Positions 1 to 64,000 of a stretch of 64,000 nucleotides of DNA are shown piece after piece. The notes beneath the pieces were generated by a model. The model was given only the letters and a program-made list of their open reading frames with translations, searched no databases and was not told the origin of the DNA. A program made the translations under genes and the position numbers. How positions within the stretch are numbered: position 1 is the first letter of the stretch; every line of letters begins with the position of its first letter. Origin of the DNA: Takakia lepidozioides (Eukaryota; Plantae; Bryophyta); contig CM060732.1 in assembly GCA_030704615.1 (NCBI GenBank), forward strand, positions 29,512,001-29,576,000, written 5' to 3'.

Positions 1-892
1 GTGGAAACTCGAAGATGACATTGCCATCGACTTCGGGAGGCAGATACGTTACCTTCCTGACCGGAAATTTGGCATAGTCGAGAGCAGCCAGCTCGGAGCG
101 AGAACAATCGAGGTGATGTTGCCGTAGGAGCTGCACAATGGACCGGGTTGGAATTATGCTCGAGAGTACATGCGTAGCACCTGCAAAGACGTCCATGTCG
201 GATTTGAACGACCGTGTGGAGGACATGGGGACCTCAATGTACTCATCTTTATCGTCGGAAATGTCGAATACGTCCACACGAGAAGCTATGGAGGGTCTTG
301 ATGGTCCAGGTCGGGAATGATTATCGTTGCATACCTCTCTATTGGCAGTGGCCGCCTATCGGTTTCCGGACTCCTTTGTGGATGGTCTGGACAGCGACTG
401 ATTCGGAAAGGGAATGGGCATTCCCACAGCTCGGTACAGGATGGTGTCTGATGGGGGTACGTGCCATTCGATTCCGCAACCTCCGTCGTTACCTAGCACG
501 ACAATGGTCTCGTCAACCTGTCCAGGAACATCCTTCCTTTCTTCTTCCAAATAAACTGTGCCCGGTTTGAGCTTGAATTTAGAACAAAGGTAAGTTTCGG
601 TCACTCTGCAAAGTCCTCCCTCGTTTGGGATCCAAGCTCTCCCAAGTTGCGGAGGACAGCAAACTATAGCGTAGGAATTCGGAGCCATCGCACACCGCAC
701 CAAGTTGGCAAGTGCGAGGTTCAGTATAGCGACAGACGAAGGCTCACAGGCACCATGCGGAGTCCATCGACGATTGGAAGTCGCACATTGAAGTGGAAAG
801 TATAGTTTCAAGCTACATGCATGAAGGTGGGAGGTGTGATTCCATAGCCAGTAAGTTAGACAATGATGGCCGAATCGGCGACGAAATAACAT
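1..892 (-). pseudogene. ORF of unknown function, probably transposon-encoded; one in-frame TAG at 356-358; runs off the left edge
   Basis: ORF 356..892 continues in the same frame after the TAG (AATANREVCNDNHSRPG...VRKVTYLPPEVDGNVIFEFP) to position 1 with no further stop. Confidence 0.5.
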
Positions 893-1068
893 CTCCTGAC
901 AGTTTCTCCTGAGGGTGGATCCAGCAGTATTCTCGGTACAGAAAGGAGCGTTCGCACTGACAAGTGCCAGGACTGTTAGTTAAAACGGTCAGACAACCTA
1001 GTTGTGCTCATCAAGACTGGTCGCAATTCTGTTGTTTCGGAACAATGCAACCCATTCAGGTTCAGCAT

Positions 1069-2420
1069 GCGGAAATGAGGTTTCAGATTTCCGTCCGGAG
1101 TGATTCTTTCGATTGCTGCTGCACGGAAATACGGCGCCGCATGTCCGTATTGCATCTTGGTCATGCACCAGAGCGACGGAAATGCGGCACCGAGTTTCCG
1201 TCCGGGGGAAACCTTTACACACTCCAGAACGGAAATGCGGTAACGCATTTCCATCCAGCAAGCACGGTATGTGAAGGTGGAACGGAAATGCGGTACCGCA
1301 TTTCCGTTCTGATTGAGAATCATGAACAAAGGGAACAGAAATGCGGCACTGCATTTCCGTCCGAGTCGCACTTTCCGACATTCCAGAACGGAAATGCGGC
1401 ACCGCATTTCCGCCCGGGTGAGACCTTAATACTCTCCAGAACGGAAATGCGGTAACGCATTTCCATCTAGCAAGCACGGTATGTGAAGGTGGAACGGAAA
1501 TGCGGTACCGCATTTCCGTTCTGATTGAGAATTATGAACAACGGGAACAGAAATGCGGCACCGCATTTCCGTCCGAGTGGCACTTTCCGACATTCCAGAA
1601 CGGAAATGCGGCGCCGCATTTCCGTTTTGTATCTGATGCATGGAGCTCAGTGCAATTCCGATCGCTTGAGACAGCGCAATTCCGACCGCTTCAGACATTC
1701 ATACTATCCAGAACGGAATTGCGGTACCGCATTTCCGTTCTGACTGTATATCGTGAACCATCGGAACTGAAATGCGACAGCGCATTTCCATCCGAGTCGC
1801 ACCTCCCTCACAAGCTAGAACGGAAATGCGGCACCGCATTTCCGCCCGGGTGAGACCTTCATACTCTCCAGAATGGAAATGCGGTACCGCATTTTCGTTC
1901 TTATGAAAAATCATGAAACATCGGAACTGAAATGCGGTACAGCAATTCCGTCGGAGTCGCAGCTTCCGACATTCCAAAACGGAAATGCGGCGCCGCATTT
2001 CCTTTTTGTATGTGAGGCATAGAGCTTTGGAACAAAAATGCGGCACCGCATTTCCGCCAGGGTCAGACCTTAATACTCTACAGAACGGAAATGTGGTACC
2101 GCATTTCCGTTCGGACTGAAAATCGTCAACAGCGGGAACAGAAATGCGTCGCAACTTCCGACATTCGAGAACGGAAATGCGGCGCCGCATTTCCCGCATT
2201 TCCGTTTTGTATATGAGGCCTGGAGCTGTGGGATGGAAATGCGGGGCCGCATTTCCATCCATGTGAGACCTTCAAACTTTCCAGACCGGAAATGCGGCGC
2301 CGCATTTCCGTTCAGCTGAGACCTCTATACTTTTCCGAACAGAAATGTGGCACGACATTTCCGTTCATCAACTAAGGTATGTGAAGGGGGAACGGAAATG
2401 CGGTACCGTATTTCCTTTCA
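1069..2420. repeat. Tandem array of ~25 units, 53-bp period; each unit is a ~30-bp palindrome (GAACGGAAATGCGGTACCGCATTTCCGTTC) plus a ~23-bp linker
   Basis: Palindrome starts at 1227, 1280, 1333, 1386, 1439, 1492, 1545, 1598 ... 2390. Linkers recur in a 4-5-unit higher-order cycle. Confidence 0.95.
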
Positions 2421-2851
2421 GATTGAGAATCGTGAAAGGTGGACGTGCTGGAGGGATCGCAGGAATCCGAAGAGCCGCAGGCAGAGTCCGTGGAGCTAGC
2501 TGCAGCACGCACACCCAGCCGATCCACGAGCACGGGTCTTCCTGCCGGTCCTAGCCCTGTGCGTTTCAAGGACGCGGCTTCCAAGGGCAAGTCCTTGCAG
2601 TTCAAAGCCCCAGAGAGCGACTCGCCTTCAAAGGTCATGGAGAATCGCCAGTAGGGGTCTAGCCCTTCTCCAACAAAGACGAAGAAGAAGCAGCCCATCC
2701 TTCAACTTGTTTCTGAACCGGACCAGGCCGTTTCCCCCCTACCCAGACGAATGAAGCAGATTCAATGCAGTCATTTTCGTGCAATTGTCTTTCTATTACA
2801 GATCTTTCCATTGGTTCCTCACCATTGTCTATGTCCTTGTAGGAGCGGTGC

Positions 2852-4273
2852 TTGGATTCCGACACGGACATGCCGAACACGAATATGGCAGAATCAGTGC
2901 ACTCCTCCTGGCGAGCGTCTTCTGCCGCACATCTGGTGGACGTAGTGACGGCCACAACGGAGGACATCGATAGAGCAATCATGCAGCAAGCCACGTACTA
3001 CAAGTTCCTGAGCGGGAAACAATGGGGCTTTGGGCCGGACAGGGAGGAATTGTTGGTGCGAACAGCTTCGAGGTCGAAGAATCCACTGAAATGGGCGACA
3101 ACATTGCGAGAGAAGATCAAAGGGACGCCTCTGCACCGCAGAGGTGAGCACCTAGAGGGGGACGTCCGTACTTGCCTTGTGAGGCGGAGGATTGAAGAGG
3201 AACCCGGGTGCGAAGAGGATTCCTGGAGATCCGACAGGAACATTCGGACAGCACCTCGAGGGCCCGTCATGTTGCCGCACAATGTGTCTTCCAGCAGTGG
3301 AAGCCCAAGAAATTCCAGATCGCCGTCGCCTTCAAGCGGGGATTCCGTGCGAGAAATTCCCACCGCTCGCTTGCCCCAGATTCCGCCCCCTGTTATGCAG
3401 TATGGCCAAGCCATTGTGGAGACGACTGTGTCTGCGTCACAGTGGAGAATTGCTTGCACAAAGCCGTCATTTCGAGGCAGGTGTTCCGCAATTCGAGTGG
3501 ATACACGACAACGTTGTTTAGAGATGATAAGGAGGAATCCAGATGGTGCTGTCCCTGCTCTTACTTTTACAGGAAGATTTGTCCATGCAAAGTTTGCGGA
3601 GGCGACAACCACCCAATTCTGGTTCTGCAGGCACGACATTATGACTTGCATGTATGGAAAGCCCAAGTACGGCATACAAACAATGCCAGAGGCTCCCCCG
3701 GTGTGGCCGGTGGAACCAGGTTGCGATCTGAGTCAGGTTGAGGCCGACGCCCTTACCGCCGCAGGATTTCGGATGGTGCAGCGCACTGACGTCCCTAGAC
3801 AACCATTTCCGCTTCCACAGCCTCCACCACCGACCCCTGTGAGAGCAAGAACAATGGGACCCGACAGCTCTAAGCATCCTACACACCGTTGGGGGAAACC
3901 GAAGAGGCGGCGACCTCCCTCAAAAGTGAACGAGACAAGGATGGGGAATGCACTTCGGATGAACTGTACAATCCAGAGCTTGATAGAAGTGCCCCCACCA
4001 GGCTTCGGGCGTGTGTATCAGATGGCCACGGCAGGCTCAGCTGTTCGCAATGAGGTGTACACCATCACCATTTCAGAATTACCCACCTGCAATTGCACCG
4101 ACTTTCAGATCATGGCGAACAAGGGGGCATCATACTGCCCTTGCAAGCATCTGTACTACGTGTACCTAAAGAGACTCCGATGTAATTCCACAACTCATCA
4201 CTTCATACATGCACCAGGGTTGAGCCCCCAAGAGGTGCACACTCTTCTGAATATGGATCCAGGGGACCAGTGA
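2852..4273 (+). CDS. SWIM zinc-finger protein (473-aa ORF); probable upstream exon at ~2439-2760
   Basis: C-terminal YTITISELPTCNCTDF...YCPCKHLYYV matches SWIM CxCx(n)CxH. A pyrimidine-rich ...ttgtag acceptor-like site lies just upstream at ~2840. Confidence 0.75.
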   Translation: MDSDTDMPNTNMAESVHSSWRASSAAHLVDVVTATTEDIDRAIMQQATYYKFLSGKQWGFGPDREELLVRTASRSKNPLKWATTLREKIKGTPLHRRGEHLEGDVRTCLVRRRIEEEPGCEEDSWRSDRNIRTAPRGPVMLPHNVSSSSGSPRNSRSPSPSSGDSVREIPTARLPQIPPPVMQYGQAIVETTVSASQWRIACTKPSFRGRCSAIRVDTRQRCLEMIRRNPDGAVPALTFTGRFVHAKFAEATTTQFWFCRHDIMTCMYGKPKYGIQTMPEAPPVWPVEPGCDLSQVEADALTAAGFRMVQRTDVPRQPFPLPQPPPPTPVRARTMGPDSSKHPTHRWGKPKRRRPPSKVNETRMGNALRMNCTIQSLIEVPPPGFGRVYQMATAGSAVRNEVYTITISELPTCNCTDFQIMANKGASYCPCKHLYYVYLKRLRCNSTTHHFIHAPGLSPQEVHTLLNMDPGDQ

Positions 4274-4524
4274 CCTTGGCTTGCGGTCCCAACACAATGG
4301 TACGCCCATCCTTTTCGGATAGTAGAACTGTAATGCTGCAAGTAGCTCTGACTCTGGCCACAGAAAGGTCCGACTTATGTCTTGCCTACCAGTAACCTGT
4401 TTTGCTCGAACGTCGATAATACTATGTCATTCACTCGTGTTTCCACATGCATGTATTTTTGTGTGTTGGAGGGTTCCTGTTTTTCTGCTCTCCCAAACTT
4501 TGTTTTCCTCATTCGACCCCCGGC

Positions 4525-4645
4525 AAGGAAATGCGGCACCGCATTTCCAAGTAACGTCGTAGGTACTGGTAGATGCGGCATTCACCAACACCAAACTGCC
4601 CAGAAATTTCGTACGTGCGAACCCTAATGCGGCACCGCATTTCCT
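4525..4645. repeat. Two further copies of the GGAAATGCGGCACCGCATTTCC palindrome
   Basis: Seen at ~4527-4548 and ~4626-4644; half-site at ~4974. Confidence 0.85.
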
Positions 4646-4841
4646 AGTTCACTTGCAAAACTTTCCCGCCGAATACTGGAAGATGACAGAATTGTGCAGA
4701 CTCTATTGGTTCAGTCGCGGCAAAAGGGTCAGCTTCATTCCAATGTTAAGGCATGTAAAACCGCGGAATACTCTATACAGGCCAGTATGCGACATCCTTT
4801 TGCCGTGGTATACTGGATTTCTCGTTGCACGGTCACTCATT

Positions 4842-5090
4842 TCCATGAGCGGATCTAAAAAACCATGAGCGGAGTTGTTACTGACGACATATCTTTGCCG
4901 CATTACAGGATCCGTAACTTCCAAAAACGGCAAGGTCAAATATAAAACTATTATTTTAATACTTGTTTAATCTGCCGCATTTCCAAATTTGGAGGAGTCC
5001 GCTCATGAAATCCGCGTGTCTTAGACTTCGGCTCACCGCTCATGCGGCTCATGCGGCTCATGGCTCATGGCTCATGGTTTCTGCTCATGA
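4842..5090. repeat. Cluster of GCTCATG(G/C) and CCATGAGCGG short direct and inverted repeats; possible element terminus
   Basis: ccatgagcgg twice (4842-4872), ccgctcatg at ~5000, about six gctcatg copies at 5037-5089. Confidence 0.7.
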
Positions 5091-5097
5091 AATAGTA

Positions 5098-5650
5098 AAC
5101 CTCCGACAAAGCAATACCCGTAATACAAGTACGTATTGGACGGAAGATGGTAACGGATGTACTCATCGATGGGGGATCCGGAGTGAATATCATGACAGAG
5201 AAGATGAAAGAAGTCACTAGGATTGGGGCACATGGAACCTGCTCCATTCACAGTACGAATGGTTGATCAACGAAAAGTGCAACCATTGGGTATCATCAGA
5301 CGACTTGCAATGGAAGTAGCAGGACTGGTATACGAAGTATCAGTAACCATTCTCAGAATGGAGGACGTGGTAGAAGGATATTCGCTACTACTTGGCCGAC
5401 CATGGTTAACACAAGCCCAATCACACCACGATTGGGGAAGTTAGACTCTCACGATCAAAAAAAGATCAGAACAAGTCACCATCACTACGAAGCAACGAGG
5501 TACTATTCCACGAGAGAAACGACCTTGCATAGTAAAAGAGTATGATTGGTCTAGTGGACTGTCGGATGAAGAAGAAGCCACAGTATATGCAGCACATCCA
5601 CAGTTGGAACCTATTGGGCAACTAGTGGTCAAGCATACCACAACAGTAGG
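5098..5650 (+). pseudogene. Aspartic protease of element A (degenerate)
   Basis: PVIQVRIGRKMVTDVLIDGGSGVNIM ... YSLLLGRPWL; stops present. Confidence 0.85.
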
Positions 5651-5919
5651 ATGTCACATGGTGAACACCCAAGGAGACTACGACCTTCCAGATGCTCTTA
5701 AACTCATGGATGACACTGATGAAGAAGAGGATTCATCAGATGAAGATGAACCTCTTGATGAAGGACTTATTATTGAGGAAGAGCCAGATCCAGAAGAAGA
5801 AGATGACAAGGAAAACGAAGAAACAAACAATCAAGAATTGGCCAATATCAGTATTGGAGCTTATACAGTCACCAAAGAAGAATCAGAAGACATTCAGGAT
5901 CAAGATCAAGATGATTGAC

Positions 5920-7328
5920 AATGGTCAATCAAATACTATCTGAACACGAGGAAATTTCCTAAAGATTACACCAAAGATGACAAGAGGAAGCTTTCAATGA
6001 AAAGCAAGCCATACACAGTAATCAAGGGGATTCTGTACAAAAGAGGAATTGACTCCATAGTGAGAAGATGTATAAACAAAGAGCAAGCCAAAACCGTAAT
6101 GCAAGAACTACACGAAGGAATTGCAGGAGGACACTTCAGTTCGGACCTGACAGCAAATAAGATATTATTAGCAGGTTATTGGTGGCCTATTGTATTTGGA
6201 GATACTTATGAACACTGCCAACAGTGTGATGTTGGCCAGAGGATGGGATCAGTAGAACGAACTGGGAAGGGTACTCTGCACCCAATACGACCAACAGAAC
6301 CATTTCAGCGGTGGGGGCTAGACTTCGTGGGACCCAATAAACCTCCAGCAAGGTACACACAAAACCAATACATCCTCACAGCCACTGACTACACTACCAA
6401 ATGGGTAGAGGCCAAGGCACTAAGAGACAACACTGCCAGATCGACAGCCAAATTCTTATATGAAAACATCATCACACGATTTGGTTGCCCACTGGAATTC
6501 GTCAGTGATCAAGGATCACATTTTATAAATGATGCCATAAAATGCTTGACGAAGGAGTTCATGATCGTACATCACAAAAGTACTGCTTACTATCCCTAAG
6601 GAAATGGCCAGGCCGAATCTACCAACAAGATATTATGCACTATCTTAACCAAGATAGTAAATGCCAATCGAATAGATTGGGACACCAAATTGAACACAAC
6701 ACTATGGGCATTCAGGACATCATACAAGGTAACCACGAAACATACACCATTTCAACTGGTGTATGGAGCAGAGGCACTATTACCCATTGAATGTATGATA
6801 CCCACACTACGAACCGGAACCCATGTACGATGGGGTTTAGAAGAATCTCTACGAGTCAGGGAATATGAGTTATTCCATCTGGAAGAAGTTTGGGCAGATG
6901 CCGCAGATAACATGGCACGGATTCAAGAACAACGAAGAAAAAAAATATCTGAAGGGAAAGAGAAATCTTTCCAAGACGGGGACATTGTTTTGTGGTTACC
7001 AAAAATCAAGAAGATCGAACTGGGCGGAAAATTGAAAATGCCATGGATGGGACCATTTCAAATCAAAAAGGTACATGACAATGGAACTGTGGATTTGCAA
7101 GCCTTGGAACAAGAATTCGTGGGACAAATTAATATTAACAAGTTAAAAGGCTACCAAGGAATACATGACAAAGCCCTTATACATGACATATACGCCAACA
7201 AGGAAGATCAAACTGAAGATGAGGAGCGTGAAACCGCCAGTGCCTACTACATTCATCACGACACGGTGAATCAGCATGTGGCAACACGAATTCAGGGCAC
7301 CACGATGGCTAGACCACCATTCATCTAG
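5920..7328 (+). pseudogene. Integrase of element A (internal stops)
   Basis: HEGIAGGH...CQQC zinc finger; [15 protein letters not shown] and GNGQAES DDE core; TPFQLVYG; WMGPF (GPY/F) motif. Confidence 0.92.
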
Positions 7329-7949
7329 AGGACAACATTACCACCCCGTATACCGTATGGTGAACCGTGGCCAGCACAGATGCCCTACAGAACCGTGAAA
7401 CGAATACGAAGCAGCCAACGAGTCACTGCTTGTGTTAAACTCCGAGATGTACGCTCCAGATCACCCCACTGACCGAAGTAATCATACACCACTACCCTTC
7501 GATCATAACACGGAGGCAGAACGACGGCGCAATCCAACGGATTGCCAAAAGACGGTGAATGATAAGGGCAAAGCCATGCAAGTATTGCGCCCACGCCGCC
7601 CATCTAAAGACAGACCACGTACCAAAGTGGATGAATACATCCCAGAGGGATGAACATAAACTGACCGAAACTGGACAATCATCAACGACCATCGGTTTAA
7701 TCCAAAACAAATCACGAAGAAAAAGCCAACGGAAGAAAATCAGGCGCAAAAGGGATGAAGTTTTCTCAAAACCGTTACCAGAAGCTAAATGCTTCTTGGT
7801 AAGCCTGGGCCCAACAATTAAAGCTAACTACGCTTTAAACCTAGGCAACCAGCGGGACAGAATTACCTCCACGAGAACCTCAAGAGAAGTTAGAGGAGAA
7901 GCCTACAGAGGAGAATCCCTACTTAAACCCAGAAGCGAACTCCTCACCT

Positions 7950-10900
7950 TCTCTTCCGCAAACTGGAAATTGTTGTATACACAACTTCCAGTGTGCTTCA
8001 TACTGCTTGTGATACAGGAATTGGTACTCCAATTTCTTACAGCAACCGCAAGACTAAGAGAATTGGCAGTCACCAAGCGGAAGGCACCAAGTTCTTATGC
8101 GCAAGTGAATTTCAAAATCAGCCCGGCATTGCGGAAGATTGAGCAGGACACAGAGACACAGGAGACATTGGACAGTCTTGGCCTGCGATACTTCATCACC
8201 ACGCTGGACTGGAACATGAAGCACGACGAGCTGTGCAGGGAGTTCTTGGAGAATTACAACACCAGCACTCAGAGCACAAATGTCCGCGACACACACATCC
8301 TGCTGACGGAGAAGTACTTGGTGGAAGTGTTTCACCTTCCCAGTCTGGACGTACTGGCGCACAACGGCAAACCTCCAAGGTTTGTACTTGCAGATTTGTG
8401 TGAGAATCTCAACCAAGCATATTAGGGCTACACATGCAGTCACAGCAAAAGCCCCGGCTTTAGGAGGATAGCCCCGGTACTTAGCACGTTGCTTTTCCTC
8501 AGGCAAAACCACAGCTATTGTACCAAGGAGCTAATCGATCAAGTATTGGTTTGCCTCAATGGGCAAATCATGAATTGGGCAAGCTTCTTATTGAAGAAGT
8601 TAACCCAAGAATTGACCCGATTGACAAAGAAGAAGAAGGAAGCAACTGTCACCATGGCGACTCCATTGTTACTCCAGATGATTCGACACACTATACACAT
8701 AACGCCCGAAGAGCAAGCGACTTTGGGGATTACGCAAAGGGTAGATACGATGGAGGAAGAAGGAAGTGAGACGGCAGCAAGTCAAGAAGAATAAGAGGAC
8801 GGACTTGTAAAGAGAGCCCGGATCAACGAAGCAACCACAAGTGCAGCAGCAGAGGACATCATCAACTCGACGGCTGATTCCCCAGTGCAGAGAGAAGGGA
8901 AGAATCAACAGCCAGAAGGAGGGAACCAACTACAGACCAACGAAGCAACACCCATGGAAATTAGCCATGGCAACACCAAAGCCCAGCAAACAGCACACAC
9001 AGAGGCCACACAACCAGGAACAGAGGAGGGAGACATAGTGACACAACAATAGCAAATAGTGCAAGAGGCACCCAGTCAGCAGCAACAGCAGATGGTGCAA
9101 GAAGCACCCAGTCAGCAACTAAGGTGGTGCAAGAGACATCGAATCAGCAGCAGCAAGACAGAAATTCCAATTTGGAATTACTACTAGCACAACAAGTTCT
9201 AGATACAACAACATGGGACACAGGGTTGGAGGAAATGCCACAGAATGTCATTCTACAGGCAATACAAGCATTGGGTCAACTGATAGCTTGTATGGATAGG
9301 GCCAAGGATTACATCAGCCCGGAAAACATGAGCATGATCTTATACCACATCAAATAAAAGCACCAGAGGGAATTGACAATTGCAATAACAGTATGTAACC
9401 ATGAGGTTACAATTGCAGCGTTGGAAGATCAAAAGACGACCTTACTTCGCCAATACAACACTTTGGCACAACGCAGAGATGAGTGGGAGCAGAAGTGGGA
9501 AAGACAGAGAGACAAAATACGCCATGTCCAAGCCGACCTCAATGCAAAGCGAGAGAGATCTCGGAAAACAGAGACAGAGGTGGAAACACTCACAGGACAG
9601 GTGTAGACGTTTAAGCAGCAGGTGGAGACACTCAAGGGGCAGCTGAGGACTGCCAGAGATCAGGGAACCAAGTGGCTCAACATCAACACTACATTGTTGA
9701 GGGAAAGGGAGAATGCTGAGAGCAGGCTGTTTACAGCCACCACAGAAAGAGACATTGCCATGGGCAATGAACAAGAATGGAAGCAGCAGCTGAAGAAGCT
9801 GACATTGCAAGCAGGGCTGGATGCAGCAAACGTAGCCTTAGCTAGAGCCTGGTTGAATGAAGGGAGTGAACTGGAGATGAAGAAACTCAATAGGGCAATG
9901 GTGAGGCAGATGAAATGTCAATTGGCGAAGTTGGTGACAGACATTCATGAGGAGTTCCTGCCACCAATTCCAGAACAAGAGGAGCTCATCGACGAAGATG
10001 ATCAAGAGGAGCAAGACCACGAACGAGAAACACCAATACAATCAACAACAACAACAACACCATCACAAACACCACCAGCAACACAACCACCACCAAATCA
10101 ACAGACACTGGTACAGGCCACAGCAGGGCCATCTACTCAAGAGGTAAACCCTGTAACACTACCAAGTGTACTGGTAGCATCAACTTCGGTAGCAGTGGAT
10201 GATTTCCAAATCATGCCATGCAAGCAAGATGGGGAGTGGCTAAAGTATTCAGAGGAATACTTTAAAATGATGGTAGTCCCAGCCCACCAAATCCCAGAGA
10301 TACTGGAGAAGGTCTTCAAAACCTTAACCCCCTGCAGATCATTGGGTCAATTGCATCTGCTCAATCAAACTCTTATCCCTCTGAGATATAGGATGAGGCC
10401 ACTGGCTAAGGAGGAGACATGGTCAGGGGCAGAATTGGTTCAATTATAGCGCCAGGCTCCCCTGGAATACAAGGAGCTGGTAGCTTACATGTGGGCAGTG
10501 GGGCAATTGAGGATTAATCCTACCCCGGCAGTAACCATTGTAATGGGATGCCCAAGTTTTTATATAAGCAGTTACTTGTACCGAATGTTCGTGACAATGA
10601 GGGGAAGTTGGCAGCGCTATGAGAGTATTGAAAAAGATACTCACTGGGAATTACCCAAATTCCAGCCACCAGAGAGAGTCGCAGGCATTTCAGCATATAT
10701 GAACAGACCATTGTATGCTGAAGCATGGCGCCAGGCGAAGGACCATTTTTCACCATTGGTCTTGGACAGGGACCACCCTTTCAAACAGGGATCCAAGCTG
10801 TTAACTGGTTAATGGGCAGCAGGGCAACTAAACACATTATACCCTGGACCAAAGAGGAGCTGCAAACCTACCGAGAAACCTTGACCACCAAAATCGACAT

Positions 10901-11096
10901 GGTACGTGGGGACGGAATAGCAGAACACCCTGATGATGAAAGCTGGCCTACTCACGAACCAGAGGAGCAACCAGACAGTGACGACAACAGGAACAAGAAG
11001 CTGCCACCACGACAATCCTGGGACGCACTTCCTACACCGCAGACAGGCATGCCACCACCTTACATCCCCAAGAGATACAACAAGCACAGGAACTGA
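7950..11096 (+). pseudogene. Extra 3' ORF of element A (fragmented; Athila-ORF1/env-like type N-terminus, coiled-coil, C-terminal domain)
   Basis: ORF pieces 7559-8425, 8489-8794, 9124-9606, 9622-10449, 10489-11096 are collinear with the 3' ORF of family C (LDWNMKHDELCREFLENY vs LDWTLHHRQYMLQFLQNF). Confidence 0.65.
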
Positions 11097-11120
11097 CGAA
11101 ATTGTGCGGACACAATTTCA

Positions 11121-11137
11121 AAAGAGGGGGGGGGATA
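11121..11137 (+). promoter_or_regulatory. Polypurine tract of element A
   Basis: AAAGAG followed by a long G run, immediately before the LTR TG. Confidence 0.85.
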
Positions 11138-11139
11138 AA

Positions 11140-12011
11140 TGATAACGGCTATGCTACGAGGGACAGACAACGAGGGTCACAACGAGACATACCGGGTAGT
11201 GATGGACGTACACTACCTGGCCACAGGCAGAGACGGCTAAGTACGCGGTACTTAGCAAATGGCGGGACAAGGGTACATTACCACGGGAGCAGTAGTGGGT
11301 AGTGTAGTAACCGTGGGCCGTGAACCACGATATCACACGGCCACATTAGCATCGGCTTTAACCAATAGAGGGAGTAGTGGACCATTTACCACTATGGCTC
11401 ACAACCACTGCAACGAGCCACTTTTTTAGCAAACTTTTTAGGTTGCGTAGGCAGTTAGGCAAACGGTCATTAACGACCGCAGACTGTAACGGCTCTTTCG
11501 AGCATAGTATAAAATGGCTACACGCAACTTAGAGGGAGAGCAATATGAGTATCAGTGATCAGTGTGTATTCAGGGACTCAGAGTGATTCAGTGTGTACTT
11601 CTGTGATGATGTGACGAACTCTGAAGTAAAGCCATGCTATTCGAAGTATCTCTGTGTAGAGTGAATGTGAGATGGAGAGAGTGTGTATTATGAGAGACCG
11701 CGAGATGGTGAGAATGTGTATCATCTCAGTTTTGCCTTGATTATCAATTGTTTGTATGAATGAACCGACTTCAGTCTTTTCGATTAAGATCTTTCCGGCC
11801 AAAAATAATGTAAGTTGGGCTTAATGAATAGGATTAAGCAGCCTCCAGGGAAATGAATTCATACGATGTTCATTGTTTAGCTATCCTTAAACTTATTACT
11901 TTGTAATCGTTTATGAAAGCATACCGTCGGACAACCTCTGTTGCATGCCTTAGGAAATGGGCAGTAGTGCTGTTAGCCTGTTTTGCCTAAGTCATAAACC
12001 AGCTGTTAACA
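11140..12011 (+). repeat. 3' LTR of element A
   Basis: Starts TGATAAC after the PPT and ends GTTAACA; TATA-like TATAAAA at ~11508; gag of element B resumes after it. Confidence 0.8.
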
Positions 12012-14027
12012 CATTTACTATATAGTTTTGAAGCATTCATGTTCGAGTTCACTGCAACGTTTGGAGAGAATGATAGAGAGAGAGTTGCAGAGACAAAGAT
12101 GCGAAATCTTCGACAAGGAGCACGTCTTGCTTCCGTTTATGCTCCTGAATTTTGACAATTTGCGTGCGACCTCGACTGGAATGAGAAGAGTCTCATTAGT
12201 CAGTTTCGTTGTGGGCTAAAAGAGGATGTAAAAGATTTTTTGCTGACAATGCCAAACGTGAGCACACTGAGTGAATTCATCACCCAAGTCATTGCATGCG
12301 ATAATCGTTTGTTCGAAAGACGTCAAGAGAAGCGATCTGGATGGTCAACGACGCATCATGCCACTGCTACTACGGCACCAAACACAACGATCCATCAGAC
12401 ATCCGGTAGTGATCCTATGCAGATTGATGCTGTCCGATTCAAGCCATTGATGCCACAAGAAAAACAAAGACGACGCTCGAATGGAGTATGCCTCTGTTGC
12501 GGAGAAGAAGATCACATAGCATTAAACTGCCCCAACAAGAGAAGATTCAAAGCTCGGGGCGCAACTCAAGTGTTCGATACGAGGAGGTCGGAAAACGAAG
12601 ATGTCCAGTCACAGTAGGGACCATGCGGTTCACAAATTCCTCACCGAAAAAAGGTCTCTTTCTACCTCCAGACCCTGCACCTTGCTTCACAGTTCCGGTA
12701 AAAATCAGAGTGCAAAATCGAGATATTTCTGTAGAAGCACTTTTGGACTCAGGCGCTTCAGCTTGTTTTATGGACAAAAACTTTGCGAAACAACACAATT
12801 TAACGCTCGTAAAGAATAAACTTTTGGCCCCCGTTGAAGTCATCGATGGACGACCGTTAGCATCAGGAAATGTGGACCATGAAACTCGACCACTTGAAAT
12901 GATGCTTAAAGATCAAGCATCACATATTGTTTTTAACGTCATCTAGTCTCCAACGAATTCTGTGATCCTTGGACTTCCCTGGTTCGTACTTCACAATCCT
13001 GACATCGACTGGCGATCGCGAAAAATTTTTGCAAGACAAAAATGTAGAAATATCAAAGGTATTCAATCCATGTTCCTTGGAGCTAGAGCTTTCATGAGAG
13101 CTACCAAAAAGGATGCGGCATTTGCACTTTATGCGACTCCGATCAAGACCACAACAGACAAAGGTACTTCAACATTACCCGCTCAATATCAAGATTTCAA
13201 GGATGTTTTCGACAAGAAAATTGCAGACATATTGCCAGAACATCGACCTTATGACTGTGCAATTGAGTTACAAGAAGGAGCCCAACCACTATTCGGCCCA
13301 ATCTATAACTTATCCCAGACGGAGTTGGCTGCATTACGTGAATACATTGATGAAAATTTGTCGAAGCACTTCATCCCACATTCAAAATCACCTGCGGGGG
13401 CGCCTATCTTGTTTGTGAAAAAGAAGGACGGGTCATCACGCATGTGTGTAGACTATCGCGGTCTCAACAAAGTCACAATTAAGAATCGTTATCCGTTGCC
13501 GCTGATTTCTGGGCTTCTCGACCAGCTGGGACGAGCGAAGATTTTCACCAAAATTGACTTGAGAAGAGCTTATAACCTTGTACGGATTTTTTTTTTAAAA
13601 CGAATGAAAAACAACTTTTCGAACAAGGTATGGACATTTTGAATACAGTGTTATGTCTTTCGGTCTTACAAATGCTCCAGCAATTTTCCAACATATGATG
13701 AATGACATCTTTCGAGAATTTTCGGATGACTTTGTAATCATCTATTTGGACGACATTTTGATATTTTCATAGAATGAAGAAGAACATGGCCGCCATGTAC
13801 GCCTTGTCCTTGATAAATTAAGAGAAAGAGGACTATATGCCAAGTTGGAAAAATGTCTTTTCCATCAATCTGAGGTCGAATTTCTGGGATATATTATTTT
13901 CGACAAAGACGTCTTTATGGATCAGAAGAAAATACAAACCATCATCGAGTGGATTAAACCAACTTCGGTCCGAGATGTACATTGTTTTCTGGGTTTTGCA
14001 AATTTCTATAGAATCTTTATCAAGGAC
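12012..14027 (+). mobile_element. Ty3/Gypsy element B, fragment 1 (chromovirus/Tcn1-like): gag C-terminus, protease, RT; degenerate
   Basis: PMQIDA...CLCCGEEDHIALNC knuckle; ALLDSGAS protease; [29 protein letters not shown] and YLDD; several stops and frameshifts. Confidence 0.9.
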
Positions 14028-14984
14028 TGTTAGAGGACTGTAGGGGACTTAGACACTTATACGGGATCTGTAGGGTACCCTTAATTTTGCACAGACTGAG
14101 ACCAACAGGAGCCTTAGGGGTGACAGCAGCGCACTGTAGAGGGGGGTTACACAGTCGTCACAGCCGACATAGCCCGTCACAGTCGTCACAGCCCACACAG
14201 GCCACACAGCCGACACAGCCCGTCACAGTCGTCACAGACCACACAGCCCACACAGCCCACACAGCCGTCACAGTCGTCACAGCCCACACAGCCAACACAG
14301 CCCGTCACAGTCGTTACAGCAGACACAGCCCACACAGCCCGTCACGCTTGACACAGCTGTCACGATAATAGGGAACGAAGAGTAGGACAGGGAACGACTG
14401 TGGGAACAACACCTGTGAAGGGAACATGTTAGTTCACAGACGACGGTTAGAGAGGGAAACGGTTAGAACCGCGGATAGGAGGATAAAGGGAGAAACGGGA
14501 ATGAAGGGGAGATTATTCGGAGGAGGACTTGGGAGTCAGGCAGGAGCGGAGATAGGCAAGAGATGGAGAGCACGATGAAGGAGAAAAGAGGATTAGTAGA
14601 TGCTTGTTATATGCAAAGCTGTAGTGATATTGGAGAGCAGATTAGAGACATAATGGCTTCGGCCTGATACCTGATAAATCATAATCTGATACTTATACGA
14701 TACAATCACACTGTGTAGAGAGATCTGAGTGAAGCTGTGGATTGAATGGATGAGTGAAGGAAACCGATAGATTGATGAAGCAAACTGATACTTAATTATC
14801 AATGGTAAGGTAGCTAAGATGAATGCGGAAAGGGAAACAAATAGGAAACACCCCCATGATACACTAGCTGTAGGTCATGACTGATTGTTCTGCGCGGGCT
14901 GAGTACTTAGAGATTTCCAACTCTTCTATCTTGGAGTTTCCGCCTCGGATAGCGAAGGGATGGGTGAGTAAAAGCCGCGCGACA
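14028..14984 (+). repeat. 5' LTR of element C (contains a CACAGC-type minisatellite at ~14150-14365)
   Basis: TGTTAGAGG...GCGCGACA; homologous to 26155-26938, 33668-34583, 45261-46208 and 54370-55286. Confidence 0.95.
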
Positions 14985-15572
14985 TTTGGCGACCATACTG
15001 GGGACCTGGGACATGAACAACCAGATGTGACAGGCATCTGGTGGGATCATGGTGGTTGGACCATTAAAGAATTTGAAGTGAATCAAATTCCCTGTGGAAC
15101 GAAGGAAGAAAGATTGTCCAAACAATTCTTTCAAAGGTTCTTGGAATTGCCAGACGGATGTAAAGAAAATATTCTTAAACGAGTGCATGATGCTGATCCA
15201 GAATGGGGTCTGGAGAAAGGAGTGATAAAGATTTATCAGGTAGCCTGTAGAGGAAGAGCACGTTGGTTACCAACATTGGTTTATGTGATAGCGTTGCTAT
15301 CCATTAAACGAGTAGAGTTTGAAGGCTGGGAAGAAAGAAAGGTGAATGTTTATACTCATATGCATGAAGAGCTTGTACTGGTAAAGAATTGGATTCCAAA
15401 GGATATTTTGTGGATCAAACTCACACCAAGAACAGCTTTTCAGACTTGTTTGCCATATGGTTATATGGTAACGGAGACTTCAAGTATAGCCAAGGGTGCA
15501 TTGAAGCTTGAAAGAAACCCAGGCATATACGAGAGATATTACAGAAGAGAGTTTTGGTTATTGCCACATTAA
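14877..15572 (+). CDS. Extra 5' ORF of family C (231 aa, unknown function), starting inside the LTR
   Basis: Open in both C and D (44649-45368, -) with near-identical protein; reads through the PBS. Confidence 0.55.
   Translation: MTDCSARAEYLEISNSSILEFPPRIAKGWVSKSRATFGDHTGDLGHEQPDVTGIWWDHGGWTIKEFEVNQIPCGTKEERLSKQFFQRFLELPDGCKENILKRVHDADPEWGLEKGVIKIYQVACRGRARWLPTLVYVIALLSIKRVEFEGWEERKVNVYTHMHEELVLVKNWIPKDILWIKLTPRTAFQTCLPYGYMVTETSSIAKGALKLERNPGIYERYYRREFWLLPH
14987..15004 (+). promoter_or_regulatory. Primer-binding site of C, probably tRNA-Arg type
   Basis: TGGCGACCATACTGGGGA two nt after the LTR; resembles the TGGCGAC...CTGGGGA Arg-type PBS of Tat/Ogre elements. Primer identity is inferred. 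Confidence 0.75.
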
Positions 15573-15593
15573 AAGAAATGAAAGACATGGGAC

Positions 15594-17870
15594 ATGAGTG
15601 ATGAAAGAGAAGCTAGACGACAGAGATATTCAAAAAGAGAAAGCTATCTGAAAGCTAATTATCCATATCTTTGGGAGAGAGGAATAGACATAGGGGAATC
15701 ATCTGGACCTCTCACACCATCAAGATCAAAAAGTGCATCACCTATACCGGAAGAACTAGAGTTGGATGCCACTCCTTCTGTTTCTTTGCAAGAAAGATTA
15801 AGGGAATTGGTACAGGAAGAAGATCAATCACGAGGTGAAAGATCTGAGGTACATCCTTGGATAAAAGACTTGACAGAAATCTTTGATAAGAGTTGGCATG
15901 GAACACCAAAAGCAGGAACTCCAGTTTCTGAAGCAGAAGATGAAGAAGGAGAAGAGGATGTGGCAGAGCCAACGGAGAGTTCAGACTCTCCAACACCATT
16001 ACAGTTGAGTTACATGAGTGAAGAAGAAAACCCAGAACTTGGAGGATGAAAACAGAGAGAAGAAATTAGAAGAGGAAGAATATGAAGAAGAAGTAGACCC
16101 AACAGCTGAGGTTGAGACTACAACCAGGACATCCCAACCCGTTGGACCTGGATCAAGTGGAGCACTTGGATCACAGGCCAACGAAGGTGTCGGCTCAGGG
16201 GGATCAGGGGGCTGCCTGGATCTGGCTCTGGGGGGACAGGGAGTGTGGGAAGTAGTGCAACTGAAGCTGGGAATACTGTGAATATCGTGGGCCAGAAGCA
16301 AGGAGTGCTCAAGGGCCACCACTTGGTGGAAGATCCACCACAAAAACAACAGGTCCAGAAGGACCAGCACCAGCAAGGGTGCCAGCACCTGTCAGTGGGC
16401 AGAAGGTAGGGCCACAGATGGCGTTACAACCAACACGGGCAAAACCACCCTTTCCAATATATTCAGGAAAGGGGATCCCGATGTACACATTAGCCAATTT
16501 GAGCACATGTGTATAGTGAACAATGAGAATGGCGATGATGCCAAGATGAGACTGTTTCCTTGTTCACTTATCAAGAAAGCAAGTGAATGGTATGCAAGAT
16601 TCCCTGATAATCATTTCCTAACCTGGAATGGCTTGAATACAGCATTTCGAAATAGGTTCAGGACAAGTAAAACTGAGGATGAAGTGTATGGAAGTTTACA
16701 ACAGCTGAAGCAGAAGAAGCATGAAACTGTTGAAGAGTATATGGAGAAGATGGAATTGATGATGAAAAAGCTGGCTGCAGTACCAGCGCCCGGTTTACAG
16801 AAGACTTGGTTTGTGAGTGGATTAAGACCAGAGTTGCAAAAGAAAGTGGATATGTTACCCCATAATACAGTGGAGGAGGCATTTGAAACTGCGAACAGAA
16901 TTGAGCAATTGGGAATGCTCAGGAGAGAGAAAAAAGAAGAGATGAGGACTCTGAGGATGAGTCAGATGAAGAAGAAGAGCAAGAAAAAAAGAAAGAGTAA
17001 GAGAAAGGAGAAGTTGAAGAGGGATAACTATGAAAAAAAAATTGGAAGAAATCTTGAAGAAGTATGCCACAGAGGCTGCAACACATTGGAGGAAGGGTGT
17101 ATGGTGTGCAAAGTGCCAGAATGAAGGCCATACCACCACAGAATGCCACATGAAGGAGAAACACTGTACTATCTGTAAAATGGATAACCATTCTACTGAG
17201 AATTGTTACTACAACAGAAGGACAGCTGCAAGAGAACCTAGGCAAGTAAGGGTGCATCAGGTGCAGCCCCAGCCAAGAAGAAACAATGATCAGGACCACT
17301 ATGGTAGGTCTGGTGGTTATAACAATGGCATGGAAGGGAGAGGTAATTCAAGAGGGAATTACCAAGGAAATTCCAGAGGCAACTATCAGGGTAATCCAAG
17401 GGGGAATTACCAGCCCGGGAATCAGGATTATAGAAATAATCCAAGAACAGACCAAGGGCGAGGACCCAATGGTGAAGAGCTATGTTACTATTGTAATCAG
17501 CCAGGACATCGCAAGGCAGCCTGTTCATTCTGGATAAGACACCAGAATGAGATGAGAGCTCCTGTGAATGAGGGCCCAGTGGTGGCAGCTCACATGGTTA
17601 GGCCATGTTTGTACCAGAAGTAAGTACAATGATAGTAACAAGAAGTAAAGCCAAACTAATACCTCCAGTAGAAGAGGAAGAAGATGAGAATGGAAGTGGC
17701 AATGATATGCCTGAAGATGAAGAGACTTGGAAGATGAGAAGGAACTGCACAAGGAAGTGGCAGATACTATAAGGGAAATGCAAAAGAGTACTGATATTCC
17801 TGTGGCAGATTCCTCTGATTCGGATGGAGAAAAAGAAGGGAGTGAGGAAGAAAGGAAAAAAAAAAAGATG
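15594..17870 (+). CDS. Gag of element C (frameshifted in this assembly)
   Basis: Retrotrans-gag core (LFPCSLIKKASEWY...LKQKKHETVEEY...FVSGLRP); three CCHC knuckles (CAKCQNEGHTTTEC, CTICKMDNHSTENC, CYYCNQPGHRKAAC); RGNYQGNS repeats. Confidence 0.88.
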
Positions 17871-17875
17871 CAGAC

Positions 17876-20800
17876 ATGCAAAGTAATGAAGAGACTTTGG
17901 CTGAAGTAATATGTCAGACCAAAGCAGAAATTACCATTGGACAGCTATTAGCTGTGGCACCTTATTGTAGGCACAGGCTGTATCAGGCAATCAATCGAAT
18001 TGCCCAAGAGACAGGAAACACAGACCTGAACAGCAAGGTGACCAGTTATAATGTGAAGCCGGAAGGGCGAGAACCAGTCATGGACTTTGATGATTCTATG
18101 CCAGTAATCCAATTGAGAATTGGAAGCACAGAACTAACTGATGTACTGATAGATGGTGGTTCTGGAGTAAATATCATGACAGACCAATTAAGGAAGAAGC
18201 TTGGTCTAAGTAACATGAAACCAGCCCCATTTACAGTAACAATGGCAGATCAAAGAAGTGTACAGCCATTGGGATTTAAGAGGAGTTAAGATACAGATAC
18301 AGAAAATGATCTTTATGATCACAGTAACTGTATTAAAAATGGATGAAGTCATGGAGGCTTACTCCTTATTATTGGGACGTCCGTGGCTGAAACAGGCCAG
18401 GGTATTCCATGACTGGAATTCTCAGTTACTAACTGTGCATAATGGGATGCACGAGATACAAATTACCACAAAGAAATCTAGTAGATTACCTGCTACAAGA
18501 AGACCTCGAGGAGTCAGAGAGTATGACTGGAGAGGAGGACTGGATGAGGAGCAGGAAGCTACCTTGCTGCACACCCAGAGTGGGAGCAGGTTGCAGAGAT
18601 GCGGCTGGAAAGCCTAAGTTGTTTAAGAGGTATCTGCTGTGGTGTAGTGACAGCAACACCAATTGAAGAGGAAACCAGCAGTTACCCACCACATTTCTAT
18701 GAAGAAAAGGAGGAGAATAGAAATCCTAGAAGAACCAGCCACTGTGAGCTTACAGGATGAAGTGGTGACTGGTTGGACAATCACAGCTGATGAGCAGGTG
18801 AGAGAAGTAAATGTGGGAACTCAGGAGGAACCGAGAGGATGGTGAAAGTAGGAGCTGATTTGGAGCCGGAATTCTTCGAAGAAGCTAAAAGCTTGTTCAT
18901 CAAATACAGAGATGTATTTGCTTGGAGCTATGAGGATCTAAAAGGGATACCACCTGAAGTCTGTCAGCATAAGATTGAACTGGAACCAGGGTCAGTACCA
19001 ATCAAGCAGGCGAGGTATAGAATGAATCCCAACTACGCACAGAAGGTTGGAGAAGAGATAAAGAAGTTGGCTGAGGCTAAGTTTATATACCCAATAGAGT
19101 ATACAACTTGGTTGTCACCCATTGTTATAGTTCCCAAGAAGAATGGCAAACTAAGAGTATGTGTGAACTATAAGAAGCTGAATGCTTGTACGAAGAAAAT
19201 CCTTTCCCTTTGCCATTCACAGAAGCAGTATTAGACACTGTGGCAGGCCATGAGATGTACTCATTCATGGATGGCTTCAGTGGTTATAATCAAGTGCAAG
19301 TGGCAGAAGAAGACCAAGGGAAAACAGCTTTCATCACAGACTGGGGGGCTTATGCATACAAAGTCATGCCCTTTGGACTTTGTAATGCACCAGCGACCTT
19401 TCAGAGAGTGATAAGTGAATCTTTTCATGAGTATCTGGATGATTTCATGCAGGTTTCTTGGATGATTTCAGTGTACAGCTCTAAGAATGAGCACTTGCAT
19501 AAATTGGAGTTATGCCTGGCCAGATGCAGGATGAGAGGTCTGGGCTTGAATCCAGAGAAGTGTACTTTCTGTGTGAACTCAGGGGTGCTTCTGGGACACA
19601 TTGTGTGTAAGAAGGGACTTCTTGTGGATCCCAGGAAGACAGAGTCCATTAAAGTCTCTCCACCACCAGTGAATGTTAAGAGTTTAAGGAGATTCCTTGG
19701 GCAAACCAGTTATTACAGAAGATTTGTCAAAAGGTATGCACAAATAGCAGCACCATTGAGCAAGCTTCTGAAGAAAGATGCAGTGTTTGCCTGGACAGCT
19801 GAATGTCAACAGGCGTTTGAGGAACTTACACTGTCAGTAGTAACAACTACACCTGTGCTGATTAACCCTCACTGGCATGTAGTATTTCATGTTCACTGCG
19901 ATGCATCAGGAGAAGCGTTGGGAGCGGTGTTAGCCCAGAATGTTACAGGGAATATAGATTCACCTGTACTATGCTAGCCGGTTGATGAACAGTGCTGAGA
20001 GGAACTATAGCACAACGGAAAGAGAAGCATTGGCAATGATTTATGCAGTCAAGAAATTCAGGCATTACCTATTGGGAAGAAAGTTTATGTTTTATGTGGA
20101 TCACCAGGCTCTGATATATCTGGTGAACAAACCTTTGATAAGTGGAAGGATAGCGAGGTGGTTAATAATCTTGCATGAGTTTGAGTTCGAGGTTATTTAC
20201 AAGCCTGGCCGTTTTGCATCTTGTGGCAGATCATTTGTCACGACTAACAACAGGAGAGGCCGCCACAGGAGTGGACGATCAGTTACCTGATGCGAGTTTA
20301 TTTGTAATGGAGGTGCAAGGAAGTGCAGATGAATGGTTAGATTGGCAGTGGCCAATCAGATACTACCTTGCTCATGGTCAGTGCCCACCTAGTTATGGTA
20401 AGGAGCAGAGGAAGAGAATTGCTATCAAAGCTTTACCTTATACTATGGTAGGAAGCAGAATGTATAAGTTAGGACCTGATGGAGTACTAAAACGATGCTT
20501 GTACCACCATGAAGTAAATAAAGTCTTGGAGGAAGTTCATAAAGGAGTGGCTGGAGGTCATTTTGGAGAGAGACTACCAGTAGAAAGATACTACTCGCAG
20601 GATACTGGTGGCCTACTTTGTTCAAAGATGTACATGAGTATTGTCAGAAGTGTGATGAATGTCAGAGGCTAGGACCTTTGCAGAGATCTGGAAGAATGGC
20701 CTTGCATCCTACAATGCCTACGGAACCATTTCAGAAATGGGGACTAGACTTTGTTGGACCAATTAATCCACCATCCAAGAATACACGAAACAGGTACATA

Positions 20801-21615
20801 ATTACAGCCACTGATTATACTACAAAGTGGGTGGAAGCTAAAGCTTTGGGACAACACAGCCAAGTCCACAGCAAGGTTCCTGTACGAGAACATACTTACA
20901 CGATTTGGATGTCCCTTAGAATTTATCAGTGATCAAGGAAGTCACTTCATGAATGAGACCATTGAGTTATTGACTAAAGAGTTTATGATTGTGCATAGAA
21001 AGAGTACAACATATTACCCACAGGGTAATGGCAGGCAGAGGCTACCAACAAAATACTATGTACTATCTTGGCTAAGATAGTCAATGCAAACAGAACGGAT
21101 TGGGATACAAAGCTGCTGACAGCTTTGTGGTCATACAGGACTTCATATAAAGTCACCACTAAGTATACACCATTCCAATTAGTTATGGTATGGAAGCCTT
21201 ACTTCCAGTGGAATTCCTGTTACCTACCATGAGAACGGAGTGGGGAAAAAGAATGGAATTGCAAGACTCCATCAAGGTCAGGAAACATGAATTATACCAT
21301 GTGGAAGAAGTACGTGCTGATGCAGCTGATAATATGACCAGAATTCAGATGAAGCGAAAGGAACAGTTTGATGAAGGCAAGTTAAAGACTTTTAAGACGG
21401 GGGATTTGGTTCTATGGTTGCAGAAGAAAGGAAAGATTCAAGCTTCTAAGCTTAAATCACCATGGAAAGGACCTTATGTCATACAAAAGATGTATGATAA
21501 CAACACCGCCATGTTACAAACCATTAACAAAGAAATGCTGGGAAGAGTCAATGCAAATAAGTTGAAGGGGTACAGTGGTATCCATGACAAACCCCTGCAG
21601 CATGATTTGCATTGA
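17876..21615 (+). CDS. Pol of element C: protease, RT, RNase H, integrase (frameshifted in this assembly)
   Basis: VLIDGGSGVN; KKNGKLRVCV, DGFSGYNQ, MPFGLCNAPATFQR, FLDD (intact in D/F); HCDAS...NYSTTERE...DHQAL; HHCC finger; WGLDFVGP...SDQGSHF...NGQAE; WKGPY. No second (archaeal-type) RNase H and no chromodomain seen. Confidence 0.95.
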
Positions 21616-21709
21616 ACCGCAAGAGCAGTCACGGCTGCACCAGTGTTACGAACGGAGTATGGAACACTTGTCGCTAGGCCCAGCATATATGACCAGGGTG
21701 GCAAAACAA

Positions 21710-21885
21710 ACGTGACACAGCCTATGCCTATCCATCACACAGACAGCCATCACGACGTGACACAGCCCCACAGCCCATCACGACGTGACACAGCCTATGC
21801 ATTATCACAGTACCACAGCCATCACAGCCTATCACATATCACAGCTATCAGTATGACACAGCCTGTCACAGCTCAACACAGCCTA
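21710..21885 (+). repeat. Internal CACAGC-rich minisatellite between integrase and the 3' ORF
   Basis: Repeated (t/a)cacagcc units; equivalents at 38345-38532 (D) and 59545-59740 (F). Confidence 0.85.
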
Positions 21886-22448
21886 CTAAAGTTACACGAT
21901 CCATAGAATCAGTGACAAGTGGACACATAAAAAACTTCAGGAAAATGGCTGAAGGAAGAAGAAACGGAAATTACTTTAAAAATAGACACGTGGAGGTCAG
22001 GGTGCGACACACAGCAGAGAATGAAGTGCAAGGACAGGTGTCAAAAAGAAAGAGGACAAGAACGGCCGTCAAAAGGGATGAAAGGCGGGCCCATTAATGA
22101 ATACGGAAAAAGGGAAACGGAACGAACGGCAAGTACAGAAAAGCCGAATTCATGTCGCATGTGTGATCCTAGTGGACTATCCAACAGGGAAAGTCCACTA
22201 AAGAAGATAAAAGTTAAAATCCAGTCACAGCGGATACAGCCAATAGAAAACCAGAGAAATGATCAAGAAAATGGAGGGAAATTGAGCGCAAGAGGCGGCG
22301 TCGTTCTGAGTAACGGGCGTCTCGACAGGACAGGCCATAAATGCTATAACTTGGAAACTATGGAGGAACTAACAGACTATACGCTCGCAATATTACTTAC
22401 GCAGTGGCATAGACACGAAACGACAGAGCAGAGCTTTTCTCTTGAGCA

Positions 22449-25400
22449 ATGCTTGCAAGCCCCGCAGGCTTACAAGAATTACCCATAGCTTTCTGCGGCA
22501 ACCATACGTTTCTGCTTTGTGCACTACAGGCATTCCTGCAGTTGTTACAGCCAAAGCAGTTCTGTGAGTCTAAGATGAAGAGAGTGAGAGGAATGGAGGA
22601 AATCAGGGTGAAGAGCACCACAATTCTGCAGAAACAAACGATGGCTACCCCACAGGCGATAAAGATACTGGAGGAGCTGAGATTGGAAGGATTGCAAAGC
22701 TAGATTGGACACTACACCATAGACAGTACATGTTACAATTTTTGCAGAACTTTGAGCCAAGGACAGGAACAACAACGGTGAAGGGAGTTGAATTAATGAT
22801 TACTCCCCTATACCTCCAGCAATTGTTTCGATTGCCAGCAGGTCAGGTGCATGTGGGGGAACACAGGGCAAGACTGCAAATAGGGGACTTATTCCAAGAA
22901 GGGAGTTTCTTTAAAACTCAGGGTTATGCTTGTACCAAAGCTGTGTACCCAGGGTTAAAAGAGATAGGCCAGGTATTGAACGTTCTGATTGCCCTGAAAC
23001 AGAACCAACAATATTTGAGCAGATCCTTCACAGAGGAAATACTCAAAGGCCTGAAGGGACAAGAGGTACAATGGGCGGACATAATGTACAACGCACTGGT
23101 AGAGGAGATGAAAAGATTACAAGGTACTACCGCAAAGTCTCCTATCATAGTGTCTGGCCCAATCATTGCTCAAATAATCCTTAATTCTGGCATACTTAAT
23201 GCACAAGAAAGGAAGGAAATGGGAGTGTTTGAGCCAGAAACAACTGCAATGGAAGAGCAAGGCTCTTCACACAGTGAGGGTGGACTAGCAGCACAACCCG
23301 AGACTAAGAGGCAGAGAAGGGGAAAGACTGTAGTGGCGGATCCACTGGCTTCACGGATTCCGCATGATAATGTTTCCCAAGCTCATGACCAGGAAGGGGC
23401 ACAGCAGCACAAAAGAATGTTATTACTGGAAGCAGGACCTTCAGAGAGGGAGGAGGAAGTTACTTCTGCATCACAGCCAACACAGCCACTTGAACGACTT
23501 GTCACAAGGTCACAAGTTATCCATGCAGCTCAACCGAAATAATTGATTTGGAAAGTGAAGGGATAGATATTCCAACTACAGAACAGATAGTGGCAGAAAT
23601 AGAGAAAGGGGACCTTCTCTATGAATATTCTGGTCTGGTCAAGGAGACAGAAATCCCAGAGGTGCAACAGTTGCCCAAGGGAAATCCTGAGGTGCATATA
23701 ATGCACACACCTGTGTGGAGGTACCACAGGCGGAAGGTCATGACACTGTAGCACCGGTCATAGATGAAGTAGTTCAGGAAGAAAATCCGGTGGGACAATG
23801 GCCTGAATGGTTAGTGAGACATCATACTGTTGAAGATCGGGAGGAACAGCAGCAACCTCACCATGATGACCCTCAACAGGCAATGCTGATGAGTTCCATA
23901 GGCAGGACACTTAATTTGTTGGGGACTTATGTCAAATCCCATGTTCCAATTACCCAATTGACAGCCTTGAAAGAGGAACTCAGGAAGGAGTTTGAGGCTC
24001 GACTTGCCACTGAGTGTGCAAACAAGGTCGATGAAGAGGTCACTCTCAAGAGATGAAGCAGGACTTGGGCAATACAGAAATGGCTTTGCAATTGGCCAAG
24101 CAACAATTGATTGAGGCAGGCCTCGCGCAAGACCAGTTGCACGAAGCACATAAGCAACAGCTATACCAAATGCAGGTGCAGCATGAAAGCAAGTTGCAAG
24201 AACTGAATGCACTACATACGGAGTTGCAGACAGTGCATAACAGGATGGCGATACAATGTGCTACATTTACAACTATGCTTGACCAATCAACAAAAGAAAT
24301 AAACAGTCAAGCGGAAAAATGTACGAAGGCAGAAGAAGAGAATGTTGAGCAAATGAAGCTCATTGTCGATATGAAGAATACAATCTGTCGCAATGAAGAT
24401 ACTTTCAAGCAATACAGGCAGAGGAAGCTGATCAAGAGAAACACATCGTGGAGTTGCAACAAACCATCGTGGCCAATAGAAATGAAATCGGTCAGTAACA
24501 AGGCTTCGAAGGAAGCCAATAATCTACTTGCTGCTATGCGCAATTGGTTGAGCCACAGGCGAAGCGCATGGAGGCTTTACAACAGCAGTTGGAATTGTAC
24601 AAGCTAAGAGAGGAGCAAACTCTCAGGGGAACCACAAGCAGCTTGGTGGATAACAGCCTTATGCAGGTCTGGTTAGCACAAGGGCCAGTAGAGGGCAAAG
24701 CCCACGGAAGCTCACCCAAAGCGAGATGAATGAGCTCAGACTGCAGGTGCAGAACATTGCCACAACTACTATAGACAATGTCTATAGTAGGATAGCAGAG
24801 TTACAAGAGGATGTAGACGGACTCCAGACTCAAGTGGAAGACCTCACTTCAAACATCGACCAAAGAGTCTATATCCCTCAGGAACAGCTAATGGCTTCTT
24901 ATTTGCAAGCCAGAACTCTGGCTTTTCAGTCTTCACAGGAGGTGCAGGAGATGCCAATGATACAGGAGCCAGTACCACCACCACCACAACAGGTCAGTGT
25001 ACCAGTAGCTGAACCTGTGGTTACTACAACCACACCACAGCCACCACAGCCGGAGGTATGGGGCAATGCCGCTTTTAACCCACCTAAAACTCCAGCTGCA
25101 AGGGAGTACAGTAGGGCTATGATTATGCCCTTCAACCAAATTCCCATCATGTTGGATTTGGCTTGGAAAGAATTTAGTCCTCCGCAGTCATTCGCACATT
25201 ACTACCAAATCATGCGTATTTGGCTGCCAGTGGCAACTAGGACTAAAGTTCTTCCAAACAATCGACATATTGAAGATCATCACTTTGCACAATACTGGCA
25301 CGAGGCAGGTACCATGTTGAGGGAATTGGTTGCTTTCCAGGTTGTACATGGACTCATTTATACCAAGACCAAGGAGATAGCAAGTATTGTCATGGGGTGC

Positions 25401-26116
25401 GGGCTATACTACGCTGCTTGTTTTCTGGTACGTTACCACATTGAGCAACAAAAGATGCAAAACACGCTTTCAAAGTTACTCCAGTGGAGATCATTGGGTA
25501 TTACCTTCGGTGCCACCTCATATGTACCTATATGACCCAAAAGTTATGATGCAGAAGGATTCTCAAATTCGTTCATGGTTTCAAGCAGCCTGCAACCAAT
25601 TGTCAACACAGAAATTCGGACTTGATGACATTTTCTATAAGGGACATGTGGCATGGAAGTACTTGCACGCTGCACCAGTAATTGGTACCCCACTCATGGA
25701 CAGACAAGGAGCTCAGTGTCTACACCAATTTTGCTGTTCAGCGGTTACACCAAGTTGTAAAATACAAACTTCCAGACATGGTAGGACAGCATTGTGCCCC
25801 AGATGATTCCACAAAAAGTTCGAAAATTAAAACACCTGAGAGGCGATGAGGATTCTGATACAACTGTTTCTTCACAAATTCTTTTGACATGGGAGAAGAC
25901 TATGCAATTCAGATGGAAGAGAAGAAACAAAGGGGATCTCCTATGCCGGAAAGATTACCTCGATATCAGCCTCCAGAAGGCCTCACTTATCCAGGTAGTG
26001 ATCAACCATCTCCATCAACCAGAGACAGACCTCGGGCTCGTACACACAGCCCACCACGAAACTCTCAACGTCAACAAGGTGCTCACTCACAAAGGTTTGC
26101 TACTCGGAAACAGTAA
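22449..26116 (+). CDS. Large extra 3' ORF of family C (~1100-1200 aa when frameshifts are bridged)
   Basis: Consecutive same-strand ORF pieces 22449-26116. Frameshift positions differ among C, D and F, so the consensus appears continuous. Contains a coiled-coil region (24053-24850). Confidence 0.75.
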
Positions 26117-26137
26117 ACCGTGAGGACACGGCTTTTT

Positions 26138-26151
26138 GAGGGGGGAAGGGG
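26138..26151 (+). promoter_or_regulatory. Polypurine tract of C
   Basis: GAGGGGGGAAGGGG before the 3' LTR. Confidence 0.9.
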
Positions 26152-26154
26152 TAA

Positions 26155-26938
26155 TGACAGAGGACTGTAGAGGGGGGTTTACACTGGACCCCGGGTTCAC
26201 AGGTACACAGCCGTCACAGTCGTTCACATCACAGCCCGTCACAGTCGTCACAGTCACAGCAGTTCACAGCCCGACACAGCCAAACACAGCCAGTCACCGC
26301 TTGACACAGCTGTCACGATAATAGGGAACGAAGAGTAGGACAGGGAACGACTGTGGGGAACAACACCTGTGAAGGGAACATGTTAGTTCACAGACGACGG
26401 TTAGAGAGGGAAACGGTTAGAGAACCGCGGATAGGAGGAAAGGGAGAAACGGGGAATGAAGGGAGAGGATATTCGGAGGAGGACTTGGAGTCAGGAGGAG
26501 CGGAGATCGGAGGAAGAGATGGAGAGCACGATGAAGGAGAAAGAGGATTAGTAGATGCTTGTTATATGCAAAGCTGTAGTGATATTGGAGAGCAGATTAG
26601 AGACATAATGGCTTCGGCCTGATACCTGATAAATCATAATCTGATACTTATACGATACAATCACACTGTGTAGAGAGATCTGAGTGAAGCTGTGGATTGA
26701 ATGGATGAGTGAAGGAAACCGATAGATTGATGAAGCAAACTGATACTTAATTATCAATGTAAGGTAGCTAAGATGAATGCGGAAAGGGAAACAAATAGGA
26801 AACACCCCCATGATACACTAGCTGTAGGTCATGACTGATTGTTCTGCGCGGGCTGAGTACTTAGAGATTTCCAACTCTTCTATCTTGGAGTTTCCGCCTC
26901 GGATAGCGAAGGGATGGGTGAGTAAAAGCCGCGCGACA
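26155..26938 (+). repeat. 3' LTR of element C (shorter variant)
   Basis: TGACAGAGG...GCGCGACA; lacks ~100 bp present at the start of the other family LTRs. Confidence 0.9.
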
Positions 26939-27748
26939 AGGACTACAAAATTGCTGCACCATTGACACGACTTATAGGGAAGGACAAATTTGTATAGGAC
27001 GAAAAGGCTGACCAGACATTTGAAAGGCTGAAGCAGATATTTACAACGGCTCCAATACTGGTACATGCAGACCCATCTAAACCATTCTTCTTGGAAGCAG
27101 ATGTATCGGACTTTGCACTTGGCGCTATACTCTCTGAATATAGTACAGATGGCCGACTTCACCTTGTTGGTTTTCGTTCTCGCAAATTTTCCGCTGCAAT
27201 GATCAATTATGAAATCCATGACAAAGAACTTCTAGCGATCATCGATGCTTTTGAGGAGTGGCGTCATCTACTGAAGGGAGGTAAACATCAAGTCACTGTC
27301 TACACCGATCACAAAAACCTCGAATATTTTATGACTGCTCGTTTTTTGAATTGACGTCAAGCCAAATGGGCTATGTCATTAGCAAGGTTTAATTTTGTTA
27401 TTACCTATCGCCCCGGACATCTTTAAGGGAAACCCGATGCTCTTTCTCGACGATCGTATCTTGCGCCGAAAAAAGGGGAGGCAGCTTTCGACCAACAGAA
27501 ATCCATCAAATTGAAACCAGCAAATCTCCAATTGAATATGTTATCCATGTCCACCTATGACGATGCAAAGATCATAAAGGAGATTCAGGAAGCACTGAAG
27601 AGCGACCAATTTGCTACAATATATATACCTCCAGGACCTACACGACTTCGAATTCTTCAAACATCTCATAATCTTCCGGCTGTAGGACATTTCGGCTTCA
27701 ACAAAAGAATGGAATTGATATCCAGGGACTATTGGTGGCCCCAGATGT
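26939..27748 (+). mobile_element. Element B, fragment 2: RNase H and start of integrase
   Basis: EADVSDFALGAIL...NYEIHDKELLAI...YTDHKNL; HNLPAVGHFG...YWWPQM. Confidence 0.9.
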
Positions 27749-28814
27749 CATTAGAAGGAAAACGCGGAATAACCACTGGCCCCCTTAACCACTCTATAAA
27801 TCACTCCAAGTAATGGTAACCACTAGCCAGTGGTTAACTCCGATGAAATGCCACGGTGGCATCATATGGAGTGGTTGGAAGTGGTTTCAACCACTAAGTA
27901 ATCCACGTGTAATATTTAATTTTATATTTATTATTCGACATTAGGTCAAATATTTATATTAAAATAATGATAATATCCGGGTACAGTGATAAATTATGAG
28001 TGGTTAAAGACACCTCAGTGATGGGAAGTGGTTGAAACCACTTTCTACTCCACGTGTAATAATTTATTTATTTTTAGATTTTTATCATTCAAAATATATT
28101 ATTCCACGTGGACAAGGATAGTATACGTAGATCTGGAGTGGTTAAAGACCCCCCAGTGATTGGTACCACTTGCACAGTGGTGGAATGTGAGTGATTAAGA
28201 CCATTTTGTAACTGGAACCACTTTTCAAGTGGGCACTTGTGAGTGGTTACATACACGTGAGTGATTGGTACCACTTCTGTGGTGGGTTGTGAGTGGTTGA
28301 AGACACCTGAGTGATGGGAGGTGATTGAAACCACTTGCTATTCCACGTGTAATAATTCAATTTTTATTTAAGATTTATTATTTCGGAATATATTTTAATT
28401 ATGAACTATATTATTCCACGTGGACGGGGACAATATACGTAGATCTGGAGTGGTTAAAGACCCCCATTGATTGGTACCACTTTGAGAGTGGTGTAGAGTG
28501 AGTGGTTACAGACCATTTAGTAACTGGAACCACTCGGCCAGTGGTTACGCGTGACTGATTACATACACACCAGTGATTGGTATTACTTCTGTGGTGATAC
28601 ATGAAAAACTTTAGTGGTTTGTGTGTTGATGGAAAACCCAAAATCCATCCATCTATCACTACATTCATCCATCCAGTCATGAGTTGAGGGGACTTAGCAT
28701 TTTTTTTTTCTTCCCTGCCACTGTGGCATCTGTTTGTTTTCTTTGTGTCGAGTTCGATCGTGAGAGACAAACAGGACAGAGCTGTGTTTGTTTTCTTATA
28801 GCGTTGAGTCATGA

Positions 28815-29300
28815 GAGATGACGAGCAGAGATGGTGGGATAGGGGCAGACAGGGACTCAAGACCTAGAATCGGGGCATGAAGGTGTGCACAATGGTGGGA
28901 CAACCGCGATCACAAGGTGTGGCTTTTTCTCAATGTACAATGACGAGCAGAGCTGGTGGGATAGGGGGCAGACAGGGACTCAAGACCTAGAATCGGGGCA
29001 TGAAGGCGTGCACGATGGTGGGACAACCGCGATTGCAAGGTGTGGCTTTTCTCAATGTACAATGAGCTGATGGGATAGGGGCCAGACAGGGACTCAAGCC
29101 CTAGAATCGGGACATGAAGGCATGCACGATGGTGGGACAACTGCGATCGCAAGGTGTGGCTTTTTCTCAATTCTCAATGTACGATGACGAGTGGAGCTTG
29201 TGGGATAGGGGGCAGACAGCCCTAGAATCGGGGCATGAAGGCGTGCACGATGGTGGGACAATCGCGATCGCAAGTTGTGGCTTTTTCTCAATGTACGATG
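28815..29300 (+). repeat. Tandem repeat, ~4 x ~120 bp, each copy containing a WWDNRxxK-coding segment followed by GT
   Basis: Repeated tggtgggataggggcagacagggactcaagacctagaatcggggcatgaaggcgtgcacgatggtgggacaaccgcgat...aaggtgtggc. Confidence 0.85.
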
Positions 29301-29617
29301 TGAAGAAGTTTGTCCATCCTGCAAATGCGGGCTCTTGGCTCCTGTTAGACGTACCATGATTTCGTATTCTTCCTGATGTTTACAAGGTTTTTGGGAGAGT
29401 CAGGTTGGTCTTAGCAGATTGTATTTTCAAGTTTGTGTTTCAATCTATGCTCGCTCAACTGCACCGTGGTGGTTCTCATGGACCAATCCGCCATTACCAG
29501 ACTACAGACACAAACAGCACAAACAAGAGGTCCGTTTATGGGGAGTCAAATCCTCCATAGATCATGACAGAAGGTCAAGGACAATGTGGTGAGGGCACCT
29601 TCTTCTTCGACCTATTT

Positions 29618-31700
29618 CAGAGCTTGCATGAGTTTTTTACCGATCCTTGCCGATGGTGGGACAATCGCAATAAGGTGTGACTTTTCCTTAATGTAGGATG
29701 TGAAGAAGTTTGTCCATCCTGCAAATGTGGGCTTTTGGCTCCTGTTAGTACAGGTATTCTTCCTAATGTTTACAAGGTTCTTGGAGAATCAGCTTGGTCT
29801 TAGCACCCGCTGATTCCATTTCCTGATTCAACTATTTCAGCCTGTTTTGCCCTCTATCAGACTTGGGCCTGATATGCAATATATTGAATTCTGTAAGTTA
29901 GCTCGTTGGTGCAAGAGAGAGAGTCAGCTTGGTCTTAGCAGGCCGTGAGGGCACCTTCTTCTTCAACCTATTTCAGCCTGTTTTGCCCTCTTATTAGACT
30001 CAGGCCTGATATGAATATTGAATTCTGTTAAGTTAGCTCATTGGTGCAGAGAGAGAGTCGGTTGGTCTTAGCAGGCCGTGAGGGGCACCTTCTTCTCAAC
30101 CTATTTCAGCCTGTTTTGCCCTCTTATCAGACTCGGGCCTGATATGCATATTGAATTCTGTAAGTTAGCTCGTTGGTGCTAGAGAGAGAGTCAGCTTTGG
30201 TCTAGGCAGGCCGTGAGGGCACCTTCTTCTATTGCAGCCTTTTTTGCCCTCTTATCAGACTCGGGCCTGATATGCATATTGAAATCTGTAAGTTAGCTCG
30301 TTGGTGCAAGAGAGAGAGTCAGCTTGGTCTTAGCAAGCCGTGCCTTGTTCAAAGCTGGAATTGTACCTAATGTCATTTTGAACACTGCCTGACAGCTCTG
30401 GAAAAGTGGAAAGAGGTCGACATGTTTGCAAAATGAAGGCCTTGCTTGGTGCCTGCAAGATCCATGGCAATGTGGAGATGGCTGAACGTGCGGCATGAAG
30501 ATACCTTCTTCAACACATTTCACCCTGTTTTTCCCTGTTACCAGAGTAGTCCCTAAATTTTCATGTAGAATTCTACAAGTTAGCTCGTTCATGATGTGAG
30601 GTTGCATGAGTTTTATACCGATCATTCACGATGGCGAGACACCCGCAATCACCAGGTGTGGCTTTTCTTAATGTACGATGTGGAGAAGTTCGCCCATCCT
30701 GCAAAGGTGGCTCTTGACTCCTGTGAGTACCATGATTTGGTATTCTTCCTAATGTTTACAAGGTTCTTGGGAGAGTCAGCTTGCAGGTAATGTCAGATTG
30801 GTCTGTGAGAACCACCACGGTGCAGCTGATAGTGGGGACTTTGACCGCATGGACCCCAAATAGTCCCAAGCCAACCACGAGGAGGTTGGTGGGACAATCG
30901 AGGGGGGAGCAGGCTGGTGGGTCAGTCGGAAGGATGTATGCATGATTTGTGCAGAGCTTGGATAGCTGAGGGAGCAGGGGGAGAGTCTGGCCGATCCTGA
31001 TTCATCCAAGAGGGTGGGACTTCAAGCTCACGATTACCTATAATTCCCTGTAGATCAATAGCTGCAAGAAATCTGCATGGGTAGATGGTCAACTGGAAGC
31101 CGCAGCAGCAGCGGCACAATTGATAAAATCAGGCACTGCTAATGAAGACACCTTCTTCAACACATTTTCACCCTGTTTTTTCCCTCTTATCAGAATTGGC
31201 CCTAAATTTTCATGTTGAATTCTGCAAGTTAGCTGGTTGAGTGAACCTTTGATAGTTTGGAGTGACTTTGACATGGTACTGCCAATGTAACAACAGGGAA
31301 GTATCCAAAAACAGGTAACAGCTGAGACGAGGAGAAGCTGTGGAATGAATACTTTTCTGACCCCAGTCAATAGTGAGACAATCGAGGCAAAAAGGTGAAT
31401 GCCTGTTGGATTACAGAGAGTAGCAGATGCAATTGACCATAATGATAAGTTCAGTTGGGTGTTTCCTAGAACAAATCTAGACTGTCATTGTCAGGTGCTA
31501 GCAGCAAGGCAAGGATGTATGCATGATTTGTGCAGCGGCATGGATAGCTGAAGGAGCAGGGATAGAGTCTGGGTCCAGATTCATCCAAGAGGGCTAGACT
31601 TCAAGCTCCAGATTACCTATGATTCCATGTGGATCAATAGCTACAAGAAACCTGCTGCATGGGTAGATGATCAACTAAAGGTAACAGCTGCAGCGGCACG
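29618..31700 (+). pseudogene. Captured fragments of an OSB-type PDF-motif coding sequence
   Basis: SLHEFFTDPCRWWDNRNK|gt at ~29620-29675 (second copy ~30600-30655); ag|IHPRGLDFKLQITYDSMWINSYKKPAAWVDDQL at ~31579-31680 (second copy ~31000-31100). Confidence 0.65.
29790..30340 (+). repeat. Second tandem repeat, ~4-5 x ~120 bp
   Basis: Repeated gagagagtcagcttggtcttagcaggccgtgagggcaccttcttc...gaattctgtaagttagctcgttggtgca. Confidence 0.85.
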
Positions 31701-32012
31701 ATTGATAAAATCAGGCACCTCAACCATGACCACAGCTTCTGAAAGAGGATCAAGAGAGGTGGCTGAACAAGATGTGGTGTTTTGGACTGCCATGATTGCA
31801 AGGGTATGGGATTAAGGCTTTGGAAACTTAGGAGCAAATGATGTGGGATGGGATGAAGCAAGACCAAGTCCTGTTCATTTGTGTTTGTAATATGCATATG
31901 GGAGCCTAGCAGCCCTGGGAAGGGGCAAAGAGGTTCATGGTGACATTATCAAAGCTGGAATTGTACCAGATGTCATTTTGAACATTCCCTTGGTGTACAT
32001 CTACATCAAATG
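30345..32012 (+). pseudogene. Captured fragments of a PLS/E-class pentatricopeptide-repeat gene
   Basis: ALLGACKIHGNVEMAERAA (E domain, ~30439-30495); EQDVVFWTAMI (~31764-31797); GSLAALGRGKEVHGDIIKAGIVPDVIL...YIKC (~31900-32012). Confidence 0.8.
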
Positions 32013-33171
32013 TGAGCCTGGCAGCCCTGGCCAGATAAGAACATAAAGAGGGCTTACAATTTCGTTCGCCCCGGCGTAGACATTGCTAGCAATGAGAAGA
32101 AGGCAGGAAAGCAGTTCAGTGTTCCTAGCATGCATGCGGAGACGTCGTGTAGAAGTTAGGCTCAGACTTTTATCATGGCTGGATTTTATTGACAGTGTTC
32201 CAGCACTTACTCTCTGGGATTTTATTTTATTTTGTGGAGCTTGAATCCCCAATGGTACTTCTTTCACTACAATAGTGGTATGTGTTCCTCTAGTCATGTT
32301 CCTAACCACTTGCACGCCACTGTAATAGTGGTATAGTTCAAAACTATAAGAGTAGCCAAATACACACAATTGCCTCCATTACCACTCCTGTAGTGGTATA
32401 AGTAATCACCTATATATTACTGTATTAGTGTTATGAATTCCTCCAATGGTATTCCTAATCACTTACACACCACTCTGTTAGTAATCATTCCAATCCATAG
32501 TTCCCACTCAGAGAGACACCATGGATGATTCAAACAGCTTATATACCACTATGTGGGTAATCATTCCAATGACCTGCTGAGAGACGTCATCCACTCACAT
32601 AACCACGGTTTGAGTGATATTGTATATTCTCAGTTTTCATAGAATGACTCTGTGAGTCATTTCGCGATCACTCAACAAGTGGTTTCGGAAGTCATTGAAT
32701 TTTTCACTCCATCCATTTCGTAGCACCGACACAGGACACGTGTCCATGCTAAGAGTGTCGCCACGTGTCAACGTAATCTCCAATATCATGCACGGACCAC
32801 CGACTTCCACGTGTCCACTGGAAAACGGAAGTGGTTACTTTACCACTATGACACGTCAGTTTACCACGTGACACGTCAGAAGTGGTTGGTTTACCTTTAC
32901 CTCAGTGAAACGTCATTGATACGTCACAGTGGTGAGTTTACACGTCACAGTGGTTAATTTACCAGTATGACATGTCAGCGAACATGTGTCCACCCGGACG
33001 TGAGTGGTTCGAACCACTGTCCTTAACCACTGATGCCACGTAATGTCTTTTACCACTCACTTGTCCTAATCCACTGGTTCTTCATCACTCTGGGGCCAGA
33101 GTGGTTTGGTGTCTTTTACCACTCAAAATGAGTGGTTAACAGAGTGGTTATTCCACGTTTTTCTTCTAGTG

Positions 33172-33667
33172 TATGGAAACTCGTGAAAGAATTTATAAAA
33201 TCTTGCGACACGTGTGCTAGAGCGAAGGGACCATGACATCGACCTTACGGCCTTCTTCAACCATTACCCATTCCCAAGGGTCCATGGTCGTCCGTGTCTA
33301 TGGACTTTATTACGGACCTTCCAATTTCCAAGACCACCGATTCAATCCTTGTTATTGTAGATCGTTTTACGAAGATGACACATTTCATTCCATGTAATAA
33401 GACGGTTACCGGCGAGGAAACTGCAAGACTCTTCTTCAATAATATCTACCGCATTCATGGACTCCCGAATGACATCGTATCTGATCGAGGACCACAGTTC
33501 ATATCAAATTTCTGGAGGGGATTATTTCACATATTGGATACTAAGATCAACCTCTCTACAGCTAATCATCCACAGACTGATGGTCAAACCGAACGTGTAC
33601 ACCAGATTTTGGAATAGTATCTTCGCTGTACGATAAATTATCACCAAGATAATTGGACGGACCTTCT
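33172..33667 (+). mobile_element. Element B, fragment 3: integrase core
   Basis: CDTC; SMDFITDLP...VDRFTKMTHF...SDRGPQF...HPQTDGQTER. Confidence 0.92.
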
Positions 33668-34583
33668 TGTCGCGCGGCTTTTACTCACCCATCCCTTCGC
33701 TATCCGAGGCGGAAACTCCAAGATAGAAGAGTTGGAAATCTCTAAGTACTCAGCCCGCGCAGAACAATCAGTCATGACCTACAGCTAGTGTATCATGGGG
33801 GTGTTTCCTATTTTCCCTTTTCCGCATTCATCTTAGCTACCTTACCATTGATAATTAAGTATCAGTTTGCTTCATCAATCTATCGGTTTCCTTCACTCAT
33901 CCATTCAATCCACAGCTTCACTCAGATCTCTCTACACAGTGTGATTGTATCGTATAAGTATCAGATTATGATTTATCAGGTATCAGGCCGAAGCCATTAT
34001 GTCTCTAATCTGCTCTAATATCACAGCTTTGCATATAAAGCATCTACTAATCCTCTTTCCTCCTTCATCGTGCTCTCCATCTCTGCCTCCGATCTCCGCT
34101 CCTGCCTGACCCGAAGTCCTCTCCGAATAATGATCCCCCTTCATTCCCCGTTTCTCCCTTTATCCTCCTATCCGCGGTTCTAACCGTTTCCCTCTCTAAC
34201 CGTCGTATGTGAACTAACATGTTCCCTTCACAGTGTTGTTCCCACAGTCGTTCCCTGTCCTACTCTTCGTTCCTATTATCGTGACAGCTGTGTCAAGCGG
34301 TGACTGGCTGTGACTGGCTTGTGACTGGCTGTGTGGCTGTGTCTGCTGTGTGTGACGGCTGTGTGGGCTGTGACTGCTGTGACGACTGTGACGGGCTGTG
34401 TGGGCTGTGTGGGCTGTCTGTGACGACTGTGACGGGCTGTGTTGGCTGTGTGGCTGTGAAAAACCCCCCTCTACAGTGCGCTGCTGTCACCCCTAAGGCT
34501 CCTGTTGGTCTCAGTCTGTGCAAAAATTAAGGGTACCCTACAGATCCCGTATAAGTGTCTAAGTCCCCTACAGTCCTCTAACA
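33668..34583 (-). repeat. 3' LTR of D
   Basis: Reverse complement of the C LTR, adjacent to the PPT. Confidence 0.93.
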
Positions 34584-34604
34584 TTACCCCTTCCCCCCTC
34601 AAAA

Positions 34605-37600
34605 AGCCGTGTCCTCACGGTTTACTGTTTCCGAGTAGCAAACCTTTGTGAGTGAGCACCTTGTTGACGTTGAGAGTTTCGTGGGGCTGTGTGTACGAGC
34701 CCGAGGTCTGTCTCTGGTTGATGGAGATGGTTGATCACTACCTGGATAAGTGAGGCCTTCTGGAGGCTGATATCGAGGTAATCTTTCCGGCATAGGAGAT
34801 CCCCTTTGTTTCTTCTCTTCCATCTGAATTGCATAGTCTTCTCCCATGTCAAAAGAATTTTGAAGAAACAGTTGTATCAGAATCCTCATCGCCTCTCAGG
34901 TGTTTTAATTTTCGAACTTTTTGTGGAATCATCTGGGGCATACAATGCTGTCCTACCATCTGGAAGTTTGTATTTTACAACTTGGTGTAACCGCTGAACA
35001 GCAAAATTGGTGTAGACACTGAGCTCCTTGTCTGTCCAGATGAGTGGGGTACCAATTACTGGTGCAGCGTGCAAGTATTCCATGCCATGTCCCTTATAGA
35101 AAATGTCATCAAGTCCGAATTTCTGTGTTGACAAATTGGTTGCAGGCTGCTTGAAACCATGAACGAATTTGAGAATCCTTTGCATCATAACTTTTGGGTC
35201 ATATAGGTACATATGAGGTGGCACCGAAGGTAATACCCAATCTCTCCACTGGAATAACTTTGAAAGCGTGTTTGCATCTTTTGTTGCTCAATGTGGTAAC
35301 GTACCAGAAAACAAGCAGCGTAGTATAGCCCGCACCCCATGACAATACTTGCTATCTCCTTGGTCTTGGTATAAATGAGTCCATGTACAACCTGGAAAGC
35401 AACCAATTCCCTCAACATGGTACCTGCCTCGTGCCAGTATTGTGCAAAGTGATGATCTTCAATATGTCGATTGTTTGGAAGAACTTTAGTCCTAGTTGCC
35501 ACTGGCAGCCAAATACGCATGATTTGGTAGTAATGTGCGAATGACTGCGGAGGACTAAATTCTTTCCAAGCCAAATCCAACATGATGGGAATTTGGTTGA
35601 AGGGCATAATCATAGCCCTACTGTACTCCCTTGCAGCTGGAGTTTTAGGTGGGTTAAAAGCGGCATTGCCCCATACCTCCGGCTGTGGTGGCTGTGGTGT
35701 GGTTGTAGTAACCACAGGTTCAGCTACTGGTACAGTGACCTGTTGTGGTGGTGGTGGTACTGGCTCTGTATCATTGGCATCTCCTGCACCTCCTGTGAAG
35801 ACTGAAAAGCCAGAGTTCTGGCTTGCAAATAAGAAGCCATTAGCTGTTCCTGAGGGATATAGACTCTTTGGTCGATGTTTGAAGTGAGGTCTTCCACTTG
35901 AGTCTGGAGTCCGTCTACATCCTCTTGTAACTCTGCTATCCTACTATAGACATTGTCTATAGTAGTTGTGGCAATGTTCTGCACCTGCAGTCTGAGCTCA
36001 TTCATCTCGCTTTGGGTGAGCTTCCGTGGGCTTTGCCCTCTACTGGCCCTTGTGCTAACCAGACCTGCATAAGGCTGTTATCCACCAAGCTGCTTGTGTT
36101 CCCCTGAGAGTTTGCTCCTCTCTTAGCTTGTACAATTCCAACTGCTGTTGTAAAGCCTCCATGCGCTTCGCCTGTGGCTCAACCAATTGCGCATAGGCAG
36201 CAAGTAGATTATTGGCTTCCTTCGAAGCCTTGTTACTGACCGCGATTTCATTTCTATTGGCCATGGTTTGTTGCAACTCCACGATGTGTTTCTCTTGATC
36301 AGCTTCCTCTGCCTGTATTGCTTGAAAGTATCTTCATTGCGACAGATTGTATTCTTCACGACAATGAACAACATAAGTGATGCGCATTCCTGTTGAGGTC
36401 ATCATGCAACAGTATGATGTCTCACTAACCATTCAGGCCATTGTCCCACCGGATTTTCTTCCTGAACTACTTCATCTATGACCGGTGCTACAGTGTCATG
36501 ACCTTCCGCCTGTGGTACCTCCGACACAGGTGTGTGCATTATATGCACCTCAGGATTTCCCTTGGGCAACTGTTGCACCTCTGGGATTTCTGTCTCCTTG
36601 ACCAGACCAGAATATTCATAGAGAAGGTCCCCTTTCTCTATTTCTGCACTATCTGTTCTGTAGTTGGAATATCTATCCCTTCACTTTCCAAATCAATTAT
36701 TTCGGGTTGAGCTGCATGGATAACTTGTGACCTTGTGACAAGTCGTTCAAGTGGCTGTGTTGGTGTGATGCAGAAGTAACTTCCTCCTCCCTCTCTGAAG
36801 GTCCTGCTTCCAGTAATAACATTCTTTTGTGCTGCTGTGCCCCTTCCTGGTCATGAGCTTGGGAAACATTATCATGCGGAATCCGTGAAGCCAGTGGATC
36901 CGCCACTACAGTCTTTCCCCTTCTCTGCCTCTTAGTCTCGGGTTGTGCTGCTAGTCCACCCTCACTGTGTGAAGAGCCTTGCTCTTCCATTGCAGTTGTT
37001 TCTGGCTCAAACACTCCCATTTCCTTCCTTTCTTGTGCATTAAGTATGCCAGAATAAGGATTATTTGAGCAATGATTGGGCCAGACACTATGATAGGAGA
37101 CTTTGCGGTAGTACCTTGTAATCTTTTCATCTCCTCTACCAGTGCGTTGTACATTATGTCCGCCCATTGTACCTCTTGTCCCTTCAGGCCTTTGAGTATT
37201 TCCTCTGTGAAGGATCTGCTCAAATATTGTTGGTTCTGTTTCAGGGCAATCAGAACGTTCAATACCTGGCCTATCTCTTTTAACCCTGGGTACACAGCTT
37301 TGGTACAAGCATAACCCTGAGTTTTAAAGAAACTCCCTTCTTGGAATAAGTCCCCTATTTGCAGTCTTGCCCTGTGTTCCCCACATGCACCTGACCTGCT
37401 GGCAATCGAAACAATTGCTGGAGGTATAGGGGAGTAATCATTAATTCAACTCCCTTCACCGTTGTTGTTCCTGTCCTTGGCTCAAAGTTCTGCAAAAATT
37501 GTAACATGTACTGTCTATGGTGTAGTGTCCAATCTAGCTTTGCAATCCTTCCAATCTCAGCTCCTCCAGTATCTTTATCGCCTGTGGGGTAGCCATCGTT

Positions 37601-37790
37601 TGTTTCTGCAGAATTGTGGTGCTCTTCACCCTGATTTCCTCCATTCCTCTCACTCTCTTCATCTTAGACTCACAGAACTGCTTTGGCTGTAACAACTGCA
37701 GGAATGCCTGTAGTGCACAAAGCATAAACGTATGGTTGCCGCAGAAAGCTATGGGTAATCTCTTGTAAGCCTGCGGGGCTTGCAAGCATT
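34605..37790 (-). CDS. Extra 3' ORF of D, with ~0.5 kb missing near 36355-36410
   Basis: Collinear with C 22449-26116 except the segment corresponding to ~23830-24370. Confidence 0.7.
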
Positions 37791-38629
37791 GTTCAAGAGA
37801 AAAGCTCTGCTCTTCGTTTCGTGTCTATGCCACTGCGTAAGTAATATTGCGAGCGTATAGTCTGTTAGTTCCTCCATAGTTTCCAAGTTATAGCATTTAT
37901 GGCCTGTCCTGTCGAGACGCCCGTTACTCAGAACGACGCCGCCTCTTGCGCTCAATTTTCCCTCCATTTTCTTGATCATTTCTCTGGTTTTCTATTGGCT
38001 GTATCCGCTGTGACTGATTTTAATTTTATCTTCTTTAGTGGACTTTCCCTGTTGGATAGTCCACTAGGATCACACATGCGACATGAATTCCTTTTCTGTA
38101 CTTGCCGTTCGTTCTGTTTCCCTTTTTCCGTATTCATTAATGGGCCCGCCTTTCATCCCTTTTGACGGCCGTTCTTGTCCTCTTTCTTTTTGACACCTGT
38201 CCTTGCACTTCATTCTCTGCTGTGTGTCGCACCCTGACCTCCACGTGTCTATTTTTAAAGTAATTTCCGTTTCCTCTTCCGTCAGCCATTTTCCTGAAGT
38301 TTTTATGTGTCCACTTGTCACTGATTCTATGGATCGTGTAACTTTAGTAGGCTGTGTTGAGCTGTGACAGGCTGTGTCATACTGTGTTACTGTGATACTG
38401 TGAACTGTGCTGTGATAGGCTGTGACACGCTGTGGTAGGTTGTGATAGGCTGTGTCAATGGGCTGTGCTGTGTCACGTCGTGATGGGCTGTGCTGTGATG
38501 TGTGTGTGATAGGCTGTGATAGGCTGTGTCACGTTTGTTTTGCCCACCCTGGTCATATATGCTGGGCCTAGCGACAAGTGTTCCATACTCCGTTCGTAAC
38601 ACTGGTGCAGCCCGTGACTGCTCTTGCGG

Positions 38630-41600
38630 TTCAATGCAAATCATGCTGCAGGGTTTGTCATGGATACCACTGTACCCCTTCAACTTATTTGCATTGACTC
38701 TTCCCAGCATTTCTTTGTTAATGGTTTGTAACATGGCGTGTTGTTATCATACATCTTTTGTATGACATAAGGTCCTTTCCATGGTGATTTAAGCTTAGAA
38801 GCTTGAATCTTTCCTTTCTTCTGCAACCATAGAACCAAATCCCCCGTCTTAAAAGTCTTTAACTTGCCTTCATCAAACTGTTCCTTTCGCTTCATCTGAA
38901 TTCTGGTCATATTATCAGCTGCATCAGCACGTACTTCTTCCACATGGTATAATTCATGTTTCCTGACCTTGATGGAGTCTTGCAATTCCATTCTTTTTCC
39001 CCACTCCGTTCTCATGGTAGGTAACAGGAATTCCACTGGAAGTAAGGCTTCCATACCATAAACTAATTGGAATGGTGTATACTTAGTGGTGACTTTATAT
39101 GAAGTCCTGTATGACCACAAAGCTGTCAGCAGCTTTGTATCCCAATCCGTTCTGTTTGCATTGACTATCTTAGCCAAGATAGTACATAGTATTTTGTTGG
39201 TAGCCTCTGCCTGCCCATTACCCTGTGGGTAATATGTTGTACTCTTTCTATGCACAATCATAAACTCTTTAGTCAACAACTCAATGGTCTCATTCATGAA
39301 GTGACTTCCTTGATCACTGATAAATTCTAAGGGACATCCAAATCGTGTAAGTATGTTCTCGTACAGGAACCTTGCTGTGGACTTGGCTGTGTTGTCCCTC
39401 AAAGCTTTAGCTTCCACCCACTTTGTAGTATAATCAGTGGCTGTAATTATGTACCTGTTTCGTGTATTCTTGGATGGTGGATTAATTGGTCCAACAAAGT
39501 CTAGTCCCCATTTCTGAAATGGTTCCGTAGGCATTGTAGGATGCAAGGCCATTCTTCCAGATCTCTGCAAAGGTCCTAGCCTCTGACATTCATCACACTT
39601 CTGACAATACTCATGTACATCTTTGAACAAAGTAGGCCACCAGTATCCTGCGAGTAGTATCTTTCTACTGGTAGTCTCTTCTCCAAAATGACCTCCAGCC
39701 ACTCCTTTATGAACTTCCTCCAAGACTTTATTTACTTCATGGTGGTACAAGCATCGTTTTAGTACTCCATCAGGTCCTAACTTATACATTCTGCTTCCTA
39801 CCATAGTATAAGGTAAAGCTTGATAGCAATTCTCTTCCTCTGCTCCTTACCATAACTAGGTGGGCACTGACCATGAGCAAGGTAGTATCTGATTGGCCAC
39901 TGCCAATCTAACCATTCATCTGCACTTCCTTGCACCTCCATTACAAATAACTCGCATCAGGTAACTGATCGTCCACTCCTGTGGCGGCCTCTCCTGTTGT
40001 TAGTCGTGACAAATGATCTGCCACAAGATGCAAACGGCCAGGCTTGTAAATAACCTCGAACTCAAACTCATGCAAGATTATTAACCACCTCGCTATCCTT
40101 CCACTTATCAAAGGTTTGTTCACCAGATATATCAGAGCCTGGTGATCCACATAAACATAAACTTTCTTCCCAATAGGTAATGCCTGAATTTCTTCACTGC
40201 ATAGATCATTGCCAATGCTTCTCTTTCCGTTGTGCTATAGTTCCTCTCAGCACTGTTCATCAACCGGCTAGCATAGTACACAGGTGAATCTATATTCCCT
40301 GTAACATTCTGGGCTAACACCGCTCCCAACGCTTCTCCTGATGCATCGCAGTGAACATGAAATACTACATGCCAGTGAGGGTTAATCAGCACAGGTGTAG
40401 TTGTTACTGACAGTGTAAGTTCCTCAAACGCCTGTTGACATTCAGCTGTCCAGGCAAACACTGCATCTTTCTTCAGAAGCTTGCTCAATGGTGCTGCTAT
40501 TTGTGCATACCTTTTGACAAATCTTCTGTAATAACTGGTTTGCCCAAGGAATCTCCTTAACTCTTAACATTCACTGGTGGTGGAGAGGCTTTAATGGACT
40601 CTGTCTTCCTGGGATCCACAAGAAGTCCCTTCTTACACACAATGTGTCCCAGAAGCACCCCTGAGTTCACACAGAAAGTACACTTCTCTGGATTCAAGCC
40701 CAGACCTCTCATCCTGCATCTGGCCAGGCATAACTCCAATTTATGCAAGTGCTCATTCTTAGAGCTGTACACACTGAAATCATCCAAAAACACCTGCATG
40801 AAATCATCCAGATACTCATGAAAAGATTCACTTATCACTCTCTGAAAGGTCGCTGGTGCATTACAAAGTCCAAAGGGCATGACTTTGTATGCATAAGCCC
40901 CCCAGTCTGTGATGAAAGCTGTTTTCCCTTGGTCTTCTTCTGCCACTTGCACTTGATTAACCACTGAAGCCATCCATGAATGAGTACATCTCATGGCCTG
41001 CCACAGTGTCTAATACTGCTTCTGTGAATGGCAAAGGGAAAGGATCTTTCTTCGTACAAGCATTCAGCTTCTTATAGTTCACACATACTCTTAGTTTGCC
41101 ATTCTTCTTGGGAACTATAACAATGGGTGACAACCAAGTTTGTATACTCTATTGGGTATATAAACTTAGCCTCAGCCAACTTCTTTATCTCTTCTCCAAC
41201 CTTCTGTGCGTAGTTGGGATTCATTCTATACCTCGCCTGCTTGATTGGTACTGACCCTGGTTCCAGTTCAATCTTATGCTGACAGACTTCAGGTGGTATC
41301 CCTTTTAGATCCTCATAGCTCCAAGCAAATACATCTCTGTATTTGATGAACAAGCTTTTAGCTTCTTCGAAGAATTCCGGCTCCAAATCAGCTCCTACTT
41401 TCACCATCCTCGGTTCCTCCTGAGTTCCCACATTTACTTCTCTCACCTGCTCATCAGCTGTGATTGTCCAACCAGTCACCACTTCATCCTGTAAGCTCAC
41501 AGTGGCTGGTTCTTCTAGGATTTCTATTCTCCTCCTTTTCTTCATAGAAATGTGATGGGTAAAGCTGGTTTCCTCTTCAGTTGGTGTTGCTGTCACTACA

Positions 41601-44600
41601 CCACAGCAGATACCTCTCAAACAACTTAGGCTTTCCAGCCGCATCTCTGCAACCTGCTCCCACTCTGGGTGTGCAGCAAATAGGGTAGCTTCCTGCTCCT
41701 CATCCAGTCCTCCCTCCAGTCATACTCTCTGACTCCTCGAGGTCTTCTTGTAGCAGGTAATCTACTAGATTTCTTTGTGGTAATTTGTATCTCGTGCATC
41801 CCATTATGCACAGTTAGTAACTGAGAATTCCAGTCATGGAATACCCTGGCCTGTTTCAGCCACGGACGTCCCAATAATAAGGAGTAAGCCTCCATGACTT
41901 CATCCATTTTTAATACAGTTACTGTGATCATAAAGATCATTTTCTGTATCTGTATCTTAACTCCTCTTTATTAATCCCAATGGCTGTACACTTCTTTGAT
42001 CTGCCATTGTTACTGTAAATGGGGCTGGTTTCATGTTACTTAGACCAAGCTTCTTCCTTAATTGGTCTGTCATGATATTTACTCCAGAACCACCATCTAT
42101 CAGTACATCAGTTAGTTCTGTGCTTCCAATTCTCAATTGGATTACTGGCATAGAATCATCAAAGTCCATGACTGGTTCTCGCCCTTCCGGCTTCACATTA
42201 TAACTGGTCACCTTGCTGTTCAGTCTGTGTTTTCCTGTCTCTTGGGCAATTCGATTGATTGCCTGATACAGCCTGTGCCTACAATAAGGTGCCACAGCTA
42301 ATAGCTGTCCAATGGTAATTTCTGCTTTGGTCTGACATATTACTTCAGCCAAAGTCTCTTCATTACTTTGCATGTCTGCATCTTCTTTTTTTTCCTTTCT
42401 TCCTCACTCTTCTCTCCATCCGAATCAGAGGAATCTGCCACAGGAATATCAGTACTCTTTTGCATTTCCCTTATAGTATCTGCCACTTCCTTGTGCAGTT
42501 CCTTCTCATCTTTCCAAGTCTCTTCATCTTCAGGCATATCATTGCCACTTCCAGTCTCATCTTCTTCCTCTTCTACTGGAGGTATTAGTTTGGCTTTACT
42601 TCTTGTTACTATCATTGTACTTACTTCTGGTACAACACATGGCCTAACCATGTGAGCTGCCACCACTGGGCCCTCATTCACAGGAGCTCTCATCTCATTC
42701 TGGTGTCTTATCCAGAATGAACAGGCTGCCTTGCGATGTCCTGGCTGATTACAATAGTAACATAGCTCTTCACCATTGGGTCCTCGCCCTTGGTCTGTTC
42801 TTGGATTATTTCTATAATCCTGATTCCCGGGCTGGTAATTCCCCTTGGATTACCCTGATAGTTGCCTCTGGAATTTCCTTGGTAATTCCCTCTTGAATTA
42901 CCTCTCCCTTCCATGCCATTGTTATAACCACCAGACCTACCATAGTGGTCCTGATCATTGCTTCTTCTTGGCTGGGGCTGCACCTGATGCACCCTTACTT
43001 GCCTAGGTTCTCTTGCAGCTGTCCTTCTGTTGTAGTAACAATTCTCAGTAGAATGGTTATCCATTTTACAGATAGTACAGTGTTTCTCCTTCATGTGGCA
43101 TTCTGTGGTGGTATGGCCTTCATTCTGGCACTTTGCACACCATACACCCTTCCTCCAATGTGTTGCAGCCTCTGTGGCATACTTCTTCAAGATTTCTTCC
43201 AATTTTTTTCATAGTTATCCCTCTTCAACTTCTCCTTTCTCTTACTCTTTCTTTTTAGTTCTTGCTCTTCTTCTTCATCTGACTCATCCTCAGAGTCCTC
43301 ATCTTCTTTTTCTCTCTCCTGAGCATTCCCAATTGCTCAATTCTGTTCGCAGTTTCAAATGCCTCCTCCACTGTATTATGGGGTAACATATCCACTTTCT
43401 TTTGCAACTCTGGTCTTAGTCCACTCACAAACCAAGTCTTCTGTAAACCGGGCGCTGGTACTGCAGCCAGCTTTTTCATCATCAATTCCATCTTCTCCAT
43501 ATACTCTTCAACAGTTTCATGCTTCTTCTGCTTCAGCTGTTGTAAACTTCCATACACTTCATCCTCAGTTTTACTTGTCCTGAACCTATTTCGAAATGCT
43601 GTATTCAAGCCATTCCAGGTTAGGAAATGATTATCAGGGAATCTTGCATACCATTCACTTGCTTTCTTGATAAGTGAACAAGGAAACAGTCTCATCTTGG
43701 CATCATCGCCATTCTCATTGTTCACTATACACATGTGCTCAAATTGGCTAATGTGTACATCGGGATCCCCTTTTCCTGAATATATTGGAAAGGGTGGTTT
43801 TTGCCCGTGTTGGTTGTAACGCCATCTGTGGCCCTACCTTCTGCCCACTGACAGGTGCTGGCACCCTTGCTGGTGCTGGTCCTTCTGGACCTGTTGTTTT
43901 TTGTGGTGGATCTTCCACCAAGTGGTGGCCCTTGAGCACTCCCTGCTTCTGGCCCCACGATATTCACAGTATTCCCAGCTTCAGTTGCACTACTTCCCAC
44001 ACTCCCTGTCCCCCCAGAGCCAGATCCAGGCAGCCCGCCTGATCCCCCTGAGCCGACACCTTCGTTGGCCTGTGATCCAAGTGCTCCACTTGATCCAGGT
44101 CCAACGGGTTGGGATGTCCTGGTTGTAGTCTCAACCTCAGCTGTTGGGTCTACTTCTTCATATTCTTCCTCTTCCAATTTCTTCTCTCTGTTTTCATCCT
44201 CCAAGTTCTGCCCTTGGGTTTCTTCTTCACTCATGTAACTCAACTGTAATGGTGTTGGAGAGTCTGAACTCTCCGTTGGCTCTGCCACATCCTCTCTCCT
44301 TCTTCATCTTCTGCTTCAGAAACTGGAGTTCCTGCTTTTGGTGTTCCATGCCAACTCTTATCAAAGATTTCTGTCAAGTCTTTTATCCAAGGATGTACCT
44401 CAGATCTTTCACCTCGTGATTGATCTTCTTCCTGTACCAATTCCCTTAATCTTTCTTGCAAAGAAACAGAAGGAGTGGCATCCAACTCTAGTTCTTCCGG
44501 TATAGGTGATGCACTTTTGATCTTGATGGTGTGAGAGGGTCCAGATGATTCCCCTATGTCTATTCCTCTCTCCCAAAGATATGGATAATTAGCTTATAGC

Positions 44601-44652
44601 TTTCTCTTTTTGATGAATATCTTTGTCGTCTAGCTTCTCTTTCATCACTCAT
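38630..44652 (-). CDS. Gag-pol of D (frameshifted in this assembly)
   Basis: Integrase 38680-39804 (374-aa ORF); RNase H ~39941-40488; RT ~40557-41410 with VFLDDF; protease 41626-42373; gag ~42340-44652. Confidence 0.93.
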
Positions 44653-45368
44653 GTCCCATGTCTTTCATTTCTTTTAATGTGGCAATAACCAAAACTCTCT
44701 TCTGTAATATCTCTCGTATATGCCTGGGTTTTTTCAAGCTTCAATGCACCCTTGGCTATACTTGAAGTCTCCGTTACCATATAACCATATGGCAAACAAG
44801 TCTGAAAAGCTGTTCTTGGTGTGAGTTTGATCCACAAAATATCCTTTGGAATCCAATTCTTTACCAGTACAAGCTCTTCATGCATATGAGTATAAACATT
44901 CACCTTTCTTTCTTCCCAGCCTTCAAACTCTACTCGTTTAATGGATAGCAATGCTATCACATAAACCAATGTTGGTAACCAACGTGCTCTTCCTCTACAG
45001 GCTACCTGATAAATCTTTATCACTCCTTTCTCCAGACCCCATTCTGGATCAGCATCATGCACTCGTTTAAGAATATTTTCTTTACATCCGTCTGGCAATT
45101 CCAAGAACCTTTGAAAGAATTGTTTGGACAATCTTTCTTCCTTCGTTCCACAGGGAATTTGATTCACTTCAAATTCTTTAATGGTCCAACCACCATGATC
45201 CCACCAGATGCCTGTCACATCTGGTTGTTCATGTCCCAGGTCCCCAGTATGGTCGCCAAATGTCGCGCGGCTTTTACTCACCCATCCCTTCGCTATCCGA
45301 GGCGGAAACTCCAAGATAGAAGAGTTGGAAATCTCTAAGTACTCAGCCCGCGCAGAACAATCAGTCAT
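44649..45368 (-). CDS. Extra 5' ORF of D
   Basis: Same protein as 14877-15572 until a frameshift near the C-terminus. Confidence 0.55.
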   Translation of the reverse strand: MTDCSARAEYLEISNSSILEFPPRIAKGWVSKSRATFGDHTGDLGHEQPDVTGIWWDHGGWTIKEFEVNQIPCGTKEERLSKQFFQRFLELPDGCKENILKRVHDADPEWGLEKGVIKIYQVACRGRARWLPTLVYVIALLSIKRVEFEGWEERKVNVYTHMHEELVLVKNWIPKDILWIKLTPRTAFQTCLPYGYMVTETSSIAKGALKLEKTQAYTRDITEESFGYCHIKRNERHGT

Positions 45369-46208
45369 GACCTACAGCTAGTGTATCATGGGGGTGTTTC
45401 CTATTTGTTTCCCTTTTCGCATTCATCTTAGCTACCTTACATTGATAATTAAGTATCAGTTTGCTTCATCAATCTATCGGTTTCCTTCCTCATTCAATCC
45501 ACAGCTTCACTCAGATCTCTCTACACAGTGTGATTGTATCGTATAAGTATCAGATTATGATTTATCAGGTATCAGGCCGAAGCCATTATGTCTCTAATCT
45601 GCTCTACAATATCACTACAGCTTTGCATATAACAAGCATCTACTAATCCTCTTTCCTCCTTCATCGTGCTCTCCATCTATCTCCGCTCCCCTGACTCCGA
45701 AGTCCTCCCCGCCCCTTCATTCCCGTTTCTCCCTTTATCCTCCTATCCGCGGTTCTAACCGTTTCCCTCTCTAACCGTCGTATGTGAACTAACATGTTCC
45801 CTTCACAGGTGTTGTTCCCCACAGTCGTTCCCTGTCCTACTCTTCGTTCCCTATTATCGTGACAGCTGTGTCAAGCGTGACTGGCTGTGTTTGGCTGTGT
45901 CGGGCTGTGACTGGCTGTGGCTGTGGGGCTGTGACTGGCTGTGTGGGCTGTGTCTGCTGTGACGACTGTGACGGCTGTGCTGTGTGTTGTGACGGGCTGT
46001 GTGGGCTGTGTGGGCTGTGACGACTGTGACGGGCTGTGTTGGCTGTGTGTGTGACTGTGTGTCGGCTGTGTGGGCTGTGAAAATGTAACCCCCCTCTACA
46101 GTGCGCTGCTGTCACCCCTAAGGCTCCTGTTGGTCTCAGTCTGTGCAAAAATTAAGGGTACCCTACAGATCCCGTATAAGTGTCTAAGTCCCCTACAGTC
46201 CTCTAACA
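45261..46208 (-). repeat. 5' LTR of D
   Basis: Reverse complement of the C LTR, followed by the PBS. Confidence 0.93.
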
Positions 46209-46377
46209 ACCGAGTGCACACTTCCGTCAGCATTCGCGGCCATGGGACAATGACGGTGTTAAATACAAATAACTAGTTTATTCTACACTGCTTGACAGCT
46301 GTCGTGCGCATACATATCGCTACACAACTACATCGCTGTCCAAACCACACCACACATATATGCAGTAGTCTGCCACA
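46209..46377 (-). repeat. Partial 3' LTR of E
   Basis: Begins TGTGGCAGAC just after the G-rich tract; contains AATAAA; cut by the 5' LTR of D. Confidence 0.65.
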
Positions 46378-46624
46378 ATCGCCCCCCTAGCTGGTGGATA
46401 GGTCCCTCTACTCCAGATAGCTACAAGATGTAATAGCCACAGCCGTACTAAGTCCGTCCCTATTGTACTCAAACTCTAAGACCAAGAGGCCGGGTACAAG
46501 AGTAGCCCCATCGTTAGTCGCCGTCTTGCAATCTGTGAACTTGAGCCAGGATCTCGTGTGTTCAAGGTCTCCTAGTAGCTGGCCTTGCTTTCTTGTTAGC
46601 CTTCCATGGTTGTATCCACTCCCA

Positions 46625-46765
46625 CTATCCAATGCAATGTGGACATAACCAATCCCCATGGAACCATCTCAAGAGGTGGAGTCAAGCATCCCATATGCCA
46701 ACCTCTAGAGCATCGATCACACACCAGCATGGTGGCCCTTAGCAGACCCACACAACATGCACCTC
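46625..46765 (-). CDS. PHD finger at the C-terminus of E integrase
   Basis: Bridging small indels gives CMLCGS...TMLVCDRCSRGWHMGCLTPPLEMVP.GDWLCPHCIG*, a canonical C4HC3 PHD. Confidence 0.88.
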
Positions 46766-46799
46766 AAACTGCAGATACCACTGCCAGGTTTGGGTCAAT

Positions 46800-48039
46800 C
46801 CTGCCATCGACATTCGGAAGGTGACATGGCGCACAATTACGCACATGGTCCTTCCAAGTTATGCCATCCCGACCCTCCAAGACCAAGACGCCTGAGGGCA
46901 AACCTCTCGAACCCTCAAAATAACACGTCCTGCAGTCACATCCAAGGTCGTAGGAGCAGTCTGCTGCAGATAGACATAGTCACCAGGGTTGAATCTCCGA
47001 ACCCCAGGACGATAGCCCCCCACCACGTATGGTAGCATACCTCAACGTATCACGGTGTTGTGCAATGGCAAGGTTCTCGAAAGCCATGGGCATGACTTTC
47101 TTGAACAACTCTGCACGCTGCTCACATGCACGTGCCCACACGTCCGGATCGTCAAGGTTAAGAACTGTAGCAGCTTCTCTGCGAATGGATGTAGGCAAAT
47201 CCGGCTCTCGGCCAAAGAGAAGAAAGTATGGTGAGAAGGAGGCAAGTGATGCTTGCTTGCTGAACCTGTAGCCCATGGCTAACCAGGGTAACTGAAGGTC
47301 CCAATCTCCTAGGTGTCCCTTCTGCAAGCCATACTTGCGCAAACCCCTCTTTACTGTCTGAACAACTCTCTCTGCCAAGCCATCGGCCTCAGGATGATCC
47401 CGAGAAGTGGTGCGGTGGTCTATCAAGGCCTTGTCACACAAAGCCTGAAACTCCCCCAAGAACTCTCTCCCTTGGTCCGTGAGTACCTCAGCTGGAGCAC
47501 CGAATCGGCTAAGCACACAATCCAAGAATGCATACGCAGCTCCCTCACTAGCCTTATCAGGCAATGGAACCAATTCAATCCACTTGGAGAAGTGCTCCAC
47601 CATCACCAACACGTACTTGTTGTGGCGCATGGTCAGTGGCAACGGCCCTGCGAAGTCAAGACTCCACCTGTAGCCCAATCCCATGATCGGAAGAGGGCAA
47701 TTGTGGAGTAGGGGCGTTGAATGAAGCACGCACCCTGTCACACACCATGCACCTAGCCACAAATTGTTGCACCTCTGTGTGCATACCACGCCACCAATAC
47801 TGCCCCTGCAGTAGACTATGAGTGCGTCGCACCCCAAAATGCCCCAACTCCTCATGGGCATGCCGCACTAACCGTGCCCGCTGTGTTGGGTGAGGCACAA
47901 TCCTCACTCGACCATCCTCCCACACTCGGAGCAGGTGTGTCCCCTCCCACTTGAACCTCTTGGCTCGTTGTAGGATCCGATCCCTCTCCTTGGCAGTCAC
48001 AGTGGCTGCCGTGTCTCCAGTGCGGAGGTAGTCCAACAC
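46800..48039 (-). CDS. Integrase of E
   Basis: HEELGHFG...CMVC; WSLDFAGP...TDQGREF...DGLAER; SPYFLLFG. Confidence 0.93.
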
Positions 48040-48199
48040 AACTGAATCCTCATGTATATCTTTGGCGCCACCTTGCTCATTGCTGGCCTCAGGTCCTCAG
48101 ACACTTGATCTACAGTCATCCCTGTTGCAGGTCCAACCTGGCCGCTGCCAATACACAGAAATGCAGATGCATGCCATCCGGGCACCATCTCCTCGTCCG

Positions 48200-49650
48200 T
48201 CTCACCATGCCACCGAGCTCCAGTGTCATCCTGCTGGCTCGTGCATGGATTGCGACTCAACCCATCTGCATTGCGATTGACCAAACCCGGTCGATGCACA
48301 ACCTGAAAGTCATACTCTTGAAGGATGAGTGCCCACCGTGCAAGCTTCCCCGTAAGCTTGTCTGACTCCATCAACCTTGAGTGGTTGGTGATCCGTGACA
48401 AGGGTGAAGAGATTGCCGTATAGATAGCACCTGAAGTGTGCCACGGCCCACACTGCAGCTAAGCATTCTCCCTCATATGAGCTATACTTAGACTCTGCAG
48501 CGTTGTTCGAGCGGCTAGCATAAGCCACTACGAACTCTCTTCCCTCATCATCCACCTGTGTGAGCACCGCTCCAAGCCCCAGCATGCTCCAATCTGTATG
48601 CAGCTGAAAAGGACGCCCCCTGATAGGTCGTCTCAAGATGGGCGCCGAGGTCAACCTCGCCTTGAGCTCTTGAAAAGCTTGTTCTTGCTCATCTTCCCAC
48701 TGCCACTCCTCCTGGTCCACCTTGGTCAGCTTGGTTAGAGCCTTTGCAATGGCACTAAATCCCTTAACAAACCGTCTATAATAGTTTGCTAACCCCATGA
48801 AAGCTCGAACTCGGCTCACATCCGTGGGGCGTGGAACCTGTGCAATGGACTCTACCTTAGTCTGCTGTACCCCCAATCCTCCAGGATATATCATGTGACC
48901 CAGATACTCAATCTGGTTGTGGAAAAACTTGCACTTTCCCGGATGTAACTTCAATCCGTGCCCTCAAGCGCTCAAATACCCCTGAAGGTGTCTCTCATGC
49001 TCCTCCACCGTAGCACTAAAGATGATGATGTCATCTATGTAGCACCGAGCAAACTCCACCCCTGCTAGAATCCTGTCCATGACTCTTTGAAACTCAGCGG
49101 AGCGTTTTAAGCCCAAATGGTAAGAACCGCCACTGGTATAGGCAATCCTTCCCGTGCTCATTGATCCCCCAGAATGCCGTCTTTTGCTTATCCGCCTCCT
49201 TGATCGGCAACTGGTGATATCCGGATCGTAAATCCAACGTGCTAAAGACCTTGGCATGCCCAATGGCATCAAAGATCTCCTCTGGTGTCGGCATGGCATA
49301 CCTATCGGACTTGGTCTGACGATTTACAGGCCGGTAATCACCGCACATACGTCTCTCCGTCCAATTGCCATAGACATCCTTCTTGGCTGGCATCACTGTG
49401 GCTGAAGCATACTCTCCCCCAGATAGCTCCACCAAACCAGCCTCCCAAAGGTCCTGAGTCTCATCTGAATCAAGGAGGACCTCTCTATGTCATTGTATCT
49501 ATAGGGTCTCCGAAAGATTGGCGTAATCAGTAGCCAATTCAATGCGAATCTCTTGAGCCCTTCAGTGCTCTTAAGTCCTTCAAACTGAAGGCAAGCAGTT
49601 CCTGTAAGCCCTCAAGAACCGCCGTATACGTTGTCTCTCTCCTCCGGTGA
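48200..49650 (-). CDS. RT and RNase H of E
   Basis: RRMCGDYRPVN, DLRSGYHQ, LPFGLK, CYIDDIIIFS; HTDWS...YSSYEGECLA...TDHQPL...NADGLSR. Confidence 0.93.
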
Positions 49651-50039
49651 CTATAGGTCCAACATCAGGCTCCCAGTTGTCCTCCGTGACTGCAACCTTG
49701 AGTCCAGCAGGCTTAGAGGTAGAAGACGCGTCCCGTGGTTGCTATGCTGCAACCTCTTGAGCAGTGACCACTGCCTCCTCTGTCAGTGACAATGTCTCAT
49801 CCTGCCCCCATCATCCCATCCTTGAGGACCTCCTCATCCGAGAAAAATCCCCAAGCTGATCCATCACCGCCGCCTTGGCTGCCAACTCCTTTTGAACCTC
49901 GAGCACCTCCCACGTGTGCCATGGATGCGCCCTGCACCTCGTGGTCCTTACCTGCTCGCCCCCACTCGCTGCCTGTACCGTCTCGGTAGGCAGGGAGACC
50001 ATGAAGGGAAGTGTACTCCGTACTCTGCGTTGCTCAGCC

Positions 50040-50990
50040 ATAGCCAAGCTGATAATCCAGGTCAAGCAATTGAGATCCATTGCTTGCCCCAACACCTGAC
50101 GACGTGATGCCTCAGAAAGAGATGGCACCGCCGTGGTACCTGTGGTAAAACCCCCGCCCGCTCGCGCTCGTCAGGCATTGGGCTCCACTAATTGTTGCAA
50201 CTGGCTATCCCACAAGAGCCAGGTCCACCATCCCAAAAAGCATGGGATCCTGGGAAGCTGAGCAGTGTAGGTAATGCTACTCGTGGTTGACCCACCCCGT
50301 TGACCACTGCCAAAGGCGAACAGTCATCGTGTCTCACATGTTGAGACTGCCTCCCTGTGTCCAAAATGCTATCCACTATGAGGTGTGCTGGCCGCTGCGC
50401 CCCATCAAATGAACGCTTGAGCAGTGCGGGTGGCATCAAGTTAGTCCACCATAGCCGTGGACGATGAGCCCATGACCCCCTGCAGCTGCATCCAGCAACA
50501 CTGCTGACCCAAGCCACGACCGGACTTGATGCACACCGGCTATCACCCTGGCCCGAGAATCACCCATCGGTGGCACATTCTCCAAGATGTATGCTGGAGA
50601 TACAGCTTGATGAAGCTGCAAGTGGCGCAAAATCCGTACCATCTCCCAAAACAGACCCGTCCTCGAGTCTCGCAATCGATTGCCATGCCCGGCTGATGAA
50701 TGCCCTTGGCAGGGCCAACCTGCCACTACCAGATCAATGGAGCCAACCCGCTCCAAATCCTGCGCCCCCAGCAACGAAATGTCTGCTGGCAAGGCTTGTT
50801 GGTATCCACGAACTGCAGACACTGGCAACAAATCAGGGTACTGCTGTACCACTGCAACATGGCGCAGTGAGATGCGTCGTGCAGTCTCATCCCTCTCCAC
50901 ATACAGGTAACGTCGAACTCGTACACCTGCCTGTAGCACTGCAGCCAATCCAGTGCTGATCCCGCCAAACAAGTCTAGAAGGCATATGCC
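50040..50990 (-). CDS. C5 DNA cytosine methyltransferase domain (DNMT3-like) inside the E polyprotein
   Basis: Motif I LLDLFGGISTG; II YVERD; III ADI; IV IDLVVAGWPCQG; VI YILENV; VIII AHRPRLWWTNL; IX EPNA.ERERA.GF; X RRQVLGQAMD; linear I-X order; small frameshifts. Confidence 0.92.
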
Positions 50991-51124
50991 TTCATCCGGG
51001 CATTGCCACACAAGAGGTGTGGTGTCCAATGGTGACAACTGAGGTGGTCCTGGTGCAATCCCCACACACTCTCCTCTTCTCCTGACGGTACGAAGGCCTC
51101 TACCCAGGCTTGTTTACCCGTCCA

Positions 51125-51780
51125 TCAGCAACCTGCTGCAAATCCTTGCTCGTACCCCAATGGAGTGTGAGCAACCATGGCAGGTAACTCCGCCGTACCA
51201 TGCATGTCATCCTGCTCTGCTGGAGGTGGCACATCCTCTGCATGGGCATTGCCTTCCAGCAACTCTCCAGGCCAACTAACTGTAGCTGTAAAGGCGGCTA
51301 GTGTTGGCATCTTGCCCCGCTGGGCAGCCGCAATACCCCCAATGAATGTCACAGGGAGCTGTGCACGACGACCATCCCCTGACTGCCATCCAGGCCTGTA
51401 GGATGTTGACTCCTCCCAAAAGTCCAGGGTGAAGCCCATGGGATATAACATTGCCCCACCAACAAGGACATCCTAAGAGACCGCGTCTGTCACAATGGCC
51501 TTGGCTCGCATCACTGAGCCATCGTAGGATGATCTGGTTGTAGTCCAATGGCCAACTCACGCCGTGTCATGCCCCGAGCCTGCTCTGATCCTCCCAAAGA
51601 TGTATGTATCTGGAAAGGACAAGGCTCCATATCCGCCTCCATGAGGCCCAAACCTGCAATAGCAGCTCTGCCCAACATCAGTGGCTGAGCTCCCGAGTCC
51701 AACAAGACCCGCAGTGGCCGGTACTTCTTGTCTGCCGGTCCACTCAAAGTGAAAATGCCTCCTGGTTGTCTAACAAGACA
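51125..51780 (-). CDS. Aspartic protease of E
   Basis: RVLLDSGAQPLMLG catalytic motif; downstream DVLVGGAMLY. Confidence 0.8.
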
Positions 51781-52165
51781 ACTCCAGGTGTCACCATGGC
51801 GCGCTCAAAAGGCTGGCCTAGCTGGCAGCTCCGTCAACTGGCAGCTGCAGCTTGCCATGGCGCAGCCGTGCAGTCTTGACCCTCAAATCCAGGATCCCTC
51901 TGCCACTACACCTTCCAGTAGCTCCGCAGAAGATGAAGTGACCTCCCCACTCTCGCAGAGTGTTGCTGCTAGTCTGAACACTGCAGCTGGTCTTACCCCC
52001 GGCGTCGCAATCATGGTTGCCGAGAACAGTGGGGCTTGACACACAGAGGTGGCTGCCCCCAATAACACACCGGCTGCACTAGCCTTGGTAGCAGGTGTCA
52101 GTGCTGCACGTGTAGCTCTCCCCAATGGCATAGTAACCTCCGCCTCGGTAATAGTCAGGTGAGAA

Positions 52166-53778
52166 CTAGGTGCCATGGATGGCGTCGACACAGTCTCCGC
52201 CAATGTGAATGACTGAGGAAGCCTTGCCTGACGGCTTGCCTCCCCACGCTGTGGATCCCTCCACCTCTGCACCTCGTGGCTCAGGAACTCGTGCTGCTCC
52301 TCGAGTCACGGCTGCAGCAGACTCCACCTGCACTAGTGGTAGTGCTGCTCCGCACATGAATCCCATGCCTCCCATATCTCCTCCCTCAGGCGCAGGAGGT
52401 GGACCATCCCGCCTGGGAGCCGGTACCGCCTGAGCTGTAGCCATGGCAGCGAGCCTCCGCTCTAGCTGCTGAAGCCGGTTGGCCATGCCTTGGTCAACAC
52501 CCTGACCTCCGCGTCCTTGGCCATGTTGATTTTGCCCTTGGCCTGCCCTCGTGCCCGACCACCTCGTCCTCTCTGGGCTGGTCCACCTCGCCCCCGGCCA
52601 CCATTGTTCCCTTGGAACTGGCCTGGGCGCAACTCAGGATGCAAGTCATAACACTGGGCATCTCCATGCCCATACTTGCCACAATGCCCACACTGCAACT
52701 GTGCAGGCTGTGCTTGTGCCGGCCTTTTGCCACTCTATGGGCAATCTCTCTTGACATGGGGTCCTCCACATGTCCAACATATCACCCCTGGTTGCTGTTG
52801 GCCTGCAAAAGATGCTATTGGCCTCTGCACCTGAGGTCCCCTGTAAGCTCCATGGAACTTGGGTTGGAAACCTTGCCCCCTGACCACGCTGTTGGGCAGT
52901 CCCTTGTGCCTGTGGGTTGGCAGCTGCGCCTCGTGCAGGCATGTCTTTGCCAAATCCAATGGTAACAACTCGCTCCTCCACCATGTTGAGCTCAATCCGC
53001 TCAGCCAGCAGAAACACATCTGCTAATGTGGGTTGGGCTGCTTGTAACAATATTGCATCTTGCACCCTTCTCTTGAGCTCCTTGTCCAGAATTCCATACC
53101 AAAACTGGATTGCCTGAGCTTCAGTAACCCCTTGGGTCACACTTATCAAGCGCCTCATACGAGTGTAGGCCTCTCGCAAGCTCACTGGGTTTGCGCTGAA
53201 GTCTTGCAAACTTTGCAGCTTCTCTGTCCGTACACCTTGGTAGTTCCTCCGCAACTCCTAGAAGAACTCCACCACCGGGTTGAATCTAGGCACATGTGTT
53301 GTAGTCGTGGAGTAGTAGCACCTTTTGAACTGGTACCACCTGCAGAAGTACCGGCACTACTTGTTCCACTACTAGTGCTGGCAGTGGGAGATATTGGTAC
53401 TGATGCAGCTACTGGTCGCATTGTGCCTCGAGTAATGGAGACGTAGTCAGGTGACCAATACATCCTCCACTCCTCAATCTCTGCTTCATGTCCTTGCCTG
53501 AACTCGTGGTAATCGTCCATAGGCGGGCCTTCCAAATGCTGGAACAGTCCCTTCCACGCCATGAATGGGGTGAACAGCTGTGGATTGCGCATCTGCTGCA
53601 AATCACACCAGCTGTCGAACTCTTGGATAATGTCATCCAGCTCAATTGTGCCCACAGCTCCAGAGTACCTACGAGGCCCCTTGGTAGCTCCATACATCTC
53701 CTCCATGTCGTCCCACCAATGGCGAATGAAACTGCATACCTGTTGATGAAGCCTCCGAGTCTGTGTTTGACTCTGCAC
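52166..53778 (-). CDS. Gag of E (frameshifted)
   Basis: RRYSGAVG...FDSWCD N-terminal region; SLREAYTRM...FWYGILD; knuckles CWTCGGPHVKRDC and CGHCGKYGHGDAQC. Confidence 0.75.
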
Positions 53779-54369
53779 AGTTGAGGGTGGAGGTGAAGGT
53801 GGTCTGAACGAAACCCTCGTCTGGTGAACCCACTCTCACTGCTACTGCCTGCAGCCGTACTCCCCTCAGAACCCCTGGGTAACTCCGTGATGACGCTCAC
53901 AATGTGTACCTCCCCCACGTGACACTATAAGGCTCTAGTACTAATTCTAATAGTGACACGGTAGGCACCTGTTGCAGTTTAAGGGTCATATCCCAGTGGC
54001 TCAGGGCACCTGCACCTGCATCCACCGCAAGAACTCCTATGGTTGGCTGGTCATCAACCCAGTCTCACCATAGAAGAACACTGGTGGTCTTGCTGGTCAT
54101 CACTCCAGCCTCACCACCGACAGCATACTCTAGGAATCAAATCCGCCAATCCCTATGAAAAGCAAGCGCCCACACAAAACCAACATGGCGCACAGTCAAG
54201 CATGCAGGTGTTGGGGGGATCCAAACACAAGAAATCAAAACATCAACACCCCCACACCAAAATCCATCTGCAATGCTGATCCTGCAGAATATCCCAGCCC
54301 AAAACCCCGGACTGACTGGAGAGGCTTTGGCACTACAAGTACAAGGTGTACAGAGATGGAGGGGAAGAA

Positions 54370-55286
54370 TAGCGCGCTTTTTACTCACCCATCCCTTCGC
54401 TATTCGAGGCGGAAACTCCAAGATTGAAGAGTTGGAAATCTCTAAGTACTCAGCCCGCGCAGAACAATCAGTCATGACCTACAGCTAGTGTATCATGGGG
54501 GTGTTTCCTATTTGTTTCCCTTTGGTATTCATGTTAACTATCTTACCATTGATAATTAAGTATCAGTTTGCTTTATCAATCTATTGGATTCCATCAACTC
54601 ATCCATTCATTCCACAGCTTCACTCAGATCTCTCTACACAGTGTGATTGTATCGTAAAATCCGATTATGATTTATCAGGTATCAGGCCGAAGCCATTGTG
54701 TCTCTAATCTGCTCTACAATTACAGCCTTGCATATATCAAGCATCTACTCATCATCTCTCTATCTTCACTTCCGTTCTTCATCTCTGCCCGATCCCCTCT
54801 CCCATGACCAGAAGTCCTCCTCCGAATGATCCCCTCATTTCCCCGTTTTCTCCCTTTATCTCCTATCCGCGTTCTAACCGTTTCCCTCACTAACCGTCGT
54901 CTGTGAACTAACATGTTCCCTTCGCAGGTGTTGTTCCCCACAGTCGTTCCCTGTCCTACTCTTCGTTCCCTATGATCGTGACAGCTGTGTCAAGCTGTGA
55001 CTGGCTGTGTGAAACTGTGACTGGCTGTGTGTTTGGCTGTGTGTGCTGCTGTGTGGCTGTGTGGCTGTGTGTGACGACTGTGACGGCTGTGTGGGCTGTG
55101 CGACTGTGTGTGTGGCTGTGTGGCTGTGACGACTGTGACGGCTGTGACGGGCTGTGACCTGTGTAACCCCCCTCTACAGTGCGCTGCTGTCACCCCTAAG
55201 GCTCCTGTTGGTCTCAGTCTGTGCAAAAATTAAGGGTACCCTACAGATCCCGTATAAGTGTCTAAGTCCCCGACAGTCCTCTAACA
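54370..55286 (-). repeat. 3' LTR of F (more diverged variant; terminal CA missing)
   Basis: Homologous to the C/D LTRs with visible substitutions; ends ...AAAAAGCGCGCT instead of ...GCCGCGCGACA. Confidence 0.88.
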
Positions 55287-58200
55287 TTACCCCTTCCCCC
55301 CTCAAAAAGCCGTGTCCTCACGGTTTACTGATTTCGACTAGCAAACCTTTGTGAGTGAGCACCTTTTGACGTTGAGTTTCGTGGCGGACTGTGTGTACGA
55401 GCCGAGGTCTGTCTCTGTTGACGGATGGTTGATCACTACCTGGATAAGTGAGGCCCTCTGGAGGCTGATATCGAGGTAATCTTTCCGGCATAGGAGACCC
55501 CGTCGCTTCTTCTCTTCCCATCTGAATTGCATAGTCTTCTCCCATGTCAAAAGAATTCGGTGAAGAAACAGTTGTATCAGAATCCTCATCGCCTCTCAGG
55601 TGTTTTAATTTTCGAACTTTTTGTGGAATCATCTGGGGCATACAATGCTGTCCTACCATGTCTGGAAGTTTGTATTTTACAACTGGTGTAACCGCTGAAC
55701 AGCAAAATTGGTGTAGACACTGAGCTCCTTGTCTGTCCAGGTGAGTGGGGTACCAATTACTGGTGCAGCGTGCAAGTATTCCATGCCACATGTCCCTTAT
55801 AGAAAATGTCATCAATCCGAATTTCTGTGTTGACAAATGGTTGCAGGCTGCTTGAAACCATGAACGAATTTGAGAATCCTTTTGCATCATAACTTTTGGG
55901 TCATATAGGTACATATGAGGTGGCACCGAAGGTAATACCCAATGATCTCCACTGGAATAACTCAAAAATGTTTGCATCTTTTGTTGCTCAATGTGGTAAC
56001 GTACCAGAAAACAAGCAGCGTAGTATAACCCGCACCCCATGACAATACTTGCTATCTCCTTGGTCTTGGTATAAATGAGTCCATGTACAACCTGGAAAGC
56101 AATCAATTCCCTCAACATGGTACCTGCCTCGTGCCAGTATTGTGCAAAGTGATGATCTTCAATATGTCGATTGTTCGGAAGAACTTTAGTCCTAGTTGCC
56201 ACTGGCAGCCAAATACGCATGATTTGGTAGTAATGTGCGAATGACTGCGGAGGACTAAATTCTTTCCAAGCCAAATCCAACATGATGGGAATTTGGTTGA
56301 AGGGCATAATCATAGCCCTACTGTACTCCCTTGCAGCTGGAGTTTTAGGTGGGTTAAAAGCGCATTGCCCCCCATACCTCCGGCTGTGGTGGCTGTGGTG
56401 TGGTTGTAGTAACCACAGGTTCAGCTACTGGTACAGTGACTTGTTGTGGTGGTGGTGGTACTGGCTCTTGTATCATTGGCATCTCCTGCACCTCCTGTGA
56501 AGACTGAAAAGCCAAAGTTCTGGCTTGTAAATAAGAAGCCATTAGCTGTTCCTGAGGGATATAGACTCTTTGGTCGATGTTTGAAGTGAGGTTCCACTTG
56601 AGTCTGGAGTCCGTCTACATCCTCTTGTAACTCTGCTATCCTACTATAGACATTGTCTATAGTAGTTGTGGCAATGTTCTGCACCTGCAGCCTGAGCTCA
56701 TTCATCTCGCTTTGGGTGAGCTTCCGTGGTGCTTTGCCCTCTACTGGCCCTTGTGCTAACCAGACCTGCATAAGGCTGTTATCCACCAAGTTGCTTGTGG
56801 TTCCCCTGAGAGTTTGCTCCTCTCTTAGCTTGTACAATTCCAACTGCTGTTGTAAAGCCTCCATGCGCTTCGCCTGAGGTTCAACCAATTGCGCATAAGC
56901 AGCAAGTAGATTATTGGCTTCCTTCCAAGCCTTGTTATGACCGCGATTTCATTTCTATTGGCCATGATGGTTTGTTGCAACTCCACGATGTGCTTCTCTT
57001 GATCAGCTTCAATCTGCCTGTATTGCTTGAAAGTATCTTCATTGCGACAGATTGTATTCTTCATATCGACAATGAGCTTCATTTGCTCAACATTCTCTTC
57101 TTCTGCCTTCGTACATTTTTCCGCTTGACTGTTTATTTCTTTTGTTGATTGGTCAAGCATAGTTGTAAATGTAGCACATTGTATCGCCATCCTGTTATGC
57201 ACTGTCTGCAACTCCGTATGTAGTGCATTCAGTTCTTGCAACTTGCTTTCATGCTGCACCTGCATTTGGTATAGCTGTTGCTTATGTGCTTCGTGCAACT
57301 GGTCTTGCGCGAGGCCTGCCTCAATCAATTGTTCTTGGCCAATTGCAAAGCCATTTCTGTATTCCCAAGTCCTGCTTCATCTTGAGAGTGACCTCTTCAT
57401 CGACCTTGTTTGCACACTCAGTGGCAAGTCGAGCCTCAAACTCCTTCCTGAGTTCCTCTTTCAAGGCTGTCAATTGGGTAATTGGAACATGGGATTTGAC
57501 ATAAGTCCCCAACAAATTAAGTGTCCTGCCTATGGAACTCATCAGCATTGCCTGTTGAGGGTCATCATGGTGAGGTTGCTGCTGTTCCTCCTGATCTTCA
57601 ACAGTGTGATGTCTCACTAACCATTCAGGCCATTGTCCCACCGGATTTTCTTCCTGAACTACTTCATCTATCACCGGTGCTACAGTGTCATGACCTTCCG
57701 CCTGTGGTACCTCCGACACAGGTGTGTGTATTATATGCACCTCAGGATTTCCCTTGGGCAACTGTTGCACCTCTGGGATTTCTGTCTCCTTGACCAGACC
57801 AGAATATTCATAGAGAAGGTCCCCCTTCTCTATTTCTGCCACTATCTGTTCTGTAGTTGGAATATCTAACCCTTCACTTTCCAAATCAATTATTTCGGTT
57901 GAGCTGCATGGATAACTTGTGACCTTGTGACAAGTCGTTCAGGTGGCTGTGATGGTTGTGATGCAGAAGTAACTTCCTCCTCCCTCTCTGAAGGTCCTGC
58001 TTCCAGTAATAGCATTTCTCTGTGCTGCTGTGCCCCTTCCTGGCCATGAGCTTGGGAAACATTATCATGCGGAATCCGTGAAGCCAGTGGATCCGCCACT
58101 ACAGTCTTTCCCCGTCTCTGCCTCTTAGTCTCGGGTTGTGCTGCTAGTCCACCCTCACTGTGTGAAGAGCCTTGCTCTTCCATTGCAGTTGTTTCTGGCT

Positions 58201-61200
58201 CAAACACTCCCATTTCCTTTCTTTCTTGCGCATTAAGTATGCCAGAATCAAGGATTATTTGAGCAATGATTGGGCCAGACACTATGATAGGAGACTTTGC
58301 GGTAGTACCTTGTAATCTTTTCATCTCCTCTACCAGTGCGTTGTACATTATGTCCGCCCATTGTACCTCTTGTCCCTTCAGGCCTTTGAGTATTTCCTCC
58401 GTGAAGGATCTGCTCAAATATGTTGGTTCTGTTTCATGGCAATCAGAACGTTCAATACCTGGCCTACCTCTTTTACCCCTGGGTACACAGCCTTGGTACA
58501 AGCATAACCCTGAGTTTTAAAGAAACTCCCTTCTTGGAATAAGTCCCCTATTTGCAGTCTTGCCCTGTGTTCCTCCACATGCACCTGACCTGCTGGCAAT
58601 CGAAACAATTGCTGGAGGTATAGGGAGTAATCATTAATTCAACTCCCTTCACCGTTGTTGTTCCTGTCCTTGGCTCAAAGTTCTGCAAAAATTGTAACAT
58701 GTACTGTCTATGGTGTAGTGTCCAATCTAGGCTTTGCAATCCTTGCAATCTCAGCTCCTCCAGTATCTGTATCGCCTGTGGGGTAGCAATCGTTTGTTTC
58801 TGCAGAATTGTGGTGCTCTTCACCCTGATTTCCTCCATTCCTCTCTCACTCTCTTCATTTTAGACTCACAGAACTGTTTTGGCTGTAACAACTGCAGGAA
58901 TGCCTGTAGTGCACAAAGCATAAACGTATGGTTGCCGCAGAAAGCTATGGGTAATTTCTTGTAAGCCTGCGGGGCTTGCAAGCATCGCTCAAGAGAAAAG
59001 CTCCGCTCTGTCCTTTCGTGTCTATGCCACTGCGTAAGTAATATTGCGAGCGTATAGTCTGTTAGTTCCTCCATAGTTTCCAAGTATAGCATTGATGGTC
59101 TGTCCTGTCGAGACGCCCGTTACTCAGAACGACGCCGCCTCTTGCGCTCAATTTCCCTCCATTTTCTTGATCCTTCTCTGGTTTTCTATTGGCTGTATCC
59201 GCTGTGACTGGATTTTAGATTTTATCTTCTTTAGTGGACTTTCCCTGTTGGATAGTCCACTAGGATCACACATGTGACAAGAATTCGGCTTTTCTGTACT
59301 TGCCGTTCGTTCCGTTTCCCTTTTTCCGTATCATTAATGGGCCCGCCTTTCATCCCTTTTGACGGCCGTTCTTGTCCTCTTTCTTTTTGACACCTGTCCT
59401 TGCACTTCATTCTCGGCTGTGTGTCGCGCCCTGACCTCCACGTGTCTATTTTTAAAGTAATTTCCGTTTCTTCTTCCTTCAGCCATTTTCCTGAAGTTAT
59501 TATGTGTCCACTTGTCACTGATTCTATGGATCGTGTAACTTTAGTAGGCTGTGTTGAGCTGTGACAGGCTGTGTCATACTGTGTTACGGATAGGCTGTGA
59601 TGCACTGTGGTAAGCTGTGATAGGCTGTGTGTGGTAGGTTGTGATAGGCTGTGACTGTGTTGTGATGGCTGTGTGTGGGTGATGGGCTGTGATAGGCTGT
59701 GTGCTGTGAATCCTGTGATAGGTGCCATAGGCTGTGTCGTTTGCCCACCCTGGTCATATATGCTGGGCCTAGCGACAAGTGTTCCATACTCCGTTCGTAA
59801 CACTGGTGCAGCCCGTGACTGCTCTTGCGGTTCAACATGCAAATCATGCTGCAGGGGTTTGTCATGGATACCACTGTACCCCTTCAACTTATTTGCATTG
59901 ACTCTTCCCAGCATTTCTTTGTTAATGGTTTGTAACATGGCGGTGTTGTTATCATACATCTTTTGTATGACATAAGTCCTTTCCATGGTGATTTAAGCTT
60001 AGAAGCTTGAATCTTTCCTTTCTTCTGCAACCATAACCCAAATCCCCCGTCTTAAAAGTCTTTAACTTGCCTTCATCAAACTGTTCCTTTCGCTTCATCT
60101 GAATTCTGGTCATATTATCAGCTGCATCAGCACGTACTTCTTCCACATGGTATAATTCATGTTTCCTGACCTTGATGGAGTCTTGCAATTCCATTCTTTT
60201 TCCCCACTCCGTTCTCATGGTAGGTAACAGGAATTCCACTGGAAGTAAGGCTTCCATACCATAAACTAATTGGAATGGTGTATACTTAGTGGTGACTTTA
60301 TATGAAGTCCTGTATGACCACAAAGCTGTCAGCAGCTTTGTATCCCAATCCGTTCTGTTTGCATTGACTATCTTAGCCAAGATAGTACATAGTATTTTGT
60401 TGGTAGCCTCTGCCTGCCCATTACCCTGTGGGTAATATGTTGTACTCTTTCTATGCACAATCATAAACTCTTTTAGTCAACAACTCAATGGTCTCATTCA
60501 TGAAGTGACTTCCTTGATCACTGATAAATTCTAAGGGACAGCCAAATCGTGTAAGTATGTTCTCGTACAGGAACCTTGCTGTGGACTTGGCTGTGTTGTC
60601 CCTCAAGCTTTAGCTTCCACCCCACCCACTTTGTAGTATAATCAGTGGCTGTAATTATGTACCTGTTTCGTGTATTCTTGGATGGTGGGTTAATTGGTCC
60701 AACAAAGTCTAGTCCCCATTTCTGAAATGGTTCCGTAGGCATTGTAGGATGCAAGGCCATCCTTCCAGATCTCTGCAAAGGTCCTAGCCTCTGACATTCA
60801 TCACACTTCTGACAATACTCGTGTACATCTTTGAACAAAGTAGGCCACCAGTATCCTGCGAGTAGTATCTTTCTACTGGTAGTCTCTTCTCCAAAATGAC
60901 CTCCAGCCACTCCTTTATGAACTTCCGCCAAACTTTATTTACTTCATGGTGGTACAAGCATCGTTTTAGTACTCCATCAGGTCCTAACTTATACATTCTG
61001 CTTCCTACCATAGTATAAGGTAAAGCTTTGATAGCGATTCTCTTCCTCTGCTCCTTACCATAACTAGGTGGGCACTGACCATGAGCAAGGTAGTATCTGA
61101 TTGGCCACTGCCAATCTAACCATTCATCTGCACTTCCTTGCACCTCCATTACAAATAAACTCGCATCAGGTAACTGATCGTCCACTCCTGTGGCGGCCTC

Positions 61201-64000
61201 TCCTGTTGTTAGTCGTGACAAATGATCTGCCACAAGATGCAAACGGCCAGGCTTGTAAATAACCTCGAACTCAAACTCATGCAAGATTATTAACCACCTC
61301 GCTATCCTTCCACTTATCAAAGGTTTGTTCACCAGATATATCAGAGCCTGGTGATCCACATAAACATAAACTTTCTTCCCAATAGGTAATGCCTGAATTT
61401 CTTCACTGCATAGATCATTGCCAATGCTTCTCTTTCGTTGTGCTATAGTTCCTCTCAGCACTGTTCATCAACCGGCTAGCATAGTACACAGGTGAATCTA
61501 TATTCCCTGTAACATTCTGGGCTAACACCGCTCCCAACGCTTCTCCTGATGCATCGCAGAACATGAAATACTACATGCCAGTGAGGGTTAATCAGCACAG
61601 GTGTAGTTGTTACTGACAGTGTAAGTTCCTCAAACGCCTGTTGACATTCAGCTGTCCAGGCAAACACTGCATCTTTCTTCAGAAGTTTGCTCAATGGTGC
61701 TGCTATTTGTGCATACCTTTTGACAAATCTTCTGTAATAACTGGTTTGCCCAAGGAATCTCCTAGACTTTTAACATTCACTGGTGGTGGAGAGGCTTTAA
61801 TGGACTCTGTCTTTCCTGGGATCCACAAGGAGTCCCTTCTTACACACAATGTGTCCCAGAAGCACCCCTGAGTTCACACAGAAAGTACACTTCTCTGGAT
61901 TCAGGCCCAGACCTCTCATCCTGCATCTGGCCAAACATAACTCCAATTTATGCAAGTGCTCATCTTAGAGCTGTACACACTGAAATCATCCAAGAATACC
62001 TGCATGAAATCATCCAGATACTCATGAAAAGATTCACTTATCACTCTCTGAAAGGTCGCTGGTGCATTACAAAGTCCAAAGGGCATGACTTTGTATGCAT
62101 AAGCCCCCCAGTCTGTGATGAAAGCTGTTTTCCCTTGGTCTTCTTCTGCCACTTGCACTTGATTATAACCACTGAAGCCATCCATGAATGAGTACATCTC
62201 ATGGCCTGCCACAGTGTCTAATACTGCTTCTGTGAATGGCAAAGGGAAAGGATCTTTCTTCGTACAAGCATTCAGCTTCTTATAGTTCACACATACTCTT
62301 AGTTTGCCATTCTTCTTGGGAACTATAACAATGGGTGACAACCAAGTTGTATACTCTATTGGGTATATAAACTTAGCCTCAGCCAACTTCTTTATCTCTC
62401 TTCTCCAACCTTCTGTGCGTAGTTGGGATTCATTCTATACCTCGCCTGCTTGATTGGTACTGACCCTGGTTCCAGTTCAATCTTATGCTGACAGACTTCA
62501 GGTGGTATCCCTTTTAGATCCTCATAGCTCCAAGCAAATACATCTCTGTATTTGATGAACAAGCTTTTAGCTTCTTCGAAGAATTCCGGCTCCAAATCAG
62601 CTCCTACTTTCACCATCCTCGGTTCCTAGTTCCCACATTTACTTCTCTCACCTGCTCATCAGCTGTGATTGTCCAACCAGTCACCACTTCATCCTGTAAG
62701 CTCACAGTGGCTGGTTTCTTCTAGGATTTCTATTTCTCCTTCTCTTCTTCATAGAAATGTGATGGGTAAATGCTGGTTTCCTCTCTTCAGTTGGTGTTGC
62801 TGTCACTACACCACAGCAGATACCTCTCAAACAACTTAGGCTTTCCAGCCGCATCTCTGCAACCTGCTCCCACTCTGGGTGTGCAGCAAATAGGGTAGCT
62901 TCCTGCTCCTCATCCAGTCCTCCTCTCCAGTCATACTCTCTGACTCCTCGAGGTCTTCTTGTAGCAGGTAATCTACTAGATTTCTTTGTGGTAATTTGTA
63001 TCTCGTGTATCCCATTATGCACGTAACTGAGAATTCCAGTCATGGAATACCCTGGCCTGTTTCAGCCACGGACGTCCCAATAATAAGGAGTAAGCCTCCA
63101 TGACTTCATCCATTTTTAATACAGTTACTGTGATCATAAAGATCATTTTCTGTATCTGTATCTTAACTCCTCTTATTAATCCCAATGGCTGTACACTTCT
63201 TTGATCTGCCATTGTTACTGTAAATGGGGCTGGTTTCATGTTACTTAGACCAAGCTTCTTCCTTAATTGGTCTGTCATGATATTTACTCCAGAACCACCA
63301 TCTATCAGTACATCAGTTAGTTCTGTGCTTCCAATTCTCAATTGGATTACTGGCATAGAATCATCAAAGTCCATGACTGGTTCTCGCCTTCCGGCTTCAC
63401 ATTATAACTGGTCACCTTGCTGTTCAGGTCTGTGTTTCCTGTCTCTTGGGCAATTCGATTGATTGCTTGATACAGCCTGTGCCTACAATAAGGTGCCACA
63501 GCTAATAGCTGTCCAATGGTAATTTCTGCTTTGGTCTGACATATTACTTCAGCCAAAGTCTCTTCATTACTTTGCATGTCTGCATCTTTTTTTTTTTCCT
63601 TTCTTCCTCACTCCCTTCTTTTTCTCCATCCGAATCAGAGGAATCTGCCACAGGAATATCAGTACTCTTTTGCATTTCCCTTATAGTATCTGCCACTTCC
63701 TTGTGCAGTTCCTTCTCATCTTTCCAAGTCTCTTCATCTTCAGGCATATCATTGCCACTTCCAGTCTCATCTTCTTCCTCTTCTACTGAGGTATTAGTTT
63801 GGCTTTACTTCTTGTTACTATCATTGTACTTACTTCTGGTACAACACATGGCCTAACCATGTGAGCTGCCACCACTGGGCCCTCATTCACAGGAGCTCTC
63901 ATCTCATTCTGGTGTCTTATCCAGAATGAACAGGCTGCCTTGCGATGTCCTGGCTGATTACAATAGTAACATAGCTCTTCACCATTGGGTCCTCGCCCTT
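54370..64000 (-). mobile_element. Ty3/Gypsy element F, a family C copy; 5' part lies beyond the window
   Basis: 3' LTR 54370-55286, PPT ~55290-55303, 3' ORF ~55318-58990, integrase ~59830-61110, RH/RT ~61180-62616, protease 63015-63374, gag C-terminus at the edge. Confidence 0.93.

Follow-up and report, generated by a model that had tools for sequence, protein, structure and literature searches.

A Ty3/Gypsy Retrotransposon Family of Mosses, Liverworts and Green Algae with a DNMT3-Like Methyltransferase ahead of a Conserved Stop Codon

The Locus

The window analysed here is one stretch of 64 kb, and between about 46209 and 54371, on its minus strand, lies a decayed Ty3/Gypsy copy, referred to as element E, in which a DNMT3-like C5 cytosine methyltransferase (DNMT) domain is placed between the protease (PR) and the reverse transcriptase (RT). 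The order of domains in the family of element E is gag-PR-DNMT-stop-RT-RH-IN-PHD, where RH, IN and PHD stand for RNase H, integrase and a PHD finger (Table 1). A first-pass annotation of the same sequence had described the methyltransferase and its position; the conserved in-frame stop codon, the PHD finger and the rearranged termini are observations that go beyond it.

Table 1. Features of element E and of the sequences that adjoin it, in window positions.
Feature	Position	Strand	Basis
3′ LTR of another element A copy, in place of the 5′ repeat of element E (context only)	54372..55286	-	
gag with two zinc-knuckle motifs, broken	52620..53835	-	tblastn to Marchantia P0005; motif positions; zf-CCHC only E=0.08
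Aspartic protease (LLDSGA 51705-51688), broken	51350..51804	-	Pfam Asp_protease_2 E=0.007, below cut-off; tblastn
DNMT3-like C5 cytosine methyltransferase, motifs I-X linear, three frame breaks	50033..50993	-	PF00145; motifs; profile; model of a relative
Conserved in-frame amber stop, TAG-CAA-CCA; predicted readthrough site between Gag-PR-DNMT and RT-RH-IN-PHD	49736..49744	-	Codon alignment with relatives
Reverse transcriptase and RNase H, broken	48313..49489	-	RVT_1, RT_RNaseH
DDE integrase (zinc-binding and core), broken	46983..47916	-	Integrase_H2C2, rve
PHD finger at end of integrase ORF, frame-broken	46634..46761	-	tblastn to PHD of P0042, 60%
Polypurine tract (PPT), motif as in distant relatives	46378..46393	-	Comparison with relatives
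Repeat B, begins after PPT and ends CA	46300..46377	-	End agrees with B ends of relatives
B-to-A junction CA-NN-TG, short palindrome; predicted integrase attachment site	46293..46306	-	Junction common to relatives
Start of repeat A2 (begins TG), cut by LTR of the other Gypsy element	46209..46297	-	Comparison with relatives
5′ LTR of unrelated Gypsy element A, truncating the 3′ end of element E (context only)	45261..46208	-	

The window copy is dead. Its methyltransferase frame changes near 50480, 50220 and 50150, and many further frame changes and stops are found in gag, protease, reverse transcriptase and integrase. It is flanked on both sides by LTRs of a young Gypsy family, A, of which the window holds three long copies; a matching 5-bp target duplication is present for one A copy and absent for the copy that adjoins element E, so this stretch has been rearranged, with the loss from element E of the 5′ end and the greater part of the last repeat. 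Within the 64-kb window there is no second copy of its repeat B or A, and no tRNA gene.

Element A is a 12.5-kb Gypsy element without a DNMT, present as three copies that are ~97% identical (14028-26938, 33669-46208 and 54372-64000), with extra long open reading frames after the integrase that have no Pfam match (e.g., 55318-56424, 368 aa). An older plus-strand Gypsy element, B (12100-14027, 26939-27748 and 33172-33668), is split by two element A insertions and by a CACTA-type insert of 5.4 kb (27749-33171). The inverted ends of this insert match, its 3-bp duplication nearly so; it lies inside another element's integrase and contains PPR-like gene fragments (about 30380-30495 and 31740-32030) as well as tandem repeats. 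These fragments had been read as pointing to a land-plant host; they lie inside the transposon and none of the three pieces has a Pfam match, which makes them weak evidence of the host. The window also contains a tandem array of ~1.4 kb with a 53-bp period (1087-2500) and an open frame of 476 aa without a Pfam match (2843-4270).

The Methyltransferase Domain

All motifs of the domain lie in linear order on the minus strand and, in the C5-MTase numbering, are I LDLFGGI (50978-50958), II YLYVE (50909-50895), III ADI (50786), IV GWPCQ (50720-50706), VI ILENV (50588-50574), VIII AHRPRLWWTN (50469-50440), IX ERERA (50169-50155) and X LGQAMD (50092-50075). This order and the location between protease and reverse transcriptase, first proposed from the letters alone, were borne out by six-frame translation and Pfam domains; PF00145, named beforehand as a check, matched the frame 50439-51113 with E=8e-13 (48.9 bits, against a cut-off of 22). 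A profile built from the family has its best match in DNMT3A (3e-17), followed by the best DRM-type chain (8e-8) and HhaI (2e-6), and DNMT2 ranks far below DNMT3 (1e-5 to 3e-4).

Folding the domain from a single sequence gave a pLDDT of 33, and an alignment-based fold was used instead. The model of the domain of a relative, L002, from a 56-row alignment has a pLDDT of 96.6 and a TM score of 0.74 against DNMT3A; DNMT3A-DNA complexes are its best matches, and every top match listed by Foldseek is a DNMT3. No exception to the catalytic Cys or the ENV Glu occurs among the 56 aligned domains, a count that is partly biased since the rows were picked by profile score, and the SAM-loop Gly, catalytic Cys, ENV Glu and motif VIII Arg are conserved across 32-67% identity.

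The fold and linear motif order are those of the moss host enzyme PpDNMT3b and of animal DNMT3A/B (PMC6453930, as far as its account extends). DUF3444 marks the host DNMT3 of non-flowering plants, PpDNMT3b being an example in the same source, and it had no match on P0005, P0001, P0018, P0031, P0038 or the first ORF of L076. The element's domain thus differs from host DNMT3 in having no DUF3444, PWWP or ADD, in lying within a retrotransposon ORF, and in being only ~21% identical to DNMT3A. A host plant DNMT3 gene was ruled out on the absence of the C-terminal DUF3444, and a DRM was ruled out because motifs I-X are linear, without circular permutation. Judged by its motifs, profile ranking and modelled fold, the domain of element E is an unpermuted DNMT3-like C5 methyltransferase, much as had been suggested from the motifs.

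Spread and Relationships of the Family

With the methyltransferase frame of the window as query, 47 relatives were found at up to 76% identity; proteins of Sphagnum and Calypogeia are among them, as are many gene models of Marchantia polymorpha. In metagenomes, 159 of 211 candidate loci could be confirmed, and the 80 that were kept, many of them one insertion assembled twice, read gag-PR-DNMT-RT-RH-IN-PHD as far as each contig extends. Among these loci, the copies called peat-moss-type here are named for L007, which, compared by eye, hardly differs from P0008, a protein labelled Sphagnum. At E<1e-30, a profile search yielded 393 clusters (50% identity). All 30 bins of element E are covered by contigs of the public sequencing run that matches it best, and an independent contig of 5,009 nt, from another study, bridges the PHD to the DNMT. 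The Marchantia models Mp_4g09160, Mp_8g17980, Mp_8g15430 and Mp_6g11220 are Gag-PR-DNMT ORFs of this family, and one of the four bears the label DNA cytosine methyltransferase in its source.

Two layouts can be distinguished. The PR-DNMT-RT layout of element E is also that of Marchantia, Calypogeia, Sphagnum and Closterium proteins and of the Klebsormidium nitens protein KFL_013780020 (P0167), which shows the PR-DNMT order. The other layout, RT-RH-DNMT-IN-PHD, characterises a large sister group that makes up about half of the profile-search clusters (e.g., P0070, P0071, P0261 and P0284); its named members are from Haematococcus lacustris, and no paper describing such elements was found. A related DNMT also lies ahead of the RT in P0086, which has DIRS-like features and no integrase match and is perhaps a further class of element carrying this domain. 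Phage methylases (17 loci on viral contigs) are only distantly similar, at 29-46% over short stretches, and were set aside.

The trees comprise a FastTree DNMT tree of 174 rows and quick SH-aLRT trees of 48 (DNMT) and 34 (RT) hand-picked rows, so deep nodes are weak. The window DNMT falls in a nine-row clade with Marchantia, Calypogeia and peat-moss-type copies (SH-aLRT 100, 48-row tree), and its RT in a matching clade apart from Closterium (SH-aLRT 99, 34-row tree), groupings that uphold the earlier suggestion of a land-plant-type host on firmer ground than the PPR fragments; a non-seed land plant is the likely host. The two layouts separate in the 174-row DNMT tree (0.97) and in the RT tree (95 and 83), the latter having two outgroups on long branches and no K. 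nitens RT. P0167, filtered out of the 174-row tree, was added to the 48-row tree, where the K. nitens rows join the group with the second layout and P0167 does not come out as sister of the bryophyte clade, with deep nodes below 95; no host DNMT3 or DRM sequence was among those that the searches returned. Overall, element E is a copy of an old and widespread Ty3/Gypsy family of the green lineage, found in mosses, liverworts and green algae, and the methyltransferase is almost certainly a trait of the family as a whole.

Selection and CpG Content

Between the uninterrupted close copies L075 and L076 (dS 0.26), the dN/dS of the methyltransferase is 0.12, and between subfamilies, the window included, it is 0.10-0.19, at dS values of 1.5-2.8 that are near saturation (two comparisons being saturated). 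The domain is less constrained than the RT of the same pair, at 0.12 vs 0.04, the latter over only 90 codons. Dead peat-moss-type copies give 0.53-0.86 among themselves, as expected after insertion. By these ratios the DNMT of the family is under purifying selection; together with the relatives that carry the domain and the retained catalytic residues, they bear out the earlier expectation that other copies would have it with dN/dS below 1.

A footprint of self-methylation was also looked for as CpG or CHG depletion, and no signal specific to element E was seen against its window neighbours. Its CpG observed/expected ratio is 0.50, while the DNMT-less neighbours A, C and the CACTA-like insert range over 0.24-0.50 (element A itself being very low, 0.24-0.32) and element B, at 1.00, has none of its neighbours' depletion; element E is thus not below most elements that lack the enzyme.

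A Conserved Stop between Methyltransferase and Reverse Transcriptase

An open frame continuous with the RT had been anticipated, and this is where the family departs from expectation: the frame is indeed the same on both sides, but a conserved stop codon splits the methyltransferase from the RT. In L076, a Gag-PR-DNMT stretch of 1359 aa and an RT-RH-IN-PHD stretch of 1047 aa share one frame and are split only by TAG-CAG-TTA. Among the 54 sequences that contain both sides, the frame is kept in 40, and in 39 of these the stop is at the matching place, including L002 and the window, where the TAG is at 49744-49742. In the DNA alignment the position reads TAG in 42, TAA in 19 and a sense codon in one (62 alignable of 81 searched, with some insertions present twice), and all 15 of the proteins P0048-P0062 end 66-183 aa past the DNMT, without RT. 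P0247 is continuous from DNMT to RT, and so are some deeper-branching relatives (P0242 and P0063), which makes it likely that the stop is derived.

Readthrough of the type known from TMV follows the consensus UAG then CAR-YYA. This context fits the window, L002, L075 and L076, and most peat-moss-type copies, with CAA-CCC, have it only in part. In plants, a C directly after UAG is needed for TMV-type readthrough, and UAG followed by C gave 6-32% readthrough in the TMV context, according to the portion of the literature represented by PMC2754532; the consensus given there is CAA-UYA, from which the CAA-CCA of the window departs. A conserved hairpin after the stop was looked for and not seen in the folds of five sequences, which differ from one another. 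Taken together, the conserved stop and the readthrough of UAG-C in plants suggest that the methyltransferase is likely made at the level of Gag, one with every Gag, and that Pol is likely made by readthrough, with a fraction of them. Splicing or reinitiation could be other routes to Pol. The position of the methyltransferase ahead of the stop, joined to Gag and protease, favours a role inside the particle.

Termini, Priming and Route of Insertion

The window retains only the 3′ junction of element E, and what follows on priming and on paired ends comes from its relatives. There, a repeat A of ~338 bp stands first, beginning with TG, and a repeat B of ~115 bp comes after the polypurine tract and terminates in CA. 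In none of 24 5′ ends does B precede A, and the ends of the elements take the form A...B or A...B-A-B. Of 26 loci with B, eight continue as B-NN-A, 13 with the polypurine tract stop at B, and five are internally deleted. The complete A...B-A-B form is seen in L024/L054, L041, L071 and L067 (its A1 outside the sequence), and the B-to-A part of it in the window and L076. The spacer of the B-to-A junction is always 2 nt (L010, L024, L041, L054, L067, L071 and L076). The A-to-B joint varies, being direct in L024/L054, L071 and L067, having extra bases in L041, and retaining 10 nt of the priming site in L014/L023. A1/A2 and B1/B2 are equally diverged (90-95%, three loci). In 11 relatives with both ends, a 4-bp target duplication is exact in eight (7/10 distinct insertions), matches at 3/4 bases in two and at 2/4 in one; such duplications accompany both A...B and A...B-A-B forms. 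The integrase is a DDE enzyme of the rve type, the ends are TG...CA, and there is no tyrosine recombinase in the relatives; the DIRS/Ngaro class was ruled out on the integrase and the 4-bp duplication. In two loci a reversed B lies upstream of gag where A is expected (L012:6235-6351 and L020:6245-6361).

Directly after A1 is a stretch of 10-17 nt complementary to a region 26 nt past the TATA box (9 of 18 loci, the transcript start being predicted), and none of 300 shuffles reached 17 nt. The distant L076 has an unrelated 16-nt complementary pair at the same TATA+26 offset (0/200 shuffles), and no tRNA-type primer site follows A1 in the relatives. By its sequence and position this is a self-priming signature as in Tf1 and Tcn1. 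The polypurine tract and the self-priming site together define an ordinary LTR, B-NN-A, yet the inserted ends fall in the middle of that LTR, at CA-NN-TG, and since B is placed behind A, two cDNA ends must be joined.

The simplest reading of these termini is that integration would proceed by the opening of a 2-LTR circle, or of a head-to-tail dimer, at the mid-LTR CA-NN-TG. Self-priming would yield a normal cDNA with B-A LTRs, whose ends would be joined into a 2-LTR circle; the integrase would open this circle at the palindromic mid-LTR site, giving A...B-A-B. One-LTR circles would give A...B copies that are dead ends, and only copies from 2-LTR circles (or dimers) would keep what a new round needs. 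The A...B-A-B arrangement is, however, the same as that of DIRS elements (PMC5890265, where described), and it may have arisen without a circle, through template switches of the DIRS/Ngaro kind or through two linear cDNAs being joined end to end in tandem, an origin to which we give substantial weight, if something short of an even chance. Similarly, the A...B copies could well, though we would not bet on it, be later deletions between the two B repeats, which are only ~450 bp apart, and a head-to-tail dimer yields the same A-to-B joint as a 2-LTR circle. What speaks against such an origin is the combination of a DDE integrase, TG...CA ends and 4-bp duplications without any tyrosine recombinase, and the fact that the A-to-B joint is variable while the B-to-A spacer is constant at 2 nt; a cut at the mid-LTR site is needed by any route. 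In retroviruses, integration at the circle junction was proposed in 1984 and later rejected, as recounted in PMC11054761.

What the Methyltransferase May Do

At the end of the integrase ORF, the PHD finger matches PF00628 with E=2.6e-10 in the uninterrupted L076, and its best solved relatives are CHD4, PHF12, PHF21A, KAT6A, DPF3, KDM5, UHRF1, BAZ2 and AIRE. PHD fingers of the CHD4, PHF21A, KDM5, UHRF1, BAZ2 and AIRE type are readers of unmodified H3 tails.

The explanation that we favour, with some reserve, is that a conserved and selected DNMT is produced in large amounts as the last part of a Gag-protease-DNMT product and methylates the new DNA of the element before insertion. The element RNA would prime itself as Tf1 does; leaky readthrough of the stop would supply RT-RH-IN-PHD, so that the methyltransferase would be packaged at near-Gag numbers; the integrase would cut CA-NN-TG in the middle of the LTR; and the PHD would read unmodified H3 tails, perhaps steering insertion away from active promoters. 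Methylation of the element's own cDNA, argued here from domain order and conservation, is on balance the probable activity, and its likely purpose would be that the new copy arrives pre-marked like host heterochromatin, or that the free cDNA is protected. A broader proposal, which we put forward tentatively and do not expect to hold in every part, combines these features: from algae to mosses and liverworts, a lineage with a DDE integrase would integrate via DNA circles, with a Gag-level DNMT3 methylating the long-lived circle and the PHD picking the target chromatin.

The enzyme might instead act on chromosomal DNA, at the new insertion site or at the element's own loci after integration, and so limit transposition or spread silencing. 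DNMT3-type enzymes do act on chromatin, the moss host DNMT3b methylates heterochromatin de novo according to the account in PMC6453930, the PHD would recruit the complex to nucleosomes, and self-restraint is named as an option in the discussion of such elements in PMC5890265. We nevertheless consider this unlikely, given that the methyltransferase is joined to Gag-PR ahead of the stop rather than to integrase-PHD, which points to the particle, and that it has no DUF3444 of the host plant DNMT3. A role in nucleic-acid binding or RNA methylation, as a chaperone or packaging aid, would suit the Gag-level stoichiometry, the inactivity of the Klebsormidium enzyme in yeast and the lack of a CpG footprint, but it is hard to square with the retention, across divergent copies, of the four motif residues named above (Gly, Cys, Glu and Arg) and with the low rank of DNMT2, and we think it improbable. 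Taken alone, the window might suggest a host DNMT3 fragment captured just once, or a chimera of the assembly, in neutral decay: the copy is full of breaks, and the LTRs on either side come from another element, with target duplications that fail to match. However, the domain has the same position in proteins of liverworts, mosses and algae, it is under purifying selection and has neither intron nor DUF3444, and an independent contig bridges DNMT to PHD; the 47 relatives with the domain, the domain order of the metagenome loci and the dN/dS values refute this explanation, to which we assign practically no probability.

Relation to Known Elements

The closest described element is KnitGypsy-Dnmt3 of K. 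nitens, a Gypsy element with a DNMT3-like domain reported by de Mendoza et al. in 2018 (PMC5890265). Klebsormidium had been cited at the outset as a precedent for the concept, and the precedent is real, but the likeness goes further than the concept: the K. nitens protein P0167, found by the same profile search as the other relatives, is zinc knuckle-PR-DNMT and so has the same PR-DNMT order, and the published description of KnitGypsy-Dnmt3 includes an intronless, unpermuted DNMT3-like domain in the Gypsy polyprotein, purifying selection, and DIRS-like repeats (A-coding-B-A-B) as in the relatives of element E. In broad terms the host lineage is shared as well. Element E differs in that its host is likely a land plant and that the stop is conserved between DNMT and RT, where the authors state a single ORF for both; a PHD, self-priming, a 4-bp target duplication and the mid-LTR CA-NN-TG are unmentioned in the published text on KnitGypsy-Dnmt3 as far as it was consulted. 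Because the single-ORF feature is absent and the placement of the K. nitens sequences hangs on weak deep nodes, element E is likened to KnitGypsy-Dnmt3 and not counted as a member. In yeast, no methylation was obtained with the Klebsormidium Gypsy enzyme, a result called inconclusive by its authors. DIRS-borne DNMT3 domains, among them those of SymbioDIRS-Dnmt3, carried out de novo CG methylation there (PMC5890265, in the experiments reported). SymbioDIRS-Dnmt3 and SymbioLINE-Dnmt are likewise retroelements with a C5 methyltransferase, but belong to other element classes or DNMT clades in that paper. Its table of 96 genomes gives nine DNMT genes for Physcomitrella and has no Marchantia row.

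Other elements share single features with element E. The EpiLTRs of Cymbomonas and Euglena (bioRxiv 10.64898/2026.05.21.726589) also pair methyltransferases with a chromatin reader, but as described there their DNMT is sister to DNMT4 and comes with a DAM and a chromodomain; the wording of that preprint is 'streptophytes (Gypsy-DNMT3)', land plants not being named in the statement. Gypsy-7a_cRei of Chlamydomonas and other PHD-bearing algal Gypsy elements have a PHD in Gag-Pol and biased intergenic insertion, but ordinary paired LTRs, and no methyltransferase is listed in their description (bioRxiv 10.1101/2022.06.16.496473). Tf1/Sushi and Tcn1 elements, like the relatives of element E, have a priming site complementary to their own transcript start and no tRNA primer, but normal LTRs and chromodomains in the account of Neumann et al. 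2019 (PMC6317226); that survey, as its methods are given, relied on LTR-FINDER, a program dependent on paired LTRs, and would likely have missed elements with split repeats. The earlier impression that no such land-plant element had been characterised held, in that no paper was found by a search conducted mostly outside subscription journals, Repbase and theses.

Significance

Methyltransferase-carrying Gypsy elements are extended here from one alga to a large family of the green lineage that includes the laboratory model Marchantia, in which the role of an element-borne DNMT, a question raised in 2018, becomes testable. The family also serves as a warning that many bryophyte gene models called 'DNA methyltransferase' are transposon ORFs. 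The conserved stop leads to a concrete prediction on enzyme dosage, and the permuted ends suggest a route of integration thought to be unused by retroviral-type integrases, judging from the treatment in PMC11054761. If integration does proceed by the opening of a circle, the family would show in nature the circle-junction route once proposed and rejected for retroviruses.
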